Under the pieces are notes generated by a model. That model ran no database searches and had not been told where the DNA came from. It was given only the letters and a program-made list of their open reading frames with translations. The position numbers and the translations under genes were made by a program. Below are positions 1 to 64,000 of a stretch of 64,000 nt of DNA, one piece after another. Numbering within the stretch: the first letter of the stretch is position 1; each line of letters begins with the position of its first letter. Where the stretch lies: positions 543,914 to 607,913 of the forward strand of contig CAWFAS010000003.1 in NCBI GenBank assembly GCA_963813895.1, in the 5' to 3' direction. The DNA comes from an uncultured Gammaproteobacteria bacterium (GTDB lineage: Bacteria; Pseudomonadota; Gammaproteobacteria; JAURND01).

Positions 1-419
1 TGCTGTCTAATTTGTTCTATTGGGTCTGTCATAACGAATTCCTGATTTGTCAATTATTCAGATGGCAACAGCTCCTGCTGCCGATCGCAATGGATGTCAT
101 AAGGGAATCACCCATTTTTTCATTCGGGGAGATTTCTTCTGACAAGAAGAAAAAAATTTGCTTGTTGCCACTTGCAAATGCTATTCACAAAGACTATTGC
201 CTAATTCTAAATTATGCACTATAACCCTCTTCTCTCCTTGCGAGAGATAGGGTAGTTGCGTCATACATCAGTTGAATTAAGGTGTAAATGCTTAATATTG
301 CCTTCTCCCGCAAAGGGAGAGGAATCATAGAATAACTCATAATTTGGAACATGAATTATTTCAGCGAAACAAGATTCAATTTTTTTCCTATTTTGTCATA
401 TACACCAAAATATCTCTAA

Positions 420-821
420 TCACTCTTGAAAAGCATCCTTAATCCAAGAGATTTGCATCTCGCACCCTCCCGACATTATAGCTACAACATCAAATCGACA
501 AGCTTTATCTGCAGACAAGCCATACTCTCTTAGATAACACATAGCCGCCTTAATGAGCTTATGCTGCTTTGTTCGCGTCACCGTTTCTGCCGCGGTGCCA
601 AATATTGAAGGTTTACGACACCTGACCTCAACGAAAACCAGATTTAGACCATCCTGCATCACTAAATCAATCTCACCAAATCGGCACAGGTAATTACGCT
701 TTATCAGGCGTAACCCCTGTCTTTCCAAGTAAATACACGCCTTATCCTCCGCCTGCTGCCCAATAAGCTTCCTATTTTTTAATGTAGCAGTTGCGGTACT
801 CCATCCTGTATTTTTGCCCAT
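420..821 (-). CDS. yraN: YraN-family (UPF0102) putative endonuclease
   Basis: 133-aa ORF of YraN size. Conserved GE.AA..YL...G..I..RN and FGEIDLV..D....VFVEVR motifs. Sits next to an lpoA-like gene as in gammaproteobacterial rsmI-lpoA-yraN loci. Confidence 0.8.
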   Translation of the reverse strand: MGKNTGWSTATATLKNRKLIGQQAEDKACIYLERQGLRLIKRNYLCRFGEIDLVMQDGLNLVFVEVRCRKPSIFGTAAETVTRTKQHKLIKAAMCYLREYGLSADKACRFDVVAIMSGGCEMQISWIKDAFQE

Positions 822-1933
822 CGCAGCTGACGCCTTATATGCTGATCAGAGTCTAAAGAAAGAGTTCCCGTTGCGCCCTTAATAGTAGAACCTAATCGAT
901 AAGTTAGGTGATATGCATCGATACCCATAGCATACAACCTCGGAGAACGGCTATAGGACCCCCCCCATAAGCTCATAATATGCGTGCGCATCTCACTCCA
1001 CTGCGGCGTATCCGGACCCAAAATCCAAGGCATATCACTAAACTGAATACCATCCAAATCACGATCATTTTGTGGATCAGAATTGCCATCAAACACTAGT
1101 GAAGGTGCATAAACTGGAACCTTCCCCCCCGTGTAAAAAGTTAAAAGTGGCATGATTTGCCGCGCCTGTTGCGGGAACCCTACCAAATAGATCACATCCA
1201 TATCCTGACGCGATTTAGGCTGAGAACGCGCAGAACCACCCTTCACCTGCTCGCTGCCCATCACACCAGCCACCCAACTCGTCAAATTAGTCTTCGACTG
1301 ATAGCCATAATTGCCAACAATGCTACCCCCCTGACTTTGCCAATTCTGCACAAATGCTTGATCAATTCCTTGTCCAAAAGCATTGGCGGGATAAATCACC
1401 AAAGCCCGCTGATGTCCATCCTGCCTAGCTCGCAAAGCCCCCTGGTCCGCATCATCTTTTGGAGATAAACCAAACTGATACAGATTTTTAATCCTGCCGC
1501 CATTATCCAATGTGTTTAAAGCTAACGTTGGCACCGGCAGCTGACCCTGAGCCGCCAAAGCCTGCAGATTTTCCTTAGTCAAGGGTCCCACCACAAAATT
1601 AGCCCCCTGCGCAACCGCCTGTTGATACAGGGCGACAATATTTCCACCACTGGTATCCACCACATCCACCGTAGGCGCATTCGCTTGATTTTGTTTAGCA
1701 TAGTAATAAGCCGTCAAAAACCCATTCCGTATCGCCTGCCCACTCGCTCCCACCTGCCCCTGCAACGGCAATAAAAGCGCAATCTTAGTGGGCTTCTGCC
1801 CTGAAGACACACCGCCATTCCCTCCACCCAAGGGAGTATAACTACACGCAGCCAACCAAGCTGTAGTAAATAACAGAAATAAATAACCCAAAATTTTATA
1901 GTTTCGTGTATGCATATAAATTATTTTACTCAA
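779..1933 (-). CDS. LpoA/YraM-like lipoprotein (penicillin-binding-protein activator family, short form)
   Basis: N-terminal signal peptide with lipobox LAAC, periplasmic-binding-protein-like body, synteny with yraN. An alternative start at the Met near 1915 is possible. Family call rests on position and composition, not alignment. Confidence 0.5.
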   Translation of the reverse strand: MSKIIYMHTRNYKILGYLFLLFTTAWLAACSYTPLGGGNGGVSSGQKPTKIALLLPLQGQVGASGQAIRNGFLTAYYYAKQNQANAPTVDVVDTSGGNIVALYQQAVAQGANFVVGPLTKENLQALAAQGQLPVPTLALNTLDNGGRIKNLYQFGLSPKDDADQGALRARQDGHQRALVIYPANAFGQGIDQAFVQNWQSQGGSIVGNYGYQSKTNLTSWVAGVMGSEQVKGGSARSQPKSRQDMDVIYLVGFPQQARQIMPLLTFYTGGKVPVYAPSLVFDGNSDPQNDRDLDGIQFSDMPWILGPDTPQWSEMRTHIMSLWGGSYSRSPRLYAMGIDAYHLTYRLGSTIKGATGTLSLDSDQHIRRQLRWAKIQDGVPQLLH

Positions 1934-2165
1934 GAATTTTTGGAAATAACATTACCGTAATGACCACTATCTAGTCATTCCAATGGCAGGTACTTAAATT
2001 ACGAAGCAGTTTTAACAACTTTGAGAAAGTTTAGAATTTCACTTCCCTTTTTGCCCATTCCTCTTATACAATTCCACACCGCTTGGCAGGATAGCTTATA
2101 CAGGGTGTATAAAATACCATAAAATTATCCCCCAAGCTTTTCTTCTTAGCAGTCCTCATATCAAA

Positions 2166-2242
2166 AGCTGGCATAGCTCAGTCGGTAGAGCAACTGATTT
2201 GTAATCAGTAGGTCCCGGGTTCGACTCCTGGTGCCAGCACCA
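2166..2242 (+). tRNA. tRNA-Thr (anticodon UGU)
   Basis: Cloverleaf readable by eye: acceptor GCTGGCA/TGCCAGC, D-arm GCTC-AGTCGGTA-GAGC, anticodon stem ACTGA/TCAGT with loop TTTGTAA (U33, anticodon TGT, A37), T-arm CCGGG/CCTGG with TTCGA, discriminator A, encoded CCA. The T-loop appears one base longer than canonical in my reading, so the count may be off by one. Confidence 0.85.
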
Positions 2243-2248
2243 GTTAAA

Positions 2249-3424
2249 TCAATGGGTTACAGCAACATCACCCCTCATTACACAAATCCCTGCGGGACTT
2301 TTGCGGGAGCTGTCATTTTTCATCAATGAATTAGCACCTGAATTAACCTCATAAAATCCTCTGATAACACTCAATGCCGGGCCATTCTGCTGCACACACA
2401 CCTTGTTAACCGCTTCAATCAGCTGAGACAATTCTGCTGCAGAATAGTGCGTCGTAATTCTTCCTGACTTATGACCCAGCAAGTCCTGACGATCCTCAAA
2501 ACTGACTCCCGCCGCACGCAATCTGCGACCAAAAGTGTGCTTGAGATCATGAACTCGCATATGCGGCAACTCTGCCCTAACCCGCGCCTTTCTCCACGCG
2601 GAGCGCAGCATCCTGTCTACTGGTTTACCTTTATAAGTAAATACATACTCAGGGTGTGTGCCACGCACTTCCTCAATCACGGATTTAGCAATACTGTTCA
2701 ATACTACTAAACGGTCATCACGATTCTTAACAACTTTACCGGGTATAAGAAATACTGAGCAATTAGGTATTTCAGGAACAGACACCTCCCACTCCCATTT
2801 AAGCAAACAGACTTCTCTATCACGGCAGCCTGTATTTACTGCAAATAAAGCCATATGCCGGAGGTGAAGCGGTAATTCCTGAAAAAACTGAGTCTGTTCT
2901 TCCCAATTAAGTGGAAAAGGCTTACGCGCATCAGGTTCTGGTAGCAACTTGATCTTAGGCGCAACCTGTAACCAGGTAAGTCCATGTTCATCCAGCCATA
3001 CACCAGCTGCCAAGTTGAGGATATGCCGAACCACTTGCAATCCATGGTTGATGGTACGCATTTTTACACCATCTTTTTTCCTGGCACTAATAAATGACTG
3101 CAAAGTCCCGATATGAACAGCCTCCAGAGTCAAATCACCTATATGCTCGTCCAACACTTTGAGATGACCTGCATCATCTCCAATGCTCGCTTTATGCTGA
3201 TTTTCCAGCAAAAATTTAGTAGCTGCCTCCCGGAATATCCGCTTGGGCCTGACTCCATAAACTTTAGCCTGCCTTATTTGCTCGATCCTTCGCGCAAGGT
3301 ACTGCTCCGCTTCTGCGAGGTCGAAAGTGCCAGTGCTCTCGCAAAGTCTGCGCCCGTGTATTTGTTTGTCGATGTGCCATAAGTCTTTACGTTTGTAGAG
3401 ACCTGGCGTTCTTTTGCGTCCCAT
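2249..3424 (-). CDS. int: P4-type tyrosine integrase (site-specific recombinase) of the genomic island
   Basis: 391 aa. C-terminal catalytic region shows R...HxxR...Y (HDLKHTFGRRL ... LLGHKSGRITTHYSAAEL). Lies 7 bp from the 3' end of tRNA-Thr, the classic island-integration arrangement. Confidence 0.9.
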   Translation of the reverse strand: MGRKRTPGLYKRKDLWHIDKQIHGRRLCESTGTFDLAEAEQYLARRIEQIRQAKVYGVRPKRIFREAATKFLLENQHKASIGDDAGHLKVLDEHIGDLTLEAVHIGTLQSFISARKKDGVKMRTINHGLQVVRHILNLAAGVWLDEHGLTWLQVAPKIKLLPEPDARKPFPLNWEEQTQFFQELPLHLRHMALFAVNTGCRDREVCLLKWEWEVSVPEIPNCSVFLIPGKVVKNRDDRLVVLNSIAKSVIEEVRGTHPEYVFTYKGKPVDRMLRSAWRKARVRAELPHMRVHDLKHTFGRRLRAAGVSFEDRQDLLGHKSGRITTHYSAAELSQLIEAVNKVCVQQNGPALSVIRGFYEVNSGANSLMKNDSSRKSPAGICVMRGDVAVTH

Positions 3425-3645
3425 AATTTTTTCCTCTCTTCAGGGGGACGCCCACTACAGGACTTATGATGATCTGCCCAGACGTCTAAATCAAGTCTGT
3501 CAAAAGCAATTGACTGCTTACCTATAGGTATCTCCGTTAAAAGCGGTCGAACTTCAGCATTAAACCGCTTTTTACTCATAGCCAAATAGGCAGGGCAATC
3601 GGGCAAGCGTATATATCGCAATGCCATTAATTCGCTAAAGCGCAT
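3274..3645 (-). CDS. possible AlpA/Xis-like HTH excisionase (prophage CP4-57 AlpA family)
   Basis: Segment ALRYIRLPDCPAYLAMSKKRF...PIGKQSIAFDRLDLDVWAD resembles the AlpA pattern (RLP...G.S..Y.......G.....W...E.D.W). The ORF overlaps the integrase 5' end by ~150 nt in another frame, so the 3' part may be spurious. Confidence 0.35.
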   Translation of the reverse strand: MRFSELMALRYIRLPDCPAYLAMSKKRFNAEVRPLLTEIPIGKQSIAFDRLDLDVWADHHKSCSGRPPEERKKLWDAKERQVSTNVKTYGTSTNKYTGADFARALALSTSQKRSSTLREGSSK

Positions 3646-4097
3646 GAAAATTCCCCATGATGATTTTTTAAAATACAAATTGTGAGTGACATTTCTGCAT
3701 ATGTGTGTGAAACAAAAATCTCACTCTCAAACCATACAAATTTATAGATGTATATTGCATTCCATAAGCTGAACATCACATTTCTTTTATTTTTAAATGG
3801 GATAAAAGTAAAAAATATTTTTATCCCACTCAAAGCTTTGCCCTTCATAAATATACTGCAATCAACTCAGCAATAACGGGAATTAATCTAAAGCATAAAC
3901 TCACTACATTTGTAGCGAATTTCTCACCTAATTTATTGTTTGGTAGGAGTCTGTTCATATTTACAAATTAAATTTGCCCGATATCATTAATAGGCGGGTA
4001 GTGGTAACAATGTTAATTGAAGCACTGCCAATTAGTGAGTGGCCATTGATTTGGCTATAGAGCGTGAACTTGGTAATTGAAAGGGGAAAGAACAGAT

Positions 4098-4121
4098 TTG
4101 GAACTTCCGCAGGAAGCTGCG
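4098..4121. other. perfect 10-bp-stem hairpin ACTTCCGCAG-GAAG-CTGCGGAAGT in the int-proximal non-coding region
   Basis: Read directly. No T-run, so not an obvious terminator. Confidence 0.4.
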
Positions 4122-4279
4122 GAAGTCATAACTCTTAGCAATTGTTAGCTCTAAGGACAGCCATTTGTTAAAAATTACACCTAGAATCCGCCGTTTCCTC
4201 AACTCCTTTGCTGTCTAGCTGTTCTTAATTTCTGATGTACACCTTAATTTGTGCCTAAGCACATTATCTGATGCACTAT

Positions 4280-4330
4280 AAAAGAATAATGGCTAGCATG
4301 GCTGACATTTTTAACAGATTGGGTGGATAC
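4280..4330 (+). repeat. ~47-bp sequence (ATAATGGCTAGCATGGCTGACATTTTTAACAGATTGGGTGGATA) repeated imperfectly at 38437-38483
   Basis: Direct comparison of the two stretches shows ~80% identity. Here it is the start of a 70-aa ORF (MASMADIFNRLGGYP...); the second copy is truncated after 13 codons. Confidence 0.6.
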
Positions 4331-5515
4331 CCCCCCCAAAGTGAAGATGCGCAAAGGTTATGGATGCTTAATATATCTTTGATAAGCAAAAAAAACAGGG
4401 ATGGACGAGGAAGAATGATGCAGCAATGGGCAGATTATTTGGATGGATTGAAATTTCAACTAAAGGAGTCATCCTCTGTCTGACCAAATAAAATAGAGCT
4501 CTATAATAGACGCCTAACTTTTTGGTCGGCACTTGAGAATTGCAGCGAAGACCAATAAGATTTAAAACCAACGAATACAACGCGCATTCTGCCGCCAAAA
4601 TTTCCAATTTATCGACCATCGTTAATAAGATTTGTGAACAAAATCAATTGCCCGCTTTGATTAATTGTGAAGATAATCTAATTATTTTGATATCTGCTGT
4701 CCCACCAACCAATTCCGTACTTTAGCAACGGTTTGTTTTTCAGTGTAATTACCAGGTTAAGGAAAAAATTATTCCTAAGGTTATTCACGCAATCTGTAGA
4801 CAACATCAAAATATTTCATAACCTGCCAAAAGCGAGTCTCAAGTTAGTAACTTAATCTTCAGGCTTATGAAGTTCTTTCCTATATATCGGTATGGCGGGA
4901 GGAGCTTGGATTGCTAATTTTATTATAGAGCCAACTATTGTTACCACAATCACCTCAATACAACCATTGATAATAATAACTTCTTTTAATTTTGTTGTTG
5001 TCAAAACCATCATTAAGTCACCAAAATAGTTTTTAATTTCATTATTTTTTTACTTCCAGTGAGGCAAATCGCTCTGGTGATATTGAATCGTCTAAAAGTG
5101 GTTGCCAGAGACTTCCAGATTTTTTATCGAAATTTTCATCAATAATAATATCGCCATCTTGTTTTTCTTGATTATCTTCTTCAGATTTATCTATTTTCAT
5201 CAGCTTAATAATAAAATTCTCTAAACATTAATTAACCATAATCTTTTATTTTGTCATGGCTAATTAAAAATAAAAATGTAATTTTTGGGAAAAATTACCT
5301 TATTTTTCTGAAAAATATTTGCACACAGTGACAAAATCATCGATCGTTAAATTATTTTTATAGTTACAGAGTAAAAAATCAGAGTTAGAAAAATTTTTAA
5401 ATATAAAGGAGATAATTATTAATAGTTATTGAGAAATAAACGATGAAATAATGCTTGTGGGGAGTATTTGGTTGATGAAATGATTTTGGGATTTTTATTG
5501 TGAGAGAGGGTGAAT

Positions 5516-6172
5516 TTATTCACTATCCAATAGAGGAATCAATCCTAATGGCCCTTTTTCAGAGTCAAAAAGAATGTCAATAAGCCGTTCAATTTTTTTA
5601 ACTCCTAATTTTTTCATGCCATGATATTTTTTGTTTGCAACTGTTTTAGGGCTGATGCATAAACCTTCTGAAATTTCTTCGTGTGTTTTACCCTGAGAAA
5701 CCATTAAAAGTACTTGATGCTCAATTTCTGTTATATTACGAAGATGGCCGGAAATATTTTTATCCATAAGATATTGCAATAATTGATAGGCCAAATCTGG
5801 TTGCACATAAACGTTTCCATGATACACATTTTTAACGGCTTCCGTCCCAGAAAAATTGGAATTTTTACTCATGATTCCTTTGGCGGGCGTGTTAAGCAGG
5901 CGACTCAAAGAAAATAAGTGGCGACTTGCTGATATGAAAATAATTTTAGAATCTGGAGCTTTTCTGCAGATAGAACGACATACTTGGATTCCTGGCATGT
6001 CGGGCAAATATAGATCAAGAATAATAACATCAGGCTGTGTTTCAAGCACCAACTTGATTCCGCTGGCGCCATCGCATGCTTCGCCAATGATTTCAATTTC
6101 ATCATCAGCCAAAAAACTTCTAACACCGAGGCGGGATATTTTATCATCATCTATAATTACTACTTTTATCAT
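5516..6172 (-). CDS. response regulator, receiver domain + LuxR/GerE-type HTH (NarL/FixJ family), orphan
   Basis: N-terminal VVIIDDD...ILDLYLPDM receiver motifs. C-terminal LuxR-type HTH (EISEGLCISPKTVANKKYHGMKKLGV). No adjacent kinase. Confidence 0.7.
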   Translation of the reverse strand: MIKVVIIDDDKISRLGVRSFLADDEIEIIGEACDGASGIKLVLETQPDVIILDLYLPDMPGIQVCRSICRKAPDSKIIFISASRHLFSLSRLLNTPAKGIMSKNSNFSGTEAVKNVYHGNVYVQPDLAYQLLQYLMDKNISGHLRNITEIEHQVLLMVSQGKTHEEISEGLCISPKTVANKKYHGMKKLGVKKIERLIDILFDSEKGPLGLIPLLDSE

Positions 6173-6214
6173 TGTTTATACTACGCTATAAATTTAATAA
6201 CTTAATATTTGGTT

Positions 6215-6529
6215 TTATTTAATTTCACACCTATTATCAACTTTTTTGTTTCTTCGACTGTGGCGTTTTATAAATAATTCTGTAAAGTCTATCATTTCTT
6301 GACTAGGGCTATCATTGCCTAGTTCTTCTAACAATTGAATTGCAAGATAATTAAAGTATTGCGATTTTGACATATTAACTGGCCTAGGAGCATTTTGTTG
6401 CGCTACGCCATAGTATTTAATAAATTTTAGCTCTATATTGCGCTTATCCGCTATCTCGGGCATTAAATTTCTGGTTATTTCCGCTATATTTTTTTCCTTA
6501 GAGTTAATAAATAAATATGTCTCTGGCAT
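6215..6529 (-). CDS. small hypothetical protein, paralog of 6587-6907
   Basis: 104-aa ORF. Shares a ~40-aa C-terminal block with the neighbouring 106-aa ORF (..NMSKS.YF...AI..LE..GN..PSQ.EID..EL.IKR.S.R), i.e. a tandem duplication. Confidence 0.45.
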   Translation of the reverse strand: MPETYLFINSKEKNIAEITRNLMPEIADKRNIELKFIKYYGVAQQNAPRPVNMSKSQYFNYLAIQLLEELGNDSPSQEMIDFTELFIKRHSRRNKKVDNRCEIK

Positions 6530-6586
6530 CTAACGCAATACACTCATATAATTTTGCAAAGGCTTTAAGATAATTAATGATAAATT

Positions 6587-6907
6587 CTAGGCAGCTTTAG
6601 AAACCGCACTAATGCCCGATGCTGTCCGGCATGCCTGCATAAAAATAGGTTTAGTTGACTTTCGCAGGCTATAGCGCTTAATGTTCAATTCGACCATATC
6701 AATTTCAACTTGCGATGGAAACTTGTTGCCCATTTGTTCTAATATCGAAATAGCTGTACAAGTAAAATAAATTGATTTACTCATATTCTGCGGTTTTGGT
6801 TGCTGCTGTAGAATATTTAAGAAATGCTTCATTAATACACTTTCGAATTCCGCAGAATTTTTAGTTATTGCTCCAATTTGCTTGGCTTGTAGATTCAGAC
6901 TTTTCAT
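6587..6907 (-). CDS. small hypothetical protein, paralog of 6215-6529
   Basis: See 6215-6529. Confidence 0.45.
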   Translation of the reverse strand: MKSLNLQAKQIGAITKNSAEFESVLMKHFLNILQQQPKPQNMSKSIYFTCTAISILEQMGNKFPSQVEIDMVELNIKRYSLRKSTKPIFMQACRTASGISAVSKAA

Positions 6908-7105
6908 AATGACCTCTTAACTAATTTTGCTAATTTTCCAGGATTGTAAAACTCAAGAAACATCCTTACTTCTGGCTTAAGATAGCCTTAAGTGCTGATA
7001 TGATCGCTTATATTTGGTTAGAAAAAAATTAAGAGATTTGCCTGATTTTAAAACATTCTTTTTTTGCGCATAAAAAAATTAGGATTTTATGGAGAAAGGA
7101 AGCCC

Positions 7106-8539
7106 ATGATTAATAACAAAAAACAGCCGCGCGGCTTATATCTATTATCTTTTTTAGAGATATGGGATAGGTTTGGATATTATGGCATTCAGTCGATATT
7201 GGTTCTTTTTTTGACTAAAACCATGCTAATGGCTGATGATTCTGCTTATGCTCTGTATGGTATTTATACAGCATTGGCGTTCAGCACACCTTTATTAGGC
7301 GGATACATTGCAGACCGTTTTTTGGGGTACCGAAAGGCAGTAGCATATGGATTGACATTGCTAACTATTGGTAATGCCTTATTATTTATCGAAGGAGCGC
7401 ATACTTTTTATATAGGGTTGTCTCTGGTTATCTGTGGCATAGGTCTTTTTAAAGCCAATAATGCCACACTTCTCGGTTCTCTTTATGAAGCGGGCGATAT
7501 CAAAAAAGAAAAAGGTTTTACTTTGTTTTATATGGGAATGAATATAGGAGCTACATTAGGTCCTGTTGTTTTTGGATTAGCTGCACTTTATTTTAACTGG
7601 AAATATGGCTTCATGCTAAGCGCTTTGGCTAGCGGCTGCAGTCTTGTTTTGTTTGTATTCTTTCGTCAGCTATACAATTCCATTAAACCAAAGACATCTA
7701 AAAAATATCCATTACGATTCTGCGTGGCTTTAATTTGTGCTGTCTTGGGTATATCAGGCCTATTCTATTTTCCGGAGGTATTCAAAGATATACTCTGGCT
7801 CATAGGCATTGTTAGTTTAATTTACTTATTTACAGCTGCGGCAAAACACAGCAAATTTGAAAGAAAATGTATACTGCTGCTGGTTATTTTAGATCTGTTT
7901 GCAATTTTCTTTTTCGCTTGCCAGATACAGATAGGCAGCTCATTAACACTTTTTATAGATCGCCTGGTGAATAAACAGGTATTTGCCTGGACTATTCCCA
8001 CGGCAGCGTTCTCTGCCTTACAACCGATATGTGTTATTATTTCTGCTCCCCTACTGGAACCCATTTGGAATTCTTTGGGACGTTTATTACCTATTTATTC
8101 AGTTATATTACGAGTATTCTTAGGACTGGCATTAGGCGGTCTTAGCTTTGTTTTATTTGCATTATCCGCCGATAGTACTGCATGGCACACTACTATCAAT
8201 TATCCATTAATTGGTGTAGTGGCAGGGAATTTTGTTTTAGGCGCTGGAGAATTATGCATAGGTCCCATTATTATGGCAGCTGTATCTCGCTTTGCCCCTG
8301 AAAGATTACGAGGGCAGCTAATGGGATTCTGGTTTTTATCAATAGCTTTTGCCAGCTATCTGGGCAGTATACTTGCCCAATTTGCAGGGACAGCCAACAT
8401 CAAGTTGACCAACAATAGTACCATTTATTTTCACTCATTCTTAAAAACTAGCCTTGTTACGCTGAGCACCGCATTACTTCTGCTTATTTTCCTGGCTGTA
8501 GTGCGCCGTTTTCCGCTTGCTCAGATAACATCGAAATAA
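7106..8539 (+). CDS. POT/PTR2-family proton-dependent di/tripeptide transporter (MFS)
   Basis: POT signature FLEIWDRFGYYGIQSILVLFLT near the N-terminus and about 12-14 hydrophobic segments. A Shine-Dalgarno GGAGAAAGGAAG lies before the ATG at 7106 (ORF track gives 7064). Confidence 0.85.
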   Translation: MINNKKQPRGLYLLSFLEIWDRFGYYGIQSILVLFLTKTMLMADDSAYALYGIYTALAFSTPLLGGYIADRFLGYRKAVAYGLTLLTIGNALLFIEGAHTFYIGLSLVICGIGLFKANNATLLGSLYEAGDIKKEKGFTLFYMGMNIGATLGPVVFGLAALYFNWKYGFMLSALASGCSLVLFVFFRQLYNSIKPKTSKKYPLRFCVALICAVLGISGLFYFPEVFKDILWLIGIVSLIYLFTAAAKHSKFERKCILLLVILDLFAIFFFACQIQIGSSLTLFIDRLVNKQVFAWTIPTAAFSALQPICVIISAPLLEPIWNSLGRLLPIYSVILRVFLGLALGGLSFVLFALSADSTAWHTTINYPLIGVVAGNFVLGAGELCIGPIIMAAVSRFAPERLRGQLMGFWFLSIAFASYLGSILAQFAGTANIKLTNNSTIYFHSFLKTSLVTLSTALLLLIFLAVVRRFPLAQITSK

Positions 8540-10172
8540 AGCGATTTAATTCCGCTTCCCCCTGCTCAAAACCATGATAACTTGCATATTCATGGGTATT
8601 AATATTCAATTTACTCCATTCAGTCAAAAAAAGCGTCATTGCTTTTGGCTCTATATATAAGCGTTTTGCTTTTTGATAAAGACCAGTTAAACGTAAGGCA
8701 TCTAAAAACCACCAAATATCTTGACTAGATGGATAAGCACCAATGGCGTCAGCATTGTTATTGACCACCAAAAAATCAAATCGTATAGCTAAATCCATTA
8801 ATGCTAAGAATGCCTCCAGTGATGAATCATTTTCTTGCAGCCAAGTTTCCATAGCTTGAGTGCTTAATAATTTATGATTAAAACGAAATTTATTAGCATA
8901 ATGTGCGACTTCAATCTGGTCAGGGATCAAGCCAATTTGCGTGGCTTTTAGATCAATTCTATGAAAAAGAGTAGCAATGGTATACATAATATTATATTTA
9001 TCAATATCTGACTGTTTAAATGCGCTACATACGACAGATTTATTTTTTTCAGGAGAATACTGTAAGCCAATGCGTTTTTTGTAGTAGCTATAATAACCTG
9101 ATAATTGCATCAGATAGACCAAGTAATCCATGCTACTTTTTTCATTATCGCTATAATTTAAACAATTAAGTCGTGTGATAAATTGCTTTAGATCTTTATC
9201 AAAACAATCATTTTCCATTTGCCAGCTTTGCTGTGTGACAATATCTCCCAAACCAAATATACCCTCTGATTGATTTCTTTCTCTTTGAGCAATATTGTAG
9301 GTTATCGTCAATAGGTAGGCCAAACGTTGTGTAAGTAGGTAATTTTTTCCAAATAATCGCGCAATCAAAGCGACTTTTTCTTGAATAGGCAACCAATCCT
9401 TATAAACGATAAAAGGCTGGCACTGCATTGATCGTTGTAGAGTACGAAAATAAATAGTGCGCTCAAGATGGGGTTTATTTTGAGATGGAACAACAGCAGT
9501 ATTTGAATTTCTGATTAACTCCAATAATTCGGCTGCATCCAAAGCTTTTTGATCTATGTAACCTCCCTGAGCTAGCCAGGTTATTAAGCGTTTAATCTCT
9601 TCTTCCTTGAATTTATCAATGTTGCTTAAACAAATTTCTTTCAATGTACGTCGTTGATAAAATGTTTGTTTGGTTAGGTAAATTAAGGTATCTACTGTTT
9701 CCTGATTGACAATAGACTGAGCAAGTGCCGACTCCAGTGTCGCTCGTATATTTACCATAGGGTCTGTAATAACTTGGTAACCTGTAGCTTCAGTACCATG
9801 TAATATAGCCACTTCATCATCATCCGTAAGCTTGCCTGACGCATAATCATAAAAAACTTTTCCAACTCCCCGCATACCATAGCGCTCTAATTCCGCAGCT
9901 CTTAATGCACCCATGCTGGAAGCACCGAATACTTTAATACCTTGTTCCAACGCATATAATATTTCTTTATGCCAGACCGCTGCTGTTTTTTCAAACACGC
10001 CATCAATAATTAAGATGACCTCCGGTTTTAATCGCATGACACGCAAAATATCGCCACATTTTACTGGGGGCAAATAAAACGCTTCAGGCAATATCTCTTG
10101 AGCTTTAGTTAATGGTAACGATGGGCCTAGGAAGACGAATATATTGCAGCTAGGAGGATTTTTAGTATTCAC
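8484..10172 (-). CDS. TfuA-like domain protein with ~330-aa C-terminal extension of unknown function
   Basis: N-terminal ~230 aa match the TfuA core (IFVFLGPSLP...CGDILR...LIIDGVFEKTAAVWHKEILYALEQGIKVFGASSMGALRAAEL..YGM.GVG). It is immediately downstream of, and overlaps by 4 nt, a YcaO gene. Confidence 0.75.
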   Translation of the reverse strand: MNTKNPPSCNIFVFLGPSLPLTKAQEILPEAFYLPPVKCGDILRVMRLKPEVILIIDGVFEKTAAVWHKEILYALEQGIKVFGASSMGALRAAELERYGMRGVGKVFYDYASGKLTDDDEVAILHGTEATGYQVITDPMVNIRATLESALAQSIVNQETVDTLIYLTKQTFYQRRTLKEICLSNIDKFKEEEIKRLITWLAQGGYIDQKALDAAELLELIRNSNTAVVPSQNKPHLERTIYFRTLQRSMQCQPFIVYKDWLPIQEKVALIARLFGKNYLLTQRLAYLLTITYNIAQRERNQSEGIFGLGDIVTQQSWQMENDCFDKDLKQFITRLNCLNYSDNEKSSMDYLVYLMQLSGYYSYYKKRIGLQYSPEKNKSVVCSAFKQSDIDKYNIMYTIATLFHRIDLKATQIGLIPDQIEVAHYANKFRFNHKLLSTQAMETWLQENDSSLEAFLALMDLAIRFDFLVVNNNADAIGAYPSSQDIWWFLDALRLTGLYQKAKRLYIEPKAMTLFLTEWSKLNINTHEYASYHGFEQGEAELNRFISMLSEQAENGALQPGK

Positions 10173-11341
10173 ATTCTGGCCCCATTGAACTTTAAACCTG
10201 GAACCAATACTTGCACTACGGGGATGCCAATCTCCTTTTTAGTATGATTTACTAGCAACACATGTCGATAGTCCTTCCTATAGAGTAAGACGATTATTTG
10301 TTTTATATTTTCAGCAAAAGAAGATTGATATTCTGGCTGCACCCCTTTTGCATAGTCATGCATGCCATCTTTGAGCCAGTCTTCCTCCAATAGTTGATTA
10401 AGCATTCTTTGCCGCTGATAGTATTCAGGGAATACATCATCCCGGTTGCCGCTGATTAATGTTAATCTTGCCTGTGCTGCTTCGGTTAATGCCCGAGACA
10501 AGGCAACTTCTTTTGATAAATGAGCCCCAGTTCCTGTGAATAATCCCAAACTTCTAAATAAATTGATGTCGTAGATTGCACAATGAAATGCTGGAATTCC
10601 CAAGGGCGAAGCAATGTCCCAAATTTTTACCCGTAACCCCGCCAGATGCAAGTGCGTCAATAACTGAATGTTACTGTCCTGAATACTCGCCTGCGATAGT
10701 AGTTTTTTATTCTTGATTTCCTGATCCAGTTGTTGCCATTGATAAAGCGAATCACGCTCTATCAATTCATATAATGCATGACAGATCGCTTCTTCATGGG
10801 TATTGCCTGCCGCCAAACCGTTCGTACTGACAGATAAAAAACTATATTCAGGGTGAGGTTGGGTAGAGTCTAAACAGGTAAGAATATGAGGAATATAAAA
10901 ATTAGTATTGGTAGGTAAATCTAAAGCAGACACCCATCCCAACTCCAGAGTATCTAATTTTTTCTGAGTAAATTGAGTCCTATTAAAAAAATCAGGATTT
11001 ATCAGCTTGTGAATATTGCAAAGTGCAGCATAGGAGCCAGCAAGCGCAGGGCCGAGTGCATTTTCCATATGATAGGCTTCTAGTGCCTCCATAATTGCAG
11101 AAATTTCTGCTAACTGTTGGGACAAGCCTTTGCCTTGTGATACTGAAAGATGCTTCGCATTGGGGCGTATGCAGGTAGCAACAGCGATACCGACGGAATC
11201 GAGTCCTGTAATATTGGCTACTCGAGTAATACCCACATTGGGCAAAATTGGCTTTAATCGTTGTAGAGTCTTATCAGTGAAATCGGCACGAATTGTACCT
11301 TGCAGAGGATAATAATTGTCCAAGCACACCACATTAACCAC
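10169..11341 (-). CDS. YcaO-domain protein (ATP-dependent amide-backbone activating enzyme family)
   Basis: Hallmark YcaO motifs GITRVANITGLD..GI.V......RP ... SQGKG and SVSTNGLAAGNTHEEAICHALYELIERD. Confidence 0.85.
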   Translation of the reverse strand: MVNVVCLDNYYPLQGTIRADFTDKTLQRLKPILPNVGITRVANITGLDSVGIAVATCIRPNAKHLSVSQGKGLSQQLAEISAIMEALEAYHMENALGPALAGSYAALCNIHKLINPDFFNRTQFTQKKLDTLELGWVSALDLPTNTNFYIPHILTCLDSTQPHPEYSFLSVSTNGLAAGNTHEEAICHALYELIERDSLYQWQQLDQEIKNKKLLSQASIQDSNIQLLTHLHLAGLRVKIWDIASPLGIPAFHCAIYDINLFRSLGLFTGTGAHLSKEVALSRALTEAAQARLTLISGNRDDVFPEYYQRQRMLNQLLEEDWLKDGMHDYAKGVQPEYQSSFAENIKQIIVLLYRKDYRHVLLVNHTKKEIGIPVVQVLVPGLKFNGARM

Positions 11342-11606
11342 CCACCAGGGGTAAAAACAAGGTTATAACATCATCGCTTTCGAGAAAAAGTTCTTGTTGG
11401 GATGAAGGATGTATTTGCTTGCCATTTAAATAGATGCTTATAAAAGGGCGTATATTGTGCTTGTCATCAAAAAGATACTGCTCTATTTCAGGAAAATCCT
11501 TAATTAAAGCAGCTCTAACATCTTTTAAGTGATCACAATTAACAATAATCTTAGATTGATGGTTAGTAAACTTAGTTAATACATCTGGTATAAGAATTGT
11601 CGGCAT
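11334..11606 (-). CDS. ThiS/MoaD-like ubiquitin-fold sulfur-carrier protein ending in Gly-Gly
   Basis: 90-aa ORF with C-terminus ...ITLFLPLVGG-stop. Beta-grasp-like length. Overlaps the YcaO start by 8 nt. Confidence 0.65.
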   Translation of the reverse strand: MPTILIPDVLTKFTNHQSKIIVNCDHLKDVRAALIKDFPEIEQYLFDDKHNIRPFISIYLNGKQIHPSSQQELFLESDDVITLFLPLVGG

Positions 11607-11765
11607 AAGTGAGGCAATATTCTGTTGATAAACCTAAAATTAAATCAGGTCTAACAATTGGAACTAAGCGGGCGATACCGAGTAATTTGTTAAAAAAATC
11701 CTTTGATGACCTTGTCATTTCACAAGATGGCTGCCTTGCCGAACAAAAACTCGTTACAAGCCAAC

Positions 11766-11972
11766 TTAATTTAATAAGCTAATACCTGATTCGCATTCTA
11801 CATTCGAAAATAGTGGCCCTGAGAGACCTAACAAACTTTCATAAAAAATCATTATTTGCACGTTATCAAGTTCTTGAGCAGAAATACCGCTCTTTGGTTC
11901 AAAGTCATTAATCATGGTTAATCCCGGATAATTTATATTATTTAGTGAAACACTAAACGTTTTAGTTCTCAC
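11766..11972 (-). CDS. 68-aa ORF between the ThiS-like gene and the 443-aa gene; candidate small peptide (speculative)
   Basis: Same strand, inside the operon and fills the gap. No homology recognised. Could equally be non-coding. Confidence 0.2.
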   Translation of the reverse strand: MRTKTFSVSLNNINYPGLTMINDFEPKSGISAQELDNVQIMIFYESLLGLSGPLFSNVECESGISLLN

Positions 11973-12004
11973 AACCCTGAGAGTAAATTAATCCTTTGAT
12001 CTTA

Positions 12005-13336
12005 TTATACATCAGATTTTCTTGAGATTCGAATACAACCTCTTAAAAATGGACTCGATGCGCAGAATGACTTCTCAGGATATTTCTTTAATTCAGAGAC
12101 TAGCATGGAATCACCCATTGTGATTTCAGAAGAATTTAATATCAGTTCTCTGCTATCCATTTCAGAATGAAAATAAGAATAATCAATATTTTTTGCCCAT
12201 TTATAAATAGGAGTATTTACCAATTTTAACTTGTCCTCCAATAAATAAGTAGATATTCCATTCATTACATGTTTGATTTCTCGTAAGTCTTCGAGCTTAC
12301 TAGTGATTTTTTTTGATTTTGGTGAAAATACTACCAAGGTCGGTACTGCTAGAGAGTAATAGCAGGGTCTTTGGGGATCTTCTGCAGAAAAGTATCCAGG
12401 ATGTAACATCGTGGGAGAGTATTTTAAGCTATAGATATTATTAAAAACAGTTTGTAGTGCTCTGATAGGACCTGCACTCTCGTCGTGGGCCACTATAAAA
12501 GCTGGGTAAGTACCAGTTCCAATAGAATATAAATGCTTTACAGTGTCAGTAAGATATGGATTAGGTTTCAGATTTTTGGCTTCTAACGCGCAGGAAAAAG
12601 CAAAATCAAGCACGACCTGATTACGTAAATATGCGGTTTCGTGCCAAGCAGTTTCCATAAGATAGGATCGAAGAAGTCGCCATTTGGGGTCTTTCTGATT
12701 TTCTAACCATTTGCCTGAAAAAAATAAAACTTCTACTGACCACGGTTCAGGGAAAGTAGCGCATTGTGCCAATTCCTTAAAGACTTCCCATTCATCAAGA
12801 AAATCTTTGGGCACAGAAGAAAATAGGTTGAATTCACGTTTTAGCTTTTTGTAATAGGTGACATCCGAAATTTTAGGTAGCATTATAAGTGAACGTGCGC
12901 CAGCGGTAATGCTCCAGATATGGCCGAGATGCGCCGACTGCATAATTTCTAATACAGTCCAAAGTGCAAAGATTTTGCCAGTTCGCATTAAACTGAATGG
13001 CACTACACGCCTGCCTTCCAACAAAAATAGTTCAATTGAATTATTAAGTACTACTCCCATTGGCATAGTCTGCGCATAGGTTAATGATTCTCTTATTTCA
13101 GGGTCAAGGTCAGGATTATCAATGGATAATAATTGCTGATTATCTGTGGGGAGATGAAGCACACCCTTATCTAAAATGGTAGCCCCAAAGGGATAGCGAG
13201 CCTTAATTAAAAGGAAATCATTTCCCGGATCAATTTTATCTATTTCGTTAGCAAGCTGGGGATTAGCCTTAACTACATCGTCTCTTGCCTGCTTCCAGGT
13301 CAATTTTTCAATTGCAGGTCTATTGTCTTTCCCCAT
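12005..13336 (-). CDS. hypothetical protein (443 aa), first gene of the YcaO/TfuA operon
   Basis: Long uninterrupted ORF, co-directional and tightly spaced with the downstream genes. No family recognised by eye. Confidence 0.6.
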   Translation of the reverse strand: MGKDNRPAIEKLTWKQARDDVVKANPQLANEIDKIDPGNDFLLIKARYPFGATILDKGVLHLPTDNQQLLSIDNPDLDPEIRESLTYAQTMPMGVVLNNSIELFLLEGRRVVPFSLMRTGKIFALWTVLEIMQSAHLGHIWSITAGARSLIMLPKISDVTYYKKLKREFNLFSSVPKDFLDEWEVFKELAQCATFPEPWSVEVLFFSGKWLENQKDPKWRLLRSYLMETAWHETAYLRNQVVLDFAFSCALEAKNLKPNPYLTDTVKHLYSIGTGTYPAFIVAHDESAGPIRALQTVFNNIYSLKYSPTMLHPGYFSAEDPQRPCYYSLAVPTLVVFSPKSKKITSKLEDLREIKHVMNGISTYLLEDKLKLVNTPIYKWAKNIDYSYFHSEMDSRELILNSSEITMGDSMLVSELKKYPEKSFCASSPFLRGCIRISRKSDV

Positions 13337-13756
13337 AATAATTTTCCCTTTGATGAATGAACATTTTGTTTCATCGTAATATGTATTTTAAACCGATTTC
13401 CTTTTTGCACCTGGTCTAGCATACACATTTCCAATAATTAAATTACCAGTTTTATGCAAACATTAGTTCTTATTGCTGATAATACGATTAAGTATAGTAG
13501 ATGGGAATTACTAAGTGAGCCACATCAGGGGATTACCGAGGTTTTTAATCTCTTTAACCATAAATCTTAAACTTATTGGATATACCCAAATTCTTTCCAT
13601 CATGATTTTTAAGTTGATTATTTTCAAAAAAAGATCGTAAGCCACCAATATTCACTTTGCTTTCATTGTACTAATCATAGCAACATAAACTGGAGGTTTC
13701 CATGAGTAACTTCATCGTACCTGATCGCTAGTTTTGCTTGAAAGATTGGCCAGAAA

Positions 13757-13972
13757 ATGGCACAGGAATGCGGGTGCTATGCTTGCTATAGACTTTCAGA
13801 TAATTTCTTTGGAACTCCCCATCTTGAAAAAATGGGGAGCGAGGATTTTTTCAAAAATCATTATCTGAAAAACCAGTTGGGCAAAAAATATCAAAAAAAC
13901 TCCAAAGAATGTACAATTAAAAATTCTTATGCCTATTTTGAGAAAAACCATTCTTTTGATATTTATTTATGA
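13757..13972 (+). CDS. 71-aa Cys-rich small ORF translationally coupled (ATGA overlap) to the E1/rhodanese gene
   Basis: MAQECGCYACYRLSD... Its stop overlaps the start codon of the following gene. Confidence 0.3.
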   Translation: MAQECGCYACYRLSDNFFGTPHLEKMGSEDFFKNHYLKNQLGKKYQKNSKECTIKNSYAYFEKNHSFDIYL

Positions 13973-15087
13973 AGCTAACCCCAACTGAAATTCTACGCTA
14001 TTCGCGCCATTTCCCGATCATTAATCAGACTGGCCAAGAGCAACTAAAAAACGCAGCTGTGCTATGTGTGGGCGCGGGTGGTTTAGGTTCTCCTGCTCTG
14101 TTATATCTGGCAGCAGCAGGTATAGGAAAACTCGGGATCATAGATCATGATCGCGTAGAAATCAGCAACCTACAACGACAGATATTATTTACCAATGCTG
14201 ATATCGGGCAGCTCAAAGTTGATTGCGCGCGACAACACCTTGTTGCACAAAATCCCGATATCGAGATCAAAACTTATCCGCTGCGCTTGATTAGCAGCAA
14301 TGCGCAACAGCTAGTTGCTAATTACGATATCGTACTGGATGGCAGCGATAACTATGAAACACGCTATCTGATTAACGATGTGTGTCACAGTGCCGGTAAA
14401 CCAATGGTCTCCGCGAGTATTTTTCAGTTTCAAGGTCAAATCAGTGTCTTCAATGTCGATGATGGTCCGTGTTATCGCTGCTTATATCGCGCTCCACCGC
14501 CCGCTGAGTTAATGCCGGATTGCGCTGCCGGCGGTGTATTAGGAGTGTTACCTGGCATTATGGGCACAATCCAGGCAACAGAAACCATTAAACTAATCCT
14601 CAAAAAGGGGCAATCCTTGGGTGGGCGCTTATTGATCTTTGATGCTCTCTGCATGAGTTTTAATGAGTATACTATTCATTCTGATCCGCAGTGTCCGCTT
14701 TGCCAGTATAGCCAGCTATCTGATGATCTATTCACTCAACCTTCGCGGGAATGTAATTCTGATGGAACGGTACCTGAAATCCAGCCTTCAGAGTTGGCCA
14801 GTTGGTTACGGGATTCAGCAGCATCAGTGCAACTATTGGATGTACGTGAACCCTATGAGCGCGCAATTTGTCACATTGGTGGAGCATTTCTACCACTTTC
14901 CCAATACAATCCTTCCCACTTAAAACTTAATAAGCAAATACCAACTGTTGTTTATTGCAAGCATGGTAATCGGAGTCAAATAGCCGCCAAATTGTTGCAG
15001 GCAGAAGGTTACCAACGGGTTTTCACTCTAAAAGGTGGAATTATAGCTTGGGCGGAACAGATTGACTCATCCATTGTAATATATTGA
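13969..15087 (+). CDS. MoeZ/MoeB-like E1 adenylyltransferase with C-terminal rhodanese domain (sulfur-carrier activating enzyme)
   Basis: ThiF/MoeB nucleotide-binding motif VLCVGAGGLGSPALLYLAAAGIGKLGIIDHDRVEISNLQRQ. CxxC pairs (CYRC, CPLC). C-terminal rhodanese-like block (VVYCKHGNRSQIAAKLL..GY..VF.L.GGI..W). Confidence 0.85.
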   Translation: MKLTPTEILRYSRHFPIINQTGQEQLKNAAVLCVGAGGLGSPALLYLAAAGIGKLGIIDHDRVEISNLQRQILFTNADIGQLKVDCARQHLVAQNPDIEIKTYPLRLISSNAQQLVANYDIVLDGSDNYETRYLINDVCHSAGKPMVSASIFQFQGQISVFNVDDGPCYRCLYRAPPPAELMPDCAAGGVLGVLPGIMGTIQATETIKLILKKGQSLGGRLLIFDALCMSFNEYTIHSDPQCPLCQYSQLSDDLFTQPSRECNSDGTVPEIQPSELASWLRDSAASVQLLDVREPYERAICHIGGAFLPLSQYNPSHLKLNKQIPTVVYCKHGNRSQIAAKLLQAEGYQRVFTLKGGIIAWAEQIDSSIVIY

Positions 15088-15321
15088 GGATTGTAGTTGT
15101 CTTGGATATTTTCAATATGCTGTTCAAATATTTGGAGGCTGAGTCTTCTTTCTTGACAGGATAAAAGTGCCTATAAAAATGGAGCAAGATCACCATTAGG
15201 GAAATTATTTTTAAAATAAGATTCCTTAGAATCTAAAAAAAATGTGAATTGCATGGGGAAGAGCTTTTTGACAATATTATACTTGATATCTTAATTGGAT
15301 TAAATTTTGGCCGGAAATGCT

Positions 15322-15966
15322 CTAATCGACCCCATTGATCAAACCACTTTCTATCACCATACGCACCGCTTCTGCATCCGTTTTAACCCCCAGTTTCTTT
15401 AATACATTAGCTATATATCCGCTAATCGTTTTCTTACTGAGATACAAACTCTTTGCAATGTCGCCTCTTTTCATACCACTCACAATCAGGAGAAGAATTT
15501 GCAACTCACGCTCATTCAACTGCAGTAACGGTGATGGATTATTCTGTGCAGCCATATGGAATGAAGCAATGACTTCAGCCATCGCTGGGTCAATATAGCG
15601 ACTGCCCGCATAAACAGCCTGAATTGCCTGCAGCATTTCTTCCCGGCTGGCGCGCTTACTTAAATAACCCGCAGCGCCCATGTCAAGTAAGCGAGCAGGC
15701 ACAAGTCCACTGGTATACGCACTAAGAATTAATATCTTCAGCGCAGGTTTATGCCGCAACAGACGAGCAATCGCTTCAAAGCCGCCCATGCCTGGCATAT
15801 TAAGGTCTATCAGAATAATGTCTGGATTGAGCTCGCGAGCAGCGCGAATGGCGTCTTCGCCGCTTTCTGCTTCGCCAATCACTTGGAGGGTGTCAGTATC
15901 ATTCAACATCAATTTTAGGCTACTCCGTACCAATTCGTGGTCGTCGACAAGTAAAATCCTGATCAC
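15322..15966 (-). CDS. GacA/UvrY (LetA-like) response regulator, NarL/FixJ family
   Basis: MIRILLVDDHELVR...IILIDLNMPGMGG...LILSAY receiver domain plus LuxR HTH (LNERELQILLLIVSGMKRGDIAKSLYLSKKTISGYIANVLKKLGV). Confidence 0.8.
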   Translation of the reverse strand: MIRILLVDDHELVRSSLKLMLNDTDTLQVIGEAESGEDAIRAARELNPDIILIDLNMPGMGGFEAIARLLRHKPALKILILSAYTSGLVPARLLDMGAAGYLSKRASREEMLQAIQAVYAGSRYIDPAMAEVIASFHMAAQNNPSPLLQLNERELQILLLIVSGMKRGDIAKSLYLSKKTISGYIANVLKKLGVKTDAEAVRMVIESGLINGVD

Positions 15967-16359
15967 TCAAAGCCCTCCTGGTATTTCACAAAGAATTTGA
16001 TGCTTGCGCCCCATTAAGGAAAGCATATTCTTCCTATTGGACATAGTTGTTAATTCTCGTACTGATATCATCCCTCAGGAAAAAATAAAGTATTCAAAAA
16101 ATGCTTGTCCTGTCGCAATAAAATCCTGTGCCGGACAAATAGAAAGTTCGTATTTTTCCCAACTTTCCCTTAAAGGCCCTTATCAAAGCATACGGGTGGG
16201 ACTTCCCTGTTCATTAAAGAAACCTTAATAGGGTGTTGCTTTCGAAAAGTATTAGTCAGATAATGTATGTAGCTTATTAAAAAATAATAAGCGCAACCCC
16301 CAAGTGGCGCTAACCACAAGGGGGTCACTTCCCGACAAACCTTACTTCACGAGGTTCAT

Positions 16360-18913
16360 ATAGGGTAGGAAGCGAGATTCCCCGAAGGGTAATCCGTCAA
16401 CCCCCCTCCGAACCGGACTTGAACCTTTCAGCTCATCCGGCTCTCCACTTGCTTTTCTTTAGCTCTTCTTAAGTCAGGAAGTTTTCCAGCATGTAACAAA
16501 TCATGACATGAGACACAGAGAACTAATGTTTTCCTTTGTCTTCTTGCCATTATTATTTGCCACAATTTCTTTCCTTCTTTTAAGTCACTCAACTTTCGGA
16601 TGTGATGCACTTCGAATGGTCCCGTTTGTCCCTTACAGTATTCGCACTGACGTGCATTTAATCGTTGAACAAGCTCCGTTCGACTTAAAGTAAATTGCCA
16701 GGTATTAGGCATATCATCGATATGTTTATATGTGGCTTCTTTACGCTTCACATCCTTCAATTTGAATATCTTAAAAATGTGTATATTCGTTTTGCTGCGA
16801 ACAGTTAGCATTAGCCCTTGCGGAGTTTGGAGCCTTTTGGTGATTTTGCCTATCGTAGTTTTGTGCTTGCCTGCTAATGTTTTAAGCAAGCTTGTTTGCC
16901 ATACCCACGCTAGTTTTCCCAAGCTCCAAAAGTTCTGGGCTAACCCATAATAATTAGCTAACCCACGCATTTCCGCGTTATAGGTTTTAATAATCTCTGC
17001 GTCGCTGAGATTGAACAACTCCGCTCGATGAACTGTTTTGAGAGTTGCATAATTTCCGTATTTTTTGTTTTTACAGAATTGACTCAGCTTTTCTTGGGGT
17101 ATATATAATTGCATACGTTCTGCCATAGTTCTTTCGCGCGTATGGCATTTTCCCCTGACAGTCCTAACTGTCTTATTGCCAGAGTAAATAGCTATATTAT
17201 AACCCAAGAATCGTGCACCTTTCGACCCACTTACTATATGAGATTTTTCATGAGCTATTTCGAGCTGTAGATTGATCTCGATAAATTTCTGTATTTTATC
17301 GCGCACAGTAATTGCATCATATTTGGAACCGATAATGCCAATTACAAAATCATCTGCATATCGACAGTAGCGCAATCTCTTATAATTCGGGTCTAACGGT
17401 TCAAGAGTTTTATTTGTTTTCCGTTGTATATCCAGGATTTTTATTTGTTGCTTGAGAGCATGAATCTGCTCAGCAGTGTTTTGCTGTTGATTCAAACTGT
17501 CAATTTTCTTCCGTAATCCATAGATAGAAGCACTGATACGGTCATACTCCGCCTTACTTGCTCTCCTCTTACCTCGGTTAAACTCCGTTTTCAATGTTTC
17601 AACGAATATATCGAGTTCGTGAAGATAAATATTTGCTAGAAGCGGTGAAACAATATTTCCTTGCGGTGTTCCGCTAAATGTTTTGTGGAATTTCCAGTCT
17701 TCGACATATCCGGCTGTTAACATCAGTTCAATAAGGTGAATGAATTTATTATCTTCAATCTTTTCCTTAAGGAGCTTGATGAGGATAGCATGATGGATAT
17801 TATCGAAGTAACCTCTGATATCCATGTCAATGATCCACTTTAGACCGTGCCATCGATTTTTAATTTCATTTAATGCGGTATGACAAGATTTTCCTGGCCT
17901 AAATCCATGGGCATTTTTATGAAAAATTGGCTCATAGATCTTTTCCAGTATCATCCTGACTACTTCAGAAATTAATTTATCGTCTCCAGACGGAATACCT
18001 AATGGACGCTGCTTCCCATTCGCTTTGGGAATATACACTCTTTTTACTGGGTTGAAACGATAATGGTCTTCTTTGATTTCTTTAATCAATCTTTGGACTC
18101 GTTCCATAGAGAATCTGTCCAATGATTTACCATCTGTTCCAGGTGTCGTTGCTCCCTTATTGGCATATATATTTATATATGCCTGCAGCCACAACATCGG
18201 ATTCTCTAAAAGTCTAAAAAGACCATTAATACGTTTTCCTTTCTTAGATAGCTCTCCAAGTGCATCTAATCTCTTAATCGTAGTATCGGTTAGCATCAGC
18301 ACAACCTCTCTTAAGATTTTAGTTGCATAAGCAAGCTGCTTTCCTTCCCCCCAGACAGAGAGTTTTTCATTGATATTACTATCAACTTATGACTGTGTCG
18401 GTATCGCTTACTTTTAGGCGATCAGCCATTTCCATTACAGAAATGACATCGGGTAATACGAAAGCTCTGTTGCCTTATTGGTCGTAGTCTGAATAGACCA
18501 ACTTAGGCAATCCCATGTTTACGACAAACCAAAGTTACAACGTGGTTAGGCCTCCTTTTCGTCTCGACGATCCCTTTTATGAGGGCATGTCTAAACAACT
18601 GGACAATGTAACACGCCCGATAAGTTACCTTGTGTTTAGAACAGATGTTACAGTTATCTTTCATCAGTGCCTGTCAAAAAGCCATGGAGACTGGGATTCA
18701 GGTAGTATAACTTTGACCATACACGTTTTATCCTTACCCCTTCAGCTATAGATAACTTTCAGCATTGGGGCATTTTCCCAACATGCTACACTCCCTCTTC
18801 CCTTTCGGGATTCAAGCCTGTTACCAAGCAGAGATAAGTTGGGTGGATATAAGATTTTCCAGTAATCTTAGCGACTGTTAGTCGCGCTCCTGTTTGACGC
18901 CGACACGGCGCAC
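16360..18913 (-). mobile_element. group II intron (apparently intact), minus strand
   Basis: RT/maturase/endonuclease ORF inside. Domain V (GAGCCGGATGAGCTGAAAGGTTCAAGTCCGGTTC) read as the reverse complement of 16408-16443, overlapping the ORF stop. A GTGCGCC 5' end lies at plus 18913. The 3' end is placed approximately (+/-20 nt) after a domain VI-like hairpin. Confidence 0.75.
16428..18302 (-). CDS. group II intron-encoded protein: reverse transcriptase + maturase (X) + HNH endonuclease
   Basis: RT blocks (RPLGIPSGDDKLISEV, GFRPGKSCHTAL, DIRGYFDNIHH, GTPQGNIVSPLLANIYL, YADDFVIG). C-terminal Cys/His HNH region (CEYCKG...HHIRKLSDL...CVSCHDLLH). Confidence 0.9.
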   Translation of the reverse strand: MLMLTDTTIKRLDALGELSKKGKRINGLFRLLENPMLWLQAYINIYANKGATTPGTDGKSLDRFSMERVQRLIKEIKEDHYRFNPVKRVYIPKANGKQRPLGIPSGDDKLISEVVRMILEKIYEPIFHKNAHGFRPGKSCHTALNEIKNRWHGLKWIIDMDIRGYFDNIHHAILIKLLKEKIEDNKFIHLIELMLTAGYVEDWKFHKTFSGTPQGNIVSPLLANIYLHELDIFVETLKTEFNRGKRRASKAEYDRISASIYGLRKKIDSLNQQQNTAEQIHALKQQIKILDIQRKTNKTLEPLDPNYKRLRYCRYADDFVIGIIGSKYDAITVRDKIQKFIEINLQLEIAHEKSHIVSGSKGARFLGYNIAIYSGNKTVRTVRGKCHTRERTMAERMQLYIPQEKLSQFCKNKKYGNYATLKTVHRAELFNLSDAEIIKTYNAEMRGLANYYGLAQNFWSLGKLAWVWQTSLLKTLAGKHKTTIGKITKRLQTPQGLMLTVRSKTNIHIFKIFKLKDVKRKEATYKHIDDMPNTWQFTLSRTELVQRLNARQCEYCKGQTGPFEVHHIRKLSDLKEGKKLWQIIMARRQRKTLVLCVSCHDLLHAGKLPDLRRAKEKQVESRMS

Positions 18914-19143
18914 CAGACGATGAGATTTTACACCATTGCGCTTCAGCGCTGTATTCCTTTTTTCACCTTTTCCCCCTTTTCGCAAGCCCGATCTTGCCGT
19001 GGCTATATGCCCGCGGCAAAACAACGCACTGCCCTGAGTCAACCCTCAACGCCTGATGTATTCGGGAGGCGGGGCCGCGCGTTGCCGAGCTTAAGAAAAG
19101 CGGTTCTAGGTGCAACAAGCGGGGTAAACTAGCAGAGGGTGGA

Positions 19144-20022
19144 TTGATAGCGGGGCGTCACGCCCTCAAAGCAATACGCCTCGCTGTTCGTCTTACCCCC
19201 GCCAGTTTGCCCCTCTGGCTGAATTTTGTTCAGAAGAGGATACACGTGGAAAATAAATTATCAACCATCATTACCATCACCCAACCGCTAGTGACTGCCA
19301 TTAACGGGCATAAGATTTATCAAGCCATCAATTCTATTGAACGATTGCGCCGCTTCGCTGAGGTTCACGTTTTTGCAGTGTGGGATTTCATGGTGCTACT
19401 GCAAAGCTTACAGCGCAAACTGACCAGCAACTCACCATTATGGTTACCACCAGTGACCCATCTCGGTTGTCACTTAGTCAATACCATGCTGGCTGAAGAA
19501 GAAAGCGACGCGCTACCAGATGGTCGCTATTCAAGTCATTTTGAACTGTATCTGGAGGCCATGCACCACAGCGGAACAAATACCCAAAGCATCCAGGCTT
19601 TTATCGAACGTGTGAAACACAATCCCGAATTACTCCAATTGCTGGCGCAGGATTATTTACCCATACCAGCCAAACGATTTCTGGCCGACACTTTTGAAAT
19701 CATCGACAAAGACAGCCATGCGATTGCCGCATCGATCGCCTTTGCGCGCGAACATATTACTTCAAACATGTTCTCTCAAATTTTGCAGCACCTCGCATCC
19801 TTTACCACTGAGAAAAAATATTCACTGCAACCTTTTATTTATTATTTCCAGCGCCATATCGACCTGGATGGCGGCAAGCATAGTGAGCAATCAAAAATCC
19901 TGGTAGCTCATCTCTGTGGTACCGATGCGGCCAAATGGGATGAAGCAATCGAAATTGCGGTTTTCTCGCTTAAAAGTAGACTGCAATTGCTGGATGGAAT
20001 TTATGCTTATATGGTAGCTTAG
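19144..20022 (+). CDS. DUF3050-family (heme-oxygenase-like fold) protein; real start probably downstream (near 19245)
   Basis: Block AEVHVFAVWDFMVLLQSLQRKL resembles the conserved DUF3050 signature. The first ~30 codons run through an atypical GC-rich stretch and are probably not coding. Confidence 0.5.
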   Translation: MIAGRHALKAIRLAVRLTPASLPLWLNFVQKRIHVENKLSTIITITQPLVTAINGHKIYQAINSIERLRRFAEVHVFAVWDFMVLLQSLQRKLTSNSPLWLPPVTHLGCHLVNTMLAEEESDALPDGRYSSHFELYLEAMHHSGTNTQSIQAFIERVKHNPELLQLLAQDYLPIPAKRFLADTFEIIDKDSHAIAASIAFAREHITSNMFSQILQHLASFTTEKKYSLQPFIYYFQRHIDLDGGKHSEQSKILVAHLCGTDAAKWDEAIEIAVFSLKSRLQLLDGIYAYMVA

Positions 20023-20025
20023 GAA

Positions 20026-21186
20026 ATGCACATGGAATCATTCAATCCCCAACAAAAAACTTTGATCGAAACCATTTTCCAACAGATACCCCAATACATT
20101 TTTTGGAAAAATACCCACTCCGTTTATTTGGGTTGTAACCAGCGCTATGCAGAGTTAATTGGTTTAAATAACCCAGAAGAAATCATCGGTAAAACTGATT
20201 ACGAAATTGGCTGGCAACCCGACGGTGACACCGCAGACAAATTCCGCACTGGTGATCAAGAAACGTTAGCAGGCAAATACCTTACCAATGCTGAAGAATG
20301 GTTATCACTCAAAAATGGCTCGAAAATCCTTACTTTGATTAATAAAGTTCCTATCGTCAATCCGCAAGGAATAGTTTTCGGTGTATTAGGCGTCGCCACT
20401 GATATTACCGAGAAAAAACGTATTGAAGAAACGCTGACACAGACCCACCACCAGCTCAAAGGAATGACCCTGGTCAGTGCCAGCATTGCCCATGAATTAC
20501 GCACTCCACTAGCAGCACTTAAAAACGCCGCCAAAGGCATTAGAGAACTGTTGCCTGCCTTAATCGCAGGTTACAAAACTGCCCAGAAAAACCATCTTCA
20601 TGTATCGCCTATTCCTGCCTCTCAATTGAAATTATTAATCGGTGTAATTGATAGCCTGGAAAATAAAGTCGATCAATCAAATGTCATCATTGATATGGTA
20701 TTAACTAACATTCGTGCCCGACAGGAAACCCAGTCAACGCCTGCAAAAAAATGCTCTGCGCGAAAATGCATCAACCAGGCGCTCACGCAATATGTTTTTC
20801 CCGTTCATGGCAAGCCTGAAATAATTTGGGATGATACCCAGGATTTTAATTTTTATGGTCGAGAAATCCTAGTGGTGCATGTATTGTTCAACCTGCTAAA
20901 AAACGCAATTTACTTCATAAGTAAAGCGGGTGAAGGCCATATCCAAATCTGGATTGAAATGACGGATAACTATAATGCCATTCACTTCAAAGATACCGGC
21001 ATGGGTATCGAAGAAAAAAATCTGCCGTATATCTTTGATTTGTTTTTTACCCATGGCACCAACAAAGGCACCGGTGTGGGACTGGCTTTTTGTGACATCA
21101 CCTTGCAAGCGCTGGGTGGCAGCATTAGTTGTGAATCCCGCTGGCACGAGTACACTGAATTTATATTGAAGTTTCCGCAATGTTAA
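20026..21186 (+). CDS. cytoplasmic PAS-domain sensor histidine kinase
   Basis: No TM segments. H-box SIAHELRTPLAAL. ATP-lid G boxes (GTGVGLAFCDITLQALGGSISCES). Stop is 4 nt after the DUF3050 gene, so the two look operonic. Confidence 0.85.
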   Translation: MHMESFNPQQKTLIETIFQQIPQYIFWKNTHSVYLGCNQRYAELIGLNNPEEIIGKTDYEIGWQPDGDTADKFRTGDQETLAGKYLTNAEEWLSLKNGSKILTLINKVPIVNPQGIVFGVLGVATDITEKKRIEETLTQTHHQLKGMTLVSASIAHELRTPLAALKNAAKGIRELLPALIAGYKTAQKNHLHVSPIPASQLKLLIGVIDSLENKVDQSNVIIDMVLTNIRARQETQSTPAKKCSARKCINQALTQYVFPVHGKPEIIWDDTQDFNFYGREILVVHVLFNLLKNAIYFISKAGEGHIQIWIEMTDNYNAIHFKDTGMGIEEKNLPYIFDLFFTHGTNKGTGVGLAFCDITLQALGGSISCESRWHEYTEFILKFPQC

Positions 21187-21312
21187 TCGTAGGAGCGTGA
21201 TCAGCTTCCCTCCACGACTGTCATCCTGAAGGCTTGTCATCCTGACGGCTTTCAGGCGCTTTCAAGGATCAAGTTACAAATTTCCAGCAATCCAACTTCA
21301 TGGAGTATTAAC

Positions 21313-22293
21313 ATGCACCAAATCCCCGTTCTATATCATCCAACCACCCTAACTCTAATAGATGACGATTCTGAATTTTTAAACAGCCTGGCGTTGGCAT
21401 TAAGCAGTCAATTCAAATGCAGATGCTTTACCTATGCGCAACACGCACTAGAATTTCTAACGGCTAATTACTCGCAACAGGACGCATCAAAAATAAAATA
21501 CTTGCAGTTGGAGTATCAGGATATCTGCGATTTTTCAGTGCGGGTGCAGCTATCCGGTTTATACCAGGAAATCTTTAATCCAAAACGCTTTGAAGAAACC
21601 TGCATCCTGGTGGTGGATTACGATATGCCCAGCATGAATGGGTTAGAATTGGCGCGCACCTTAAAATCCAAACTGCCCGTTAAAATAATTATGTTAACCG
21701 GAGAAGCTGACCAGGAAACAGCTATCACTGCCTTTAACAACAAAGAAATCGATCAATTTTTGCTAAAAAGCGCGCCCGATTATCATGAAAAGCTAATACG
21801 ATATATCCAGCAGCTACAGCGGGAACACTTTCTGGAATTATCCAAAGGAATATTGGATCCTCTGAATAGTGTAATCAATCCTCCATTACAAAATAAACAA
21901 TTTATTGAACTGTTTCAAATGGTTTGTTCTGAACATAAAATTATTGAATTTTATCTGCTCGATGAATCAGGCAGTTTTTTAATGCTGGACATAGCAGGTA
22001 AAGAAACCTGGCTTATCGTGCGCACCGCTGCCGATATGGAAACATTTTATGAGTTGGCAGCAGGTGAACCGGATGTGCCGCAAGAGACACTGCAGGCATT
22101 GCATGATAAAACTAAACTGGTATTTTTTCCTAAACGCGCTGAATTTATTCCGCCACAGGAGGATTGGGTAATCGAGGACACTATTCTGTTAAAAAGGAGT
22201 GACATTTATTATTGCCTTTTGCCGGGGAAAGATAAATATCATCTCCAACAGACACCCATCTTCAGTTATAATATGTTTTTAGATCAGGAGTGA
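21313..22293 (+). CDS. atypical response regulator: receiver domain (Asp ~102/104, ILVVDYDMPSMNGLELA...KIIMLTGEAD) with ~190-aa C-terminal output domain of unknown type
   Basis: Receiver-domain motifs seen by eye. Output domain not recognised. The architecture is reminiscent of Legionella LqsR-type regulators, but that was not established. Confidence 0.65.
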   Translation: MHQIPVLYHPTTLTLIDDDSEFLNSLALALSSQFKCRCFTYAQHALEFLTANYSQQDASKIKYLQLEYQDICDFSVRVQLSGLYQEIFNPKRFEETCILVVDYDMPSMNGLELARTLKSKLPVKIIMLTGEADQETAITAFNNKEIDQFLLKSAPDYHEKLIRYIQQLQREHFLELSKGILDPLNSVINPPLQNKQFIELFQMVCSEHKIIEFYLLDESGSFLMLDIAGKETWLIVRTAADMETFYELAAGEPDVPQETLQALHDKTKLVFFPKRAEFIPPQEDWVIEDTILLKRSDIYYCLLPGKDKYHLQQTPIFSYNMFLDQE

Positions 22294-22352
22294 TGTCAAA
22301 TAATTTGATGCTTCCAGAGAGAATTGAATCAATAGGAAATGGATTCTATTGA

Positions 22353-23420
22353 TCAATTATTTCCGATTATCCCACTTGTTTCCAAAACCAAAGCATCCAT
22401 CAATTCACCTGCAGTGATATTTCTACATAAACATGCAGATTGGCCTGCCCACATTGATATAAAATCGATATTATTCTGCTCTTTAGCTGCTTTTCTCATG
22501 CTGGTTGTTAGGGCATTTTGGATCGGATAAGCAAGAATATTTTGCTCTTGGGCCTTCAGATGGTTGATAAATTTGTTGCGTATGCCGCGCGCTAATTTTC
22601 CAGAAAAAGCTCGTGTTAGCACTGTGTTATCTTGCCGCTGGGCCAATAAGGCTTGTTTGTATATAGAAGATATACCTGCTTCCATGCAACTTAAAAACGC
22701 CGTTCCCATTTGTACGCCAGACGCTCCCAAATTCATTGAGGCAACGATACCTCGCCCATCCATAATCCCGCCTGCTGATACAATCGGGATTTTAATTTGA
22801 TCTACCAGTTGTGGTATTAAACTGAATAAACCAATCAGTGCATCCTCAGCCTTACCTAAAAAAGTACCTCGATGTCCACCCGCTTCGCTGCCTTGGGCAA
22901 TGATGATATCGACCCCGCTTTCTTCCAACACATGCGCTTCGGCCAAGGTAGTTGCCGTACCCATTAAAATAGTATGATGCTTTTTAAATGCGGTTATCCA
23001 GGATGAATGCAAGCTGCCAAAGGTATAACTAAAAACAGGCACCTTTTCTTCAAGAATAACGGTTATTTGTTCTTCAAAAGATGGTGTATAAGGTGCGGGA
23101 ACGGGTTTAATTTCCAAATTTAATTCAATGCAGGCTTTATGAATATCCTCACGCGCTTTCTGTATTTGGTTTGGACTTGCATTATGCGTTTCAGGGATAA
23201 AAAGGTTAACAGCAAAAGGATGTTTAGTTAATTGCCGAATTTTTGTTATCGCTTGCCTAATTTCGCTCGGTGTCATATACCCTGCAGCCAAAGAACCTAA
23301 CCCCCCCGAATTAGATACTGCGGAAATGAGTTCTGGCGTAGTGGCCCCGCCTGCCATTGGCGCTTGGATAATTGGAAGTTGTATGCCTATTTTTTTAGTC
23401 AGACTAGTAACTCGCCACAT
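22353..23420 (-). CDS. nitronate monooxygenase (2-nitropropane dioxygenase, NMO/FabK-like FMN enzyme)
   Basis: N-terminal PIIQAPMAGGATTPELISAVSNSGGLGSL motif typical of the NMO family. TIM-barrel length. Confidence 0.8.
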   Translation of the reverse strand: MWRVTSLTKKIGIQLPIIQAPMAGGATTPELISAVSNSGGLGSLAAGYMTPSEIRQAITKIRQLTKHPFAVNLFIPETHNASPNQIQKAREDIHKACIELNLEIKPVPAPYTPSFEEQITVILEEKVPVFSYTFGSLHSSWITAFKKHHTILMGTATTLAEAHVLEESGVDIIIAQGSEAGGHRGTFLGKAEDALIGLFSLIPQLVDQIKIPIVSAGGIMDGRGIVASMNLGASGVQMGTAFLSCMEAGISSIYKQALLAQRQDNTVLTRAFSGKLARGIRNKFINHLKAQEQNILAYPIQNALTTSMRKAAKEQNNIDFISMWAGQSACLCRNITAGELMDALVLETSGIIGNN

Positions 23421-23597
23421 AATAATGCACTCCAGTAAGCCTCTATTTAGACAATTAATTTTAAATTAAGCTAAATGCCTGGGATAGTACGAAATATCCG
23501 AGCTAAAAGCCTCGCATACCAGGCAATATTGCGTTGCTGCATATCACTTTGTATTGGCTAATGCTGGGTGAAGATAATGCCACACCAGCGCAAAAGC

Positions 23598-23640
23598 AGA
23601 GAAGAAAAAATCCCGCCTTGAACCAAACAAAGCGGGATTC
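23598..23640 (-). terminator. rho-independent terminator downstream of 23653-24123
   Basis: Minus-strand hairpin GAATCCCGC-(14 nt)-GCGGGATT followed by a TTTTTTCTTC run. Confidence 0.55.
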
Positions 23641-23652
23641 TCATGAGTGAAT

Positions 23653-24123
23653 TTATTCTGCTTCAACTAGATTTTGCATAAAAGAAGCTTTAGCAATTTT
23701 TGCCTTTGGAACCGATTTTGATAGTTTTCGAGGTTTCTTAGCTGCGCGCGATTTTTTTACCCAGTCTTTCTCAAATTGCTGTAGTATTTTTTTCTGCGCC
23801 AATAATTTTTTATGACTAGAGGTTATGAGCGCTTTTTCCGCTTTTAAACTGTCCAATTTCTTTTTCATGGCCGCCAGATCAGCCGGTTTGATTTTGGCCG
23901 AGCGAGCAGTAGATTTAGTAGCCTTGGTGGTCTTAGATTTTCCTTGAGTTTTTTTCAACTCTTGGACAGCATTTTTTATTGCCTTATCAATGTCAGCCAG
24001 TACTTTCGGATAGATTTTTTCCAATTTTGCCTGATCCTGTGTCCAGCAGGTTTCCAGCTGTTGAATCTGCGCTGAAAATCCACTCGCTTTAGCCTTGGAT
24101 GTAGTTGCACGTTTTGTTGCCAT
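23653..24123 (-). CDS. Lys/Ala-rich histone-H1-like hypothetical protein
   Basis: 156-aa ORF, strongly basic low-complexity C-terminal half (KSKTTKATKSTARSAKIKPADLAAMKKKL...AKKPRKLSKSVPKAKIAKA). Followed by a terminator. Confidence 0.45.
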   Translation of the reverse strand: MATKRATTSKAKASGFSAQIQQLETCWTQDQAKLEKIYPKVLADIDKAIKNAVQELKKTQGKSKTTKATKSTARSAKIKPADLAAMKKKLDSLKAEKALITSSHKKLLAQKKILQQFEKDWVKKSRAAKKPRKLSKSVPKAKIAKASFMQNLVEAE

Positions 24124-24196
24124 ACTTCAACTCCTGTTTGAATGGAAAAAAATGATTAAGTGGTAAAGAATTTTAGTATACACGGTTTGCGGACTA

Positions 24197-24538
24197 CTAT
24201 TCTACAACGCTCTCCAAATGCCCCTTTTGCTTTTCAGTTTTAACTTGGGTAGTTTTTTTATTCTTCGCATTTAGCTGCTCTTTGATTTTGGAACTGATAC
24301 GAGCAAAAGGCACCTGGGCTTCTGGGATATTAATAGTCTTGCCAGTACTGGGATTGCGTCCAGTGCGGGCGGCGCGGGTTTTAACACCAAACGTACCAAA
24401 ACCCGGCAGAATTAAGGTGTCATTATTCTGGAATATCTCGGTGATTGTTTCCAAAACAGCTTCCAGATTGCGGGCAGTTTCTGTTTTAGAAATCTGGGCT
24501 TTGTCCGCGATGGTTTTGATAAAATCTGCTTTGTTCAT
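24197..24538 (-). CDS. HU/IHF-family nucleoid-associated DNA-binding protein with Lys-rich C-terminal tail
   Basis: MNKADFIKTIADKAQISKTETARNLEAVLETITE...GFGTFGVKTRAARTGRNPSTGKTINIPEAQVPFARISSKIKE is a canonical HU fold sequence. Confidence 0.8.
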   Translation of the reverse strand: MNKADFIKTIADKAQISKTETARNLEAVLETITEIFQNNDTLILPGFGTFGVKTRAARTGRNPSTGKTINIPEAQVPFARISSKIKEQLNAKNKKTTQVKTEKQKGHLESVVE

Positions 24539-24770
24539 ATTTGTTTGCTCCGTAGGTGAAATGAGTAAAAATCCTTAGGAAATCAGGGCAAGTTTTGTGG
24601 GGAATAGTCGCTCTTAGTGTCTTTGTAAGTACCGAGTAAGCCAGTTGCATTACTGCAACTGGCTCCTCTAAGAACGCAGCTTGCGACTTTCATCGCACTA
24701 CGCTCAAGCATTTTTTAAGACTGATTTTGTCAGTCCGACCATCTCATCCAGAGGCTCATTAAAACTCCAG

Positions 24771-25517
24771 TTAGCGTTGACCCGTATTTGATCGGACTAG
24801 TTTGCTACGCTTATCGCGGGCTTCAAAATAGTCTTTAAACTTCGGGTTGAATAGACATGCCTCACCGCGAATCTTAATGTAGCGTTCGATCTTCACGCTT
24901 TTAGCTGAGAACAAATCAAGGTGTTTAATTTCTCCTTTCTTGTTCCTGATTTTAGTGGAAAAGATCCAGTTTCTTGTCGACGATATGCGGAAATATTTAG
25001 CACACCATTTTCGCAAACTCCCTTTTGAATGCTTCCGCTTTATCCAGCGCATAATAGCCTGAAAGATGCATCTATCTACATACGAGAAAATTCTTTTAGA
25101 AACCACATGACGATAGTAGTTTGTCCAGCCACGTAAGCGTGCATTCAGCATCGGGATAAACAATTCTCTCGGTGTGTTGCTATGATATTTGATAAATTCT
25201 CGGATACCCTTTAAGAATAAGAGTACGTTTTTCTTGGCTGGTTTTATTAATAATTTCCCGCCATATTTTCGAACGTTAAATCCGAGAAAATCAAAGCCCT
25301 CATCCACGTGCGTGATTTTAGTTTTCTCCGGAGAGAGTTCTAATCCACGTTCTCTGAGAAAGGATTCAATAGCTGGTTTGATTTTATACTCTAGTACTTC
25401 ATATGTGCTTCCGGTCACAATAAAATCGTCAGCATATCGCACAAAATTAATTTTGTCTGGTTGTTTAGTTATTCCTTTTACCAAAGCTTCCATACTATCC
25501 AAAACTATATTCGCCAT
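24771..25517 (-). pseudogene. C-terminal fragment (RT blocks 5-7 + maturase X) of the split group II intron RT
   Basis: Begins ..GGIISPTMANIVLD. Contains YADDFIVTG and the maturase region (RLRGWTNYYR). No endonuclease domain. Confidence 0.8.
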
Positions 25518-25679
25518 GGTTGGGGAAATTATTCCACCTTATGCGAAGAAAGTAATTATGCAAAGTAGTTCTTAAAGTTTCCCATTAATTCAACAACTTC
25601 ATTTCAATTTACTTTGCATAATAGCCTAGAGCGATAATAGAGTCTAGCACTCTAATTATCATTTCTAGGAGATATTTTT

Positions 25680-26915
25680 ATGCAAAATAAACCATTGATT
25701 GATCTGCTCCGTGATTTGGAGCAAGAAATGCTTCGTCTAGGTTACACTGAAGGTTCCATGAAGTTTTATCGTAGACGCTGGCAAATGTTATTAGGATTTG
25801 CACAAGAACGCGATGAACCCTTTTTTTCTGAAAGTTTAGGAATGGATTTTCTCGAAAAGTATTTTCATATTCTTGAAAAAGATTCTAACCGTAAACTTTC
25901 CCAATCAGAAGTTCAAGAACTCCGCATCATACGGGTAATTGGAGACTTTCAACTCCATCATGCCATTTTACGTCGATATTTTAAGCACAAAGAAATTTTA
26001 ACTGAACCCCATTTTTTAACTATCAGTCATCGATTTAAATCCTATTGCGTAGATAATGGCTATTCTGAAGTAACCATTGATCATTATGTTAAACAATCTG
26101 CAAGATTTATGGATTACCTCGCTTCACAGCAAATTATCAGCTGTCAGAAAATTAATCTCGCATTCATTCATAATTATATTAAAACTTTATCTGGTTACGC
26201 CTATAAAACCGTGGAACAAAATATTTGTTCCTTGCGCGCATTTTTTCGTTTCCTTTTAAAAACAGAGGAGGTTGCGATTGATTTTGCAGCAAAAACACCA
26301 ATGGTTCAAGCCAGAAAGCAAACTCGTATTCCATCTGTATGGACAATCGATGAATTGAAAAAATTGATCGCCGCTATTGATAGAGGAAGTCCAAAGGGTA
26401 AACGAGATTATGCCATCATTTTGTTAGCCTGTTGTTTGGGGATGCGATGCCTGGATATTAAACATTTAAAAATGGAAAATTTTAAATGGGAAGAGAAAAA
26501 ATTAATTTTCACTCAATCTAAGACGAAAACCCCTACTGTTCTTCCGTTAACTCCAGAAGTAGGCTGGGCGGTAATTGATTACCTCAAGCACGGTAGACCT
26601 AAAATAGACAGCCCCTTTATTTTTGTCAAGCACATGGCTCCTTTTGGTCCCTTTGCAGAAGACGATCATTTAGCTCAGATCATTAAACATTATATGGAGC
26701 TGGCGCATCTACCTACTTTGAAAAAAAGAAGAGGGATGCATTCCCTTCGACATACGATGGCCAGTCATCTTTTGGAAAAGGACACACCGCTTGCTGTTAT
26801 TTCTGACATTCTCGGTCATATGGATACTGACTCCACGGCAGTTTATTTAAAAGTTGATACGAAGAAACTAAGAGAATGTGCAATGACTTTTGGGGAGGGT
26901 ATTCATCATGAATAA
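25680..26915 (+). CDS. tyrosine recombinase 1 of the RIT trio (RitA position)
   Basis: 411 aa. N-terminal SAM-like domain, catalytic R (MRCLDIKHL region) and HSLRHTMASHLL...LGHMDTDSTAVYLK (H-x-x-R ... Y). Confidence 0.85.
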   Translation: MQNKPLIDLLRDLEQEMLRLGYTEGSMKFYRRRWQMLLGFAQERDEPFFSESLGMDFLEKYFHILEKDSNRKLSQSEVQELRIIRVIGDFQLHHAILRRYFKHKEILTEPHFLTISHRFKSYCVDNGYSEVTIDHYVKQSARFMDYLASQQIISCQKINLAFIHNYIKTLSGYAYKTVEQNICSLRAFFRFLLKTEEVAIDFAAKTPMVQARKQTRIPSVWTIDELKKLIAAIDRGSPKGKRDYAIILLACCLGMRCLDIKHLKMENFKWEEKKLIFTQSKTKTPTVLPLTPEVGWAVIDYLKHGRPKIDSPFIFVKHMAPFGPFAEDDHLAQIIKHYMELAHLPTLKKRRGMHSLRHTMASHLLEKDTPLAVISDILGHMDTDSTAVYLKVDTKKLRECAMTFGEGIHHE

Positions 26916-27894
26916 TTTTAATTATACCGGCCCTTTCAAGGATCATATTCAAAATCATTTAAAATTAAAACAGGCTATTGGATACAAGTATGATACTGAT
27001 GCCGGGCATTTAAAACGTTTCGATCAATTTACATTAGATAAATATCCTCAAGCGACTATTCTGACTAAGGAAATGGTACTTGATTGGTGCAGCAAAAAAA
27101 CTTATGAGGCACAAGCCAACCAAAGCTCGCGTGCTTCTGTCATTCGGCAATTTGGAAAATATCTCGATTCTATCGGAATGAACGCTTATGTCTTAGCCAA
27201 AGGTTATTATCCTAGCGCAAAACAATATATACCGTATATTTATACTATTGAAGAATTGGAAAAATTTTTCTCTGAAACCGACCGATGTCAGTATTGTTGC
27301 GAATGTCCCTATCGGCACCTGATTATGCCTGTGATTTTTCGCATGATCTATCTATGCGGATTGAGATTATCCGAAGCCAGACTGCTTAAAGTTGCAGATG
27401 TTGATCTAAAAGACGGTGTCCTCAGCATCCATCACGCTAAAAAAGATAATTGCCGATTGGTGCCTATGTCCGCCTTTCTAACGGATCTATGTCGAAATTT
27501 CTCAAAAAAAGTGCACCTAAACTCAGCCGAAAGTGATTATTATTTTCCAGCATTGCATGGTAAACCCATGACAAAAACTAATCTTTATCATAACTTCCGC
27601 AGATTTTTATGGCGTGCCAAAATTTCCCATGGCGGCAGAGGACATGGCCCACGCATTTATGACTTTCGACACGTTTATGCCGTGCATTGCTTAAAAAAAT
27701 GGGCTGAAGAAGAAAAAGATCTCACTGTTTACCTGCCTCTGTTAAAAACCTATATGGGACACGACTCATTCAACGAAACTGCCTATTACCTCCGCTTAAC
27801 TGCCGATGTATTCCCTCACATCACGTTAAAAATAGAGACTCAGTATCCAAACATCATCCCCATGCTTGGAGGTGAAACCAATGAAACCCACTGA
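26890..27894 (+). CDS. tyrosine recombinase 2 of the RIT trio (RitB position)
   Basis: 334 aa. GLRLSEARLLKVADVDL..., YDFRHVYAVHCL, MGHDSFNETAYYLR. Overlaps the upstream gene by 26 nt. Confidence 0.85.
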   Translation: MGRVFIMNNFNYTGPFKDHIQNHLKLKQAIGYKYDTDAGHLKRFDQFTLDKYPQATILTKEMVLDWCSKKTYEAQANQSSRASVIRQFGKYLDSIGMNAYVLAKGYYPSAKQYIPYIYTIEELEKFFSETDRCQYCCECPYRHLIMPVIFRMIYLCGLRLSEARLLKVADVDLKDGVLSIHHAKKDNCRLVPMSAFLTDLCRNFSKKVHLNSAESDYYFPALHGKPMTKTNLYHNFRRFLWRAKISHGGRGHGPRIYDFRHVYAVHCLKKWAEEEKDLTVYLPLLKTYMGHDSFNETAYYLRLTADVFPHITLKIETQYPNIIPMLGGETNETH

Positions 27895-28894
27895 TTTTGC
27901 AAAATACCTAACTGAATTTCTTTCCATTTACTTGCCAACGCAGAAAAATGTCAGCAAAAATACTATTCACTCTTATCGAGATACATTTAAATTATTGATT
28001 AATTACTGTCAAGAGATTAAAAAAATTTCGGCAGAAAAAATCACTATTAGTATTCTCTCAAGCCAATGGTTGATTGATTTTTTACAGTGGCTGGAAACAG
28101 ACAGAAAATGTAGCATATCCACTCGAAATCAAAGACTAGCGGCTATTCATTCTTTTTTTAGATATTTACAGGCAGAAGAGCCTGCTGGTATATTTAATTT
28201 TCAAAAGATCACAGCTATCCCCATTAAAAAAGCACAGAAAAAAATTGTGGAATATCTGACTCCAGAAGCTATGAAATTACTTTTGGAGCAGCCCGACAAA
28301 CATACGTTGAGGGGTAGACGTGATTTAACGTTAATGGCGGTCTTATATGATTCTGGAGCACGCGTGCAGGAAGTATGTGATCTGAAGATCGGTGATGTTA
28401 GTTTACAAGAACCCGTTGTTATTACGTTAACTGGCAAAGGAAATAAAATCAGACGGGTACCTATCATGAAAAATACAGCTTCTTTATTAAAAAATTATTT
28501 GTCGGAAAATAACTTAGATAAAACTTGGAAAAATGAAAATCCACTATTCACAAATAACCAACATAGGAAACTGACAAAAGAAGGCGTGTCTTACATAATT
28601 GCAAAGTATGTTGAATCTGCCAGAAAAAAATCAACCATAGTACCTTTAAAAGTACATGCCCATATGCTTCGCCATTCAAAGGCGATGCATTTATTACAAG
28701 CGGGTGTTAATCTCATCTATATCCGTGATTTTCTTGGTCACGTTGACCTGAAGACCACAGAGATATATGCCAGGGCAGATACTGAAACCAAAAGAAAAGC
28801 TGTTGAAAATCTTTATCCTGATTTAATTGAAAGTAATCTGCCTGATTGGAGCAAAGATCAAGCATTGCTTTCGTGGCTGTCTGAGTTAAAATAA
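27866..28894 (+). CDS. tyrosine recombinase 3 of the RIT trio (RitC position)
   Basis: 342 aa. GARVQEVCDLKIGDV, HAHMLRHSKAMHLL, LGHVDLKTTEIYAR. Overlaps the upstream gene by 29 nt. Confidence 0.85.
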   Translation: MEVKPMKPTDFAKYLTEFLSIYLPTQKNVSKNTIHSYRDTFKLLINYCQEIKKISAEKITISILSSQWLIDFLQWLETDRKCSISTRNQRLAAIHSFFRYLQAEEPAGIFNFQKITAIPIKKAQKKIVEYLTPEAMKLLLEQPDKHTLRGRRDLTLMAVLYDSGARVQEVCDLKIGDVSLQEPVVITLTGKGNKIRRVPIMKNTASLLKNYLSENNLDKTWKNENPLFTNNQHRKLTKEGVSYIIAKYVESARKKSTIVPLKVHAHMLRHSKAMHLLQAGVNLIYIRDFLGHVDLKTTEIYARADTETKRKAVENLYPDLIESNLPDWSKDQALLSWLSELK

Positions 28895-28976
28895 ACACCA
28901 TGAGAAATTATGCAAAGTAAATAAAAGTAAAATCATTATTTTTTAATAACCTAAGTAATTTACTTTGCATAATGTC

Positions 28977-29762
28977 CTACTTCGCATAAGGCGGGTTATG
29001 CAAAGCTTTGCATAATCCACCCTGTGGCGTCCCTTCTTCTGTTGGATAAAATGCTTGTTTCTCGATGTAGCCAGATTTCAACCATTTTCGGAGAATTTTT
29101 CTATCTATAAGGATATTATTTTCTAACCATAAATGGTCTATTTTATCGAAGCACGATTTTATATCCCCTTCGAGAATCCACTGGGCAGATGTTCCTTTTG
29201 CAAGGGCATTGAAGCATTGCTCAATGGCGTCAGCACAAGATCTCTTAACCCTAAAACCATATGAGTTTTTATCCGCTTGAGTTTCTGCTACAGGTTCTAA
29301 AGCTAGCAAATGCAATGCTTGCATCGCTCTATCAGCCATCGTAGGGATTCCCAACGGGCGAGTCTGAGTGCTATCATTTTTCTTGGGGATATAAACACGC
29401 CGCAGCGGTTGAGGTTGGTAGCCTCTTTGCTTCAACGCACGTGCTGCTTGCATCTTTTCTTGTGAAGTCTTCCAGATGATACCGTCAACTCCAGCTGTTT
29501 TACTGCCAGAGTTTTCGGCGACTCGTTTTGTCGCTAGTAATTTAGCACAATGCGAGTGAGTTAGGAGATGTTGCAGAGCTTTCGCTTTGCCGCGTTTCCC
29601 TTCTCTAATGGCCTTCGCGATACGCACTTGCAGCCGGTAAACATGCTTGATAACCCTTGACCAATTTATAAAGCCCCAGGTCTTCAAACCTGCCGGAAGG
29701 GCACCCACTGACGATATTGCTGTCGCGGTCATTTGCGTTCTCCCATTATGCCGGTTCTCCAA
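28977..29762 (-). pseudogene. N-terminal fragment (RT blocks 0-4) of the split group II intron RT
   Basis: RPLGIPTMADRAMQ, GFRVKRSCADAI, ILEGDIKSCFDKIDH, ...GTPQGG, then runs into the RIT terminal repeat (LCKALHNPPYAK-stop). Confidence 0.8.
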
Positions 29763-30259
29763 GTTCTCTCACGATAAAACACCAGCTGGATGTGGGCCCG
29801 CTTGCGCGTTGAGTGGTTCAAACCCATATCTCTGTCGTTACAACAGAGCGTTCGCTTTTTCCAGCATCTCAAGCCTGCACTGTTGTAGGCTAGCTTTACA
29901 GTTAGCTTTCCTAAGGAAATCATTAGGGGCAGCACAGGGTTTCCACGTTCCGCTCAAATGAGTATGTCAGGTTAGGTGCCTACTATAGAACGGGAGATTC
30001 GGTGGCCACGAAAGTATATGGAAGAGAAAACTTTCCTATCTCCAGTGCTGATTTTAGCCAAGGCGTGTCAACCACTTTCGCCTTTTTTAAAGTTAACGTT
30101 CTTTGCGTAGATTCACATTACATTCACCATACTGACTTTCTAGCACTCACCCAACTTTGTGGTTGTCAGGAGGGCACGCTTCTTGCGATTTGTGCCCCGT
30201 GCACTAAACTTTGCACTTTGTTACGTTGTCAGGGTCGCTCTTTATTCAGACCCGTAGAA

Positions 30260-30502
30260 TCACCCGGTGGCACGGGTGGTCCCTCGCTCTTTTGAGTGGG
30301 ACAACTTTTTTTGAGCGACTTCGTGTCGCAACTTCCAGTCTTTATCCATCTTTAACAGATATTTAGCAGCCTCCACCAGGAAAAATTCTTTGTCTGCAAC
30401 CCCGGCCCATTGTATGTACTGTTCTATCTCAGCATTCAGGGATTTAGGCAGCTTGGTTCTGACGGCCACTGTTTCCAGATTAACCGGTTTAATTAACGGC
30501 AT
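30260..30502 (-). CDS. small hypothetical protein (possible ribbon-helix-helix type); 3' end overlaps the presumed intron 5' region
   Basis: 80-aa ORF MPLIKPVNLETVAVRTKLPKSLNAEIEQY... No firm homology. Confidence 0.3.
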   Translation of the reverse strand: MPLIKPVNLETVAVRTKLPKSLNAEIEQYIQWAGVADKEFFLVEAAKYLLKMDKDWKLRHEVAQKKLSHSKERGTTRATG

Positions 30503-30881
30503 GATCGACTCCTTTTTTATAAATATATTTTAGATTTTATCTTAAGATAGCATAGGTTTTTTATCCTGGGTTGTCTATGGATTTTTCTGAAAATGCAGCG
30601 CCGTTTCTTATCTGGAGTAGGCCTGTGTTTTATATAAAAATCAACTATGGATAGGAGCTATTTTAGGTGCGTTGTAAGGTGTGCCGCTGCTAATTTGGCT
30701 GGCTGCAAACCACATTAAAACTTGGACCAAAATAAAGTAATTTTCCACACAAAACTTTGCTAAAATAATCGCCAAATTAGCAACAGCACGTGTGTACCCT
30801 GACGGGCTGCGCCCGTCAGGGTACACATTTTTTTGCGCAATATATATTGCTGATTTATAAAAGAAAAGAAAGGATTTTTAT

Positions 30882-31397
30882 ATGAAGAAAGAGACAGTAA
30901 AATTGAGACAGCATTTTGAGACAATAAATACTGATAAATTGGTTAATGGAAGCATCACGAACAGTCACTTATATTGCCACCTGCAACAACTCATGGGGAG
31001 GCTGGCAGATGATGAAATTTCCCATGCTTGCAGAGATCTGATAGGGGCAATGAACACCGCTTTACTCACAGGAGAAAGCCCTGAAAAACTAGTCCGGCGT
31101 ATTGGCAGAAAGCGTTCACCAAAGCTATATAATTTGCACTCCATGACTAGAGAAGAAGCCAAAAAAGAACTGGTAGAAATCAGACGACTGCGCAGATTGG
31201 CCGCAGCACATTCACCTATTCCTGGTGCACGAAAATTGGAACAATACCACCCTGAAATTATCACCCTCTATCAGTCAGATGCCTCTTATCGCGACATCCA
31301 ATTCTGGTTACGCGCCAAGAAAGGATTAGTGGTGTCTCATCATAGCGTACAGCGTTATCTAAAGGCCGTGTTAAATCATGATCCGAAAGAAATCTGA
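30882..31397 (+). CDS. hypothetical protein with C-terminal HTH-like segment, co-operonic with the downstream recombinase
   Basis: 171 aa. Overlaps the next gene by 20 nt. C-terminal ...ASYRDIQFWLRAKKGLVVSHHSVQRYL resembles an HTH. Confidence 0.45.
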   Translation: MKKETVKLRQHFETINTDKLVNGSITNSHLYCHLQQLMGRLADDEISHACRDLIGAMNTALLTGESPEKLVRRIGRKRSPKLYNLHSMTREEAKKELVEIRRLRRLAAAHSPIPGARKLEQYHPEIITLYQSDASYRDIQFWLRAKKGLVVSHHSVQRYLKAVLNHDPKEI

Positions 31398-32340
31398 TGG
31401 AAAAACCAGCGTTCAAGGTCATGCGCGATTCTCATTACGTGAGCAAGCTGAAAAGTATATAGACGCACGTGCTAATCGCGGCAAAAGCAAAGCCAGCGGC
31501 GCTATTTTGCGCAGCGACCGGACAGTGCAACGGTATCAGGGTGACTTGGGCCGAGCAGCTGAAGCCATTCAAAAAATCTACGGCATAATCCGCCTGAAAG
31601 ACATCACCCAACAGCAGGCCCAAGAATATATTGACGGACGTTTACGCGAAAAAATCAGAGTTCGCACGGTGCAGGGATACGCCAAAGCATTAGAAATGTT
31701 ACCTTTAGTTAAAAGTCTGACAGTGCCTTCACGGGCGAGTGATAAGCGGGATAAACCATGCCAGACTAGAGCCTATACCTATGAGCAAATTCAGGCGATC
31801 CAACATCATATTGTGACACCAACTGTGCGCTTGGCCATACAAATTCTGCAGGAATCAGGATGCCGAACCAAGGACTTTGCCTCAATCCGATTAGAAGCTG
31901 AACGGCCAGTTAAAAATGCCCGCTTAAACAAACTACATGCTGATCGATTTGCTGGCCGAGAGAACTGGGTTAAGGTCACTTTTGTCGGCAAGGGAGGCCA
32001 TGAATATATCTCAACCATTTCGCCTAAAACCGCAGAGGAGTTGGCTAAATACCGTCTGCCGCAGCCTCGTGATTTCCGAGAGCGTAACCAGGCTAACGTG
32101 GTGGCTAAACAGTATTATGATTTACCCGCGGGTTTCAATTTATCCAAGATTTGGAGTGAGGCATCCAGGAAAGCTTTATTAAATTCTAAGGGCGCGCACG
32201 GGCTTCGACATTACTTTGCGCAAAGCCGATTGCGGGAGATGTTATGGGCGGGTATGACCTGGGATAAAGCGGTGGAATGTGTTAGTCAGCTCATGGGTCA
32301 CTACCGCGCTTCGGAGGTAATAAACACCTATTTGCGATAG
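31378..32340 (+). CDS. tyrosine recombinase / phage-integrase-family protein (second, internal to the island)
   Basis: SAM-like N-terminal domain. C-terminal KGAHGLRHYFAQ ... LMGHYRASEVINTYLR (H-x-x-R ... Y). Confidence 0.75.
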   Translation: MIRKKSDGKTSVQGHARFSLREQAEKYIDARANRGKSKASGAILRSDRTVQRYQGDLGRAAEAIQKIYGIIRLKDITQQQAQEYIDGRLREKIRVRTVQGYAKALEMLPLVKSLTVPSRASDKRDKPCQTRAYTYEQIQAIQHHIVTPTVRLAIQILQESGCRTKDFASIRLEAERPVKNARLNKLHADRFAGRENWVKVTFVGKGGHEYISTISPKTAEELAKYRLPQPRDFRERNQANVVAKQYYDLPAGFNLSKIWSEASRKALLNSKGAHGLRHYFAQSRLREMLWAGMTWDKAVECVSQLMGHYRASEVINTYLR

Positions 32341-32371
32341 TGCCTGGAAATCAAATTTTAGTTAAGTGACA

Positions 32372-32402
32372 TTTTTCATGAGACATGAAAAATGACGCCT
32401 CC
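32372..32402. terminator. 13-bp perfect palindrome GTCATTTTTCATG-AGA-CATGAAAAATGAC between convergent genes (possible bidirectional terminator)
   Basis: Read directly. AT-rich stem, so terminator function is uncertain. Confidence 0.35.
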
Positions 32403-32596
32403 AAAGAGACGATTTTATGAGCCAATCAAGTGGCTCACTGGTGCCAACTGTCGTGTGGAGTCTATAACACAACAGAAGGATGCAAAGGTATTTTTGTGTT
32501 CAAAAATACCTTTGCAAAGAGGGCAATCTCTGCTCTCAGGCAACCGCGACGAGAAACCCAGAATGGTTTCCCGTTGCGGCAAAGACATTAGTACCA

Positions 32597-33124
32597 TTAA
32601 AGCAAACCTGTTTCAGCAAAACTAAATACTTGCCTGCCTGAGACAATAAAATGGTCCAATACCTTAATATCAAATAACTGCAAAATCTCTACCAACCTTG
32701 TTGTGATAGCCTTATCCGCCGTGCTGGGGTTTGTGCTATCACCCGATGGGTGATTATGTGCCAGGATGAGATTAACCGCGTTTAATTCCAATGCTTTTTT
32801 TGCAACTTCACGCGGATACACATGTGTGTTGCTAACACTACCGCGAAACATGGGTTCAAATGCAATTAACTTATTGCGGCAGTTTAAAAAAGCAACCCCA
32901 AACACTTCATAGGGTAAGGCGGACAAATGCATGATAAAAAAATCTTTGGCAGTACGACAGTCGGTAAAAGACTCTTTTTCAATACCCTGTTGATTTAAAA
33001 TGTTTTTAGCTTGTTCAATAATCTCCGCGCCGGTAACAGGGCGGGTAGCAGTATAAACATTAGAGGTTCCCTCATTAACAAAAGCAACCTCAGTATGTGT
33101 GGATAAATTTTGATGCATCAACAT
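32597..33124 (-). CDS. radC: RadC-like JAB/MPN-domain protein (UPF0758)
   Basis: JAMM motif region LILAHNHPSGDSTNPSTADKAITTRL. Start placed at the Met preceded by AGGAGA at 33124 (the ORF track extends to 33256). Confidence 0.8.
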   Translation of the reverse strand: MLMHQNLSTHTEVAFVNEGTSNVYTATRPVTGAEIIEQAKNILNQQGIEKESFTDCRTAKDFFIMHLSALPYEVFGVAFLNCRNKLIAFEPMFRGSVSNTHVYPREVAKKALELNAVNLILAHNHPSGDSTNPSTADKAITTRLVEILQLFDIKVLDHFIVSGRQVFSFAETGLL

Positions 33125-33149
33125 ATCTCCTGATTGAAAAAAAACCCAC

Positions 33150-33200
33150 AACGGAAATATATCCCCGCAGGGAAATATATTTCCCTGAAGTTGGGGAATT
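33150..33200 (-). repeat. palindromic hairpin element (GGGAAATATaTCCCcGCAGGGAAATATaTTTCCC type) just upstream of the radC start; member of the intergenic hairpin family seen at 40.5-42.9 kb
   Basis: Compare with 42866-42915 (GGGGAAATATTCCCTGCAGGGATATTTCCCC). Confidence 0.55.
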
Positions 33201-33359
33201 TGAAAAATCACCGCATAAGACCATGTTGAGTTGGCGGCAAAAAAGCGCAAACCCACTTAGTTTATGGATGATAGTTGAAATGCAAGCAGAGCAGACTTGC
33301 GATAAATACGGTAATCTGTATGAAAGACAGTAAAGAGTCTAAAGACTACGTTGCGCGAA

Positions 33360-33480
33360 AGAAGAATCCCCGAGGATACGGGTACAACCACAAAACCATT
33401 ATGAAAAAAATGGCGATCAGGGGTTTTCATTGTGGCTACGCCTGATCTTCACTGCGATTTTGAGTCTTGCAGTGTTGGAC
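33360..33480. repeat. ~110-bp diverged repeat (AAGAATCCCC..GGAT.GGGTAC...TGGCGATCAGGG...GCTACGCCTGATCTTCACTGCG.TTT..AGTCTTGCAG) with second copy at 43560-43670
   Basis: The two copies share ~70-75% identity, including a 23-nt perfect block GCTACGCCTGATCTTCACTGCG. Each lies ~250-300 bp upstream (minus sense) of a core operon start: radC and ssb. Confidence 0.6.
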
Positions 33481-34317
33481 TTAAGTTTTCAATATTATAC
33501 CAGCTGATTTGCATGTCAAGCATTTCCAGATTGAGGTTATGCGGTCGCTTTAAAAAGTATTTTTAAAGGATATTTAGGCGGGCATTTCAAGAAGCTGCCA
33601 CGTCTTTCGGTTGGGAGCTGCAATCAATTCTGAATAAGTTTCGGCAGTATAGGGGTAGTGCTGACGGGATACTTAATCTCAAGAGCCAGTGTTTCTGCTC
33701 CATCAATACATCGAGAAGCTCTGTATCGTGCTGGTATCGCAGGCTCGAATATGGGTCGGTGAGGCGCGGCGGATGAAGCACGCAGCCAACTTCTACGCAC
33801 GAGTTTTCGCGCCTGGTTTCTTGGGCAGACTTTCGTGGCGGCTTGGATGCGGCGCTTGCATGGCCTGCTGCGCAGTCCATGCAAGGAGTTCGCTGTACTC
33901 ACATCTTCTCTTTAGGTGCGTCTTGTAATCCCTTGGATGAAAATCCAGGCGATGTGTGGATGATCCCCAATATAAAAGCCAATCATTGCGAGAAAACACT
34001 ATACCCATTTGCTGTGGTGACATGGTGATTCCTATAAACAAAATAATCCATCAAAGGTGATTATTTTGGTTGTATTGAGGAAGTCAAAAAGCGCATTCAA
34101 TTGTATTACGGAAAATGGATCCAATAATTTGGGCACTCAACTAAAACAGATAATAGGCAAACACGCTCCCATGTTGCTGTATGTCAAATCTCAACTCAAG
34201 GCAGCCATATTCGCTGCTGAATCTAAAACTAAAAATGACCATACATAAAATAGCTTAGAAAAACTATTTAATTGATGTTCATGATACGAGTCACCCAAGA
34301 ATCGGTATGACCCCCTT

Positions 34318-34421
34318 TTGATCGTTAGCTCCTAACGATTTTAAGAGGCAATTGCATTACCGTTAGCGCCTAACGATATTGACAAGTAATTATATTATCG
34401 TTAGCATCTAACGAAAATAAG
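34318..34421 (+). promoter_or_regulatory. array of three 18-bp palindromic operator-like sites (TCGTTAGCTCCTAACGAT, CCGTTAGCGCCTAACGAT, TCGTTAGCATCTAACGAA) immediately upstream of ORF 34431
   Basis: Each is CGTTAG-N-CTAACG dyad symmetry, spaced ~43 bp. Related sites occur at 34880-34897 (GCGTTAGGTTCTAACGA) and 38024-38042 (AGCGTTAGGTACTAACGCT). Confidence 0.6.
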
Positions 34422-34430
34422 AGAGATGAC

Positions 34431-34865
34431 ATGGCAAGAGCTAAATTTAAAATTGATTCTGAAAAAACATTCCGAATTATCCGGTATTTCATCGATGGCA
34501 TTGATAAATCTCGATGTTTAAAGCATCTTGAAGGACAAGTTCAGGCTCAAAAAGAGTTAAGGTTACTCTTTGATCGATATTTACAAACCGCCACAAGGGA
34601 TACAGCAAAGGATAGCGCTGAGATAACAGAGGAATTAAAAATTTGGTTGGAAAAATATGCTTCAGATAAGGATTGGACCAATTGCCTTGGGGCAATCCGC
34701 CAACGGTCATTTTGCAGCCTTAAGAAAATGAAAACTATTAAATTTCCCGCCAAAGCATATTACGCTATCTATTATTATGCAAACGATAGGGATTTGCCGA
34801 TGTGGGAAGCTGTTTTTCAACTCGTTGAAAAAGAGGAAAGTTTATTGCGCCAGGCCAGGGATTAA
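34431..34865 (+). CDS. hypothetical 144-aa protein, candidate DNA-binding regulator of the palindromic operators
   Basis: ORF follows three dyad operators, and a fourth lies just after its stop. No recognisable family. Regulator role is inference. Confidence 0.45.
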   Translation: MARAKFKIDSEKTFRIIRYFIDGIDKSRCLKHLEGQVQAQKELRLLFDRYLQTATRDTAKDSAEITEELKIWLEKYASDKDWTNCLGAIRQRSFCSLKKMKTIKFPAKAYYAIYYYANDRDLPMWEAVFQLVEKEESLLRQARD

Positions 34866-35209
34866 AAAATCCTTTGCTGAGCGTTAGGTTCTAACGATTA
34901 AAAGGAAGTCTGGTCGATTTGGGCGGGGGTCAAATCTGTAGGGAAGAGGTCGGCAGGGGGGGCTGTGTTTATTTATGCCTTTGATGGCATAAATAAATAT
35001 AGACCTCCTGCTGATTTTCGGGGGCGATCTTGGAAAGCTCTGACCACTTGTGTCTGTCTAGCCAAGGGCCTAAACAGTTACTAATTCTTTTTACGGACTT
35101 CACTTTCCTTTACAGTAATCAAAATGACCTGGATTGTCCGCTCACTTGATCTAGCCCTATTGTTCAATAAATAATTATTAAACAGCCAGCCTTATACAAC
35201 AAAAGCTAC

Positions 35210-37441
35210 CTAAGCCTCAGCCATTTGAATATTATATCTCTCGCATACATCATATAGTGCTTTAATAGAATATTTTTCTTCAGAATTGAGCTGCAGCCCA
35301 TTAATTATGCCAACATGCCTCATCAGTTGGTGCAGATCAATAATTTTTTTGTCAACAAGTATTGAGTCAATATTTTTTTTCAACCCTGACGTGATACTCT
35401 TGCCATAGAGGGAAATTGCGCAGAGAAACTTTAAAAATCCTTCTCCCGTGCGGATTAAATGATTTATCCATAAATTTTCCCCCTCTAAATCACCGCACTC
35501 AACCCACAATAAAAGAATTAAACCCAAATTTTTTAGCGACTCCAATTTACCGTTGTCCCGAGCTTTATGTATGATTTCTAATCCTAATTTTTGCAACAAT
35601 TCAATGTTTTCTTCTTCAAAGTTAGGATCATTACCGGTAGGACTTTTTATTTTATCTAATTCAGTACCCAACCAATACAAAGGAAGGTACACGCCATTAG
35701 TTTCTTTTAATGATTTCGAAATGCAGGTTAATTTTTTGTTTTTATCTGCTTCCGCTCTTATGATTCTATCAATAATAACGGTAATATATGTTTTTGTAAG
35801 ATCATAGGAGGGTTGAGATTGAGACAAACTATCGCCAAAATCAAACAGAACAATGACAAAATTAGATAAATTTTCCTTTTTAATATCTATAGGTGATTGA
35901 TAAAGTCTATAGATTAGTTTAGTTAAAATGTTATTTTTTTCTAGTACTTCAAAATGTTTCCGCAGTGCCTCAATATCTGCCGAATTAATTATAATTTTTT
36001 CAATTTCTTCTTGAGAAACCTCTCCTTCTGATAGCTGAAGCTGAAAATATCTATCGAAAAAATCAGGATGATATAATCTTAGACTGGATTCACCAATGTA
36101 TGGTTTATTAGTAAGGCGACCCTCAAAATATTTCTTCAAGTTTGGAAATAAATAACGTACAATATCTTTTAAACTCTCGTTTTTAATTATTGAATTAATA
36201 AATTTCCTGTTTTCTTCAAAAAGTTCCGGGCTTGAGGAGAAGTTTTCAATAAAATATTTTTTATATTTATAAATATTTTCGTAAAATTTTGGCTCGTATT
36301 GTCGAATTACCTCTAGTAAAATTAAATCCATAATATTTACTTCCAAGGTATTATTTGTTTTCATCATATTTAGTTGAAATTGAAAAATGGATATAAAGCG
36401 CTTAATATCTCTAAGGTTGTTAAAATATCCATAAAAATTTACCAACAATACTTTTTTCTGATAATAGTCATTCAAGTGAGATAAATTATTGTGAATAATA
36501 ATTTTTTCCATATTTTCATGGAAAAAACTATGAATTGCCTGAATGGATGGCTTTGGTAGCTCAAAAGGAACTTGAATAATTTTTTTTAAATATTCTGAGC
36601 CAGAAATCCCATCTTCATGAAGATGAGCTTCAACGATATCTCGTTGAAAGAAAAGTACATAAATTAAGTTTGGAAAATCTGAGTTTGCTTTAATTATTTG
36701 AAATAATAATTTAGTTTCATTCTTATTGAGCCTATCTATGTCGTCAATCATTGTGACAATAGGATTATCAAGTTCATTAAGTAGCTCAGCAACTTCCTCT
36801 TTTATGGTTTGTAAAGATTTATTTTCTTCAAAACTCAGGCAGTCATGAAGGACATCAAAAAAGTTAGCCAAGTAATCAGATAAACTAACAAATGATAAAA
36901 TAACAACGGGTATTAATAAAAGCCAATGAGAATAACCATTTAATAATTTTAAAAATGGAGTTACTCCAATTGCCCCCAAAATAGTAAAAATCCACTTATT
37001 ACTTTTACCCAATGGACGAAAAATTATAGACGCTATGCGTAAACGAAGAGCATATTTTTTTAGTTTCTTTATTATTTTTTCAATTTTCTTTTTATTTTCT
37101 TTATTCTTGCTAGAATATAATCCAATTTGAACTTGATTAAACAGTTCCTTAGCAATAGCATGTTGTTCTTGCCATTCCCACGGATTAAACTGAACAACTT
37201 TAGCTCTACCTTTCAAACACTCAATTATCATGTTTTTAACCGAGGATTTGCCACTCCCCCACTCACCATACACCCCTATAATCAAATTATCTTTATTTTT
37301 ATATTTAGATATAGTTGTGGCGATATTTTCAGCAAATTTAGCACGATTAAGAAGGTCATCTTTTTTGTTTTCAATGGCTCGGTCATTGAAGAAAGGAGAA
37401 TCTTCAGCATCACTTTTTTCCATTTCAATAGTCCTAATCAA
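35210..37441 (-). CDS. KAP-family P-loop NTPase with membrane-spanning insertion
   Basis: Walker A GVYGEWGSGKSSV near the N-terminus. Two hydrophobic helices inserted after it (IFTILGAIGVTPFL..., LLLIPVVILSFVSL), which is diagnostic of KAP NTPases. Walker B-like IDDIDRL. Confidence 0.8.
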   Translation of the reverse strand: MIRTIEMEKSDAEDSPFFNDRAIENKKDDLLNRAKFAENIATTISKYKNKDNLIIGVYGEWGSGKSSVKNMIIECLKGRAKVVQFNPWEWQEQHAIAKELFNQVQIGLYSSKNKENKKKIEKIIKKLKKYALRLRIASIIFRPLGKSNKWIFTILGAIGVTPFLKLLNGYSHWLLLIPVVILSFVSLSDYLANFFDVLHDCLSFEENKSLQTIKEEVAELLNELDNPIVTMIDDIDRLNKNETKLLFQIIKANSDFPNLIYVLFFQRDIVEAHLHEDGISGSEYLKKIIQVPFELPKPSIQAIHSFFHENMEKIIIHNNLSHLNDYYQKKVLLVNFYGYFNNLRDIKRFISIFQFQLNMMKTNNTLEVNIMDLILLEVIRQYEPKFYENIYKYKKYFIENFSSSPELFEENRKFINSIIKNESLKDIVRYLFPNLKKYFEGRLTNKPYIGESSLRLYHPDFFDRYFQLQLSEGEVSQEEIEKIIINSADIEALRKHFEVLEKNNILTKLIYRLYQSPIDIKKENLSNFVIVLFDFGDSLSQSQPSYDLTKTYITVIIDRIIRAEADKNKKLTCISKSLKETNGVYLPLYWLGTELDKIKSPTGNDPNFEEENIELLQKLGLEIIHKARDNGKLESLKNLGLILLLWVECGDLEGENLWINHLIRTGEGFLKFLCAISLYGKSITSGLKKNIDSILVDKKIIDLHQLMRHVGIINGLQLNSEEKYSIKALYDVCERYNIQMAEA

Positions 37442-37757
37442 AATTAATTAATAACTCAAAAAAAAGAGTACCCAACTGATAACTCAGTTAGGCACTTAAG
37501 CAATTATGCTACTCTTCAATTAATTGCTTGGCCAACGCCACTTCAACATTCTCAGCCTCCATGTTCAACACATCAAGACTGGTCTTGGGCATTGTCCCTG
37601 CGGTTGATTAACTCACCGCAATCTTCTTGGCCATCAGCGAAGGGCACTCTATTTGCGCCGTCCGTTTATAACCCAAAAAATGTACAGCCGCCGGTCGAGT
37701 CTGCCCGATACCCAACTACGTCGCGTCGCTTGCAGCAAAGTATATGGGCAGGGGGTC

Positions 37758-37946
37758 CTATTTGTGGGGAATATAGCTGCACAATAATGTAGCTGTTATG
37801 CGGCCATAAGAATTAATGAGCATAAGCATGCTTTGAAGCAGAATTTTAATCTCACTGCCAATTTTTTTGTTCACTGAGAGATGGTCAAGCTCCGACTTGA
37901 TCCGATCAACCTCTTCGCGCACTGATTGTTTATTAACACTGCTCAT
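37758..37946 (-). CDS. 62-aa hypothetical protein upstream of the KAP NTPase, downstream of operator-like palindrome at 38024
   Basis: Small ORF on the same strand as the KAP gene. Weak. Confidence 0.25.
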   Translation of the reverse strand: MSSVNKQSVREEVDRIKSELDHLSVNKKIGSEIKILLQSMLMLINSYGRITATLLCSYIPHK

Positions 37947-38023
37947 ATTATTCCTAGCGATCTAATTAAACTTTCGCTATTATAACATAGGTTTTTTTGA
38001 CCCTCGCAATTGCGCGCCATTTA

Positions 38024-38042
38024 TTAGCGTTAGGTACTAACG
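38024..38042. promoter_or_regulatory. operator-like palindrome AGCGTTAGGTACTAACGCT (same family as 34318-34421)
   Basis: Perfect dyad, ~80 bp upstream of the minus-strand ORF 37758-37946 and the KAP NTPase gene. Confidence 0.5.
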
Positions 38043-38110
38043 CTTAAAAGAAGTCATACGGATCTGTGCTAGCTCTCCATCGCGTTTAGTGACGCAATAA
38101 CATGCCTTTA

Positions 38111-38422
38111 TTAGAAGCAGTCAAGCGCTCTGCTGTAGCAGGACACGTTTTTAGTTATGCACCTGCCCCCGGGCCGGGCATTATTTGGATTGATCTTAAT
38201 AGCCTGCTCATAGGCCCTTAAAGCGACTTCCAACTTATCTTGTTGGTATAAGGTCAAACCCAAGTCCAGGACGATGCTTATAGTATCGCCTTTGACTTTG
38301 CCCAACTGTTGACCAGTGGGCAATTTGCCTTTGAGTAACTGAGTGGATAGCTCACTCTCGACAGTACCAAATAAACCCAATATTTGTGCGCCTTTGCCCA
38401 GTGTTTGATCTACGAGCAGCAA
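38111..38422 (-). pseudogene. TPR-like gene fragment
   Basis: Only ~25 aa (ALRAYEQAIKINPNNA) look TPR-like. Abuts the truncated copy of the 4.28-kb repeat. Confidence 0.25.
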
Positions 38423-38436
38423 TTATCATGAGCTAA

Positions 38437-38483
38437 AAAATAATGGCTAGCTTGGCCGATATTATTAATGGCTTGAGTGGATA
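38437..38483 (+). repeat. second (truncated) copy of the 4280-4330 repeat
   Basis: ATAATGGCTAGCTTGGCCGATATTATTAATGGCTTGAGTGGATAA versus ATAATGGCTAGCATGGCTGACATTTTTAACAGATTGGGTGGATA. Confidence 0.6.
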
Positions 38484-38916
38484 ATATACAATATCTGCAA
38501 ATTGTCCTTGAAAATTTACTGAATTAACCAATTTAGAATTTTTAAGTTTTCATTAATACAGGAGACTCATATAGTAACTGGCAAGAAACCCGCCTTCTTA
38601 GCAGCCAAAGGATTAAAAAATAAAAAAACGTGCCAAACTCCGAGAATAGTAGATGGAAGCGATTTAGCCCAACTTCAAGGAAGAAAACAACAAAAGCAAA
38701 AAATAGAAAGTAATTGAATTTGGAATAATTTGAGGCCAGTCAATTAGGCCACTCCAAAACGAAAAAAATACTATTTAGTCCGCTATGTGGCATAAATTTA
38801 CAGGCACAAGCTAAGAGAGAATTGCACCTCTATCGGGGAGTTCGATTGCGCTGTTTTCGCTGTAGCTGCGGGTAATCATAGATATCATTATTAACCTTCA
38901 TGGAGTAATTCAGTTA

Positions 38917-40122
38917 ATGAAGAATTTTGCGAATAATACTCGAGGCGATAATTCAATCCCTCAACTTAGAAAATCACGGGATGAAATTAATAAATTTCTT
39001 TCGGATCAGATCAGAGAAGGCAAAGAAAATTTTTTGGTGGTTGAAATTGGCAGCTCAGCCCAATTGGATGAAACACAAAGAGAATACAAAAAATGGAAAT
39101 CATCCAACAAAAACTATTTAACTATAGCATTTAGTAATGATCAATTTTCGAACCAATATGATAATACCTATGTTTCAATGGACATTAGAACTTCTAGAAC
39201 TCCTTTTTCAATGGAGGTAAAATATTTTAAAGATGAAGTACAGTCTAATATTGATAAGCTAATAGAAATTTTAGATACACTACCTCTATGTGAAACGACT
39301 CAATTAGAAAGCTCTGAAATACCTGTGAGTAACCAAGATTTCGACAATGTTGTTCTGGGTTATGTTAATAGTCAATCTCCTTCTCCCGTTAGATTCAATA
39401 TGGCAAAAATTGAAAAATTGACGGGGTTAAAAAATAATACAGAAAATGAAGGCGATCTTATACGATTTTTGCAAACTGTAGATTTTCTTGTGGATGAAGG
39501 TTATTTAAGATGTTCTTCTAAGCACATACGTTATGGCATGAACTATGATCTAATCCTGCAACTCGATCAGCTCGTTACTATTACAGAGAAGGGTAAAGAT
39601 AAAATAAAATCTAATCTTACACAACAGAATATCAAAATTCATGACAATAATAAAAAAGTCTTTATAGTGCACGGGCATGATGATACGGCCAAGCTTCAAG
39701 TGGCTTATTTTCTAAAAACAATTGGATTAGAGCCGATTATTTTACACGAACAACCAAACAAGGGTCGTACAATTATTGAAAAGTTGAATGATCATGCGCA
39801 GGAAGTCGCTTTTGCTGTAATATTACTCACGCCTGATGATATTGGTTGTGCTAAAAAAGAGTTTGATGGTGATGTTCAAAAATTGAAGCCACGCGCCAGG
39901 CAAAACGTGGTTTTGGAGCTTGGTCTTTTTATAGGTCTCTTAGGAGGAAAGAACGTTTGTGCTTTAATGAAAGGCGCTATTGAACAGCCTAGCGATTATA
40001 ATGGAGTACTTTATATCAATATGGATGAATCCGATGGATGGCAGATACGACTTATTAAAGAATTAAACGCGGCTAATTTAGATATTGACCATACAGCTCT
40101 TGTTACTTCCGGTAAAAATTGA
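38917..40122 (+). CDS. TIR-like (Cap12/Pycsar-TIR-type, COG4271) C-terminal domain protein with unknown ~230-aa N-terminal domain
   Basis: C-terminal KKVFIVHGHDDTAKLQVAYFLKTIGLEPIILHEQPNKGRTIIEKLNDHAQEVAFAVILLTPDD matches the TIR-like nucleotide-binding-domain signature. Confidence 0.7.
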   Translation: MKNFANNTRGDNSIPQLRKSRDEINKFLSDQIREGKENFLVVEIGSSAQLDETQREYKKWKSSNKNYLTIAFSNDQFSNQYDNTYVSMDIRTSRTPFSMEVKYFKDEVQSNIDKLIEILDTLPLCETTQLESSEIPVSNQDFDNVVLGYVNSQSPSPVRFNMAKIEKLTGLKNNTENEGDLIRFLQTVDFLVDEGYLRCSSKHIRYGMNYDLILQLDQLVTITEKGKDKIKSNLTQQNIKIHDNNKKVFIVHGHDDTAKLQVAYFLKTIGLEPIILHEQPNKGRTIIEKLNDHAQEVAFAVILLTPDDIGCAKKEFDGDVQKLKPRARQNVVLELGLFIGLLGGKNVCALMKGAIEQPSDYNGVLYINMDESDGWQIRLIKELNAANLDIDHTALVTSGKN

Positions 40123-40139
40123 TTCCGTTTAGTTGTAAA

Positions 40140-40492
40140 CCTGCTTTTTGGTTCTATAGGATCTAAGGCGGATTAAAGAACAACAGACCAAAACACTGCC
40201 TGGTAATGATGCAGTCCATTAAATCACCGTGGATGCAATGATTTAACAGCGATTTGGCGTGCCAGGCGCGTTCTTTATCAATTTCAACCCCATAGGCAGG
40301 GTGCGGGTTTGGACTAAAGGATGTTTGCATTCAGCCAATGCTAAGCCTTTTCCGGCAGTGGGATCAAAGATGGCCAGTTGATCACCACTTTCAGCGGGAA
40401 CTAAGGCATTTAAGATGCGCCCAGTATCTCGCTGTCAGTGGGAAAATAACCGAACTTGATAAAGTTTCGTGCCAGTCGTTGAAATAACATAG
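40140..40492 (-). pseudogene. 5' remnant of an N6-adenine DNA methyltransferase gene (frameshifted and truncated)
   Basis: Translation from the ATG at 40492 gives MLFQRLARNFIKFGYFPTDSEILGAS-stop. The next frame continues LNALVPAESGDQLAIFDPTAGKGLALAE, which is MTase motif X/I style (YFTP...; xLDPxxGxG). The ORF dies at the edge of the inserted TIR gene. Confidence 0.4.
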
Positions 40493-40511
40493 TGGTTTCT
40501 CCTGTGGTTGA

Positions 40512-40565
40512 AAATTAAAAGGAGAAACCATCCCCAGGGAGTTAGTTTCTCCCCGTTTGGGACTC
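40512..40565 (-). repeat. intergenic hairpin element (GGAGAAACCATCCCCAGGGAGTTAGTTTCTCCCC) upstream of the MTase remnant start
   Basis: Stem GGAGAAAC / GTTTCTCC read directly. Confidence 0.55.
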
Positions 40566-40602
40566 TATTTATTGCAGATCACGATACGATCTGCTTTATG
40601 GT

Positions 40603-40938
40603 TTACGCAGCATAGGAATATACATGCGGTTCCACCAATTGTTTAAAAGGTACTTTGAATATACTTCGGTCTCGCTCAATGGTCAGGGCCGATGGGCTAT
40701 GAGCAGACTTTAATTCGGATAAAGCAAAATAGCCTAATTCATTTTCAAAACCCTGCACAAATCCAAAAAATAAAAAATCCTTATCTTCCGGATACCATTC
40801 TCCCTCGAACACATACCATGTCCAGTTAGAATATGGTGAGAAGAATTTACAAATGACGATTCTCTCAGCCAAAGGCAGGTGTTCAGTTGCATACAATTTT
40901 GGTAATGCAGCTTTAATTTTTTGGGTTAATAACATCAT
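40603..40938 (-). CDS. DUF2958-family ICE protein
   Basis: Pattern ...LP.LY..E.....A...KFF.P...WTWY..E......D..FGFV.G.E.ELGYF.LSEL.......L.IERD..F matches DUF2958, common in ICE/plasmid leading regions. Confidence 0.7.
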   Translation of the reverse strand: MMLLTQKIKAALPKLYATEHLPLAERIVICKFFSPYSNWTWYVFEGEWYPEDKDFLFFGFVQGFENELGYFALSELKSAHSPSALTIERDRSIFKVPFKQLVEPHVYSYAA

Positions 40939-40957
40939 GATATTTCTCCTATAAAAA

Positions 40958-41010
40958 AATTTGAATCAGGAGAAATATCCCCGAAGGGAGCTTCTCCCTT
41001 CGGGTGTAGA
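40958..41010 (-). repeat. intergenic hairpin element (GGAGAAATATCCCCGAAGGGAGCTTCTCCCTTCGGG) upstream of DUF2958 gene
   Basis: Nested inverted repeats read directly. Confidence 0.55.
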
Positions 41011-41018
41011 ATATTAGT

Positions 41019-41669
41019 TTAACTATTGATTAACTTTTTTTTTAAAAAAGCTAAACCAGAATCATCTTGTCCTGAATCATCGTTCATGTCCATCGTCCAC
41101 CAGCTTGGCGGATCATCTCCTATCAATAAATAATGCCCATTGACGGAAATGACTGTATTATCATCCAACAAAATATGATCATTATCGATCCAGTTGCCCT
41201 CGCTACAAAACCTATCTTTCCAGCCCACTGCGCCTATAGGAACCTTTGCATTATAATGTAAGTTGCTATAGCTTTTGCGGGTGGCGGAAAAATAGAAAAC
41301 ATAACGAGTAGGCGGGATATTGACTAATGCACCGACTTTATGTTCACCAGATTTATACCCACTGGCGCACCATACCCGATCACCCGGCTGCAACAACCGA
41401 CGTATTTTGTTGTAAGGTACCTTCTCACGCACCTGCTCTACATTATCTTCAGTCACGACATAATGCCAATGCACCTGATAATGTATCTGCTCCAGGGTGA
41501 GCCGTAGCCTGAGTTTATCTTTTAAAAAGCGTGATGACTTCTCCAAGAAAGCGGCTGTTTGACTTAAAACAGCCATACTCAGGATTTTGACCCTCAGATA
41601 GACACGCAGTTTAAATCCAAATAAACCTTGTCTTAGACAATCAATTTTCTTTGAAAGTAAAGTTTTCAT
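41019..41669 (-). CDS. hypothetical ICE core protein (216 aa)
   Basis: ORF preceded by hairpin element + GGAG + ATG. No family recognised. Confidence 0.5.
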   Translation of the reverse strand: MKTLLSKKIDCLRQGLFGFKLRVYLRVKILSMAVLSQTAAFLEKSSRFLKDKLRLRLTLEQIHYQVHWHYVVTEDNVEQVREKVPYNKIRRLLQPGDRVWCASGYKSGEHKVGALVNIPPTRYVFYFSATRKSYSNLHYNAKVPIGAVGWKDRFCSEGNWIDNDHILLDDNTVISVNGHYLLIGDDPPSWWTMDMNDDSGQDDSGLAFLKKKLINS

Positions 41670-41692
41670 AATTTCTCCATAATTTAAAAAAA

Positions 41693-41760
41693 ATAAGGAG
41701 AAACCATCCCAACTGGGAGTTGGTTTCTCCCCAGCTGGGACTTGATTAGTTACAGATCAA
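41693..41760 (-). repeat. intergenic hairpin element (GGAGAAACCAACTCCCAGTTGGGATGGTTTCTCC) upstream of 41019-41669
   Basis: 10-bp stem GGAGAAACCA / TGGTTTCTCC with inner CCCAGTTGGG dyad. Followed (gene sense) by T-run, GGAG, ATG. Confidence 0.6.
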
Positions 41761-42002
41761 ACACAATCTGCTTCATTTCATTCAGAGTTGTTTCCGCCAT
41801 ATCAACCGCAAAACGCAGGAGAGCTGTTGTGATCATTTTTATCGGTAATAAACCCGCAATTTGAATCGCAGGAAAAACTGCCTATCCATAAAGCGACCAT
41901 CATTAAGCACAAAGCGGCCTAAGCTGCAATGTAGTAATGTGCCTTGCGAACTAATGTGAAGTGTACCACTTAAGGTAATCATTGAATTTTCCTCCTGGTT
42001 TA

Positions 42003-42070
42003 AAAATAGATGAGGAGGAAAAGCCCATAACCAGGGAGTTTCCTCCCCAAGGGGTGATTTGAAAATGACG
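42003..42070 (-). repeat. intergenic hairpin element (GGAGGAAAAGCCC...GGGAGTTTCCTCCCCAAGGGG)
   Basis: Followed (gene sense) by AGGAGGAAAATTCA-ATG of a possible 48-aa ORF (41839-41988). Confidence 0.5.
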
Positions 42071-42101
42071 CAGTCAGCTGACTGTTCATTGAACAACAAT
42101 A

Positions 42102-42461
42102 TTAATGTACCAGAGTATGTACTAACACAATGAGTGTAGAAACTGCTGCGGATAGAGCAGCAAGGCCAATCATCCAACCTGCTTTGAACGTGAAATCGAA
42201 CAAACGGGTACGGATTTCACCGCGGACTTGATCGCGTCTGCCTAAGGCGGTTTCGACAGAGGACAGGCGGCTTTCAACTTTCGAAAAACGCTCAATCATG
42301 TCGTGACGAAGACCGCTAATATCACGGTGCATCTCATGCCTGAGTGTAACGATCTGATCAACTACTTGAGTGATGGCTCTGCTCACAGATATCTCCACTT
42401 TTGAATCTACCAGTTCGGTTTGCAACTGGAACAACAATCTTGCTTGATCTTCGTAACGCAT
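42102..42461 (-). CDS. coiled-coil protein with C-terminal transmembrane anchor (ICE core, unknown function)
   Basis: 119 aa. Heptad-like N-terminal region. C-terminal hydrophobic helix GWMIGLAALSAAVSTLIVLV. Confidence 0.5.
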   Translation of the reverse strand: MRYEDQARLLFQLQTELVDSKVEISVSRAITQVVDQIVTLRHEMHRDISGLRHDMIERFSKVESRLSSVETALGRRDQVRGEIRTRLFDFTFKAGWMIGLAALSAAVSTLIVLVHTLVH

Positions 42462-42493
42462 AGTATAACTCCTTTAAAGACAGGTGGCGATGG

Positions 42494-42853
42494 TCAAACT
42501 TCATCAGGCGAAGTAGCGAGATGTTCACTATTTTCAATCCAGCCTTGGAGCGCCATCAGCCTGCCTTTAATTTGGAGCATATCCTTATCCCCTGCTAACC
42601 CTGAGTAGCAATGCCCGAAACTCGAATAATGCACGATAAACTGTAGCAAGATACATTCTCCGTTTCGGCAACGTTCCTTGAGTTCTTGCAGTTGCGTCAG
42701 CAATTGTGGTGTATCCACAATGCAATCAAGCTCAATATTTTCTGACCCATCCGAGTGAACCTTGATTTTAACCATGGTCCCTTGAGGTGTATCAGTAGTT
42801 TCAATCCAATGCCCATAACCGGACATGCAAAGTTTAAAGCTATTTTTAATCAT
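42494..42853 (-). CDS. hypothetical ICE core protein (119 aa)
   Basis: ORF with hairpin element + AAGGAGG + ATG upstream. Confidence 0.5.
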   Translation of the reverse strand: MIKNSFKLCMSGYGHWIETTDTPQGTMVKIKVHSDGSENIELDCIVDTPQLLTQLQELKERCRNGECILLQFIVHYSSFGHCYSGLAGDKDMLQIKGRLMALQGWIENSEHLATSPDEV

Positions 42854-42865
42854 ATTTCCTCCTTA

Positions 42866-42915
42866 AAAAATAAAAGGGGAAATATTCCCTGCAGGGATAT
42901 TTCCCCGCTAGGGTG
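42866..42915 (-). repeat. intergenic hairpin element (GGGGAAATATTCCCTGCAGGGATATTTCCCC) between ssb and the next gene
   Basis: Near-perfect 15-bp dyad, then (gene sense) TTTTATTTTTT, AAGGAGG, ATG. Confidence 0.6.
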
Positions 42916-42952
42916 ATTTTTGTTCGTTACATTCGTAGCGAAAGTTTAGAAA

Positions 42953-43315
42953 TTAATCTGACAATGATTGCGACTCTTGTGCCGGTTTCTGATCCAAAAA
43001 CAGGAGTTTGGAAGCATAGATACCGGTATTAAACTGCCGCTGATTCTCTTTGTTTTGCCATTCGGTAGTACGTAATTCACCGGAAACATAAATGACAGAT
43101 CCTTTATTTAAATGATCTACCACAGATTTTCCCAGCTGATTATTAAAATACACCGTATGCCATTCAGTCACTTCTTCAGATTCCTCTTTGTCATTGGTAA
43201 TCCTTTTGGAAGTAGCCAGTGAGATTCGAACAAAAAGACCATTTTGAGTGGTTTTTAAAACTTCAGGGTCTTTACCTAAACGACCAATCAGTTGCATTAA
43301 ATTAAGTGATAACAT
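42953..43315 (-). CDS. ssb: single-stranded DNA-binding protein (short ICE-type SSB)
   Basis: OB-fold SSB N-terminus MLSLNLMQLIGRLGKDPEV...G......SLA.....W..V.... No long acidic tail. Confidence 0.7.
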   Translation of the reverse strand: MLSLNLMQLIGRLGKDPEVLKTTQNGLFVRISLATSKRITNDKEESEEVTEWHTVYFNNQLGKSVVDHLNKGSVIYVSGELRTTEWQNKENQRQFNTGIYASKLLFLDQKPAQESQSLSD

Positions 43316-43559
43316 GATGTTTTCTCCTTTGATTTAAAAAAATCCTTTGAGTACAAACACACATCTCCTTATGGAGAGGTTGATTTTCCTCGACAGGATG
43401 GGTTGATAAAAGCAAGACGCAACTTATTTCTGGTAATAATTAAACCGGAAGATAAATTTAGTAAAATCATGACAGCAGAATTACAGATAAACTGTAACAG
43501 AACGGCAAGAACCGTATTGAAAGTGGAAATAGCTTAAAGGCTATCGGAGGATACAGAAG

Positions 43560-43670
43560 AATCCCCATTAGGATGGGTACGGCTATGACACCAGGATTAA
43601 ATCTGGCGATCAGGGAATTGCATCATAGCTACGCCTGATCTTCACTGCGGTTTATAGTCTTGCAGAGAGC
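43560..43670. repeat. second copy of the ~110-bp repeat (see 33360-33480)
   Basis: See 33360-33480. Confidence 0.6.
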
Positions 43671-43717
43671 GACTAATACAGATAATTTTACCCCAATTAT
43701 TTGTGGAAGCAATATTC

Positions 43718-44416
43718 TTATGCAGTAGTTTTCGCAGCACCTAACATGCTATCTAGTAAATATACAAATTTTATTTCTTTATTTAATATGGCACTGGGTA
43801 TCGTGCCCATTTTTTCTTTAGCCTGCTGGGCCAGATCATTGTTTTCGCGAATATCCTGACGTGTGACTTGCATTTTCCAGCCTAATGGCAAAGAAAATAG
43901 ATTGCGTATGCTGGATAGAATACGTAATGGCAATTGTTCAGGCTCCAGGAGTTGACCAACATGTCGCAAGGTATAAGCTTGTCGTGATACATAGTCCAAT
44001 TCAGGTAATAACGACGCGCCCATATAGCTAAATGGAATGGCAAATTTTAATGCTAATTGCATAGGTTCTGGATTTTCAAATACTTTGATATTAAAACCAC
44101 GCAATTGAGACAGACGCTGTTGACAATACTGCTCCAGCTCCTGAATTTCACTGCGGATGTTATGGATTTTTTCATCAATTTTCATAAAAAACCAATCAGC
44201 ATAGGGGTCGTCGGCGCGATGGCCTTTCCAGAGATCACGTACCTTGAGGGCATATTGCCATAATCCCAGTTTTCCATTACCCCAATTGCCTTGTAATAAA
44301 GTTTGCGCCAATTTGGTATGTAATGTTAAATCGATTTCGCCCTCCAGATACACTGGAGAACGTATGGGTGGTTTAGGGGTATAACTATCGTTATTGATTA
44401 TGGGTGAAGTCGTCAT
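43718..44416 (-). CDS. hypothetical ICE core protein (232 aa)
   Basis: ORF in the conserved block upstream of traD. Not assigned. Confidence 0.5.
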   Translation of the reverse strand: MTTSPIINNDSYTPKPPIRSPVYLEGEIDLTLHTKLAQTLLQGNWGNGKLGLWQYALKVRDLWKGHRADDPYADWFFMKIDEKIHNIRSEIQELEQYCQQRLSQLRGFNIKVFENPEPMQLALKFAIPFSYMGASLLPELDYVSRQAYTLRHVGQLLEPEQLPLRILSSIRNLFSLPLGWKMQVTRQDIRENNDLAQQAKEKMGTIPSAILNKEIKFVYLLDSMLGAAKTTA

Positions 44417-44427
44417 ATGTATTTCTC

Positions 44428-45552
44428 CTATAGCGGGATGTCGGTTGCGAAGCTGGATTGTAGAGGGAGTGATTTTGCTTGTGGTGGTAAATAGCTAACG
44501 TCCAAAATAATTCCTTCGATTACGAGGCGTTTTTCAAAACGGGCTGAACGATAGCGGTGAATTGTGTTAGTATTTTTTTTGATCAAATAACTATCGAGCA
44601 GTTGCAGTAAATTATCTTGTGGTGCGTATTGGGGATAAAGTTGGAGAAATTCTGCAATACGCTTTATGCCTATGAACAAACCGGCGGGGATGCGTAACAA
44701 TAGAGTATTTTCCACATTAAAATCCGTTGCAGTACATTGGTGATCTATCCATTCATTCAAAATATTTAGGAGCTGCGAAGGATTAGTTTTTTCCTCTTGT
44801 TCATCAGTGGTTGCATGGGGGCTCTGATGCTTTTGTATTATTGGATTGGCATCGTCTGGAGGATCTGTGTCCAAAGGGTAATTAATTTTTTCAGCAGCCT
44901 CACGGATAATTTCTGTCAAAACAGTAGGTGCTGTCGGATTTTCTACTAAAGTTGTCCACCAGACTTGAAAGGCAGTGGGGCAACCAGTTAGCCAACGCAA
45001 TGCAATTGATGGGACTATCCGACCAATGAGGGCAGCGCGGAATACCCATTCGTTGACGATGACGGGGTGAGATTTATTTTCAAGAGAATAAAATGTCGCT
45101 GCTTCGTATAAATTGCCGGCTAATGGATGCCAAAGACCCAATTTATTGCCGCCATTTTTAAATAGCGTGATAGTGCGATCGTGTTGTAGGTGATTTATTT
45201 GCGTGAATAGGCAAGCGGTAAATAATGCGTAGGTCCACAAGGGCTCTTGTTCGGCAATAGTTTCACTTTCTGATTGTAGGGGTAACATTTTGCCCCGCCG
45301 CAATTTTAATGCTGTGATTGCTAAATCCAGTTGCCGCTGTAAGAGGCTATAGGGTTTTGATTGATGATCAAATGACATCGCTTGGCAAAACGCCATAAAG
45401 CGATTTAGGGTTGTGAGATATAATTCCTGATAAATATCGAGCGGTGCACTGACGAGCTGTTTTAACTGAATAAGATGGGGCTGTAATGCTGGGAGCCTGG
45501 CAATTTCTTCCCCAGTCAGGCAGGGCAATAATTCATTGGACTGTTTTTCCAT
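44428..45552 (-). CDS. hypothetical ICE core protein (374 aa)
   Basis: ORF immediately upstream of, and co-directional with, traD. Confidence 0.5.
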   Translation of the reverse strand: MEKQSNELLPCLTGEEIARLPALQPHLIQLKQLVSAPLDIYQELYLTTLNRFMAFCQAMSFDHQSKPYSLLQRQLDLAITALKLRRGKMLPLQSESETIAEQEPLWTYALFTACLFTQINHLQHDRTITLFKNGGNKLGLWHPLAGNLYEAATFYSLENKSHPVIVNEWVFRAALIGRIVPSIALRWLTGCPTAFQVWWTTLVENPTAPTVLTEIIREAAEKINYPLDTDPPDDANPIIQKHQSPHATTDEQEEKTNPSQLLNILNEWIDHQCTATDFNVENTLLLRIPAGLFIGIKRIAEFLQLYPQYAPQDNLLQLLDSYLIKKNTNTIHRYRSARFEKRLVIEGIILDVSYLPPQAKSLPLQSSFATDIPL

Positions 45553-45573
45553 GGTGCTGCTCCGAATAATGGG

Positions 45574-47604
45574 TTAAGCGGCTTTAGCCAAACAGACATA
45601 ATCCTGTCGCATCATACGCAGAATATTGTCTAAATCAGCGGGGATATCTATGTCATCCTGATGTGGCAAAGGCATTCGCAGTTTATGGAGATTCCCACCG
45701 GCAATTAGGCAAAATGCTTGGCCTTTGGGCAGATTTAGTACATCATTTTGTTCAATCAGCCGCTGTTCATTATGAGCAAAACGATCTTCGTTAGATGAGT
45801 GATAGAAAATCCCGTCCTCACCCTGTGCAGTGTCACTACTACTGGAAGCCGGTAAAACTCGTACAATCGGAACTCTGGGTAATTGCTCCAACAGCATCTC
45901 TACCGTGCGGGCCTCTTTGCAGCGGAACATCACCACGGTGCCAAAATTCCCAGCGACTTGACCCGCTTTGGCAGCGGTCTTGAGGCGCGCTTCTACATCA
46001 GACCATGTTTGTGTGTAGGCGATTACGGTAAAACCAGCGCCGCGGCCTTTATTCAGCAAGGGGATAAATTCATCGCCGATGATTTCGTTAAATTCGTCGC
46101 TGTGTACGCAAATGCGTGGGAGATTGTGATTTTGTGTCGCGGATTGATAGAAACCGTCGTACAGGCCATATTTATATATGCGACCTGCCACAGAAACCAA
46201 ATCGGAAAACATGGCGTTGCCTACGGCGGTTGACACTTCCCGGTCAGTCAATGCATCCAGCCCCACGTAGACAATTTGCTTATTACGAATAACCTGTAAC
46301 CAATCCAGTATAGGGCGCTGGTCTTCTGTGTTTTCGTAATCGGGAGATAATAATTCCGCAACTTTACCTGTGGTGAGTTTCTTTAGCAGCGGGCCTAATG
46401 ATGCAGTAATTTTACTGAAATACTCTTTGTCGTATTTACAAGCGTTATGTAAATCATCAAACACTGGATTGTGGAGTAATTCATGGTTTTGTACATAAGC
46501 AATTAAAGCCTCCAAGCGAGCAACCTGTTTTTTTTCTGTACTTTTTTCCGCCATATAGGACTTCACCCATTGTTCTAGCTCTTTATCAATGGAGGGCAAC
46601 CAAAAGTTCAAGTATTTTTCTAGCAGTAAATCCATTTTGGTGATGTAAAATTTCATCTTCTGGTAGTCGGGTTTTTCGCCCATCGACACCAGGGCTAATG
46701 CCATTGAATTGATAAACTGCCAGCCGAAATCTTTAAAAGCTGCGGAATCTCCAGAGCTGGGTAATTGATTGGAAATGCGGTTAGCCACCTCAGTAACACG
46801 GGTGAAATTACCGACGGGATTGTAGCGCGCAGAGATTTGCGGATGCCCTAAATGAATGATAAGTAAATCCTGTTCACGCCCGACTAATTTAGCTTCAGTA
46901 TAAATACGTTTAAGTAAATCAGCATCGCCTTTTGGATCAAGGACAATGACTACATCACCGCGTCGGATATCTTGGGTGATAAGTATTTCGGCAAAGCGAG
47001 TTTTTCCCATGCCTGGTAATCCAACTACCACCATGTGGCTTGCGCGGTCGGCAAGATTAATTGCAATGTCTCCTTCTTTTTCTGAGACTCCATGCAGACA
47101 AGGCTGACCACCGATGTCAGGATAAGGTTTGAAGGGATTCCAGGGGGCATCTTTTGCCAGGCATTTTGCCAATGCTTTGTATAAAGGCTTGTACTCCCAT
47201 TGTAGTTCTTTTCGTCGCGCCCATTGTTTCAGGTTTGAGGGGTTTTTATAGTGGAGATTGTATTGGAGATCCAAGTCACGCAGACGTTGAGTGTGGGTTG
47301 TAGTCCATAGAAATCCCTTGCCTAAAAATAGTTTGCGATCACTGGCTGGAATTTGTTGAGAGTTGATACGGTATGTTGGCATACGCTTCAGATTGCACTG
47401 GTAGCGGAAGACGCGATAGCCTTGCCTTACGCGTATCAGGCTGATGGCAAGCAGAAGAATGGCAGTGGCATATTCCAGGGCATGAGGCATTAAAAAGGCT
47501 TCAGGCCAAGCCAGAAGTAATAAGGCACCTGTGCTGGCTGCCAATGCGCTGTACCACTCCAACGGTGGGCGCAGTAAACCCTCCAGAGGTTTTTGCATCG
47601 ACAT
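45574..47604 (-). CDS. traD: type IV coupling protein (TraD/VirD4 family)
   Basis: Two N-terminal TM helices. Walker A VVGLPGMGKT. Walker B-like hydrophobic run ...IVYVGLDALTD. Typical T4CP size. Confidence 0.85.
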   Translation of the reverse strand: MSMQKPLEGLLRPPLEWYSALAASTGALLLLAWPEAFLMPHALEYATAILLLAISLIRVRQGYRVFRYQCNLKRMPTYRINSQQIPASDRKLFLGKGFLWTTTHTQRLRDLDLQYNLHYKNPSNLKQWARRKELQWEYKPLYKALAKCLAKDAPWNPFKPYPDIGGQPCLHGVSEKEGDIAINLADRASHMVVVGLPGMGKTRFAEILITQDIRRGDVVIVLDPKGDADLLKRIYTEAKLVGREQDLLIIHLGHPQISARYNPVGNFTRVTEVANRISNQLPSSGDSAAFKDFGWQFINSMALALVSMGEKPDYQKMKFYITKMDLLLEKYLNFWLPSIDKELEQWVKSYMAEKSTEKKQVARLEALIAYVQNHELLHNPVFDDLHNACKYDKEYFSKITASLGPLLKKLTTGKVAELLSPDYENTEDQRPILDWLQVIRNKQIVYVGLDALTDREVSTAVGNAMFSDLVSVAGRIYKYGLYDGFYQSATQNHNLPRICVHSDEFNEIIGDEFIPLLNKGRGAGFTVIAYTQTWSDVEARLKTAAKAGQVAGNFGTVVMFRCKEARTVEMLLEQLPRVPIVRVLPASSSSDTAQGEDGIFYHSSNEDRFAHNEQRLIEQNDVLNLPKGQAFCLIAGGNLHKLRMPLPHQDDIDIPADLDNILRMMRQDYVCLAKAA

Positions 47605-47972
47605 TAGTGTCCCTCTAACAGGTGCAGGAGTATTAAAAACAGGTTTTCACAGACGACTAACTCAAATATAATCAGCCAGAGCGTGATTTTTATTCGTTGC
47701 TTTAACCAAAACATGGTTTTTTCAGGTTTCCAATAATGATTTTTAGCCCACCAGCGTATAAAGTGAGGCCAGGCACAAAATAGGACTATTATTATCAGCC
47801 AGCGCATGGCGGTGAAAAATAATTTATTTTGTGAAATAATTCGACTCACGCTCTGCAAGTGGTTGGGGTGAGCGAAATTAAGCCAGACAAATGGCGTCAT
47901 GATAAGAAGCATGAATGCAAGCCATAGTATCAGCTGCAGAAAGGTTTTTTTTAAATGTTTTAATAAAAGCAT
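47604..47972 (-). CDS. small polytopic membrane protein
   Basis: 122 aa, 3-4 hydrophobic helices. Stop overlaps the traD start (ATGA). Confidence 0.45.
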   Translation of the reverse strand: MLLLKHLKKTFLQLILWLAFMLLIMTPFVWLNFAHPNHLQSVSRIISQNKLFFTAMRWLIIIVLFCAWPHFIRWWAKNHYWKPEKTMFWLKQRIKITLWLIIFELVVCENLFLILLHLLEGH

Positions 47973-48196
47973 TTTTTCCTCAAAAAGGATTTAGTTATGA
48001 AAAATAAAGTTATTAGAAAAAATCGTTCACCGGCTTTAAAAGCCGTACTATTTTTAATAAAAATCCCATTACTTATCCTCGGAGCAACTGCTACAGCTCA
48101 TTCAGATGAAGAAGAGCAATCAAATGTAGTAGAGGATTTATATTCACAAAAACCAAGTCTTTTTGATCCTCGATCTCCTAAACATTGAGTGAAATT

Positions 48197-49690
48197 TTAT
48201 ATTTTTTCAGCTAATTTTTTTGCCCCTTCCTTGATTAATTTAGCGCCAACTTTAGCCGAATCTTCAGAAACACTATTCAGCTTATTAAAGGCTAAGGTGA
48301 CAACATCGCCAACTGCAACGCCCATGCTTGCCATAAAACTAAACCAAAACAACGGTGCAACAATAATTAGCGTACCCGTAATCATATCTACTAATGTTGC
48401 ATTGGGAGATTGATGTGAAAACCAGCTATTGCCATACAATGCATTCATCAAAGTGGTATCCGTCCAACTCACTAAATGCCAAATAAAACTCCAGAAAATC
48501 AGCGAGAAGATAATCACTGCGCCCGAAATAAAACTCCCTGGTTTATATCCTGTAAATACCAAAGCCAGTGGTAAAAATGCATAGACCATCAATAACAATA
48601 ATGCCTGTATAATTGGCGCAGCTTGCGCCGCCGCATATAATTTTGGGTAAGTATCCAATTGCTGAAACCATTCGCCCAACCCAGCTGCCAAATTCGAATA
48701 TCCATTATCCCCCACCGTTTCATTGGCCTTGTCATAACCGGTATTGTTAAAAATAATTTCCTTCAACAAATCATCTTTAGTTCGTTCATCTTTTAATTGG
48801 GCAAACTCACTAAAATAGCTAGTCGGCATAACCTTTTCCAGGCGGTTTTTTAAACCATTTTGTGAATCATTCCACCATTGGTCACAGGTGGGGGTTCCAT
48901 AGGCGGGTGGATTATCTTCATTTGTGTCTGCATTAATGTCCTGGCTAGATTCATAAATAAAACCCTTCACAGGTTGTGCTGCTTTTAAATTTTGGTAATA
49001 CGTTTGAGAAAACCCATGCGAACCGGCCCATTCGGTATCATCGCTGCCGTATTCGGATTGGTTAGAGTTAATGACAGGAATAGTTGCAGCGTTAGTGTGA
49101 CTATCTGCCAAATATTGTGTACGTGCCGGTACAAAACAATCCTGTTCGAACTGGGCTACTTCTTGTTTGAGTTCTGGATCAGTGATTCTCGCCATATTGG
49201 CTTGCGTGACCATACTCCTTAAATCGGGTACGCATGAGACCATGGTATTGGCACCGGAAGTGATTCCTTCGGACAGAGCCATCACTGCATACCACCAAAT
49301 AGGGACGCGCGTTTCCGTGGTTGGCAGGGTAAATGCTGAATCGTAGGTAGTCCCGGTATTACCTGGATGTACTGTATTGTTTTGCCCATCTACGGGACAC
49401 AGCGGCGTATAGGAAACGATAGATGGGTCTAATAAAAATGCCGGTGATACGCCAAAAAAGATAAACAATAGCGTTCCAATAAAATCCACTTCCATACGCC
49501 GCAGTGATGTACTGCCCGCATCTTTAGTTTCCTGCGAAGTATAGGGTTGTGCCATATTCCTCAGCACGATACCGATAAACGGTAGATAGGCTAAACCGGA
49601 TTGTGATAATAAATCCCATATCTGATCATAGAGGTTCCAGCCCAGCAACATAGTATAAAGTTCAGGGTAAGATTGAACGCCAATACTCAT
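48197..49690 (-). CDS. TraG-N-terminal-like polytopic membrane protein (position of PFL_4711-family ICE protein)
   Basis: 497 aa. Several TM helices at both ends around a large periplasmic domain. Assigned by architecture and gene order. Confidence 0.55.
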   Translation of the reverse strand: MSIGVQSYPELYTMLLGWNLYDQIWDLLSQSGLAYLPFIGIVLRNMAQPYTSQETKDAGSTSLRRMEVDFIGTLLFIFFGVSPAFLLDPSIVSYTPLCPVDGQNNTVHPGNTGTTYDSAFTLPTTETRVPIWWYAVMALSEGITSGANTMVSCVPDLRSMVTQANMARITDPELKQEVAQFEQDCFVPARTQYLADSHTNAATIPVINSNQSEYGSDDTEWAGSHGFSQTYYQNLKAAQPVKGFIYESSQDINADTNEDNPPAYGTPTCDQWWNDSQNGLKNRLEKVMPTSYFSEFAQLKDERTKDDLLKEIIFNNTGYDKANETVGDNGYSNLAAGLGEWFQQLDTYPKLYAAAQAAPIIQALLLLMVYAFLPLALVFTGYKPGSFISGAVIIFSLIFWSFIWHLVSWTDTTLMNALYGNSWFSHQSPNATLVDMITGTLIIVAPLFWFSFMASMGVAVGDVVTLAFNKLNSVSEDSAKVGAKLIKEGAKKLAEKI

Positions 49691-51129
49691 TTTTTGGCTC
49701 CTGGTGTGCTCGGAATAGCCCCATTTTCCATTACAGATTGTGGCTGGTTCACTTTGCTGACATCAAAGGCTTGCTGTTGTTGCGAATTGGCGTAATTAAC
49801 AATATTGGATAATGTATCCGACATCATTTGCCTGCGTACTTGAGCTGAGAATGTAATCGATTGGATATTTTTATCCAGTTGCACTATCGATTGATGCAAC
49901 AATTTTTGCGCTGGTTCATTGGTGGCAATCACCGGTACTTGACTGCCAGTCTGCAAAAGGTCACGGGCGGTCAAGGCTTTATCCATCAGACGTTGGGCTG
50001 CAACTTCCTGCGCTAGCTTGTTGATAAAAATTCCCTGTTGGCTGGGATCCATCCCTTTCAATGTCGTAATGATCTGAGGGCTGACAACTAAGTTGTCGGC
50101 AGAAACCGCCATTAAATTATCTTTAGTTGCGGCGCTGGTCCCTGTTACTAAATTTTGCAATTTGCTGCGTAGCGTATCGACACAGTCATTATTATTTTGC
50201 GCATTACAAACTGTAGCCCAGGGTAATAAACCCCTTCCCGCTACGCCGCCTTGAGCACTTTTGCAGCTGGTTGCATTGCAGGTGGTGACTACCTGGTCGC
50301 CCAACACATTAGTAATCCAGTTCACAGCATCCTGGGGTGAAGCAAATTGGTTAGCTAAACCACTATTGCTGGGTGCTGCTGCATCCGAGGTTAAATCACG
50401 ATTCAGCATGGCGTTAAAGCCAGCTTTCACTGTATCGGCAATGACATGAATGGGAGGTTGAGATTGGCCACCTGCGCGTAACGTACCGTCGCTAGTGCTT
50501 TTTCCTTGTACCCAGGCAACCCCATCATCACCTGCATGTTCGGTAATATCGGAATTTGCCGTGTTAATATCTTCATCGCCAATGGCGGTGAGTGATAAAT
50601 GTTCTTTCCACATATCACCTACAGAAATCGTGCCCCAATCTTGATACGGATTTTTGCCTTGAGCGATTTGATTTTTAACAGCCTGACAGGATTTTAATGA
50701 GGCATCGATTTGGGTGTGCGCACTGACCAGGGCATTATTCAGCAGGTTATATAATGTAGGGTTGGCTTGAGCTAAAAAATACATCGGCATTTCGGTGATA
50801 CTACCGGTGGCATTACTAATCAGGCTTTGCTCTAAATTATTCACACTATCCTGTAAATTATTTAATGTATTTTGTATCGACACAGCCGGATTGAACATCC
50901 CGCATTGATTACCCAGCCCTAAATCAGCGCCAGCCAATAAATTAATGGTTGAGGTATCTTGCACGGGCGGTAACGCATAGTCGCTCCCACCACCGATCTT
51001 ATAATACAATGCATTATTATTGTTGCCAGTTGGGATAATGGGTGAAGCGAAAATACTTGTTGTTAAAGACAAACATAAACCCAAGAGTATTTGCTTTTTG
51101 TATTGTTTATAAATGTTTATAGCCATCAA
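49687..51129 (-). CDS. secreted ICE mating-pair protein (TraH-like / PFL_4710-family position)
   Basis: Signal peptide. 480 aa. Overlapping stop/start with its neighbours. Confidence 0.45.
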   Translation of the reverse strand: MMAINIYKQYKKQILLGLCLSLTTSIFASPIIPTGNNNNALYYKIGGGSDYALPPVQDTSTINLLAGADLGLGNQCGMFNPAVSIQNTLNNLQDSVNNLEQSLISNATGSITEMPMYFLAQANPTLYNLLNNALVSAHTQIDASLKSCQAVKNQIAQGKNPYQDWGTISVGDMWKEHLSLTAIGDEDINTANSDITEHAGDDGVAWVQGKSTSDGTLRAGGQSQPPIHVIADTVKAGFNAMLNRDLTSDAAAPSNSGLANQFASPQDAVNWITNVLGDQVVTTCNATSCKSAQGGVAGRGLLPWATVCNAQNNNDCVDTLRSKLQNLVTGTSAATKDNLMAVSADNLVVSPQIITTLKGMDPSQQGIFINKLAQEVAAQRLMDKALTARDLLQTGSQVPVIATNEPAQKLLHQSIVQLDKNIQSITFSAQVRRQMMSDTLSNIVNYANSQQQQAFDVSKVNQPQSVMENGAIPSTPGAKK

Positions 51130-52115
51130 TTATTTTCTCCTTTCATCACGGTCTTACCGATATATTTTCCTTCGCCAGGAATGCAACCTTGATAGTGTCG
51201 CCACAAAATCCAGACATATCCGCCATTCGTGTTTTGTTCAAAATTTTCACCATAGCTATTGGATTTACCAAATACTTGGCAACTGGTTTGCTGGATGGGA
51301 TATATCAGCTGAAATTGGGTGTTGTCACTGTCTTCGGAAATGACTGCTGCATCACATTCTTGACCGCAGTGCGTGGATAAAGATTGATAGACATGTGCCC
51401 AAGAATTTGATGCGGTGAGTAAGTTACTTGCGCGCTGGGCAATCACAGCAGCGGCTTTGGCATCGTTGGTGGTTTCAACTTTGCCTTCAAACGGAAAAGC
51501 GCCACCCCAGTTAATTGCACTGCCATTGCTACCTACGTAATGAGTGATATCTTCGATGACAGCATCTGCTTGTTCTGGCTCTGCCTGCGGGGAAAAACCG
51601 CGCCACAGTGCACTATCCAGCATCGATTGAAAATAAGGTTTTAGCGGTGTAGCGCTAGAGGGTAATAACATAGGAGTGCTGGGTAATACGGTTAAGGCTG
51701 GATTGCCGATAATATCAACTTCTTTAAAATACACATTTTGCTGCAGCGGATTTTCAAACCCATGTTGACCGCCACCGGCTTTGGTGTGCGCCAGGGCACT
51801 GATGATTTCTTTTTCTGCGATTACACCTGCTTGGTCTAGCGTTTCATTGATCTCAAACCAAGGATTACCACCATTTTTATCGGTAGGCGGATTAAAACTA
51901 CTAACCACCACATCGGGTAGGAAATGCGCGATATACGGTGTAGTCATTGTGACACCCGCATCGGTGAGCCAATAACAGACGCCTTTTATTTGATAATGTA
52001 GACATTGCGGTAATGCGGCCAAAGTGCTTTCCGTGATTGAGACACTGTTGATACTGCCAGCCAGTGTGGTTAAAGAATATAATGCGAAAAAAGGTAACCA
52101 GAGCAATTTAGACAT
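51126..52115 (-). CDS. secreted ICE mating-pair protein (TraU-like / PFL_4709-family position)
   Basis: Signal peptide. Conserved Cys pair (CLHYQIKGVCYWL). 329 aa. Confidence 0.45.
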   Translation of the reverse strand: MSKLLWLPFFALYSLTTLAGSINSVSITESTLAALPQCLHYQIKGVCYWLTDAGVTMTTPYIAHFLPDVVVSSFNPPTDKNGGNPWFEINETLDQAGVIAEKEIISALAHTKAGGGQHGFENPLQQNVYFKEVDIIGNPALTVLPSTPMLLPSSATPLKPYFQSMLDSALWRGFSPQAEPEQADAVIEDITHYVGSNGSAINWGGAFPFEGKVETTNDAKAAAVIAQRASNLLTASNSWAHVYQSLSTHCGQECDAAVISEDSDNTQFQLIYPIQQTSCQVFGKSNSYGENFEQNTNGGYVWILWRHYQGCIPGEGKYIGKTVMKGENN

Positions 52116-54885
52116 CGCTATATTCCTCCATCGCTCGCAACATCCGTTGTTCAGCTAGATACTGAATCACTTGCAGTTCGGATAAATTTAACTGCTGCAT
52201 CAATTGTCGACGTTGGTGTTTTTCATATTGTTCGGTGGCTGCCATAGCTAGATAAAGCGCAGGCGGTACATTACGAAATAGTCCTTGGATTTTTGGGCTT
52301 AATAATACGCCTTCGGTATATTTGCCTTTTTCTTTGCGCGCGGATAGAAACAAGGTGCCTTGTTCTGCGCTCAAAACTTTAAAACGCTCTATCTGATCAA
52401 TTTCATCGGGAGGGACAGCCAAACACATCCAGGTTTCAAACATCGGCAACATTTTGCGCGCTTCTTCGGCAAAGTCCCTGACGTTTTGCGTAGCAATCCA
52501 GATCCACCAACCTAGTTTGCGGCCCATTTTGGTTCCACGTGTTTCTATGGCGGCTAATAAGGGTAATTTACTGAATATATGGTTCTCATCAAGCACTGAA
52601 ATTAGTGGGCGGTTGCTGTATTGATTGGCTTCAGCCAGGGTCTGAATTTTGCCGAACACACCACAAAAAGCGATGGAGCGCTGCGCCTCATAACCTTCTT
52701 GCGCAAATAACCCAAAATCAACAACAGTGATATCAGCGGTGGGCCAGGGATTGCCGGGGGTATTAAAAAATTCGCTAGAGACAGGATCCCGGATAAAATA
52801 ACGCAGACTGTCTGCCATCTCCCGTCCGCGGCGAATCTTGTCGGCATCGCGCTCTGGATTGAGCTCCAAAATTAACCGTTCAAAAGCAGCGACAATATCT
52901 GAGGCGATCATTTGCGGTCGTCCAGCGGCTTTGACGGTTTCGGCAGCAAGAATGATTGCATCCATAATTAACATTCGATCACTGCGTCTGATGCGGTCTT
53001 CTTCTTTTTTTTCACCACCAGTAATCATGACCAGTGCGGCTAATACCATGTCGCCCAATATGTCGCGGCTATCGTCATCGATTTCGTTGTTTTCCGGCTG
53101 AGTATTTTTTTCTAATTCTTTGGCGATTCTTGCATCCGCTTTCGCTAGCCATTGCTCACGTTGTGTTTTTTCCAATGTAGCAATCTGGTCTAATACTTTT
53201 AATCCTTCGGCAAAAGGGTTGAGGGGTACTGGGTTCTTGGGATCAATTTTGATTTTGTGTACTTGCAAGCCCAGGCTTTGGCAATAATCCGCCAGCAAAT
53301 CAAAAGAACCGCCGGCATCAATGATAAAAAAGCGTGGATTATAAAGCGCCAAATTATGCATGATGAGGTAATTTAGCGTGTTGGATTTACCCGTGCCGGT
53401 TTCACCTAGAAGTAAAAAATGTGCATTCTTGGTTCGATCTTGCAGAATGTCATAAAACCACGGCTCGCCACCACGGTTGAACATCAACATGCCAGGGTTT
53501 TCGCTGCCGCGGCTTCTGCCATACACCGGTAATAATTTGGCGATATCGCTTAATAGTAAATAACGCGAACGATAAGTGTTTTTCTTATCGAAATGAAAAT
53601 CATAGCCCATAGGTAGGTAACGTAAGTAAGCATCTACCGGATAGAGTTCATCGTCAGTAATGACTTTAAAGCCGTTGCTGTTGAGTAATACTTCCGTATG
53701 CGCTTCACGCTCATGCAACTGATCAACAGTTTCGCCTTGGATGTAAACGGCCATCACTGTGGGTAACAGATAATCACCATTAGCAATAGCTTGCTCGGCC
53801 TCTTCTATTTCACCTTTAACTTTCATCGCCAGGGCATGTCTGCCGACGGCGCTATCATGGATCAGCTTTAAATGCAGCTCCACTTCGCTTTGAGCCTGGA
53901 ACACAATGCTGAGGGAAAATACGCTACCCTCTGGCAAGTGATCAATGAGATTGAAAACTTTGTCATCGGTGCCTCTTTTGCGTTCTGCGGTTAAATGGCC
54001 AATGGCAGGTTCGCTGCTTAAATTTTGGATGGTGATGACTTTGTGAGGGCGGTTATCAAACTGCCACCCTTCTTCAAAAGATTCAGGGGCAGAAAAAAAC
54101 AGTTGTTCTGACAGATCCCAGCCGAAGGGTTTTTCTTTATCTTTAGGAAATTCGATCTGTGATAATAATTTGGTTACATTACCTGCCGTTTGTTTGGGGC
54201 ATGGGTTAAACCAAGGCATTAACCAGCGATAAAAAGCTTCACCCGTCAATCGCTTTACACCTAATCCGCAGGCGCGCCATTGTTCGGCGAGTTTGCGCGA
54301 TATGTTCTGAATAGCCTCCAAACCACTGCGGCGTTGATTTTTATCATGGGTAGTATCATTGCGACGATACAGGACGGCATAAACTTTTAGGATCCCACCA
54401 CGGAAAATTTGTTGTGTTACCTGCTGGTCGAAAAACACACCACCGGGGCGGGTGACATAATCAATATGTTTTTGTAGTGTTTCTAAATGGGCCTGTACTA
54501 AGGGTTCCGTGTGTCGCTCCGCGGGAATAGCTTGTTTTATTTTTTCTATGACGGGTGATAAGTCTTGTTCCCGTTGTACGAAGAGTTGCAATATCCAAGG
54601 ATTGGTTTTTTCGCAGGGAATGGCATTTTGCAATGCATCTTGTAATGATTTTGCAATGGCTTCCATCATGGCTTGCGGGCGCGCTTCGCAGGCTATGGGT
54701 GTGATGCGGAAACAGACCGCCAAGCTTTGGTTATCTTCCAGTAAAAAGACTTTGTGCCTTTCATTATAATCACGCCACGGCAGGTAACTCGCGATGGACG
54801 GTCGTTTTTGATAGCCACGTGCAATATCGCTGTTTTTAATAACAGGTGGTGTTGCTATGGATTTTTTACCCCAAAGTCCCATCAT
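52108..54885 (-). CDS. traC: TraC/VirB4-like T4SS ATPase (GI-type, PFL_4706-family)
   Basis: 925 aa. Walker A LLLGETGTGKSN. Walker B-like DE box region (RPLISVLDENHIF). Confidence 0.85.
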   Translation of the reverse strand: MMGLWGKKSIATPPVIKNSDIARGYQKRPSIASYLPWRDYNERHKVFLLEDNQSLAVCFRITPIACEARPQAMMEAIAKSLQDALQNAIPCEKTNPWILQLFVQREQDLSPVIEKIKQAIPAERHTEPLVQAHLETLQKHIDYVTRPGGVFFDQQVTQQIFRGGILKVYAVLYRRNDTTHDKNQRRSGLEAIQNISRKLAEQWRACGLGVKRLTGEAFYRWLMPWFNPCPKQTAGNVTKLLSQIEFPKDKEKPFGWDLSEQLFFSAPESFEEGWQFDNRPHKVITIQNLSSEPAIGHLTAERKRGTDDKVFNLIDHLPEGSVFSLSIVFQAQSEVELHLKLIHDSAVGRHALAMKVKGEIEEAEQAIANGDYLLPTVMAVYIQGETVDQLHEREAHTEVLLNSNGFKVITDDELYPVDAYLRYLPMGYDFHFDKKNTYRSRYLLLSDIAKLLPVYGRSRGSENPGMLMFNRGGEPWFYDILQDRTKNAHFLLLGETGTGKSNTLNYLIMHNLALYNPRFFIIDAGGSFDLLADYCQSLGLQVHKIKIDPKNPVPLNPFAEGLKVLDQIATLEKTQREQWLAKADARIAKELEKNTQPENNEIDDDSRDILGDMVLAALVMITGGEKKEEDRIRRSDRMLIMDAIILAAETVKAAGRPQMIASDIVAAFERLILELNPERDADKIRRGREMADSLRYFIRDPVSSEFFNTPGNPWPTADITVVDFGLFAQEGYEAQRSIAFCGVFGKIQTLAEANQYSNRPLISVLDENHIFSKLPLLAAIETRGTKMGRKLGWWIWIATQNVRDFAEEARKMLPMFETWMCLAVPPDEIDQIERFKVLSAEQGTLFLSARKEKGKYTEGVLLSPKIQGLFRNVPPALYLAMAATEQYEKHQRRQLMQQLNLSELQVIQYLAEQRMLRAMEEYSDV

Positions 54886-55325
54886 GATGATTCTCTTGCA
54901 GTTTCCTGTGGTAATGCGTAGTGGTCGCGGGGGTAAGCGTTAAATACTGTGCTATACCCGGGAATCGGAATTTCAGATTCGCCCGCCAGGTGTGGGTAGA
55001 CGTACATTTTCAATTCTGGGTTGGGCAGTTTTTGAAAAATATTGTCACTCACCTGGGTTTTAGTTTTTCGCGTAGATGGCCTAGTTTGTGCTTTAGCCGT
55101 ACTACGAATATCGGGTAACGCGTCTTCACCGCTGCTATTTGAGCTATCAATCACAGCGGTGGATGTAGCAGTCAACGGAGTATTTGCTTTCGGTTGTGCC
55201 ACGCCCATGCTGTCATACACCTGCTCCATAGTAGGTCCAGTTTGCGGCACCACATTGCCACGCATACTGCTGCAACCGACCAGGTTAATCGAGGCGGTGA
55301 GAAACGTTAGAATCAAAAGGATGCG
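54882..55325 (-). CDS. T4SS lipoprotein (TraV-like)
   Basis: Lipobox INLVGCSS after a hydrophobic signal. The internal Met at 55325 is the likely start. Confidence 0.5.
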   Translation of the reverse strand, partial: RILLILTFLTASINLVGCSSMRGNVVPQTGPTMEQVYDSMGVAQPKANTPLTATSTAVIDSSNSSGEDALPDIRSTAKAQTRPSTRKTKTQVSDNIFQKLPNPELKMYVYPHLAGESEIPIPGYSTVFNAYPRDHYALPQETARESS

Positions 55326-56586
55326 CATAAACAATTTTTCTCCCTTCAGGGTCATAATCAATTTGAATTTGTTTGGCAAAATTCACGACAATCATTTGTG
55401 GCGTGCCATCGGTTTTCACTGTGGGCACAAACACCGCATCAAAACTATTTTCCTCACGGTCATGCCACCATTGCTGAACTTGGCCAGCAGCATTACTCAT
55501 CGCTTGACCGGCCACATAAGCCCCTGGAGATCCCGTGACGCTGGAAGTGTTAGTACCAACAATCGTGCTTTGCGAACTAGTCTGGGATTGGGCATAGGCA
55601 TTGGCGGCTCCTTGAGCCGCCCCGAGTGCGATATTGATGCCTAAATAGGTCGGTGCATTGGTGATGAGTTTGCCGCGAATCGCTGGATTACCGCGTTCGT
55701 CTGATAAATAGCCTAAGGCGTTATTTTTGCTGTAATGGCCGATATCATTATCGTTGGAGCTGGTGGTGGAAATAGTGCCGTCAGCAAATACAAATGTGAG
55801 TGATGTCACCCATCCGCGGGTGCTTTCTAAATTCAGATCGCCTTCGGTGTAGCCGCTGACGATCATTTGTCTTAAGTTCGGCACACGCAAACCGTTAGCA
55901 GCTAACGTATTATCGGAAAATACAATTTTGAATGGATACGGATCTGTCACGACCCCTTTCACAGGAATTCTACCCACCAACGGTGTCATTAGGCGGTCTT
56001 CTACAGCGGTCGCATTGGGTGGGATGGTATAAAAAGGTATGGGTGGGGGTTTTTTATTATTGACTGCTTCAGCATTATTTTTTTCCTTTTCTTGCGCACG
56101 TCGAGCTTGTTCTTTAGGGTCGGTTAAGGTGTCTGCTAATTCCGGTATGGTGGTAATGGGTTGCGGCACATTGTCTGAATTAACCGGATAATTGACACTA
56201 TTTATGGGTTTAATTTTTTGCACTTGGTCTTTGAGTTCAGCCACTTGCTGAGATAAATCGCCAGTTGTTTTATCTTTTTTGCCTTGCAGCTTCGCCAATA
56301 ATTGCTGATTCTGTTGTAGGGTTTCATTGTTTTTGACTACGGAGTTGACCTGTTGTTGTGTTGCCGATAATTGTGCCGTTAGGGTATCTAACGATTCAGC
56401 CGCACTGTCTTGTGATGCAGTGTTTTTTGCATTTTTAGGCGTTGTGATTAATGGAACCGATTTTTTATCGTGATGGCTGACCGAGAAGAAAGCCACTACC
56501 AATAACAAGACAATGATGGGTGCAGCAAATTTTAATAACCCGTTAGTTTTATGCGCTGCCATGACAGACTCCCAACACATCACCAA
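55285..56586 (-). CDS. VirB10/TraB-like bitopic protein (N-terminal TM, coiled coil, Pro-rich linker, C-terminal beta domain)
   Basis: Architecture only: TM helix, QQ-rich coiled coil, KKPPPIPFYTIPP, beta-rich C-terminus. Confidence 0.45.
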   Translation of the reverse strand: MVMCWESVMAAHKTNGLLKFAAPIIVLLLVVAFFSVSHHDKKSVPLITTPKNAKNTASQDSAAESLDTLTAQLSATQQQVNSVVKNNETLQQNQQLLAKLQGKKDKTTGDLSQQVAELKDQVQKIKPINSVNYPVNSDNVPQPITTIPELADTLTDPKEQARRAQEKEKNNAEAVNNKKPPPIPFYTIPPNATAVEDRLMTPLVGRIPVKGVVTDPYPFKIVFSDNTLAANGLRVPNLRQMIVSGYTEGDLNLESTRGWVTSLTFVFADGTISTTSSNDNDIGHYSKNNALGYLSDERGNPAIRGKLITNAPTYLGINIALGAAQGAANAYAQSQTSSQSTIVGTNTSSVTGSPGAYVAGQAMSNAAGQVQQWWHDREENSFDAVFVPTVKTDGTPQMIVVNFAKQIQIDYDPEGRKIVYAHPFDSNVSHRLD

Positions 56587-57448
56587 ATGGTTTAGTGGAA
56601 ATTAAAAATAAAGTGGTACTGTCACCTGGTTTTTGACCGGTAGGTTTTAAATGAATGCGCGGATATAGTGTGGCTGCCTGCCAATCGCCGCAGAAATCAC
56701 TGGCTATTAATGTAGTGTCATGCGGATATTTATTGCGTAGCTCTATTGCCGTAACGTATAACCCATTGAGTAGCCAAGAGGCTTCAGGATGCGCTAATAC
56801 TTTGTCGCCATAGACTAAGTCGGTTACCCACGATGTGGTATGCATCGGCGTGCGGGTAAACTCCAAATCTTGATTTAATAACCGTTGTGGGGCATACAAT
56901 TGTTGCCAGGCAAAACGGACAGCATTGACATAATCATCAGCTGAAATGGTTTGCGTATTGTTACCCGTTGTTGGATTATTTGCCGTACCCTTGATTTGTT
57001 GTTTAGCCACTGCTATTGATGTAGTCTTTTCATTTTTAGGTAAAGAAATCGTGCGTGTATTGACTGATGCTTGATTGTCAGTTGCAATGTCCAGCAAAAT
57101 AATTTGCTGAGAGTTTTTTAAGGTCACATATAAGCGCGTTTTGGCGAATGCTTGATGCGCAGTCAAATATAGATTTTTGTCATTGTTGATAATGCGTAGT
57201 TGATCTGTGGTTAAGCTGCCGTTTAAATCCACTTGTACCGGTTCTGGAAAAAGTAAACGCTTTTCTTTGTCGACAGGTAATTCAATGGTAATAGGATCGC
57301 CTTTCCAAATTAATGGTGCATTGTCATCATCCGTGGGCAAATATTGCTGCAACTTCTGTATCTGATTATCAGACAACGGTAATGTTGTGGCTGAAAACGC
57401 GGACAAACCTACACTAAATATTAATAGAGACATCAATAACCGTTTCAC
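56549..57448 (-). CDS. secreted T4SS protein (VirB9-like position)
   Basis: Signal peptide, 299 aa, placed by gene order. Confidence 0.4.
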   Translation of the reverse strand: MKRLLMSLLIFSVGLSAFSATTLPLSDNQIQKLQQYLPTDDDNAPLIWKGDPITIELPVDKEKRLLFPEPVQVDLNGSLTTDQLRIINNDKNLYLTAHQAFAKTRLYVTLKNSQQIILLDIATDNQASVNTRTISLPKNEKTTSIAVAKQQIKGTANNPTTGNNTQTISADDYVNAVRFAWQQLYAPQRLLNQDLEFTRTPMHTTSWVTDLVYGDKVLAHPEASWLLNGLYVTAIELRNKYPHDTTLIASDFCGDWQAATLYPRIHLKPTGQKPGDSTTLFLISTKPFGDVLGVCHGSA

Positions 57449-57458
57449 TTGCTATCTC

Positions 57459-58085
57459 CTATATGTACGTCTTTAAGCGTTGCGGTGGCGCAATAAATCC
57501 GCTGATTGCTAACCCATAAGGGTTTAAGCTGTTGGATACATCGTGACGAATCACTTTAAGCGGGTATAAAATTTCCACGTCTTTCACTAGCTGATTGTTT
57601 TTGTATTCCATCAATCGGACTTTGAGATCGACTTCCCAAGCATCTCTGCTTAATTTTTTGACAACTGTGGTATCAAAAGCACTGCCCGAGGCACCTTGAA
57701 TAAACCTCTGTCGCTGAATTTGCCCGCCGGTTAATAAATCTTTGTATTCTTGTAAAAGTTCAGCTTGGAACTCGGGTGTTAAATAAGCTGAATAACTATG
57801 AAGATTTTTCTGGTAGTTTTTACTGCCGTCGTCTGGCCAGTAATTCAATTCTTGCCAGACTTCATAAGTAAAACTGTAAATTAAGGGTGCCGGAATTTCG
57901 CTGACATTAATCGTTGCGCCATTAGAAATATCGGGCGGTACATAAATTCGTAATCGTGACGGTGCGGTCATCCATCCGACACAAAACAAGGCACATAACA
58001 GGAATAAGAGAACAATGAATCGGCCTTGCGCATGAATTAACGCTCGGTCACGATCTTCTTTTTTCCAGGCATTAAACAGCATCAC
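57459..58085 (-). CDS. bitopic T4SS inner-membrane protein (208 aa)
   Basis: Single N-terminal TM helix. Order-based. Confidence 0.4.
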   Translation of the reverse strand: MMLFNAWKKEDRDRALIHAQGRFIVLLFLLCALFCVGWMTAPSRLRIYVPPDISNGATINVSEIPAPLIYSFTYEVWQELNYWPDDGSKNYQKNLHSYSAYLTPEFQAELLQEYKDLLTGGQIQRQRFIQGASGSAFDTTVVKKLSRDAWEVDLKVRLMEYKNNQLVKDVEILYPLKVIRHDVSNSLNPYGLAISGFIAPPQRLKTYI

Positions 58086-58447
58086 GATTCTCTCCTAACT
58101 GACCACCGCCCATTGCGGGTAATAAGCCGGGTTTTCCAGATAAAACTTAATATAGAGGTCCCCAGCTTTTTAAAAAATAATTGCCGATAATAACCATAGG
58201 GTTTGCCGTATTTTAGCCGTTGCAAGCGGCCTAATAAAAAACGGGTAGCATGGACTAATGAGATCAGAGTCAACGCACAACCAATGGACGCATACCCTAT
58301 AAACAGCCAGGTTAATAATGAAAATATGAAACCACCCAGCACCAGATACCCACAACTGACTACCAATAACTCGAACAACGTGCAGTCTTTATAAATAGGC
58401 ATTTTGTGATTGACATGGTTGAGCAGCATCTGGATTATTTCCATCAA
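58082..58447 (-). CDS. small 2-TM membrane protein (TraL-like position)
   Basis: 121 aa, two hydrophobic helices. Confidence 0.4.
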   Translation of the reverse strand: MMEIIQMLLNHVNHKMPIYKDCTLFELLVVSCGYLVLGGFIFSLLTWLFIGYASIGCALTLISLVHATRFLLGRLQRLKYGKPYGYYRQLFFKKLGTSILSFIWKTRLITRNGRWSVRRES

Positions 58448-58809
58448 GTTTGTTGTGGAATAATCAGATAACCGCCATACAGTAACCCAGCACCAATAGC
58501 AGCAGCAGCTACCGCAACAGCGGAGTGCTTAAAGAAATGTCCTATATCCTGTCTTTCTTGTGATGTATGATAGGCTTTGAAAATTCCAAACGCAGCTCCC
58601 GCTACGATCATTGTCCCCAGAACAATTAAAGCGTAACTTAATGTCTTGTATGACAGAGTTCCGCCGACATCAATCCAGTCAGTAGTACCATCTTTGGCAA
58701 TGTCACTATCTGGAGGCTTTGGTAAATCAGCCCAAACTGGCAAAGTCACTGCATAAGCAGTAAGTAAATAAAATCCTTGCTTGATTCGATGCAAACTGCG
58801 TTTCAACAT
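58444..58809 (-). CDS. small membrane protein, possible pilin-like subunit
   Basis: 121 aa, signal-like N-terminus and two C-terminal helices. Confidence 0.4.
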   Translation of the reverse strand: MLKRSLHRIKQGFYLLTAYAVTLPVWADLPKPPDSDIAKDGTTDWIDVGGTLSYKTLSYALIVLGTMIVAGAAFGIFKAYHTSQERQDIGHFFKHSAVAVAAAAIGAGLLYGGYLIIPQQT

Positions 58810-58827
58810 ATTTTTCTCCTGTAAAAA

Positions 58828-59070
58828 TTAACTGATAAACACTAACGTCACGGCGATCGCAACGATAAACATAATCCGTAACAACTGGCGGTGTGCATCA
58901 AACATATCCACGTCATGATGGCGAAAATGGTGGATTTTGCTGTAAACACAAGCAGCTGCCCAAATAAAAACCAAAACCAATAAAATACTGCGCACCGTTA
59001 AACTGAGTTCACTGGCTGATACACCGGCAGCTACTTGTAATGCCTCAATTGCGCTGGACGTTGCAGTCAT
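58828..59070 (-). CDS. 80-aa 2-TM membrane protein
   Basis: Two hydrophobic helices. Confidence 0.35.
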   Translation of the reverse strand: MTATSSAIEALQVAAGVSASELSLTVRSILLVLVFIWAAACVYSKIHHFRHHDVDMFDAHRQLLRIMFIVAIAVTLVFIS

Positions 59071-59438
59071 GAATGGGAATCCTGTGAGAGATTATTTTTA
59101 TCAAGATAATCTCCGCGAATCACATTAAATGACCTTGGTTCCACTGCAGCGTGATCTAGCTTTTGTCGGATCCCAGCTTTGATAGTCTGTACATCGTCTA
59201 ATAATCCGTTGTGCAATTGCCCTTTAGCATCGTGCCAAACAGTATAATGAAATTGAATGCGTAAATTTTTCGGCTGCTCTCGCTCTGCTGCTAAAATCAG
59301 CGGGGTCATGGCATTAAGCTGATTGAGCAGTTGCACCAAATAGCTACGTTCTTGTTCTGGTGAGGCAAAAGCACTACTGACCGCACAACACAGAGTGAAT
59401 ACCAGAATTTTGCTGATTTTATTCACAATCCACCTCAA
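59067..59438 (-). CDS. RAQPRD-family-like secreted ICE protein
   Basis: Signal peptide. Motif region LILAAEREQPKNLRIQF is a variant of the RAQPRD signature. Right size (123 aa) and position. Confidence 0.45.
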   Translation of the reverse strand: MRWIVNKISKILVFTLCCAVSSAFASPEQERSYLVQLLNQLNAMTPLILAAEREQPKNLRIQFHYTVWHDAKGQLHNGLLDDVQTIKAGIRQKLDHAAVEPRSFNVIRGDYLDKNNLSQDSHS

Positions 59439-60163
59439 ACATATTTCTTAAAAGACTTAGCACCAAACTGTGTGATCAATCCCAAAATCATCGCTGATGG
59501 CACAAGAAACCATTGCGGTGATACAGGCCAGGGCAATACCAAATACATCAATAGCGGGACGAAAAACCAAAAACTGCTGCCTCTTTTTAATTCGTGGAAT
59601 AACAAAGTGCTTTCACGCGCACCTTGAAATTTACGGATATCGCGCTGCACCAAGCCATCCACTAATCCCAAACCCAAACACAACAGAAAAAGAGGCAGCG
59701 CTAATAAAAACATAAAAACCCTGGTTAGAATGATTCCAGTTACACCCCAAAGCAGCGGCAGAATCTCGCTGCGGATGGTTTGCCAAACCGGTTGCAGCGG
59801 CTTTTTGAGCCGCGGCGTTTGAACATTCAGTCGTTGCATTTCCTGCTGCAGAGAAGCGAAATCCTGGTTTAACTGTGTCTTCGGATTTATCAACTGCAGT
59901 AATTGCTGCAAGCGCGAATAATTATTTTGATTACCAAATAAAGTATGTTGTTTTAATAGGCGGATATTGGTATCCAAAATGGCATTCATTGCTGGATAAC
60001 CCATTTCATTTTTGTGAACGATGCGGTAAATCCCAAAACCTAATAGCAATATCAGCCAAGCAAACACACTCATTAAAATCAGATGCACCCCAATTGAAAG
60101 TAACATCCCTAACAATCCACGGCGTTTGCGCTGAGTTTTTTCCGGGGCTTTGCTGACCGCCAT
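59435..60163 (-). CDS. polytopic membrane ICE protein (242 aa)
   Basis: 4 TM helices. Order-based. Confidence 0.4.
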   Translation of the reverse strand: MAVSKAPEKTQRKRRGLLGMLLSIGVHLILMSVFAWLILLLGFGIYRIVHKNEMGYPAMNAILDTNIRLLKQHTLFGNQNNYSRLQQLLQLINPKTQLNQDFASLQQEMQRLNVQTPRLKKPLQPVWQTIRSEILPLLWGVTGIILTRVFMFLLALPLFLLCLGLGLVDGLVQRDIRKFQGARESTLLFHELKRGSSFWFFVPLLMYLVLPWPVSPQWFLVPSAMILGLITQFGAKSFKKYV

Positions 60164-60951
60164 TACAAATCCCAGACAGAGACAGCTCGAGATTGGCCAT
60201 TCCTTACCAGTAATAAAAAGGGGGGTTTTAAATCCGCCGGTCTATTTTTAAAACGTTCATCGTCATGGTTGAGGGTAATTCGTCCGCTACTTACTAAATT
60301 GCTCGGTACGTTGTTAACCATTGCCCAGTGGCGAATGGCGTTATTATCTGTGCTGCCGGTGCAATAAATATCTAGGCTAATTTGGGTATTGGATTGCAGT
60401 AAACCCAGCAGTTTGGGTAACACTGCCAAATCCAATCCTTGTTGAATATTTTCAAATAAGGCCAGCCGATCACCTGGCTGCAGTGCACTCTGATTTTTAC
60501 TATGCGTGCTCATGGGGTTAAATACCGATTTATCAAAATCTTTAATCATGGGTTCGTCAGGATATAAGCGGCGCATGGCCATAAACACCGCCTGATTGAA
60601 AGCCAATTCACGCGCCACTTTGTCATGCTCTTGCCGGGCAACGATTTCAGCAAAATGTCGTTGCTCTTCTGATGTTTCCGCGCGCATACCTAGTACCGCC
60701 GGTGGCGTCATATGTGCATACCATAGGCCGTCGGCACCCTGCATCCACTGTTTATACTGCTCCCATTCCTGCTCGGTTAATCTCCAATCCTGCGCAGATC
60801 CAGCAGTGGTAGTTTTTTCCTGTGTATTCTCTGTCACGGTGGATTGTTCTTGTGAATTAGCGATATCATCTGCCTGAATCGATGCATTCCAACTCAAAAC
60901 AAAGACAAAAATTCCTGCACACAGATAGATTATTTTTTTACAAGGTTTCAT
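60163..60951 (-). CDS. secreted ICE protein (262 aa)
   Basis: Signal peptide. Conserved among GI-type T4SS clusters by position. Confidence 0.4.
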   Translation of the reverse strand: MKPCKKIIYLCAGIFVFVLSWNASIQADDIANSQEQSTVTENTQEKTTTAGSAQDWRLTEQEWEQYKQWMQGADGLWYAHMTPPAVLGMRAETSEEQRHFAEIVARQEHDKVARELAFNQAVFMAMRRLYPDEPMIKDFDKSVFNPMSTHSKNQSALQPGDRLALFENIQQGLDLAVLPKLLGLLQSNTQISLDIYCTGSTDNNAIRHWAMVNNVPSNLVSSGRITLNHDDERFKNRPADLKPPFLLLVRNGQSRAVSVWDL

Positions 60952-61631
60952 GCCGTCTGCTCTGAGAGTATGATTTTCACGTACTGGCCTCGAGCATTAG
61001 CTAACTCGACAGTTTGCGTATCATAGTCTGCACTGACTATTTTCCAGGTGGCTAAGGAATCACCTATACCTAAAGGCGCGATGTGATGGTTATAGTCAAC
61101 GGAAATAAAAGGCTGTTCGGAGATCATGTCTAACGACACCACATGAAACGGTAATTTTTTAGCATCTATATATTTTTTACTGATTGATTGCGCTGCCATA
61201 GTTTGTGATAGGTCGCCTAAGTTTGTCTGCATATCGGATAATTGAGCTGATAACTTTTGGATGTCGGTATTTTTTGCAGTCTCTGCGACTTCTTTTTCGA
61301 TGTCGGTTAACTCGGCATCTAGACGGCCCAGAGCAGTTTTCAACTCCGATGGGTTAGATGATGTGGAGGAAAGTTGTTGCACTTGATTGTGTAGGTCACT
61401 GAGTTCACTCAAGATCAACAGACTGCGTTTGTTAGTTATACTGGTTGTTTGATCGGCACCGTGGTTCTCATGCATTACGTAAAATAACGTAGTCAAAGAA
61501 AGTAGCGCACTGAAAAGTAATGTGAAAAAAAGTCCATAATTTTTTATTGAATCGCTGCAATGCCATTGTTTGTCTTTCAACAACTGGAGCAGGGATTTTA
61601 TTTTGACTGATTCATTAGCGGGAGAGTTCAT
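60948..61631 (-). CDS. bitopic ICE protein with coiled coil (227 aa)
   Basis: TM helix then a long heptad region. Confidence 0.4.
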   Translation of the reverse strand: MNSPANESVKIKSLLQLLKDKQWHCSDSIKNYGLFFTLLFSALLSLTTLFYVMHENHGADQTTSITNKRSLLILSELSDLHNQVQQLSSTSSNPSELKTALGRLDAELTDIEKEVAETAKNTDIQKLSAQLSDMQTNLGDLSQTMAAQSISKKYIDAKKLPFHVVSLDMISEQPFISVDYNHHIAPLGIGDSLATWKIVSADYDTQTVELANARGQYVKIILSEQTA

Positions 61632-61637
61632 ACGACC

Positions 61638-62072
61638 TTATCCTTTATGCCAGGTAATATCCGGTTTCAGCTTAAAGTTGATTTCACGATTGAGAGGATC
61701 CTGCATCAAAGTAAATGCAGGACCTGCCAGGGTGATTAATCCGTCTTTTAAACTCATGGGGCCAAAATTACGGTCAACTAAGGGCAACGGTTTTCGTAGC
61801 GTATTTTTCATGGCTACGCTTTGTCTGGCATCGTCAACCAGGCTATAGCCGCTATATCGCAACAAGTAATTCATGGCGTCGCCAATGGTTTGAACTGCTT
61901 GGGGAAAACGCACCTGGATGATTTGTGATAACAAATTGACTTGTGCGCTGCTTGGTTTATTATCGACCGAAAGGTAACGTCCTACTGTCATATTACCCGT
62001 TTGTGCAAAGGCAGAAGATGTAACAACAATGAGCATCATGGCTACTATTCCCAATTTATTTTTGTATCGCAT
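61638..62072 (-). CDS. PilL-like ICE lipoprotein/secreted protein
   Basis: Signal peptide. 144 aa. First structural gene after the LuxR-type regulator, as pilL is in PFGI-1-class clusters. Confidence 0.45.
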   Translation of the reverse strand: MRYKNKLGIVAMMLIVVTSSAFAQTGNMTVGRYLSVDNKPSSAQVNLLSQIIQVRFPQAVQTIGDAMNYLLRYSGYSLVDDARQSVAMKNTLRKPLPLVDRNFGPMSLKDGLITLAGPAFTLMQDPLNREINFKLKPDITWHKG

Positions 62073-62195
62073 AAATTTCTCGTTGAAATTTTTTTAGATA
62101 ATTAAAAAATTTAATAAACAAATTTTAAGAGTTATTTTTGATAATGAGAATACCCCAGATCAGGGGACAAGAATGGCCATGAAGAGAAGATCATT

Positions 62196-62585
62196 TTATT
62201 TTTTCTTATCGGAAATTTGTAAATATCCTCGTTGCAAGGAGATAAAAAATGCCTGTGTTCTATTTCTAACCTGTAGCTTTTTATGTATTCGCTTTAAGTA
62301 AGATGATAGGGTATTAGAGGTGATATTTAACAAGGTGGCGCATTGTTCAGGACTTTTACCTGTAGCTAATAAAATCAGGCATAGCATTTCCCTTATACTT
62401 AAAGGATTATTTTTAACTATGCCTGGAATGATACCTAACTCTTCAGCCAGAATGTCCTGCAAAGCAGCTACTGTGTTCTCAGGTAGTAGTTTGTGATGTG
62501 CAACTTCATTACCTCCAAATATGGCAATTATTTTTTGTTCAAAAGTGATGTTATCCTTTGGCGCCTGTATAATAAATTGCTCCAT
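62196..62585 (-). CDS. LuxR/GerE-family HTH transcriptional regulator (no receiver domain)
   Basis: C-terminal LSIREMLCLILLATGKSPEQCATLLNITSNTLSSYLKRIHKKL. Confidence 0.65.
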   Translation of the reverse strand: MEQFIIQAPKDNITFEQKIIAIFGGNEVAHHKLLPENTVAALQDILAEELGIIPGIVKNNPLSIREMLCLILLATGKSPEQCATLLNITSNTLSSYLKRIHKKLQVRNRTQAFFISLQRGYLQISDKKK

Positions 62586-62588
62586 GAT

Positions 62589-63266
62589 TTAACTCTTTTT
62601 TTCAGGTAGGTTAGAAACTTCTTGAGATGACAAATCCTGCAAAGCAGATGAGTCATTTCCCAATAATAAGACATCTCTATGTATCAGCGCATTAGCATCA
62701 GTGCCTAGCTGATACACCTGATGGGCTTTTTTCTTGTCTCCAATCAATACCGGCGGTGGCTCTTCATAACCTTGTAAACTATTTTGCCAAGCTAGACGAC
62801 CACTTAATTTTTTTGGATATTCTGCAGGTGGATGTAGCACATAAGCTGCGTAAAGTTTTTTAAATTCATGGCCTTTAAATTTCAATTCATCCAAGGTCGT
62901 TTCACACAAGCATATCCATCCTCCTAAATCATCAATAACGCGATGCAGAATCGCGTCGTCGAATACTAGGGAATCATAACTGCCTATACACTTTATAATC
63001 TTCAGGACATGGGTCCAGGCTTTCAGAGCTTGGGTTTCAGTGCTGCCCTCGATATAACGCAACACTTCCGTCGCCTGCGGCATGAAATGCCCTTTGTCAG
63101 GATTTTGAGTGGTGCAGGCATACAAGGCTTTTTTCACCTCAGCAAATTCAAACCGTTCCAATGTTTGCCAGTAGCGTTCAATGGCAAACTCATTTAAGGA
63201 TTGGCCATAGGACAGACTTAAAGCCATTAGCAATTCTACAAATTCCGGCATTTCTTCGCTTTGCAT
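62589..63266 (-). CDS. hypothetical ICE protein (225 aa)
   Basis: ORF co-directional with the regulator. Not assigned. Confidence 0.45.
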   Translation of the reverse strand: MQSEEMPEFVELLMALSLSYGQSLNEFAIERYWQTLERFEFAEVKKALYACTTQNPDKGHFMPQATEVLRYIEGSTETQALKAWTHVLKIIKCIGSYDSLVFDDAILHRVIDDLGGWICLCETTLDELKFKGHEFKKLYAAYVLHPPAEYPKKLSGRLAWQNSLQGYEEPPPVLIGDKKKAHQVYQLGTDANALIHRDVLLLGNDSSALQDLSSQEVSNLPEKKS

Positions 63267-64000
63267 CAGGTTTTTTCTCCCGCTATTTTTTTGTTGAGCC
63301 AGTTTTTGCCGGCATTGACGTTTTCTCGCAGCAGCTTGTCGGATGTGTTCGGTGGGCAGGGTGGATTGTGATGATGGCGCATGAACCGTTCAATCTGGTC
63401 GCTATCCCGCAGTATCACATGCAGCCCATCGTATCGTTGGCCACGATCATTATCCCCCATGTTATGCGGAGTTTTAGCGCAACCACTGATGGCATCACAC
63501 AACTGCGCTACGGAGTAGCCGCGTTGCAATGCCTGTGAAATTAAGCGCTGGCGTTTGGCATCCAGTAGCGCTTGTGAATGGTTGAGGGTGGTTTTCCAGA
63601 AATTAAAAACCTGGAAGACCTGGGCAGAACCCACCGGCCTCCGTCGCGCTGGCGCGACAATGTTTCGGTTACTCCCCAGTTCCCCCTGTTTTTCCATTTC
63701 CTTTTCCACATCCAGCTCCAGTTCCACTTCCCGTTCCACTTCCACTTCCACTTCCACTTCCACTTCCAGCGATGCAGGCATCTGCATTTCACGTGCAGGC
63801 ATGTGCATTGCATGTGCTTGCATATGCATTTCAGGGTGGAGCGGACTTAGATCTTTTTGATTGCTTGTATCTTGCTGATTTATTTTGAAATTTTCTGTTA
63901 CCGCAGAGGATTTCATTGAGAGTACGGTTAAAGGTTCAGGTGTTACAGAGTTTGATATTGGCATTGCAGGAGTCTGTTCGTGCAATGCAGAATATTGCAT
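63266..64000 (-). CDS. partial CDS (N-terminus outside window) with acidic (EV)n / His-Met-rich low-complexity repeats and a basic C-terminal domain
   Basis: Open to the window edge. Contains EVEVEVEVEVEREVELELDVEKE encoded by tandem hexamers. Confidence 0.5.
   Translation of the reverse strand: MQYSALHEQTPAMPISNSVTPEPLTVLSMKSSAVTENFKINQQDTSNQKDLSPLHPEMHMQAHAMHMPAREMQMPASLEVEVEVEVEVEREVELELDVEKEMEKQGELGSNRNIVAPARRRPVGSAQVFQVFNFWKTTLNHSQALLDAKRQRLISQALQRGYSVAQLCDAISGCAKTPHNMGDNDRGQRYDGLHVILRDSDQIERFMRHHHNPPCPPNTSDKLLRENVNAGKNWLNKKIAGEKT
63690..63840. repeat. tandem hexanucleotide repeat (CACTTC x ~6, then degenerate TGCATGTGC-type units) inside the partial CDS
   Basis: ccacttccacttccacttccacttccacttcc read directly. 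In-frame, coding (EV)n. Confidence 0.7.

Follow-up and report, generated by a model that had tools for sequence, protein, structure and literature searches.

A RIT element within a group II intron reverse transcriptase gene points to site-specific integration at a conserved Gly-Gly codon pair

The stretch of DNA analyzed here (the window), 64,000 nucleotides from an uncultured Gammaproteobacteria bacterium, carries at positions 25539-29015 a 3477-bp insert with the genes ritA, ritB and ritC. The insert is an intact, probably active RIT element. Comparison of its copies suggests that its lineage uses conservative site-specific recombination, catalyzed by tyrosine recombinases, to enter the two codons that follow the Gln of the G-T-P-Q-G-G-x-x-S-P motif, in block 4 of group II intron reverse transcriptase (RT) genes. 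The triple nesting put forward in the original prediction, a RIT in an intron RT gene with the intron in an ICE-like island, is supported by the profile and Rfam matches. That prediction was right on the nesting and the reading frame and missed three things: the targeting of the RT Q/GG codons (the slash marks the junction), the mismatch of the two flanking hexamers in many related copies, and the internal third hexamer with its palindrome, which reveal the recombination site.

Two minus-strand open reading frames, 28977-29762 and 24771-25517, are the halves of a single group II intron RT gene, as had been proposed; the N-terminal half matches RVT_N and positions 1-123 of the RVT_1 profile, and the C-terminal half matches RVT_1 positions 131-205 and GIIM. 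The host was assigned as a group II intron on the ribozyme RNA at both ends and on RVT_N, RVT_1 and GIIM in the reconstructed RT. Its parts are:

30143-30279, minus strand: group II intron D1-D4 RNA (domains I-IV), 5' part (Rfam RF02012, 68.9 bits)
29022-29762, minus strand: RT N-terminal half, with RVT_N and RT blocks 0-4, ending ...EEGTPQ
24771-25532, minus strand: RT C-terminal half, with blocks 5-7 and maturase/X, starting IISPTMANIVLD
24631-24707, minus strand: group II domain V/VI RNA, the intron 3' end (Rfam RF00029, 50.6 bits)

Once the insert and one flanking hexamer are removed, the halves rejoin exactly, as foreseen, in a single frame of 504 codons that reads ...EEGTPQGG/IISPTMANIVLD. 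Aligned with 40 intact full-length homologues (59-73% identity), the reconstructed RT is ungapped within 19 columns of the junction, so no additional deletion is seen there. The empty site of the window is reconstructed at the protein level only, because no intact copy of its intron was found above 73% protein identity.

The intron lies between a tRNA/integrase pair, the likely left boundary of an ICE-like island, and a set of conjugation genes, with the right end of the island beyond the window. The gene classes present (integrase at a tRNA, relaxase, coupling protein and type IV secretion) identify the surroundings as ICE-like by sequence:

2167-2239, plus strand: tRNA gene (Rfam tRNA, 74.8 bits)
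2249-3424, minus strand: tyrosine integrase gene adjoining the tRNA (Pfam Phage_integrase)
44428-60163, minus strand: conjugation module with TraI_2 relaxase, TrwB/TraD-type coupling protein, TraG_N, TraU, TraC, DUF3438 and DUF4400 (Pfam)

The hexamer TCCACC stands at both flanks of the insert (25533-25538 and 29016-29021). The left limit had been placed correctly at 25539, and the right limit, given as 29014, was one base short of 29015. Within these limits lie the element body, here called E, and its three genes:

25539-28989, plus strand: RIT body E, 3451 bp, whose ends are inverted arms A; the 99.9-100% identical copies L001-L004 share both limits
25680-26915, plus strand: ritA, 411 aa, Xer-like tyrosine recombinase (Pfam and NCBIfam matches)
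26908-27894, plus strand: ritB, 328 aa, tyrosine recombinase (Phage_integrase match)
27881-28894, plus strand: ritC, 337 aa, tyrosine recombinase (Phage_integrase match)

One of these copies, contig L004, corresponds to window positions 25539-28992 and comprises the element body only. The anticipated trio of overlapping tyrosine-recombinase genes was recovered, with all three proteins matching the Phage_integrase profile and with overlaps of 8 bp (ritA/ritB) and 14 bp (ritB/ritC), the latter exceeding the range reported for RIT elements (4-8 bp). The catalytic residues R...(H/Y)xxR...H...Y can be read by eye in the translations of RitA, RitB and RitC, with Tyr replacing the first His of the set in RitB. 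The best-scoring models for all three are XerC/XerD/XerA, at scores far below the Xer family cut-offs, and Xer proteins are their nearest solved structures. About 115 additional N-terminal residues precede the SAM-like domain (118-196) of RitA, an extension consistent with two core-binding domains (PMC8138268). The 3.5-kb element holds no ORF of at least 100 aa besides the three recombinase genes, and a profile search found no DDE transposase in it; we infer roles in movement for RitA, RitB and RitC. Assignment to the RIT class draws on the gene trio, the homology of RitA to a reference element, the unit of about 3.5 kb with inverted repeats and a palindrome, and the several identical copies.

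The 10-mer TTATGCRAAG occurs eight times in the 64-kb window (0.69 expected; eight copies reached in 0 of 100 shuffles), every time at the insert ends, in line with the inverted repeats of such units noted originally. Two inverted repeat pairs, 25534-25567/28961-28994 (34 nt, 85%) and 25598-25622/28907-28931 (25 nt, 84%), were detected; the terminal inverted repeats measure about 84 bp, and the ends are conserved in other RIT elements. The terminal features are:

25539-25622, plus strand: left inverted repeat, with the 10-mer at 25539 (forward), 25556 (forward) and 25612 (reverse)
28907-28989, plus strand: right inverted repeat, with the 10-mer at 28908 (forward), 28963 (reverse) and 28980 (reverse)
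28990-28995, plus strand: internal spacer s2, GGCGGG, resembling Gly-Gly codons
28996-29015, no strand: palindrome P, perfect, 20 bp, TTATGCAAAGCTTTGCATAA
29016-29021, minus strand: hexamer s1, GGTGGA in the RT sense, at the junction of the RT N-terminal half (RT-N) and P
25533-25538, minus strand: hexamer s3, GGTGGA in the RT sense (Gly-Gly codons), at the junction of arm A and the RT C-terminal half (RT-C)

Arm A is TTATGCGAAG at 25539-25548, with its complement at 28980-28989. Beyond the symmetrical inverted repeat, the right end extends for 26 bp more, made up of the 6-bp spacer and P, which is itself two B arms back to back (TTATGCAAAG followed by CTTTGCATAA). Each of the three junctions is built as half-site, hexamer, half-site: J1 is RT-N-s1-B, J2 is B'-s2-A and J3 is A'-s3-RT-C. 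The unit A'-N6-B, in which the inverted 10-bp arms CTTCGCATAA and TTATGCAAAG surround a 6-bp overlap, looks like a dif or lox core.

Insertion at the RT Q/GG codons recurs. RITs that are identical or related to this one (73-100% DNA identity) occupy the same codons of RT genes in Bacillota, Proteobacteria and metagenomes, which by their sequences marks this as a RIT lineage that specifically targets the pair. Metagenome ERZ25039590 encodes an identical RitA at four places, with element DNA 99.9-100% identical to the window, and in its copies L001-L003 the RIT lies in an RT gene at Q/GG; the MAG MFD10064 carries an 82% identical RIT, a Bacillus sp. S3 plasmid a 73% identical one, and further copies occur in Oceanobacillus and in Alphaproteobacteria MAGs. 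Robertmurraya has six RIT copies, all encoding a single identical RitA. The host introns fall into Rfam D1-D4 families 2, 3/1, 5, 6 and 7, at least five structural families, and an HNH domain is present in some and absent in others. An unbiased scan for P found it in at least 120 metagenome contigs; 32 of 90 P-E junctions adjoin ...PQG(G/S). The 55 distinct RT-N junction sequences all break at the same codon boundary, with the consensus GGnACnCCnCAR/GGnGGn/nTnnTnTCnCCn. The arms of the target have little similarity to arms A' and B, and one occupied site outside RT genes (L022) is a pseudo-site that mimics the target sequence. The boundaries of E coincide with the exact ends of many metagenome contigs. 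Part of this evidence comes from metagenome assemblies, where repeats may be mis-joined, and the same patterns are present in the isolate genomes of Robertmurraya and Oceanobacillus and on the Bacillus sp. S3 plasmid.

The orientation of the parts follows a rule. In the unbiased scan P adjoins RT-N with E on its far side at 32 of 32 junctions and never adjoins RT-C in this way. E itself is found either way round: its RitA end faces P 22 times and its RitC end 16 times. The three hexamers are GGNGGN-like or GGNTCN-like, vary at codon wobble positions only and are reshuffled from copy to copy, as these examples of s1, the reverse complement of s2, and s3 illustrate:

Window: GGTGGA, GGCGGG, GGTGGA
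L001: GGCGGG, GGTGGA, GGCGGG
L002: GGTGGA, GGTGGA, GGCGGG
L013: GGAGGA, GGTGGA, GGGGGA
L017: GGGGGA, GGTGGT, GGAGGA
L026: GGAGGA, GGCGGC, GGCGGG

The window s2, GGCGGG, exactly matches the hexamer targeted in the intron that hosts the 99.9% identical RIT L001, and we therefore read it as the trace of a previous insertion site. The wobble-only differences, the shuffling and this match argue that the hexamer is the overlap of a conservative site-specific recombination; its proposal as a candidate crossover or target sequence is borne out. The 6-bp flanking duplication noted originally is no true target-site duplication, since many related copies have two unlike flanking hexamers. The reconstructed host RT of L015 has a 96% identical counterpart in an intact sister intron, which reads CAA GGTGGA GTAATATCTCCG. 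GGTGGA is s3 both of L015 and of L012, a second copy of the same intron, and the s1 hexamers of these two copies are GGTGGT and GGAGGA. Where it can be checked, the sequences thus show the RT-C-side hexamer as native and the P-side hexamers as imported, and by analogy with the L012/L015 family the window s3 is probably the native target hexamer.

The model that we propose would begin with excision by J1 x J3, yielding a circle in which two identical core sites face each other across P; this circular intermediate is inferred from integrated copies, and no circular junction, empty site or excision product of the same strain was seen. Integration through either core site would produce both orientations of E and keep P beside RT-N, and the spacer of the unused core site would persist as s2, a memory of the earlier target. 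Heterology would be tolerated at hexamer positions 3 and 6, so that flanking hexamers need not match. Both types of reciprocal inter-copy recombination product predicted by such sites were found: E between two inverted RT-C halves, without P (L005, L009), and E plus P with inverted RT-N halves on both sides (L018, L019, L116, L124). A second prediction of the model, that an intact sister intron should have the s3 hexamer as its own sequence, was also borne out. The native-at-RT-C, imported-at-P bias departs from the roughly 50:50 outcome of a simple two-strand exchange with random segregation.

Ordinary transposition, in which a 6-bp stagger and repair synthesis duplicate TCCACC and the RT location reflects chance or a weak preference, is scarcely credible. 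Identical flanking hexamers in the window, L001, L010 and L016 would suit it, but tyrosine recombinases, the only enzymes that the element encodes, carry out no staggered-cut repair, the flanks differ in L002/3, L012, L013, L015, L017, L026 and L057, there is a third GGNGGN-like hexamer within the insert, and 55 of 55 distinct RT-N junctions fall at one codon boundary. A DDE-type insertion sequence with target-site duplication was rejected, there being no DDE transposase and the flanking hexamers differing in many copies. We consider it very improbable that a RIT without RT specificity inserted once, long ago, and that the composite intron then spread through horizontal transfer and through retrohoming with the help of an RT provided in trans. 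Introns are multicopy retroelements, and L002 and L003, whose flanks are identical, could be copies of one composite. The hosts nevertheless span at least five structural families with unrelated RTs, with or without HNH; E is found either way round; a single genome shows hexamers mixed between intron families; two different introns, those of the window and of L001, carry RITs that are 99.9% identical; and the non-RT pseudo-site L022 is occupied as well.

Two further alternatives concern how the strands are handled. That P is a replicated hairpin telomere, formed by a resolvase-like Rit activity, and that hairpin-ended linear DNA is what moves, deserves hardly any credence. P is a perfect palindrome, inverted hexamers lie on either side of it at 15 of 32 RT-lineage junctions, and exonuclease-protected hairpin forms have been proposed for RITs by a mobilome study (PMC5737581); against this, P stands at one end only of a single-copy insertion, the hexamers beside it are not inverted copies in half of the copies, ordinary half-site exchange fully explains the rearrangement products, and the Rit proteins are Xer-like, unlike telomere resolvases. 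A copy-out or strand-biased mechanism of the SE/Tn554 kind, in which only one strand pair is exchanged, replication resolves the product, a copy stays behind in the donor and one end takes 6 bp along, seems unlikely, and it shares sites and target with conservative integration, differing only in the order of strand exchange. The native RT-C and imported P-side hexamers match the 6-bp carry-over of SE/Tn554 (PMC10214605), many identical copies occur per genome, and the Robertmurraya assembly yielded no empty L012/L015 intron, the closest intact RT in a protein search being the 96% identical metagenome protein. The 3.5-kb element, however, has no fourth accessory gene (a counterpart of Srap/TnpC or Tfp), and P hexamers change between identical-element copies, implying that some exchange spans the whole overlap.

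Conservative integration at the RT codons would make this a selfish element that specializes in knocking out the enzyme of a second one, the group II intron. The window and its relatives define exactly which codons are targeted (Gly-Gly in RT block 4), a core-type site with its 6-bp overlap and the orientation rules, and the natural recombination products fit one simple model. The RT motif, common to all group II introns, would offer a place to land that does no harm and moves about on plasmids and ICEs; this would explain why RitA remains 75-87% identical across phyla, and it suggests how a 3.5-kb element without transfer genes can do so. Whether RITs as a class are parasites of other mobile elements, with a shared palindrome P, arms particular to each lineage, dif-like arm-6 bp-arm integration into a conserved codon pair of a key enzyme, and 6-bp overlaps that record the history of hops, is a question on which we are evenly divided. 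Two such targets were seen here, the RT Q/GG pair of group II introns and, in IS91-family Y2 transposases, the RYYG codons. If true, this reading would supply what has long been missing for a transposon class that spans bacterial phyla, its attachment sites and its mechanism. A mini-element and a target of 30-40 bp would allow a direct test of the mechanism, and a recombinase set with a defined, short, programmable-looking site may interest genome engineers.

The description of RIT elements dates from 2009, and they are common in the genomes of bacteria. No experiment has yet demonstrated the transposition of a RIT (PMC10214605), and a mobilome study of other RITs reported raised coverage with circular junctions undetectable by read mapping (PMC5737581). 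Earlier literature describes "variable" ends and no convincing recombinase-binding layout, with target specificity untested and movement not reproduced. The RITs of Cupriavidus metallidurans CH34, C. necator pHG1 and others (Van Houdt 2009/2012; Ricker 2013) likewise have an overlapping same-strand A-B-C recombinase trio in about 3.5 kb, a terminal inverted repeat with a palindrome near one end, identical copies per genome and a location inside other mobile elements. RitA matches six places on the RIT-rich plasmid pHG1 (PMC3414803), the best of them (36% identity over 97% of the length, E-value 2e-60) being the gene that opens an annotated integrase trio whose overlaps are the same. The pHG1 palindrome is different, at 32 bp as against 20 bp in the window and, unlike earlier RITs, the window lineage has defined ends, a core-type site, a 6-bp overlap and the RT Q/GG target.

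Among other systems, Tn554/SE-type elements are likewise site-specific tyrosine-recombinase transposons that make no true target duplication and carry 6 bp from the donor to one junction (PMC10214605). They need a non-recombinase protein (TnpC/Srap, Tfp/GinC), carry cargo and have no terminal palindrome, whereas the RIT has three Xer-like recombinases only, from different protein subgroups (PMC8138268). Membership in that group was rejected for want of a dedicated accessory protein gene, and the RIT may work similarly in its 6-bp carry-over. The integrases of Tn916 and CTnDOT exchange strands over an overlap of 6-7 bp in which heterology is tolerated; differing flanks, the coupling sequences, consequently move along. 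The RIT would resemble them in this overlap heterology; they are large conjugative elements with Int and Xis and AT-rich, loosely specific targets. Like Xer/dif and the IMEX elements that integrate at dif, the RIT combines Xer-like recombinases with inverted arms of about 10-11 bp around a 6-bp center; unlike them, it brings three enzymes of its own and targets a protein-coding motif instead of dif. Conserved sequence serves as a safe landing site for Tn7 at glmS, R2 in 28S rDNA, the Tn5053-type res hunters and IS110/IS1111 in REP sequences; unlike these, the RIT enters a catalytic-core codon pair of a selfish element and inactivates its RT.

The window carries a recombinase-in-trio (RIT) element, with genes ritA, ritB and ritC, inside the reverse transcriptase (RT) gene of a group II intron, and the original prediction of this nested insertion is both confirmed as an observation and, in its overall interpretation, supported and extended by the comparisons reported here. 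The locus and its surroundings comprise the following features.

2167-3424: tRNA and integrase pair
24631-24707, minus strand: group II intron domain V/VI (Rfam)
24771-25517, minus strand: ORF of the C-terminal RT half (RT-C), with RVT_1 positions 131-205 and the GIIM maturase domain
25533-25538: TCCACC, left flank of the insert
25539-29015: RIT insert, 3477 bp
25539-25622 and 28907-28989: symmetrical inverted repeats, each with three copies of a 10-mer, the terminal copy being arm A, TTATGCGAAG; the segment between the two A arms is the element body E, 3451 bp
Between the RT ORFs, plus strand: recombinase trio of 411, 328 and 337 aa (Phage_integrase), overlapping by 8 and 14 bp
28996-29015: perfect palindrome P, TTATGCAAAG followed by CTTTGCATAA, equal to two back-to-back B arms
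29016-29021: TCCACC, right flank of the insert
28977-29762, minus strand: ORF of the N-terminal RT half (RT-N), with Pfam RVT_N and the first 123 positions of RVT_1
30143-30279, minus strand: group II intron domains I-IV (Rfam)
44-60 kb: conjugation module (TraI_2 relaxase, coupling protein, TraG_N, TraU, TraC, DUF3438, DUF4400)

Deletion of the insert and one hexamer restores a single RT frame (...EEGTPQGG/IISPTMANIVLD), as had been proposed, and the reconstructed RT aligns gaplessly within 19 columns of the junction with 40 full-length homologues of 59-73% identity, so a further deletion at the junction, the first ground on which the reading might have fallen, is not indicated. The right limit of the insert was placed one base short, at 29014 instead of 29015. 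No close intact copy of the window's own intron was found to provide a DNA-level empty site (best RT match 73% identical), and a sister intron family was used in its place to compare the native hexamer.

The intron lies between the tRNA-integrase pair and the conjugation module, which makes its description as ICE cargo reasonable, with the right end of the island beyond the window. A KAP-family P-loop NTPase gene (35210-37441) and a gene encoding a CAP12/Pycsar-type TIR effector domain (38917-40122) probably serve this island as anti-phage defence cargo, and adjacent YcaO cyclodehydratase and TfuA-like genes lie within it at 8484-11341 on the minus strand. Elsewhere in the window (16360-18302, minus strand; domain V at 16360-16445) lies another group II intron, different in type from the first, whose intact 624-aa RT has an HNH domain and reads Q-G-N (GGAAAT) at the target position, free of any RIT, a single case that proves nothing.

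The 10-mer TTATGCRAAG occurs eight times in the window, where 0.69 occurrences are expected, and all eight lie at the ends of the insert. Overlooked in the original prediction were the 26 bases outside the right arm, made up of GGCGGG (28990-28995) and then P. Read in the sense of the RT gene, the locus thus runs RT-N...CAG, GGTGGA (hexamer s1), P, CCCGCC (internal spacer s2), E, GGTGGA (hexamer s3) and ATAATT...RT-C, and the segment CTTCGCATAA-GGCGGG-TTATGCAAAG, unique within the window, is organised like the core site of a tyrosine recombinase: two inverted arms of 10 bp enclose a 6-bp spacer. A further copy of the 10-mer, the ninth and slightly degenerate (TTATGCAAAA, 25678-25687), overlaps the ritA start codon, as does a 10-mer in the 82% identical elements described below, and is possibly a site of autoregulation; a scan for promoters and terminators inside the element gave background-level signal only. 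RitA, RitB and RitC are all Xer-like simple recombinases (PMC8138268). In NCBIfam, which has no RIT-specific model, the three proteins gave only sub-threshold Xer matches, and no RIT protein was found in the PDB.

Insertion between the Q and GG codons of the RT gene is no accident, as judged from the sequences compared, since the same codons are hit repeatedly. Metagenome ERZ25039590 encodes an identical RitA protein four times (L001-L004), in DNA 99.9-100% identical to that of the window; in L001-L003 the element sits at Q/GG of the RT gene of an intron different from the window's (VISPLLSNLY), and the L004 contig is the element body alone. RT halves are attached at the same position in an 82% identical RIT from MAG MFD10064 (L005-L007) and in a 73% identical full-length RIT on a plasmid of Bacillus sp. 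S3 (L009). The right inverted repeat of the MFD10064 element is itself cut at the same base, after TTTACTT, in L006 (~9290) and L007 (~9280) by a sequence beginning GTAACAT...GGGCACTTAGCCCTGTAAGGCAG, for which an Rfam search at L007 gave no family match. Scanning genome contigs with RitA gave only four loci. RitA relatives at 75-87% identity are very numerous, in assemblies of Bacillota, Alphaproteobacteria, Brocadiales and Chlamydiales, and in Oceanobacillus, Robertmurraya (six copies in Robertmurraya sp. FSL R5-0851, GCA_038002965.1) and Alphaproteobacteria MAGs the trio is adjoined in most places by RVT_1/GIIM genes, with junctions at Q/G(G/S). The RVT_1 genes of ~375 aa beside the Robertmurraya RITs were considered as non-intron RTs and rejected, as intron RNA flanks them; once reconstructed, these RTs measure 600-620 aa, with an RVT_1 match and, by eye, a C-terminal CHHK...H HNH-like motif.

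When JGI metagenomes were searched in an unbiased manner for the 20-bp P, at least 120 contigs were recovered, and ...PQG(G/S) adjoined 32 of the 90 P-E junctions among the matches listed. Distinct junction sequences number at least 55 for RT-N and at least 25 for RT-C, with the consensus GGnACnCCnCAR/GGnGGn/nTnnTnTCnCCn, and the host introns span at least five Rfam D1-D4 families, with RTs that have or lack a C-terminal HNH-like motif. The RIT of L022 (ERZ25039497 contig_41536; RitA 87% identical) lies outside any RT gene, beside a Y1_Tnp gene, and the fact that its flanks, ACCCAA GGTTCG ... GGAATG AATTTATCCCCT, imitate the RT target consensus suggests that the target is recognized at the level of DNA.

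The arrangement of P, E and the hexamers follows several rules. P stood on the RT-N side with E opposite in all 32 metagenome junctions (among the matches listed) and at every genome locus, and P adjoining RT-C with E opposite was never seen in this set. Both orientations of E were found: among the matches listed, P is adjoined by the RitA end in 22 cases and by the RitC end in 16. All three hexamers are Gly-Gly-like or Gly-Ser-like and vary mainly at third codon positions. The window, L001, L010 and L016 each have matching hexamers on the two flanks, and in L002/3, L012, L013, L015, L017, L026 and L057 the two are unequal, so the hexamer repeat is not a repair-generated duplication. The internal spacer of the window (GGCGGG) equals the flanking hexamer of L001, and the internal spacer of L001 (GGTGGA) equals the hexamer that flanks the element in the window; from this reciprocal match, one element evidently moved between the two intron types and kept a record of it in its hexamers. 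The P-side and internal hexamers in Robertmurraya (GGTGGA, GGAGGA, GGGGGA and GGTGGT) recur, with one exception, on the RT-C side of other occupied introns in that genome.

Site-specific recombination by overlap exchange probably explains the insertion. On the premise that each junction is a half-site, a hexamer and a half-site, the recombinases would swap half-sites across the hexamer, such that J1 (RT-N-s1-B) and J3 (A'-s3-RT-C) would release a circle in which a site A'-s-B adjoins the internal site B'-s2-A, placing two identical sites head to head on either side of P. Use of one or the other for integration would give both orientations of E with P always at RT-N, the asymmetric GGNGGN overlap would set orientation, and the spacer of the unused site would persist as s2. 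The target arms resemble A' and B only weakly, and target recognition may be the task of one recombinase of the trio. The copies examined included neither a circle junction nor an empty site from the same strain. Dozens of metagenome contigs with RitA relatives are 3449-3482 bp long, approximately the length of the element body; contigs of ~3450-3480 bp were considered as possible circles but do not count as evidence for them, as their lengths and ends fit repeat-collapsed linear contigs, which arise where assemblers break at variable or diverging hexamers.

If the internal site of one copy recombined with J3 of another, two reciprocal products would result, and both were found: E between inverted RT-C halves without P (L005 and L009, the halves in L009 being from two different introns) and E with P between inverted RT-N halves (L018, L019, L116 and L124). 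Also fitting this model are a rare RT-N-P-RT-N form (L074, L112) and solo copies of P within RT genes without recombinase genes (L075, L132, L136). Each solo P with its two hexamers is a 26-bp insert that shifts the frame, possibly the footprint of a lost element body; in two of the three the hexamer is the palindrome GGCGCC, with which orientation control would be lost. L103 (1213-7277) has a head-to-tail pair of different RITs from one family that share one P, with only GGTGGT-P-ACCACC between them and an RT C-terminal half to the outer left; a circle, or the entry of one RIT into the site of another, is predicted to produce this junction.

A second test of the model concerned the native hexamer. 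Within three intron families having several occupied copies, s3 is constant and s1 variable, and the prediction that s3 is the native hexamer held in the family of L015 and L012, which are two copies of one intron. The reconstructed L015 host RT has a 96% identical counterpart in an intact intron that reads ...ACGCAA GGTGGA GTAATATCTCCG..., and GGTGGA is s3 in both occupied copies, their s1 being GGTGGT and GGAGGA. The reconstructed L015 RT has 442 aa, as do nearly all intact homologues listed. Such a bias of the native hexamer toward RT-C is unexpected under simple two-strand exchange with random segregation and is similar to the carry-over of 6 bp on one side described for SE elements and Tn554 (PMC10214605), which keeps a strand-biased or copy-out variant of the exchange in contention as an alternative.

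P is common to RIT lineages with different arms and targets.

Arm TTATGCTGAG/TTATGCGGAG: in IS91-family Y2 transposase genes (L030, L064, L065, L100, L113)
Arm TTATGTGAAG/TTATGACAAG: at the recurrent hexamer TGGCCG (L041, L049, L056, L089, L097, L098, L101, L140)
Arm TAATGAAAAG: at the recurrent hexamer GGCTTN (L029, L035, L066, L067, L084, L106, L133)

The TTATGCTGAG/TTATGCGGAG lineage inserts exactly after RYYG codons with the hexamer TACGGN, and in the interrupted gene the Pfam Y2_Tnp match stops at profile position 174 of 183. RITs in general may target conserved codons in enzymes of other mobile elements.

The element belongs to a known class, as it has the trio, gene overlaps, size, inverted repeat and palindrome, multiple copies and homology to the trio of pHG1 that define a RIT. 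The insertion sites known for RITs are a Tn6049-like transposase gene and, in an ICE, radC; RIT ends vary in sequence, and their repeats misfit the usual binding-site layouts (PMC3414803); transposition has never been reproduced and target specificity never tested (PMC10214605), and other RITs examined in a mobilome study had raised coverage without circular junction reads (PMC5737581). A full-text literature search found no paper that connects RITs with RT genes or group II introns, with prior mention in Ricker et al. 2013 possible. The defined recombination site, the specificity for RT genes and the hexamer memory appear to be new, and together they make the RIT mechanism testable. The reference-type RIT of pHG1 shares with the window element a homologous trio and a palindrome at one end, upstream of ritA in pHG1, but its 32-bp perfect palindrome (in the region NC_005241.1 51290-51330), TAGCGCAAATGTGCTG followed by CAGCACATTTGCGCTA, differs in sequence; the outer half recurs inverted at the far end, and a one-end palindrome thus seems to be general for RITs.

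Follow-up and report, generated by a model that had tools for sequence, protein, structure and literature searches.

The ssb-to-radC module and its hairpin elements

The host element in the window (the whole 64-kb stretch of DNA analysed) is an ICE of the PFGI-1/ICEclc/PAPI-1 class, and the elements described here lie in its ssb-to-radC module. This module encodes SSB, an orphan methyltransferase, an SNF2 helicase and RadC, together with ArdA in the sister ICE L017, and the genes for the relaxase and the coupling protein are next to it. A gene for an AcaB/PFL_4669-like regulator lies nearby, a conserved 38-nt leader box is found at both transcriptional entry points, and approximately 7 kb of inserted cargo separates elements E5 and E1.

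An initial annotation had reported six related hairpins on the minus strand, i.e. in gene sense, in front of successive genes. All six were found where they had been placed, with arms GGAGAAAC/GTTTCTCC or GGGGAAATAT/ATATTTCCCC and an inner CCC-N-GGG dyad as first described, and downstream of every one of them come a U-rich run, a Shine-Dalgarno sequence (SD) and ATG. The earlier coordinates end before the SD; functionally, the element reaches the start codon (Table 1). The genes following the copies at 42003-42070 (E2) and 40512-40565 (E5), two of the six downstream genes, are decayed.

Table 1. Coordinates, segments and predicted folds of the hairpin elements (window positions; energies in kcal/mol).
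Element	Position	Strand	Context	H1	Anti-SD (d)	Loop between d and SD	SD arm	AUG	Full-length fold	Folding z, H1 start to AUG	Fold of RNA ending before the SD	R2 covariance model score (bits)
E6	42851..42913	-	5' of 119-aa gene 42494-42853, 3' of ssb	5' arm 42913-42902, loop 42901-42898, 3' arm 42897-42887	42885-42875	42874-42864 (U-rich)	42863-42852	42853-42851	H1+H2, -30.6	-5.3	T hairpin, -19.6, then UUUUAUUUUUU	53.1
E2	41980..42053	-	5' of 47-aa DUF3275 gene remnant (41839-41982)	42053-42024	42022-42013 (UUUUCCUCCU)	42012-41997	41996-41987 (AGGAGGAAAA)	41982-41980		-1.7	T, -22.3	32.8
E3	41667..41739	-	5' of 216-aa gene 41019-41669	41739-41708 (CCCAGCUGGGGAG / CUCCCAGUUGGG)	41707-41694	41693-41682	41681-41668	41669-41667	-33.0	-5.1	T fold -24.6, then UUAUUUUUUUU	40.8
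E4	40936..41004	-	5' of DUF2958 gene 40603-40938	41004-40980, perfect 11-bp stem (CCCGAAGGGAG/CUCCCUUCGGG)	40979-40967 (GAUAUUUCUCCUG)	40966-40952	40951-40939 (UAGGAGAAAUAUC)	40938-40936	-37.0	-7.9	H1 favoured as well, -21.7 vs -14.3 for T	
E5	40488..40563	-	5' of frameshifted, truncated DUF6094 methyltransferase gene (start 40490)	40563-40530	40529-40520 (GGUUUCUCCU)	40519-40504	40503-40494 (AGGAGAAACC)	40490-40488	-31.1	-4.5	H1 and T isoenergetic (-17.9, -17.8)	39.9
E1	33122..33197	-	5' of radC (32597-33124)	33197-33162	33161-33147	33146-33137	33136-33122, incl. AUG		-28.1	-3.6	Single long hairpin closed by CCCCAAC/GUUGUGGG, then U8, -23.5	24.2 (E = 6e-4)
Candidate degenerate seventh copy	about 43375-43313	-	5' of ssb (42953-43315)									

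The six hairpins are not due to chance. A loose regular expression (CCC-N-GGG ... CCC-N-GGG ... T4) matched the window eight times, compared to 0.10 +/- 0.29 times in 200 dinucleotide shuffles. An nhmmer profile run on the 64 kb recovered exactly the six elements, and exactly the same six were returned by a covariance model with filters off (86, 53, 41, 40, 33 and 24 bits; E-values from 3e-19 to 6e-4). The remaining window matches of the profile and the covariance model were either echoes of the six on the reverse strand, due to their palindromic sequence, or a small number of weak, unrelated hits (E-values of at least 0.015). Covariance model R1 was seeded from E4. In the candidate seventh copy, a short hairpin (UCUCCAUAAGGAGA) is followed by GAUGUGUGUUUG, which is partly complementary to GGAGAAAACAUCAUG; its folding z was -2.0 and its nhmmer E-value 1.3, and the covariance model gave no match to it in the 64-kb scan. 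Clear elements are found at the same position 5' of ssb in the related loci L001 (7865-7952) and L007 (9006-9091).

Anatomy and predicted folds

Segment a (CCC-N3-4) lies upstream of segment b, the 5' arm (e.g. GGAGAAAC), which has the form GGGGAGAAAC and mimics the SD plus spacer of the next gene. Segment c reads CUCCC-N'-GGG, while segment d, the 3' arm, reads (AU)GGUUUCUCC and forms the complement (anti-SD) of the following gene's SD and spacer. After d, a U-rich stretch of 10-16 nt leads to that SD and its AUG. Three helices compete for the same segments. In H1, a and b pair with c (CCC-N4-GGGGAG / CTCCC-N4'-GGG); in T, b pairs with d around a small inner CCC-N-GGG hairpin, and a U tract follows in most cases; in H2, the partner of d is the SD together with the spacer and, in some copies, the AUG. 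H1 and T are mutually exclusive. The complementarity between d and the SD amounts to 8-12.5 paired bases in all six window copies, the H2 loop consists of 54% U and 25% A, and the stem and loop sequences of H1 vary freely among copies. The fold proposed initially corresponds to T, which is indeed predicted, but it represents only one state of a three-helix system in which H1 and H2 had been missed.

All folds given here are thermodynamic predictions. The minimum free energy (MFE) structure of the full-length RNA was H1+H2 in every window copy; among the 49 parsable start sites of the catalogue, 44 gave this result. The predicted probability of an unpaired SD was 0.000-0.03 in five of the six window copies and 0.2 in E6, and opening the SD arm would cost 9.4 kcal/mol on average (range 4.2-16.3), with a median of 11.0 for the module genes versus 4.5 for 46 other starts of the window (p = 0.01). 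When the RNA ended before the SD, T was preferred in 25/37 copies and H1 in 11/37, T being the MFE structure in four of the six window copies. The T folds of the six range from -14 to -25 kcal/mol, and T resembles a canonical intrinsic terminator in E6, E3, E5 and E1, where the U tract is good (in E1, U8 after an extended stem); E2 and E4 are U-poor near the stem. At least five U within 8 nt after the d core were counted in 22/37 copies, the other 15 having no good U tract, and about 40% of the copies in relatives have no U tract and keep the three helices, so termination cannot be the sole function. The sense fold was more stable than the antisense one (-28.7 versus -25.9, p = 0.001), and 80 G.U pairs were counted among 987. 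At equilibrium, the design as modelled would be OFF at two levels.

Partner specificity and covariation

Duplexes of the upstream arm with its own SD averaged -14.6 kcal/mol versus -11.2 kcal/mol with other SDs, and none of 100,000 permutations was as good. For the 37 parsed copies of the catalogue, which was partly assembled by looking for H1/H2, pairing with the own partner compared to other partners gave -17.1 versus -10.8 for H1 (z = -15.6), -11.8 versus -7.6 for T (z = -12.4) and -13.3 versus -7.1 for H2 (z = -16.2). Copies collected with an SD-blind regular expression followed the same trend (8.07 versus 6.33 +/- 0.21 paired bases). By these measures, all three predicted pairings are specific to their own partners.

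In alignments of the copies, suggested in the initial annotation as a check on the family, H1 and H2 covary, d changing along with the SD and spacer that follow it. In 45 model-aligned copies, for which the counts are biased toward the modelled structure, 92.4% of the cells were paired versus 68.4% in shuffles, changes on both sides were seen in 24/24 pairs, and the covariation score was 0.626 versus 0.227 in shuffles and 0.10-0.13 with slid partners. H1 and H2 also covary in 55 independent copies from related elements, the window being left out (89.2% versus 67.7% paired; covariation score 0.534 versus 0.202). Compensatory examples from orthologous sites 5' of DUF6094 are UGGUUUCUCC/GGAGAAACCA, GCGUUUCUC/GAGAAACGC and GGGUUUCUCC/GGAGAAACCC. 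Moreover, the N4 dyad sequence is different in every copy and its complementarity is kept.

Distribution and age of the family

Relatives with neighbouring proteins of 42-77% identity carry the same design at orthologous sites between genes, and it was also found in Pseudomonas pKLC102, a Nitrogeniibacter plasmid and Vibrio plasmids; it was not evident 5' of DUF6094 in plasmids of Rhizobium, Enterobacter, Ralstonia, Tistrella and P. veronii. The element orthologous to E2 lies at 9312-9384 of L001 (83% identical), and those orthologous to E5 precede intact DUF6094 genes in L001, L007 and L016. Identity among the window paralogues is 52-84%, with E3 and E5 at the upper end (84%), and that of positional orthologues in one relative is 64-83%. 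Since the paralogues span the same range as the positional orthologues, the family is old, with each copy co-evolving with its own gene. The copies had been judged too similar to have arisen separately. The similarity itself is confirmed but is largely explained by constraint: b has to mimic the SD, and complementarity is required of d to the SD and of c to b, so that an SD of the GGAG(A/G)AA type constrains all three segments. Searches of Rfam returned no family at the gathering score or with a meaningful E-value, and the element class was not found in the literature searched.

Comparison with known regulatory RNAs

The predicted T provides the stable G+C-rich stem-loop in nascent RNA that characterizes intrinsic terminators, and most copies from AT-rich hosts combine a G+C-rich hairpin with a U tract, as terminators and attenuators within operons do. 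In the present elements, however, the 3' arm doubles as a gene-specific anti-SD, an alternative helix (H1) covaries and about 40% of the copies are without a U tract. The features of an SD-sequestering translational operator are also present, with a cis anti-SD and the SD predicted to be paired in the full-length RNA. Translational riboswitch platforms (anti-anti-SD / anti-SD / SD) likewise switch among three helices that exclude one another: an SD mimic and the SD compete for one anti-SD, and the ribosome-binding site is buried in the OFF state. The elements differ from them in that H1 is a plain hairpin, there is no aptamer or Rfam match, and the design is repeated before six or more successive genes; a riboswitch was rejected, as no conserved ligand-binding aptamer core was seen and H1 stems and loops vary freely.

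The Bacillus subtilis trp leader combines a terminator/antiterminator with a hairpin blocking the trpE SD. It offers a parallel for two-level control, in which transcripts escaping termination refold and the next SD is sequestered, but it is a single leader rather than a family and needs TRAP bound to (G/U)AG repeats; neither the repeats nor the protein were seen here. Repeated intercistronic hairpins occur in other mobile-element operons, e.g. the early RNase III sites of phage T7. Like these sites and REP/BIME palindromes, the elements form a related hairpin family between successive genes; unlike them, they are not dispersed, their helices are too short for RNase III and each covaries with the adjacent SD. 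An RNase III site is a near-continuous duplex of about 20 bp, and this assignment was rejected with helices of 8-15 bp (T 12-17 bp with a bulge). An RNA thermometer was also rejected, the predicted probability of an unpaired SD being essentially flat from 20 to 60 C, with no predicted SD melting.

The hok mRNA is a type I toxin mRNA with metastable/anti-SD structures. The same holds for aapA3 (PMC6733600). In these mRNAs, too, successive anti-SD hairpins silence a mobile or accessory message, which is activated by refolding or processing, but they are single and have antisense RNA partners, while no antisense RNA or toxin was found here. In the psl mRNA, an SD:anti-SD stem-loop stabilised by RsmA acts as a translational lock in the 5' leader (PMC2984543). 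That lock depends on RsmA at GGA motifs, whereas GGA lies within stems in every fold of the present elements, and a tblastn search, a weak test that allows for a host CsrA, detected no csrA/rsm gene in the window and no CsrA homologue in the window or the related loci. A CsrA/Rsm target was rejected.

Proposed function and alternative explanations

On the basis of sequence, covariation and energy models, we consider it reasonably likely that each element acts in cis as an attenuator and translational lock before each gene of the ssb-to-radC module. When the polymerase is at the U tract, T could form and transcription would be attenuated. In read-through transcripts, b would be recaptured into H1 and d would clamp the SD, with the A-rich H1 loop (part of b) serving as a toehold for d. 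By default, each cistron would thus be expressed at a low level and shielded from transcription reading through from upstream. Translation would take place only in the short window in which T persists, or after release of the SD by a factor or event, e.g. a factor that stabilises T or binds segment a, a cut in the U-rich loop, or a ribosome on standby there. The attenuation part is weaker than the translational one, because T is not favoured in 11/37 copies and 15/37 have no good U tract. No ICE-encoded antiterminator or RNA-binding protein was found by tblastn, which is a weak test.

The elements had initially been read as intrinsic terminators or attenuators partitioning a long operon. This reading stands as far as T is concerned, with its U run in four of six copies (E6, E3, E5 and E1), its preference in pre-SD RNA in 25/37 copies and the U-biased H2 loop. 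As a complete account, in which the complementarity between the 3' arm and the SD has no function and the elements are ordinary Rho-independent terminators, it appears unlikely. The 3' arm is also a gene-specific anti-SD, whose pairing with the SD is cognate-specific (z = -16) and covaries through a variable spacer at orthologous sites, and a terminator needs no such pairing. H1 covaries as well (z = -15.6), and the three helices are kept in the 15/37 copies without a usable U tract, E4 and E2 being U-poor after the stem.

There is a small chance that the elements are RNA processing or stability sites, cut by RNase E or a similar endonuclease in the U-rich stretch that separates d from the SD. 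The upstream fragment would then refold to T, which would protect its 3' end, and the SD downstream would be freed, leading to activation. The single-stranded AU-rich loop of 10-16 nt between stable helices and the preference for T in RNA ending before the SD would suit such a cut, but a d:SD duplex of 10-13 bp would not dissociate by itself afterwards, and the helices, at 8-15 bp, are rather short for RNase III. Processing is in any case compatible with the attenuator and translational lock described above, as its missing trigger.

Since the module resembles a conjugative leading region, the hairpins could also act in single-stranded DNA (ssDNA) of the strand being transferred, where they would serve as promoters or priming sites or protect against nucleases. 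SSB, ArdA (in L017), an orphan methyltransferase, an SNF2 helicase and RadC are typical leading-region content (background in PMC13478746), and the relaxase and coupling-protein genes are adjacent. We regard this as very improbable. Known ssDNA promoters of the Frpo type are long imperfect hairpins with -35 and -10 boxes (PMC13478746), while the elements measure 50-60 nt and have no promoter hexamers or -35/-10 pair, and that candidate was rejected. A role in mRNA is indicated by the covariation with SD and spacer; in addition, folding is better for the sense than for the antisense strand, and G.U pairs occur frequently. On the template strand 5' of ssb, no long hairpin was found, only small ones (z = -1.9).

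Mobile palindromic repeats of the REP/BIME or MITE type that landed between genes would explain several similar palindromic copies within 10 kb, and the 84% identity of E3 and E5, but they can hardly account for the absence of copies outside the module (profile and covariance scans of the 64 kb and the related 20-kb loci, which is as far as the check for dispersal extended), for orthologous positions in distant relatives with diverged sequence, for the match of every copy to its own downstream SD, or for the lack of target-site duplications and terminal repeats. Equally remote is the idea of dsDNA operators for a dimeric ICE regulator binding CCC-N4-GGG dyads: the dyads are symmetric and a regulator of the AcaB/PFL_4669 type is encoded nearby, but N4 varies in every copy with complementarity kept, i.e. 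structure and not sequence is conserved, G.U pairs and strand asymmetry favour RNA, and the start codons follow the sites at a distance of 60-75 nt, with no intervening promoter before the SD.

Implications for ICE biology

Going beyond the individual putative attenuators and locks, we tentatively propose, as a possibility that we hold to be less probable than not, an undescribed and widespread class of modular three-state RNA switches that would gate almost all genes of the ssb / anti-restriction / 'maintenance' module, which is probably a leading region, in PFGI-1/ICEclc/PAPI-1-class ICEs and related MOBH/MPF_G plasmids of Beta- and Gammaproteobacteria. The module would then be silent in the resident double-stranded state and expressible only in a particular state, e.g. 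just after entry into the recipient, under processive antitermination signalled by the 38-nt leader box, or after RNA processing. As the design is present in pKLC102 of P. aeruginosa, it is directly testable by standard genetics, Term-seq and structure probing.

ICEs of the PAPI-1, pKLC102 and ICEclc class spread virulence, catabolic and resistance genes, and the ssb-to-radC module, with its SSB, anti-restriction and methyltransferase functions, probably decides establishment in a new host. If each gene of the module is indeed under an RNA lock, post-transcriptional control would be a main layer of ICE regulation that has been missed by transcription-centred studies, and the look-alike intergenic hairpins would be explained. 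RNA biology would also gain a compact, aptamer-less switch, represented by dozens of natural copies that covary, in which the 3' arm of a terminator serves as anti-SD for the gene that follows.

Six Hairpin Elements in the ssb-to-radC Module

The six hairpins were shown to belong to an old family of RNA-level leaders, in which compensatory change maintains each of three alternative helices, one of which is predicted to bury the next gene's ribosome-binding site. Based on its gene content and order, the integrated conjugative element (ICE) of the window is of the PFGI-1/ICEclc/PAPI-1 class, and the hairpins (E6, E2, E3, E4, E5, and E1) are restricted to its ssb-to-radC module. Gene-sense arms GGAGAAAC/GTTTCTCC or GGGGAAATAT/ATATTTCCCC with an inner CCC-N-GGG dyad were seen at all six sites, and each element is followed by a T-rich run, a Shine-Dalgarno (SD) sequence and ATG, in agreement with the initial annotation. 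The six-site pattern is far from chance. A loose regular expression (double CCC-N-GGG plus T4) gave 8 matches in the window versus 0.10 ± 0.29 in 200 dinucleotide-preserving shuffles, while the folding z-scores of the six elements were -5.3, -1.7, -5.1, -7.9, -4.5, and -3.6. An nhmmer profile and a covariance model (filters off) recovered exactly these six sites in a scan covering only 64 kb of this genome, the remaining matches being reverse-strand echoes of the palindromes and a few weak unrelated ones.

Features of the window and of related loci (coordinates refer to the window unless a locus is named).
Feature	Position	Strand	Remark
tRNA-Thr	2167-2242		Adjoined by the ICE
Integrase	2249-3424
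MPF_G-type T4SS genes (TraC, TraG_N, conj_TIGR03755)		-	First in gene order
Coupling protein	45574-47604	-
MobH relaxase	44428-45552	-	PFGI-1-class
PFL_4669/AcaB-like protein	43718-44416	-
Promoter-like site, TAAAAT	near 43690		Upstream of ssb
38-nt box, ssb copy	43665-43628	-
ssb	42953-43315	-
E6		-	Then two 119-aa genes
E2		-	Then 47-aa remnant of DUF3275
E3		-	Then 216-aa gene
E4		-	Then DUF2958
E5		-	Then frameshifted DUF6094 methyltransferase, cut by cargo
E1		-	Then radC
Decayed module genes	41750-41982; 40160-40490	-
Extra small hairpins	42071-42084; 40574-40594; L001, about 8395-8412
Promoter-hexamer match	40965-40937		Sole match
KAP NTPase and TIR-domain genes	35210-37441; 38917-40122	-; +	Cargo
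Promoter-like site, TTGACA-17-TATAAT	33519-33491		Near-consensus, upstream of E1/radC
38-nt box, radC copy	33472-33435	-
Palindromic hairpin	30790-30835	+
Core of palindromic hairpin	L009, about 14142	-
Element with the same H1 arms	L010, 2426-2492
Group II intron RNA matches	16360-16445; 24631-24707; 30143-30279	-	Cargo part of ICE
Leader of ~140 nt	L009, 9170-9310		Related to the 38-nt box leaders
Element before ArdA gene	L017, 426-499
Elements without U tract (examples)	L019, 8332 and 11572
Elements in pKLC102 (examples)	L021, 3112-3171 and 3733-3810

Two module genes have decayed, with the upstream elements E2 and E5 still intact. Only a 47-aa N-terminal fragment of the DUF3275 gene is left, followed by a 28-aa ORF, and the DUF6094 methyltransferase gene carries a frameshift after 26 codons and is truncated where a cargo of ~7 kb starts. 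This cargo contains candidate defence genes: one product is a P-loop NTPase of the KAP family, and the other carries a TIR effector domain of the CAP12/Pycsar type. Elsewhere in the ICE, two group II intron matches are to domain V/VI and one to D1-D4; group II intron or reverse-transcriptase genes are also present in the related loci L016 and L018.

Anatomy and Alternative Folds

Each element comprises segments a (CCC-N3-4), b (GGGGAGAAAC, which nearly repeats the next gene's SD and spacer), c (CUCCC-N'-GGG) and d ((AU)GGUUUCUCC, the complement of the same SD and spacer), followed by a fifth, U-rich segment and then the SD (GGAGAAAC...) and AUG. Since b mimics the SD and spacer and d complements them, three mutually exclusive helices arise: H1, where a and b pair with c; T, where b pairs with d around a small CCC-N-GGG hairpin; and H2, where d pairs with the SD and spacer and, in some cases, also the AUG. 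The hairpin originally described is real as fold T, but it is one of three competing helices.

In energy models, which take neither kinetics nor proteins into account, full leaders folded by RNAfold gave H1 directly followed by H2 in 6/6 window copies and almost all related copies, and the SD was predicted to be paired essentially always. The linker between H1 and H2 measures 0-3 nt in 34 of 37 copies. When the RNA ended just before the SD, the minimum-energy fold switched to T in four of the six window copies and in 25/37 overall. The predicted cost of opening the SD averages 9.4 kcal/mol, with a median of 11.0 for module genes versus 4.5 at 46 other starts in the window (p = 0.01). Furthermore, the sense strand is more stable in folding than the antisense strand (p = 0.001), G.U accounts for 8% of pairs, and the H2 loop is U-biased in composition (54% U versus 25% A). 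In several intergenic regions, extra small independent hairpins, e.g., GCAGATCGTATCGTGATCTGC and CAGTCAGCTGACTG, were also found in the stretch from the upstream stop codon to H1.

Pairing Specificity and Covariation

Pairing and covariation analysis of the copies, drawn from a catalogue that we curated, revealed that all three helices are kept by compensatory change. In permutation tests, which are free of model-fitting bias, the duplex of the upstream arm with the SD region reached -14.6 kcal/mol for cognate versus -11.2 kcal/mol for non-cognate partners, and 0/100,000 permutations were as good. Among 37 cleanly parsed copies, cognate and non-cognate energies were -17.1 and -10.8 kcal/mol for H1 (z = -15.6), -11.8 and -7.6 kcal/mol for T (z = -12.4), and -13.3 and -7.1 kcal/mol for H2 (z = -16.2). 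The same effect was obtained with copies picked by an SD-blind regular expression (8.07 versus 6.33 ± 0.21 paired bases).

Because a plain MAFFT alignment was structurally unusable, the covariance model was seeded from a single copy (E4) and iterated once. The resulting counts lean towards the modelled structure, as the alignments were fitted to the model: with 45 copies, 92.4% of cells were paired (68.4% in shuffles), the covariation score was 0.626 (0.227 shuffled; 0.10-0.13 with slid partners) and changes on both sides occurred at 24/24 pairs, while with 55 copies, the window excluded, the respective values were 89.2% (67.7%) and 0.534 (0.202; 0.08-0.14).

The copies had been considered too similar to have arisen separately. 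However, the sequences of b, c, and d all depend on an SD of the GGAG(A/G)AA type, which drives even unrelated leaders of this design towards GGAGAAA/UUUCUCC. Paralogues within the window share 52-84% identity over H1 to d, and positional orthologues between the window and L001, a syntenic ICE, share 64-83%; since these ranges overlap, the family is ancient and not recently spread. The E3/E5 pair, at 84%, suggests local homogenisation to some degree.

Related Elements

For the 216-aa protein, database searching gave only two relatives and hence few loci. One of the two is encoded on L001, from a gammaproteobacterial MAG, in which the same kind of element, different in sequence, was found at every orthologous intergenic site. 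The useful loci came from the 119-aa protein family in MAGs and metagenomes, where elements again precede module genes. A DNA-level plasmid search gave no relatives; a protein-mode search with the DUF6094 protein did yield distant ones, namely P. aeruginosa pKLC102, a Nitrogeniibacter plasmid and Vibrio plasmids. In those plasmids the three-helix design was found before many homologous-module genes, in quite different sequence and G+C contexts. No such design was apparent before the DUF6094 gene of several other plasmids; the design is therefore common, not universal. In addition, GTGTACCCTGACGGGCTGCGCCCGTCAGGGTACAC in the window forms a strong palindromic hairpin with T7 after it. This hairpin is of the H1 type but lacks the anti-SD part; its core recurs in a different ICE, and its arms are identical to the H1 arms of an L010 element.

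A 38-nt box, CTGCAAGACT..AAA.CGCAGTGAAGATCAGGCGTAGC, was detected upstream of both ssb and radC, with 92% identity between the copies, each ~20 nt downstream of a promoter-like site. In L009, a related leader lies before the module. At the end of the radC copy stands a hairpin and then GCCATTTTTTT, so that this copy could act as a small RNA or as a leader attenuator. It also contains GGCGTAGC, one base short of the ops core. No Rfam family matched the box, and no pairing between box and elements was seen.

Alternative Explanations

A role at the level of single-stranded DNA is suggested by gene content, as SSB, the orphan methyltransferase, the SNF2 helicase and RadC are leading-region-like. 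Moreover, in L017, a second ICE from the same sample, an element (26.5 bits with the iterated covariance model, R2) precedes an ArdA anti-restriction gene located after a 114-aa homologue, which supports an anti-defence or leading-region character of the module. However, Frpo-type promoters (PMC13478746) are larger than the elements, which also contain G.U pairs and covary with a translational signal. A Frpo-like ssDNA promoter upstream of ssb was looked for and not seen.

Plain terminators, among the functions initially proposed, do not explain the covariation of d:SD and H1, nor the copies without U tracts. The notion of REP-like repeats is contradicted by the confinement of copies to one module across the 64 kb and the related loci, by their orthologous positions in relatives and by the match of every copy to its own SD.

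Regarding regulation, direct coupling through a terminating ribosome unwinding H1 is unlikely as a general mechanism, given a stop-to-H1 distance of 1-122 nt (median ~36). An RNA thermometer was excluded in silico, and tblastn, a weak test here, found no ICE-encoded homologue of CsrA, Hfq, RfaH/NusG or ProQ/FinO. The conserved box upstream of radC was rejected as the source of a small RNA acting in trans on the elements, since the duplex energies were no better than those of shuffles. By inspection, a mini-ORF from the GGGGAUGG junction is not conserved. A promoter within the U-rich loop would have no room between d and SD, and from the sole hexamer match transcription would start inside a gene.

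Proposed Switch and Lock

The elements belong to no Rfam family. At gathering thresholds, Rfam searches of the window and of six related loci were empty, and at E <= 10 only chance-level matches were seen over the elements and the two leader regions. In their logic the elements would be comparable to the platform that sets expression in a translational OFF riboswitch (anti-anti-SD, anti-SD, SD), but without an aptamer. In the B. subtilis trp leader an SD-blocking hairpin forms in escaped transcripts, and the elements resemble it in this respect. The metastable anti-SD hairpins of toxin mRNAs (PMC6733600) and the SD:anti-SD stem of psl (PMC2984543) are also analogous. No account of these leaders turned up in our literature searches, which took in the ICEclc transcriptome paper and the gonococcal island ssbB paper; known principles are combined here in a multi-copy, ICE-wide arrangement that apparently was not described before.

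With the polymerase at the U tract, T would form and attenuate transcription. The A-rich H1 loop, part of b, may serve as a toehold for d, and read-through RNA would settle into H1 plus H2, locking translation. Since copies without a U tract keep T, the SD switch is taken here to be the core function, with termination an addition common in AT-rich hosts. The lock might be opened in a kinetic window as long as T lasts, by a ribosome standing by on the U-rich loop (PMC5934652), by an endonuclease that cuts this loop, or by some further factor. Given such attenuation and locking, the module would be weakly expressed by default and each cistron would be insulated from upstream read-through.

What the first reader, a model, noticed from the sequence alone, without database searches (positions are those of the whole stretch)
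33300..40500. Candidate anti-phage defence islet (KAP P-loop NTPase + TIR-like protein + dedicated regulator) inserted into the ICE core between radC and a truncated methyltransferase gene
The conserved ICE core on the minus strand runs from radC up to the DUF2958/ssb block, but about 7 kb is interposed between radC and that block. The insert carries a membrane-inserted KAP-family NTPase (35210-37441), a protein with a Cap12/Pycsar-type TIR-like domain and an unknown N-terminal domain (38917-40122), a putative regulator with operator arrays (34431-34865), gene fragments (TPR-like, GC-rich scraps) and one copy of a 47-bp repeat. The insertion appears to have removed the 3' part of a DNA methyltransferase gene, leaving a frameshifted N-terminal remnant at 40140-40492. 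KAP NTPases and TIR-like effectors are individually known from defence islands. A KAP+TIR pairing under a private dyad-operator regulon is not, to my knowledge, a named system.
Basis: partly seen in the sequence, partly recalled or inferred. Interest (0 to 1): 0.8.

Follow-up and report, generated by a model that had tools for sequence, protein, structure and literature searches.

The report
Two separate defence genes in ICE
A variable spot of an integrative conjugative element holds two unrelated single-gene anti-phage candidates, a PifA-like membrane NTPase and a TIR-like protein. They are neighbours by accretion rather than a new two-gene system, and the "regulator" beside them is a conserved MatP-like DNA-binding protein of the element itself.

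Summary
There is an intact KAP P-loop NTPase (35210-37423, minus strand), an intact PF10137 TIR-like protein (38917-40122), a small protein with arrays of a 15-bp dyad (34431-34865), gene debris, and a frameshifted, 3'-truncated DUF6094 methyltransferase remnant (40164-40492).

- Each defence gene matches its own single-gene model: PADLOC PifA at 5e-66 and PDC-S35 at 3e-72.
- None of 80 metagenomic PifA-like loci carries a TIR-like gene, and none of 80 TIR-like loci carries a PifA-like KAP.
- The two genes diverge across 1.5 kb of debris and differ in GC content.
- The only other adjacency found is the pif locus of plasmid F and Klebsiella plasmids. That is a single lineage, and its TIR unit also occurs without a KAP gene.
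- The "dedicated regulator" is a MatP-like ribbon-helix-helix protein. It is part of a conserved radC-linked module that sits next to different cargo in a relative.
- No dyad lies in either defence gene's promoter.
- The "7-kb insert" is a mosaic. 33257-34896 is backbone. A 3.1-kb KAP piece is bracketed by ~30-bp dyad-containing direct repeats. A second piece with the TIR gene abuts the broken methyltransferase.

Verdict: ordinary accretion of defence genes in an ICE hotspot, each a new member of a known kind.

The parts
32597..33256 (-). radC (RadC-like JAB domain). Left part of a conserved 2.5-kb backbone module; not part of the insert.
   Evidence: PF04002 9.8e-38. Window 32331-34882 is 95% identical to L004.
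33421..33921 (.). It carries a near-consensus promoter facing radC (TTGACA at 33519, extended -10 TGGTATAAT) and a 76-nt leader (33406-33481) that is repeated upstream of ssb (43599-43674).
   Evidence: 77.6% identical to L005 and 95% to L004. Mismatches by codon position are 36/40/32 and no ORF is conserved. Repeat. Promoter. Folding z-scores are only -1.4 and -1.1.
34323..34413 (.). Three 15-bp dyads CGTTAG-N3-CTAACG at 38-bp spacing. They flank and overlap the -35 (TTGACA, 34379) and -10 (TAGCAT, 34402-34407) of the 144-aa gene.
   Evidence: The same arrangement is seen in L004 and L005 and in the 36%-identical homologue L174.
34431..34865 (+). MatP-like ribbon-helix-helix DNA-binding protein (144 aa). 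Probable autorepressor and site-binding protein of the ICE backbone.
   Evidence: No Pfam hit on its own. 36 remote clusters found. The family profile hits MatP structures 7nyw, 4d8j and 3vea at 6e-6 to 1.5e-5. Two members hit Pfam MatP_C.
34879..34910 (.). Left copy of a ~30-bp direct repeat containing a dyad (AGCGTTAGGTTCTAACGATTAAAAGGAAGTC). Homology to L005 ends here; homology to L004 ends at 34931.
34957..35008 (.). 23-bp-arm inverted repeat between the convergent 144-aa gene and the KAP gene. Candidate bidirectional terminator.
   Evidence: I3.
35210..37423 (-). PifA-like KAP P-loop NTPase, 737 aa, intact, GC 0.30.
   Evidence: PF07693 5.8e-44. PADLOC PifA 5.4e-66, profile 141-671 of 720. 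24% identical to F PifA, 2e-27. Invariant columns run to residue 680 in the five-protein alignment. Hydropathy and GC.
37467..37496 (-). Intrinsic-terminator-like hairpin (13-bp stem plus T-run) just upstream of the KAP start. It ends the decayed ORF above it.
37509..37946 (-). Decayed ORF (~146 codons, three in-frame stops). Its first 62 codons are called as a gene on L001. No family match.
38025..38055 (.). Right copy of the dyad-containing direct repeat (AGCGTTAGGTACTAACGCTTAAAAGAAGTC). 38022-38101 is homologous to the DNA that directly follows the regulator gene in L005, so 34897-38021 is a ~3.1-kb inserted piece.
   Evidence: L005 1503-1581 matches window 38022-38101 at 80%, 1.3e-13. Repeat comparison.
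38111..38422 (-). TPR-repeat gene fragment.
   Evidence: TPR_11, TPR_2 and TPR_1 at 1e-7.
38435..38483 (.). The other copy, at 4281-4329, lies in a 70-aa ORF (4271-4483) of unidentified origin.
38917..40122 (+). TIR-like protein of the PF10137 / PDC-S35 family, 401 aa. It has the family N-terminal helical domain (12-126), an orphan ~110-aa insert (127-240) and a TIR-like domain (245-395) with invariant E334.
40164..40492 (-). DUF6094 methyltransferase remnant. Two frameshifts, truncated right after motif IV (NPP). About 65-70 codons are missing.
40603..40938 (-). DUF2958 gene. First intact backbone gene to the right of the variable region.
   Evidence: PF11171 1.3e-9.

Best explanation
The stretch between a conserved radC/MatP-like module and the DUF6094-DUF2958-ssb gene block of a tRNA-Thr-integrated, MPF-G-type ICE is a cargo hotspot. 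At least two separate acquisitions have built up there.

(1) A ~3.1-kb piece (34897-38021) carries a PifA-like KAP NTPase. It is bracketed by ~30-bp direct repeats that contain the MatP-like protein's palindromic site.

(2) A piece carrying a PDC-S35-type TIR-like gene. Its arrival, or a later deletion, removed the 3' third of the methyltransferase gene.

Each gene most likely acts alone as an abortive-infection-type anti-phage module.
- The KAP protein sits in the membrane through the hydrophobic hairpin inserted in its P-loop domain. It would sense a phage protein and use NTP hydrolysis to compromise the membrane, as described for F PifA.
- The TIR-like protein would be held inactive by its N-terminal helical domain. 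On activation it would oligomerise and hydrolyse NAD+ through the conserved glutamate E334.

The 144-aa protein is an ICE backbone protein. It binds the GTTAG-N3-CTAAC palindromes and represses its own promoter. It is not a regulator dedicated to the two defence genes.

Shown here: domain and family matches, intactness, gene architecture, lack of co-occurrence, backbone versus insert boundaries, and co-conservation of the site with the protein. Inferred: all biochemical activities, the triggers and the phenotype.
For: Family matches:
- KAP: PF07693 5.8e-44 and PADLOC PifA 5.4e-66. Full-length alignment with F PifA and three plasmid homologues has invariant residues up to position 680.
- TIR: PF10137 4.2e-40 and PDC-S35 3e-72. 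The family N-domain is recovered. The fold matches Cap12 TIR domains. The Glu of QNVVLELG is invariant and aligns with the Glu of NVVFEFG in Cap12.

Independence of the two genes:
- 0 TIR-like ORFs in 80 PifA-like loci (717 kb).
- 0 KAP ORFs in 80 TIR-like loci (1.0 Mb).
- Plasmid homologues of each stand alone, beside other defence genes or IS elements.
- GC is 0.30 vs 0.34, against 0.41 for the window.

Single-gene activity: KAP NTPases were shown experimentally to defend as single genes (PMC13552941). PifA is an Abi protein of F (PMC8594841).

Boundaries.

Regulator. Terminator and distances.
Against: - No experiment exists for this locus.
- PDC-S35 is, to my knowledge, only a computationally proposed candidate; no paper in the library mentions it.
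- The KAP is only 24-29% identical to any homologue, and BLASTP to F PifA covers only the N-terminal half.
- No convincing promoter was found for either gene.
- The same two families are adjacent at the F/Klebsiella pif locus, which leaves some room for cooperation.
- The un-inserted state of this ICE was not recovered. The closest relative (a 450,955-bp contig) could not be fetched.
- The 3.1-kb piece could also result from recombination between pre-existing sites rather than from an insertion.
Confidence: 0.66

Rival explanations
1. KAP and TIR-like proteins form one cooperative two-gene defence system, for example a membrane sensor/NTPase plus an NADase effector, controlled by the dyad-binding protein.
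For: - The two genes lie within 1.5 kb of each other, and dyad sites lie at 34882 and 38028.
- The same two families are immediate neighbours at the pif locus of plasmid F and of Klebsiella plasmids. Their record counts in the plasmid collection run in parallel (1061 vs 1155; Klebsiella 627 vs 617).
- The BASEL authors could not obtain a functional ectopic pifA construct (PMC8594841).
Against: - 0/80 and 0/80 co-occurrence.
- F and Klebsiella are one lineage (PifA 91%, TIR 87% identical). The F-type small-ORF+TIR unit occurs without KAP in P. aeruginosa.
- The window TIR protein belongs to a different N-domain subfamily from F's.
- Gene orientation differs: divergent here, convergent in F.
- Decayed ORFs and a terminator lie between the two genes.
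- The regulator is conserved with unrelated cargo.
Confidence: 0.07
2. The genes are not phage defence in this host. They could serve competition between mobile elements or ICE maintenance (exclusion of incoming plasmids or ICEs, addiction), or they could be silent hitch-hikers on their way to decay like their neighbours.
For: - The surroundings are full of decayed genes: the methyltransferase remnant, a TPR fragment and a stop-riddled ORF.
- No clear promoters were found.
- The BASEL paper suggests PifA may not have evolved primarily as an immunity system.
- TIR-like genes sit in establishment regions of conjugative plasmids next to DUF2958.
Against: - Both ORFs are full length with all catalytic motifs intact, although adjacent genes have decayed.
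- Relatives of both families lie in defence islands and prophages.
- KAP NTPases protect against phages experimentally.
Confidence: 0.17
3. The palindromic sites of the MatP-like protein are cassette boundaries. Cargo pieces such as the KAP segment would be captured or exchanged by recombination at these sites, or looped and silenced by protein bridging between them. On this view the MatP-like module actively organises the hotspot.
For: - The KAP piece is bracketed by ~30-bp direct repeats containing the site. In L005 the two flanks are contiguous.
- Homology with L004 breaks within ~50 bp of the site, and L004 has two such sites before its own cargo.
- MatP, the closest solved relative, bridges distant sites (my knowledge of the MatP literature).
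Against: - Only three comparison loci are available.
- No recombinase was linked to the sites.
- The window-L004 homology extends ~35 nt past the site.
- Direct repeats of an operator can arise by ordinary homologous recombination.
- The TIR piece has no such repeat at its right edge.
Confidence: 0.1

Closest known systems
PifA of E. coli plasmid F (KAP-family NTPase, abortive infection of T7)
   Same: - KAP P-loop domain.
- Similar length (737 vs 741 aa).
- Matches the PADLOC PifA model over most of its length (5.4e-66).
- Carried on a conjugative element.
- Stand-alone gene.
   Different: - Only 24% identical, and pairwise similarity is limited to the N-terminal ~385 residues.
- No pifC repressor gene.
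- Has a clear hydrophobic insert that F PifA lacks by the same measure.
- Host, trigger and phenotype are unknown.
PDC-S35 (PADLOC single-gene defence candidate); PF10137 'CAP12/Pycsar effector TIR' proteins, annotated 'nucleotide-binding protein'
   Same: - N-terminal helical domain plus C-terminal TIR-like domain.
- All family-invariant residues are present.
- 45-63% identity in the TIR-like part to thousands of proteins.
   Different: - 401 aa instead of ~270-300, because of a ~110-aa insert (127-240) with no detectable relatives.
- The exact protein is known only from one genome and one read-assembly contig.
CBASS Cap12 (TIR-STING) and Pycsar PycTIR NADase effectors
   Same: Closest solved folds for the TIR-like domain. 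Shares the R-x-N-V-x-x-E-x-G motif with the glutamate.
   Different: - No STING, SAVED or cNMP-binding domain.
- No cyclase gene nearby.
- NCBIfam Cap12 scores 31.6 bits against a cut-off of 450.
MatP (Ter macrodomain protein) and its matS sites
   Same: - ~145-150 aa.
- Profile similarity over the end of the helical bundle and the ribbon-helix-helix (6e-6).
- The cognate site is a 5-N3-5 palindrome (GTTAG-N3-CTAAC here; GTGAC-N3-GTCAC for matS, from my knowledge).
   Different: - Encoded on a mobile element.
- Sites cluster on its own promoter and gene end, so the layout is that of an autoregulator.
- The site sequence differs.
- The C-terminal coiled coil was not assessed.
- The AF2 model is poor (pLDDT 54).
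Defence-gene hotspots of ICEs and conjugative plasmids (for example the SXT-family hotspots; my knowledge)
   Same: Variable cargo position between conserved backbone genes, holding unrelated defence genes with deviant GC content and gene debris.
   Different: A different ICE family (MPF-G type, T4SS ATPase at most 38% identical to plasmid ones). The hotspot is bounded by a MatP-like protein's sites.

Membership tests
KAP P-loop NTPase / PifA-type single-gene defence | KAP_NTPase domain with Walker A and Walker B | tested here: met
   PF07693 5.8e-44. GEWGSGKS at residue 53 and VTMIDD at 223.
KAP P-loop NTPase / PifA-type single-gene defence | Hydrophobic (transmembrane) segment(s) inserted between Walker A and Walker B | tested here: met
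   Kyte-Doolittle 19-residue windows reach 2.12 at 163-189, with a weaker hydrophobic stretch just before. This is hydropathy only; no topology predictor was run.
KAP P-loop NTPase / PifA-type single-gene defence | Similarity to PifA beyond the NTPase domain (C-terminal region) | tested here: met
   The PADLOC PifA profile matches positions 141-671 of 720. Invariant columns run to residue 680 in the alignment with F PifA. Pairwise BLASTP alone stops at residue 387.
KAP P-loop NTPase / PifA-type single-gene defence | pifC-pifA operon organisation | tested here: not met
   tblastn with F PifC finds nothing in the window (best E 2.7).
KAP P-loop NTPase / PifA-type single-gene defence | Phage exclusion phenotype dependent on NTPase motifs | not testable with these tools
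   Needs plaque assays with K59 and D227/D228 mutants.
PDC-S35 / PF10137 TIR-like proteins | PF10137 TIR-like domain with the family's invariant residues, including the Glu of the ELG motif | tested here: met
   PF10137 4.2e-40 and PDC-S35 3e-72. E334 and 25 other invariant columns are retained. TIR fold.
PDC-S35 / PF10137 TIR-like proteins | Family-typical N-terminal helical domain | tested here: met
   hhalign 98.3%, E 1.6e-14, residues 12-126. pLDDT is 90-98 there.
PDC-S35 / PF10137 TIR-like proteins | Compact two-domain architecture (~270-300 aa) | tested here: not met
   401 aa. Residues ~127-240 are an insert with no homologues among 7085 hits and low model confidence.
PDC-S35 / PF10137 TIR-like proteins | Demonstrated anti-phage activity or NADase activity | not testable with these tools
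   No paper in the library mentions PDC-S35.
CBASS Cap12 / Pycsar PycTIR effector | Cyclic-nucleotide sensor domain fused to the TIR domain, and a cyclase gene nearby | tested here: not met
   No such Pfam domain in the protein or in neighbouring ORFs. NCBIfam Cap12 scores 31.6 bits vs cut-off 450.
Qat system (QatA) | QatA equivalog score and qatBCD partners | tested here: not met
   NF041923 scores 63.8 bits vs cut-off 600, N-terminal 210 residues only. No partner genes.
Hypothetical KAP+TIR two-gene system | Conserved co-occurrence of the two families across unrelated genomes | tested here: not met
   0/80 and 0/80. The only other adjacency is the F/Klebsiella pif locus, one lineage.
MatP-like ribbon-helix-helix DNA-binding proteins | Sequence similarity to the MatP helical bundle plus RHH | tested here: met
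   The family profile hits 7nyw, 4d8j and 3vea at 5.8e-6 to 1.5e-5. MatP_C is hit by 2 of 31 members at 0.003. The window protein alone has no Pfam hit.
MatP-like ribbon-helix-helix DNA-binding proteins | Cognate short palindromic site conserved with the protein | tested here: met
   The same dyad lies at the promoters and gene ends of homologues at 96%, 67% and 36% identity. Binding itself was not tested.
MatP-like ribbon-helix-helix DNA-binding proteins | Chromosome-scale distribution of sites (Ter macrodomain role) | tested here: not met
   Four of the six sites in the window (64 kb) lie within 575 bp, around the protein's own gene.

The most novel reading that the evidence does not exclude
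PifA-type KAP NTPases and PF10137 TIR-like proteins cooperate functionally on conjugative elements. For example, a membrane-lesion sensor and an NAD+-depleting effector might reinforce each other. This would explain why the same two families are neighbours both at the classical pif locus of F/Klebsiella plasmids and in this unrelated ICE. In addition, the MatP-like protein's palindromes that bracket the KAP piece might mark or insulate exchangeable cargo cassettes.
Probability: 0.07. Interest if true: 0.6.

Novelty: new member of a known kind. Interest (0 to 1): 0.3.

Why it matters
This adds a divergent PifA-like NTPase and an unusually long PDC-S35-type TIR-like protein to the list of defence genes carried by ICEs. 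It also shows how such a hotspot is assembled piece by piece.

Three by-products may deserve more attention than the islet itself:
- The archetypal pifA gene of plasmid F has an uncharacterised TIR-like neighbour of the same family.
- A small family of MatP-like ribbon-helix-helix proteins exists on mobile elements, each with a conserved matS-like palindrome.
- A conserved non-coding promoter/leader element is shared by the radC and ssb operons of this ICE.

Tried and rejected
- Megablast of 32500-41000 against plasmids: no match.
- Genome-collection scan with the DUF2958 protein: only two distant loci, neither informative about the insert edges. L002 has topB after DUF2958.
- Fetching the closest related ICE (450,955-bp contig) through P0125, P0128 and P0130: not on record.
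- AF2 model of the 144-aa protein without an alignment: too poor for a fold search (pLDDT 54.5).
- Pfam, NCBIfam, PHROGs and PADLOC on the 144-aa protein alone: nothing. A tblastn against plasmids also found nothing.
- Rfam on 28-46 kb: only a group II intron domain at 30143-30279; nothing in the islet.
- RNA folding of the conserved non-coding block on both strands: z-scores -1.4 and -1.1, no support for a structured RNA.
- Treating the 62-aa ORF and its continuation as an IS or transposase remnant: no family hit.
- Apparent similarity of the TIR protein's insert to an IncI plasmid protein: too weak to count.
- Using P0136 as the 'intact' methyltransferase: its contig (L090) is partly mirrored, so its C-terminus is unreliable. 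The length estimate rests on P0137-P0141 instead.

Full report
**Setting**

The window carries a tRNA-Thr (2167-2242) next to a tyrosine integrase (2249-3424). Cargo follows: a POT transporter, YcaO/TfuA, ThiF, a two-component system and group II introns. From about 43.7 kb onward, on the minus strand, lie an AcaB-like regulator, a TraI_2 relaxase, a coupling protein and an F-like/MPF-G mating apparatus. The T4SS ATPase is at most 38% identical to any plasmid homologue. This is an integrative conjugative element in an uncharacterised host. The exact TIR-like and KAP proteins are known from only one NCBI/ENA contig of 780,640 bp. One 7.6-kb read-assembly contig (L001) is identical to the window over this region.

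**Check of the observation**

- KAP gene. The domain is real (PF07693, 5.8e-44). The gene most likely starts at the ATG at 37423 (737 aa), as called on L001. It has Walker A at residue 53, Walker B at 223 and a strongly hydrophobic segment between them.
- TIR-like gene. The domain is real (PF10137, 4.2e-40). An alignment-based AF2 model is confident for residues 10-130 and 245-395. Its best structural matches are the TIR domains of Cap12 TIR-STING.
- Dyads. CGTTAG-N3-CTAACG occurs six times in the window against 0.06 expected.
- Methyltransferase remnant. It is a DUF6094 fragment with two frameshifts that stops at NPP(Y). Homologues are about 170-187 aa against about 110 aa retained. Nucleotide similarity to a homologue ends at 40164, 41 bp from the TIR stop codon.
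- Other debris. The TPR fragment and a 49-nt repeat (38435-38483 and 4281-4329) are also there.

**What the two defence-type genes are**

In PADLOC-DB the KAP protein matches the single-gene model PifA (5.4e-66, profile 141-671 of 720). The TIR-like protein matches the single-gene candidate PDC-S35 (3e-72). Matches to QatA and Cap12 are far below the curated cut-offs.

The KAP aligns over its full length with F PifA and three plasmid homologues at 21-26% identity, with invariant residues up to position 680. No pifC homologue is present.

The TIR-like domain has more than 7000 relatives at 45-63% identity. It is followed by an orphan ~110-aa insert. The glutamate of QNVVLELG (E334) is invariant in the family and aligns with the glutamate of the NVVFEFG motif of Cap12. 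That this residue is the catalytic one is my inference from what is known of TIR NADases.

**Is KAP+TIR a system?**

I fetched 80 metagenomic loci encoding PifA-like KAP proteins (717 kb). None contains a PF10137-type ORF, while the same HMM finds the window and F proteins. I fetched 80 viral/prophage loci encoding the TIR-like family (1.0 Mb). None contains a PifA-like KAP. Plasmid homologues of the KAP stand alone next to IS elements, an anti-phage dCTP deaminase or restriction genes.

There is one exception. On plasmid F, pifA is convergent with, and 50 bp from, a 299-aa 'nucleotide-binding protein' whose TIR-like domain is 49% identical to the window's. The same locus is on Klebsiella plasmids, and the two families have parallel record counts in the plasmid collection. 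However:
- F and Klebsiella are one lineage (PifA 91%, TIR 87% identical).
- The F-type unit (a 96-aa ORF plus the TIR protein) occurs without any KAP in a P. aeruginosa plasmid.
- Other plasmid TIR-like genes also lack a KAP neighbour.
- The F protein has a different N-terminal region from the window protein.

In the window the two genes are divergent and 1.5 kb apart. Between them lie a stop-riddled ORF, a terminator and a TPR fragment. Their GC content also differs (0.30 vs 0.34). I conclude that these are two independent modules sitting side by side.

**The 'dedicated regulator'**

The 144-aa protein has no family hit on its own. The word-indexed search found only two clusters of relatives. 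An exhaustive profile search found 36 remote clusters of mostly 130-160-aa proteins. The profile built from them hits MatP structures at 6e-6 to 1.5e-5, over the end of the helical bundle and the ribbon-helix-helix. Two members also hit Pfam MatP_C.

The dyad travels with the protein:
- three copies over the promoter plus downstream copies in L004 (96% identical protein);
- two upstream and one downstream in L005 (67%);
- one on the -10 region and a degenerate one at the gene end in L174 (36%).

In the window the third dyad overlaps the -10 and the second abuts the -35. This is the layout of an autorepressor.

The gene is backbone, not insert. Window 32331-34882 (radC, a conserved non-coding block and this gene) is 95% identical to L004. 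L004 continues into entirely different cargo: a TraG fragment, Rap1a, an acetyltransferase, a beta-lactamase, Sel1, LuxR, TPR and a group II intron.

Neither defence gene has a dyad in its promoter. The 38028 site is 605 bp from the KAP start with a 13-bp-stem terminator in between, and 875 bp from the TIR start.

**Anatomy of the variable region**

In L005 the DNA that directly follows the regulator gene (1503-1581) is homologous to window 38022-38101 (80%, 1.3e-13). So 34897-38021 (a hairpin, KAP, a terminator and a decayed ORF) is a ~3.1-kb piece absent from L005. It is bracketed by ~30-bp direct repeats that contain the dyad (34879-34910 and 38025-38055).

The rest (38102-40163) holds the TPR fragment, the 49-nt repeat, AT-rich spacer and the TIR-like gene. 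It ends where the methyltransferase is cut.

It is 77.6% identical to L005. Mismatches are spread evenly over codon positions (36/40/32) and no ORF is shared. It has a near-consensus promoter facing radC. Its 76-nt leader is repeated upstream of ssb.

**Mechanism (inferred)**

PifA of F senses T7 proteins (gp1.2, and to some extent the capsid protein) and kills the infected cell through membrane damage (PMC8594841; reference list of PMC13552941). KAP NTPases fused to uncharacterised C-terminal regions protect as single genes and need the Walker B motif (PMC13552941). I expect the window KAP to work the same way.

For the TIR-like protein I expect activation-dependent oligomerisation and NAD+ hydrolysis, as in Cap12 and PycTIR. 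Here there is no nucleotide second messenger, because no sensor domain or cyclase is present.

All activities, triggers and phenotypes remain untested.

**Verdict**

The sequence features are real and the defence-gene reading is reasonable. The novel elements of the interpretation do not hold: not a KAP+TIR system, not a private regulon, not a single 7-kb insertion. This is ordinary, stepwise accretion of single-gene defence modules in an ICE hotspot, and each gene is a new, divergent member of a known kind. The side observations (the TIR-like neighbour of pifA on F, and MatP-like proteins with matS-like sites on mobile elements) are the more interesting leads.

Noticed in passing
L009 (NC_002483 38000-56000) 3217-6671; L175 4283-7736: On plasmid F the classical Abi gene pifA is convergent with, and 50 bp from, a 96-aa ORF plus a 299-aa PF10137 TIR-like 'nucleotide-binding protein'. 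The same locus is on Klebsiella IncFIB plasmids (PifA 91%, TIR 87% identical). The two families have near-parallel counts in the plasmid collection (1061 vs 1155 records). The BASEL paper reports failing to get a functional ectopic pifA construct.
   Followed up: partly
window 34323-34896, 38028-38042, 55893-55907; L004 8040-8784; L005 898-1485; L174 5962-6471: A small family of ~145-aa MatP-like ribbon-helix-helix proteins on mobile elements. Each has the palindrome (C)GTTAG-N3-CTAAC(G) on its own promoter and again just past its stop codon. One further exact site lies inside a T4SS gene at 55893.
   Followed up: partly
window 33406-33921 and 43599-43674: A ~500-nt conserved non-coding block upstream of radC with a near-consensus promoter. 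Its 76-nt leader has two hairpins and a T-run and is repeated (80% identical) upstream of ssb. This suggests a shared regulatory leader for two operons of the ICE. No Rfam hit and no significant folding energy.
   Followed up: partly
window 40496-40534, 40940-41000, 41672-41710: Repeated hairpins (GGTTTCTCC...GGAGAAACC and variants) that pair with the Shine-Dalgarno sequence of three consecutive genes: the methyltransferase remnant, DUF2958 and the 216-aa ORF. This could be translational control or single-strand-specific elements of a leading region.
   Followed up: no
window 4281-4329 and 38435-38483: 49-nt repeat (82% identical). The copy near the integrase end lies at the start of a 70-aa ORF (4271-4483) of unidentified origin, and both copies begin a short MAS(L/M)AD... 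reading frame. My impression that the 70-aa ORF's C-terminus resembles that of P4-type integrases is from memory and was not tested.
   Followed up: no
L177 (CP136985.1) 3299-5444: In a P. aeruginosa conjugative plasmid the small-ORF+TIR-like unit sits next to a DUF2958 gene and ParB/DUF932-type establishment genes. This echoes the position of the window's TIR-like gene beside DUF2958.
   Followed up: no
L090 (ENA ERZ25039604 contig_42587): The contig is partly mirrored: ssb and radC on the plus strand, then radC and ssb fragments on the minus strand. The 3' part of its DUF6094 gene resembles the reverse complement of its own 5' part. This is either an assembly artefact or a real inverted duplication. 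It also carries an ApeA-type HEPN gene and DUF4238 next to ssb.
   Followed up: no
window 8484-15087; 16428-18302; 28977-30279: The ICE cargo includes a YcaO-TfuA pair and a ThiF-rhodanese protein (thioamide/RiPP-type chemistry), one full group II intron reverse transcriptase, and a truncated second one with an Rfam group II intron domain hit (RF02012, 1.3e-12).
   Followed up: no
window 31378-32340: A 320-aa divergent tyrosine-recombinase-like ORF ends exactly where homology with L004 begins (32331). It lies just outside the conserved radC/MatP-like module and was not linked to the dyad sites.
   Followed up: no
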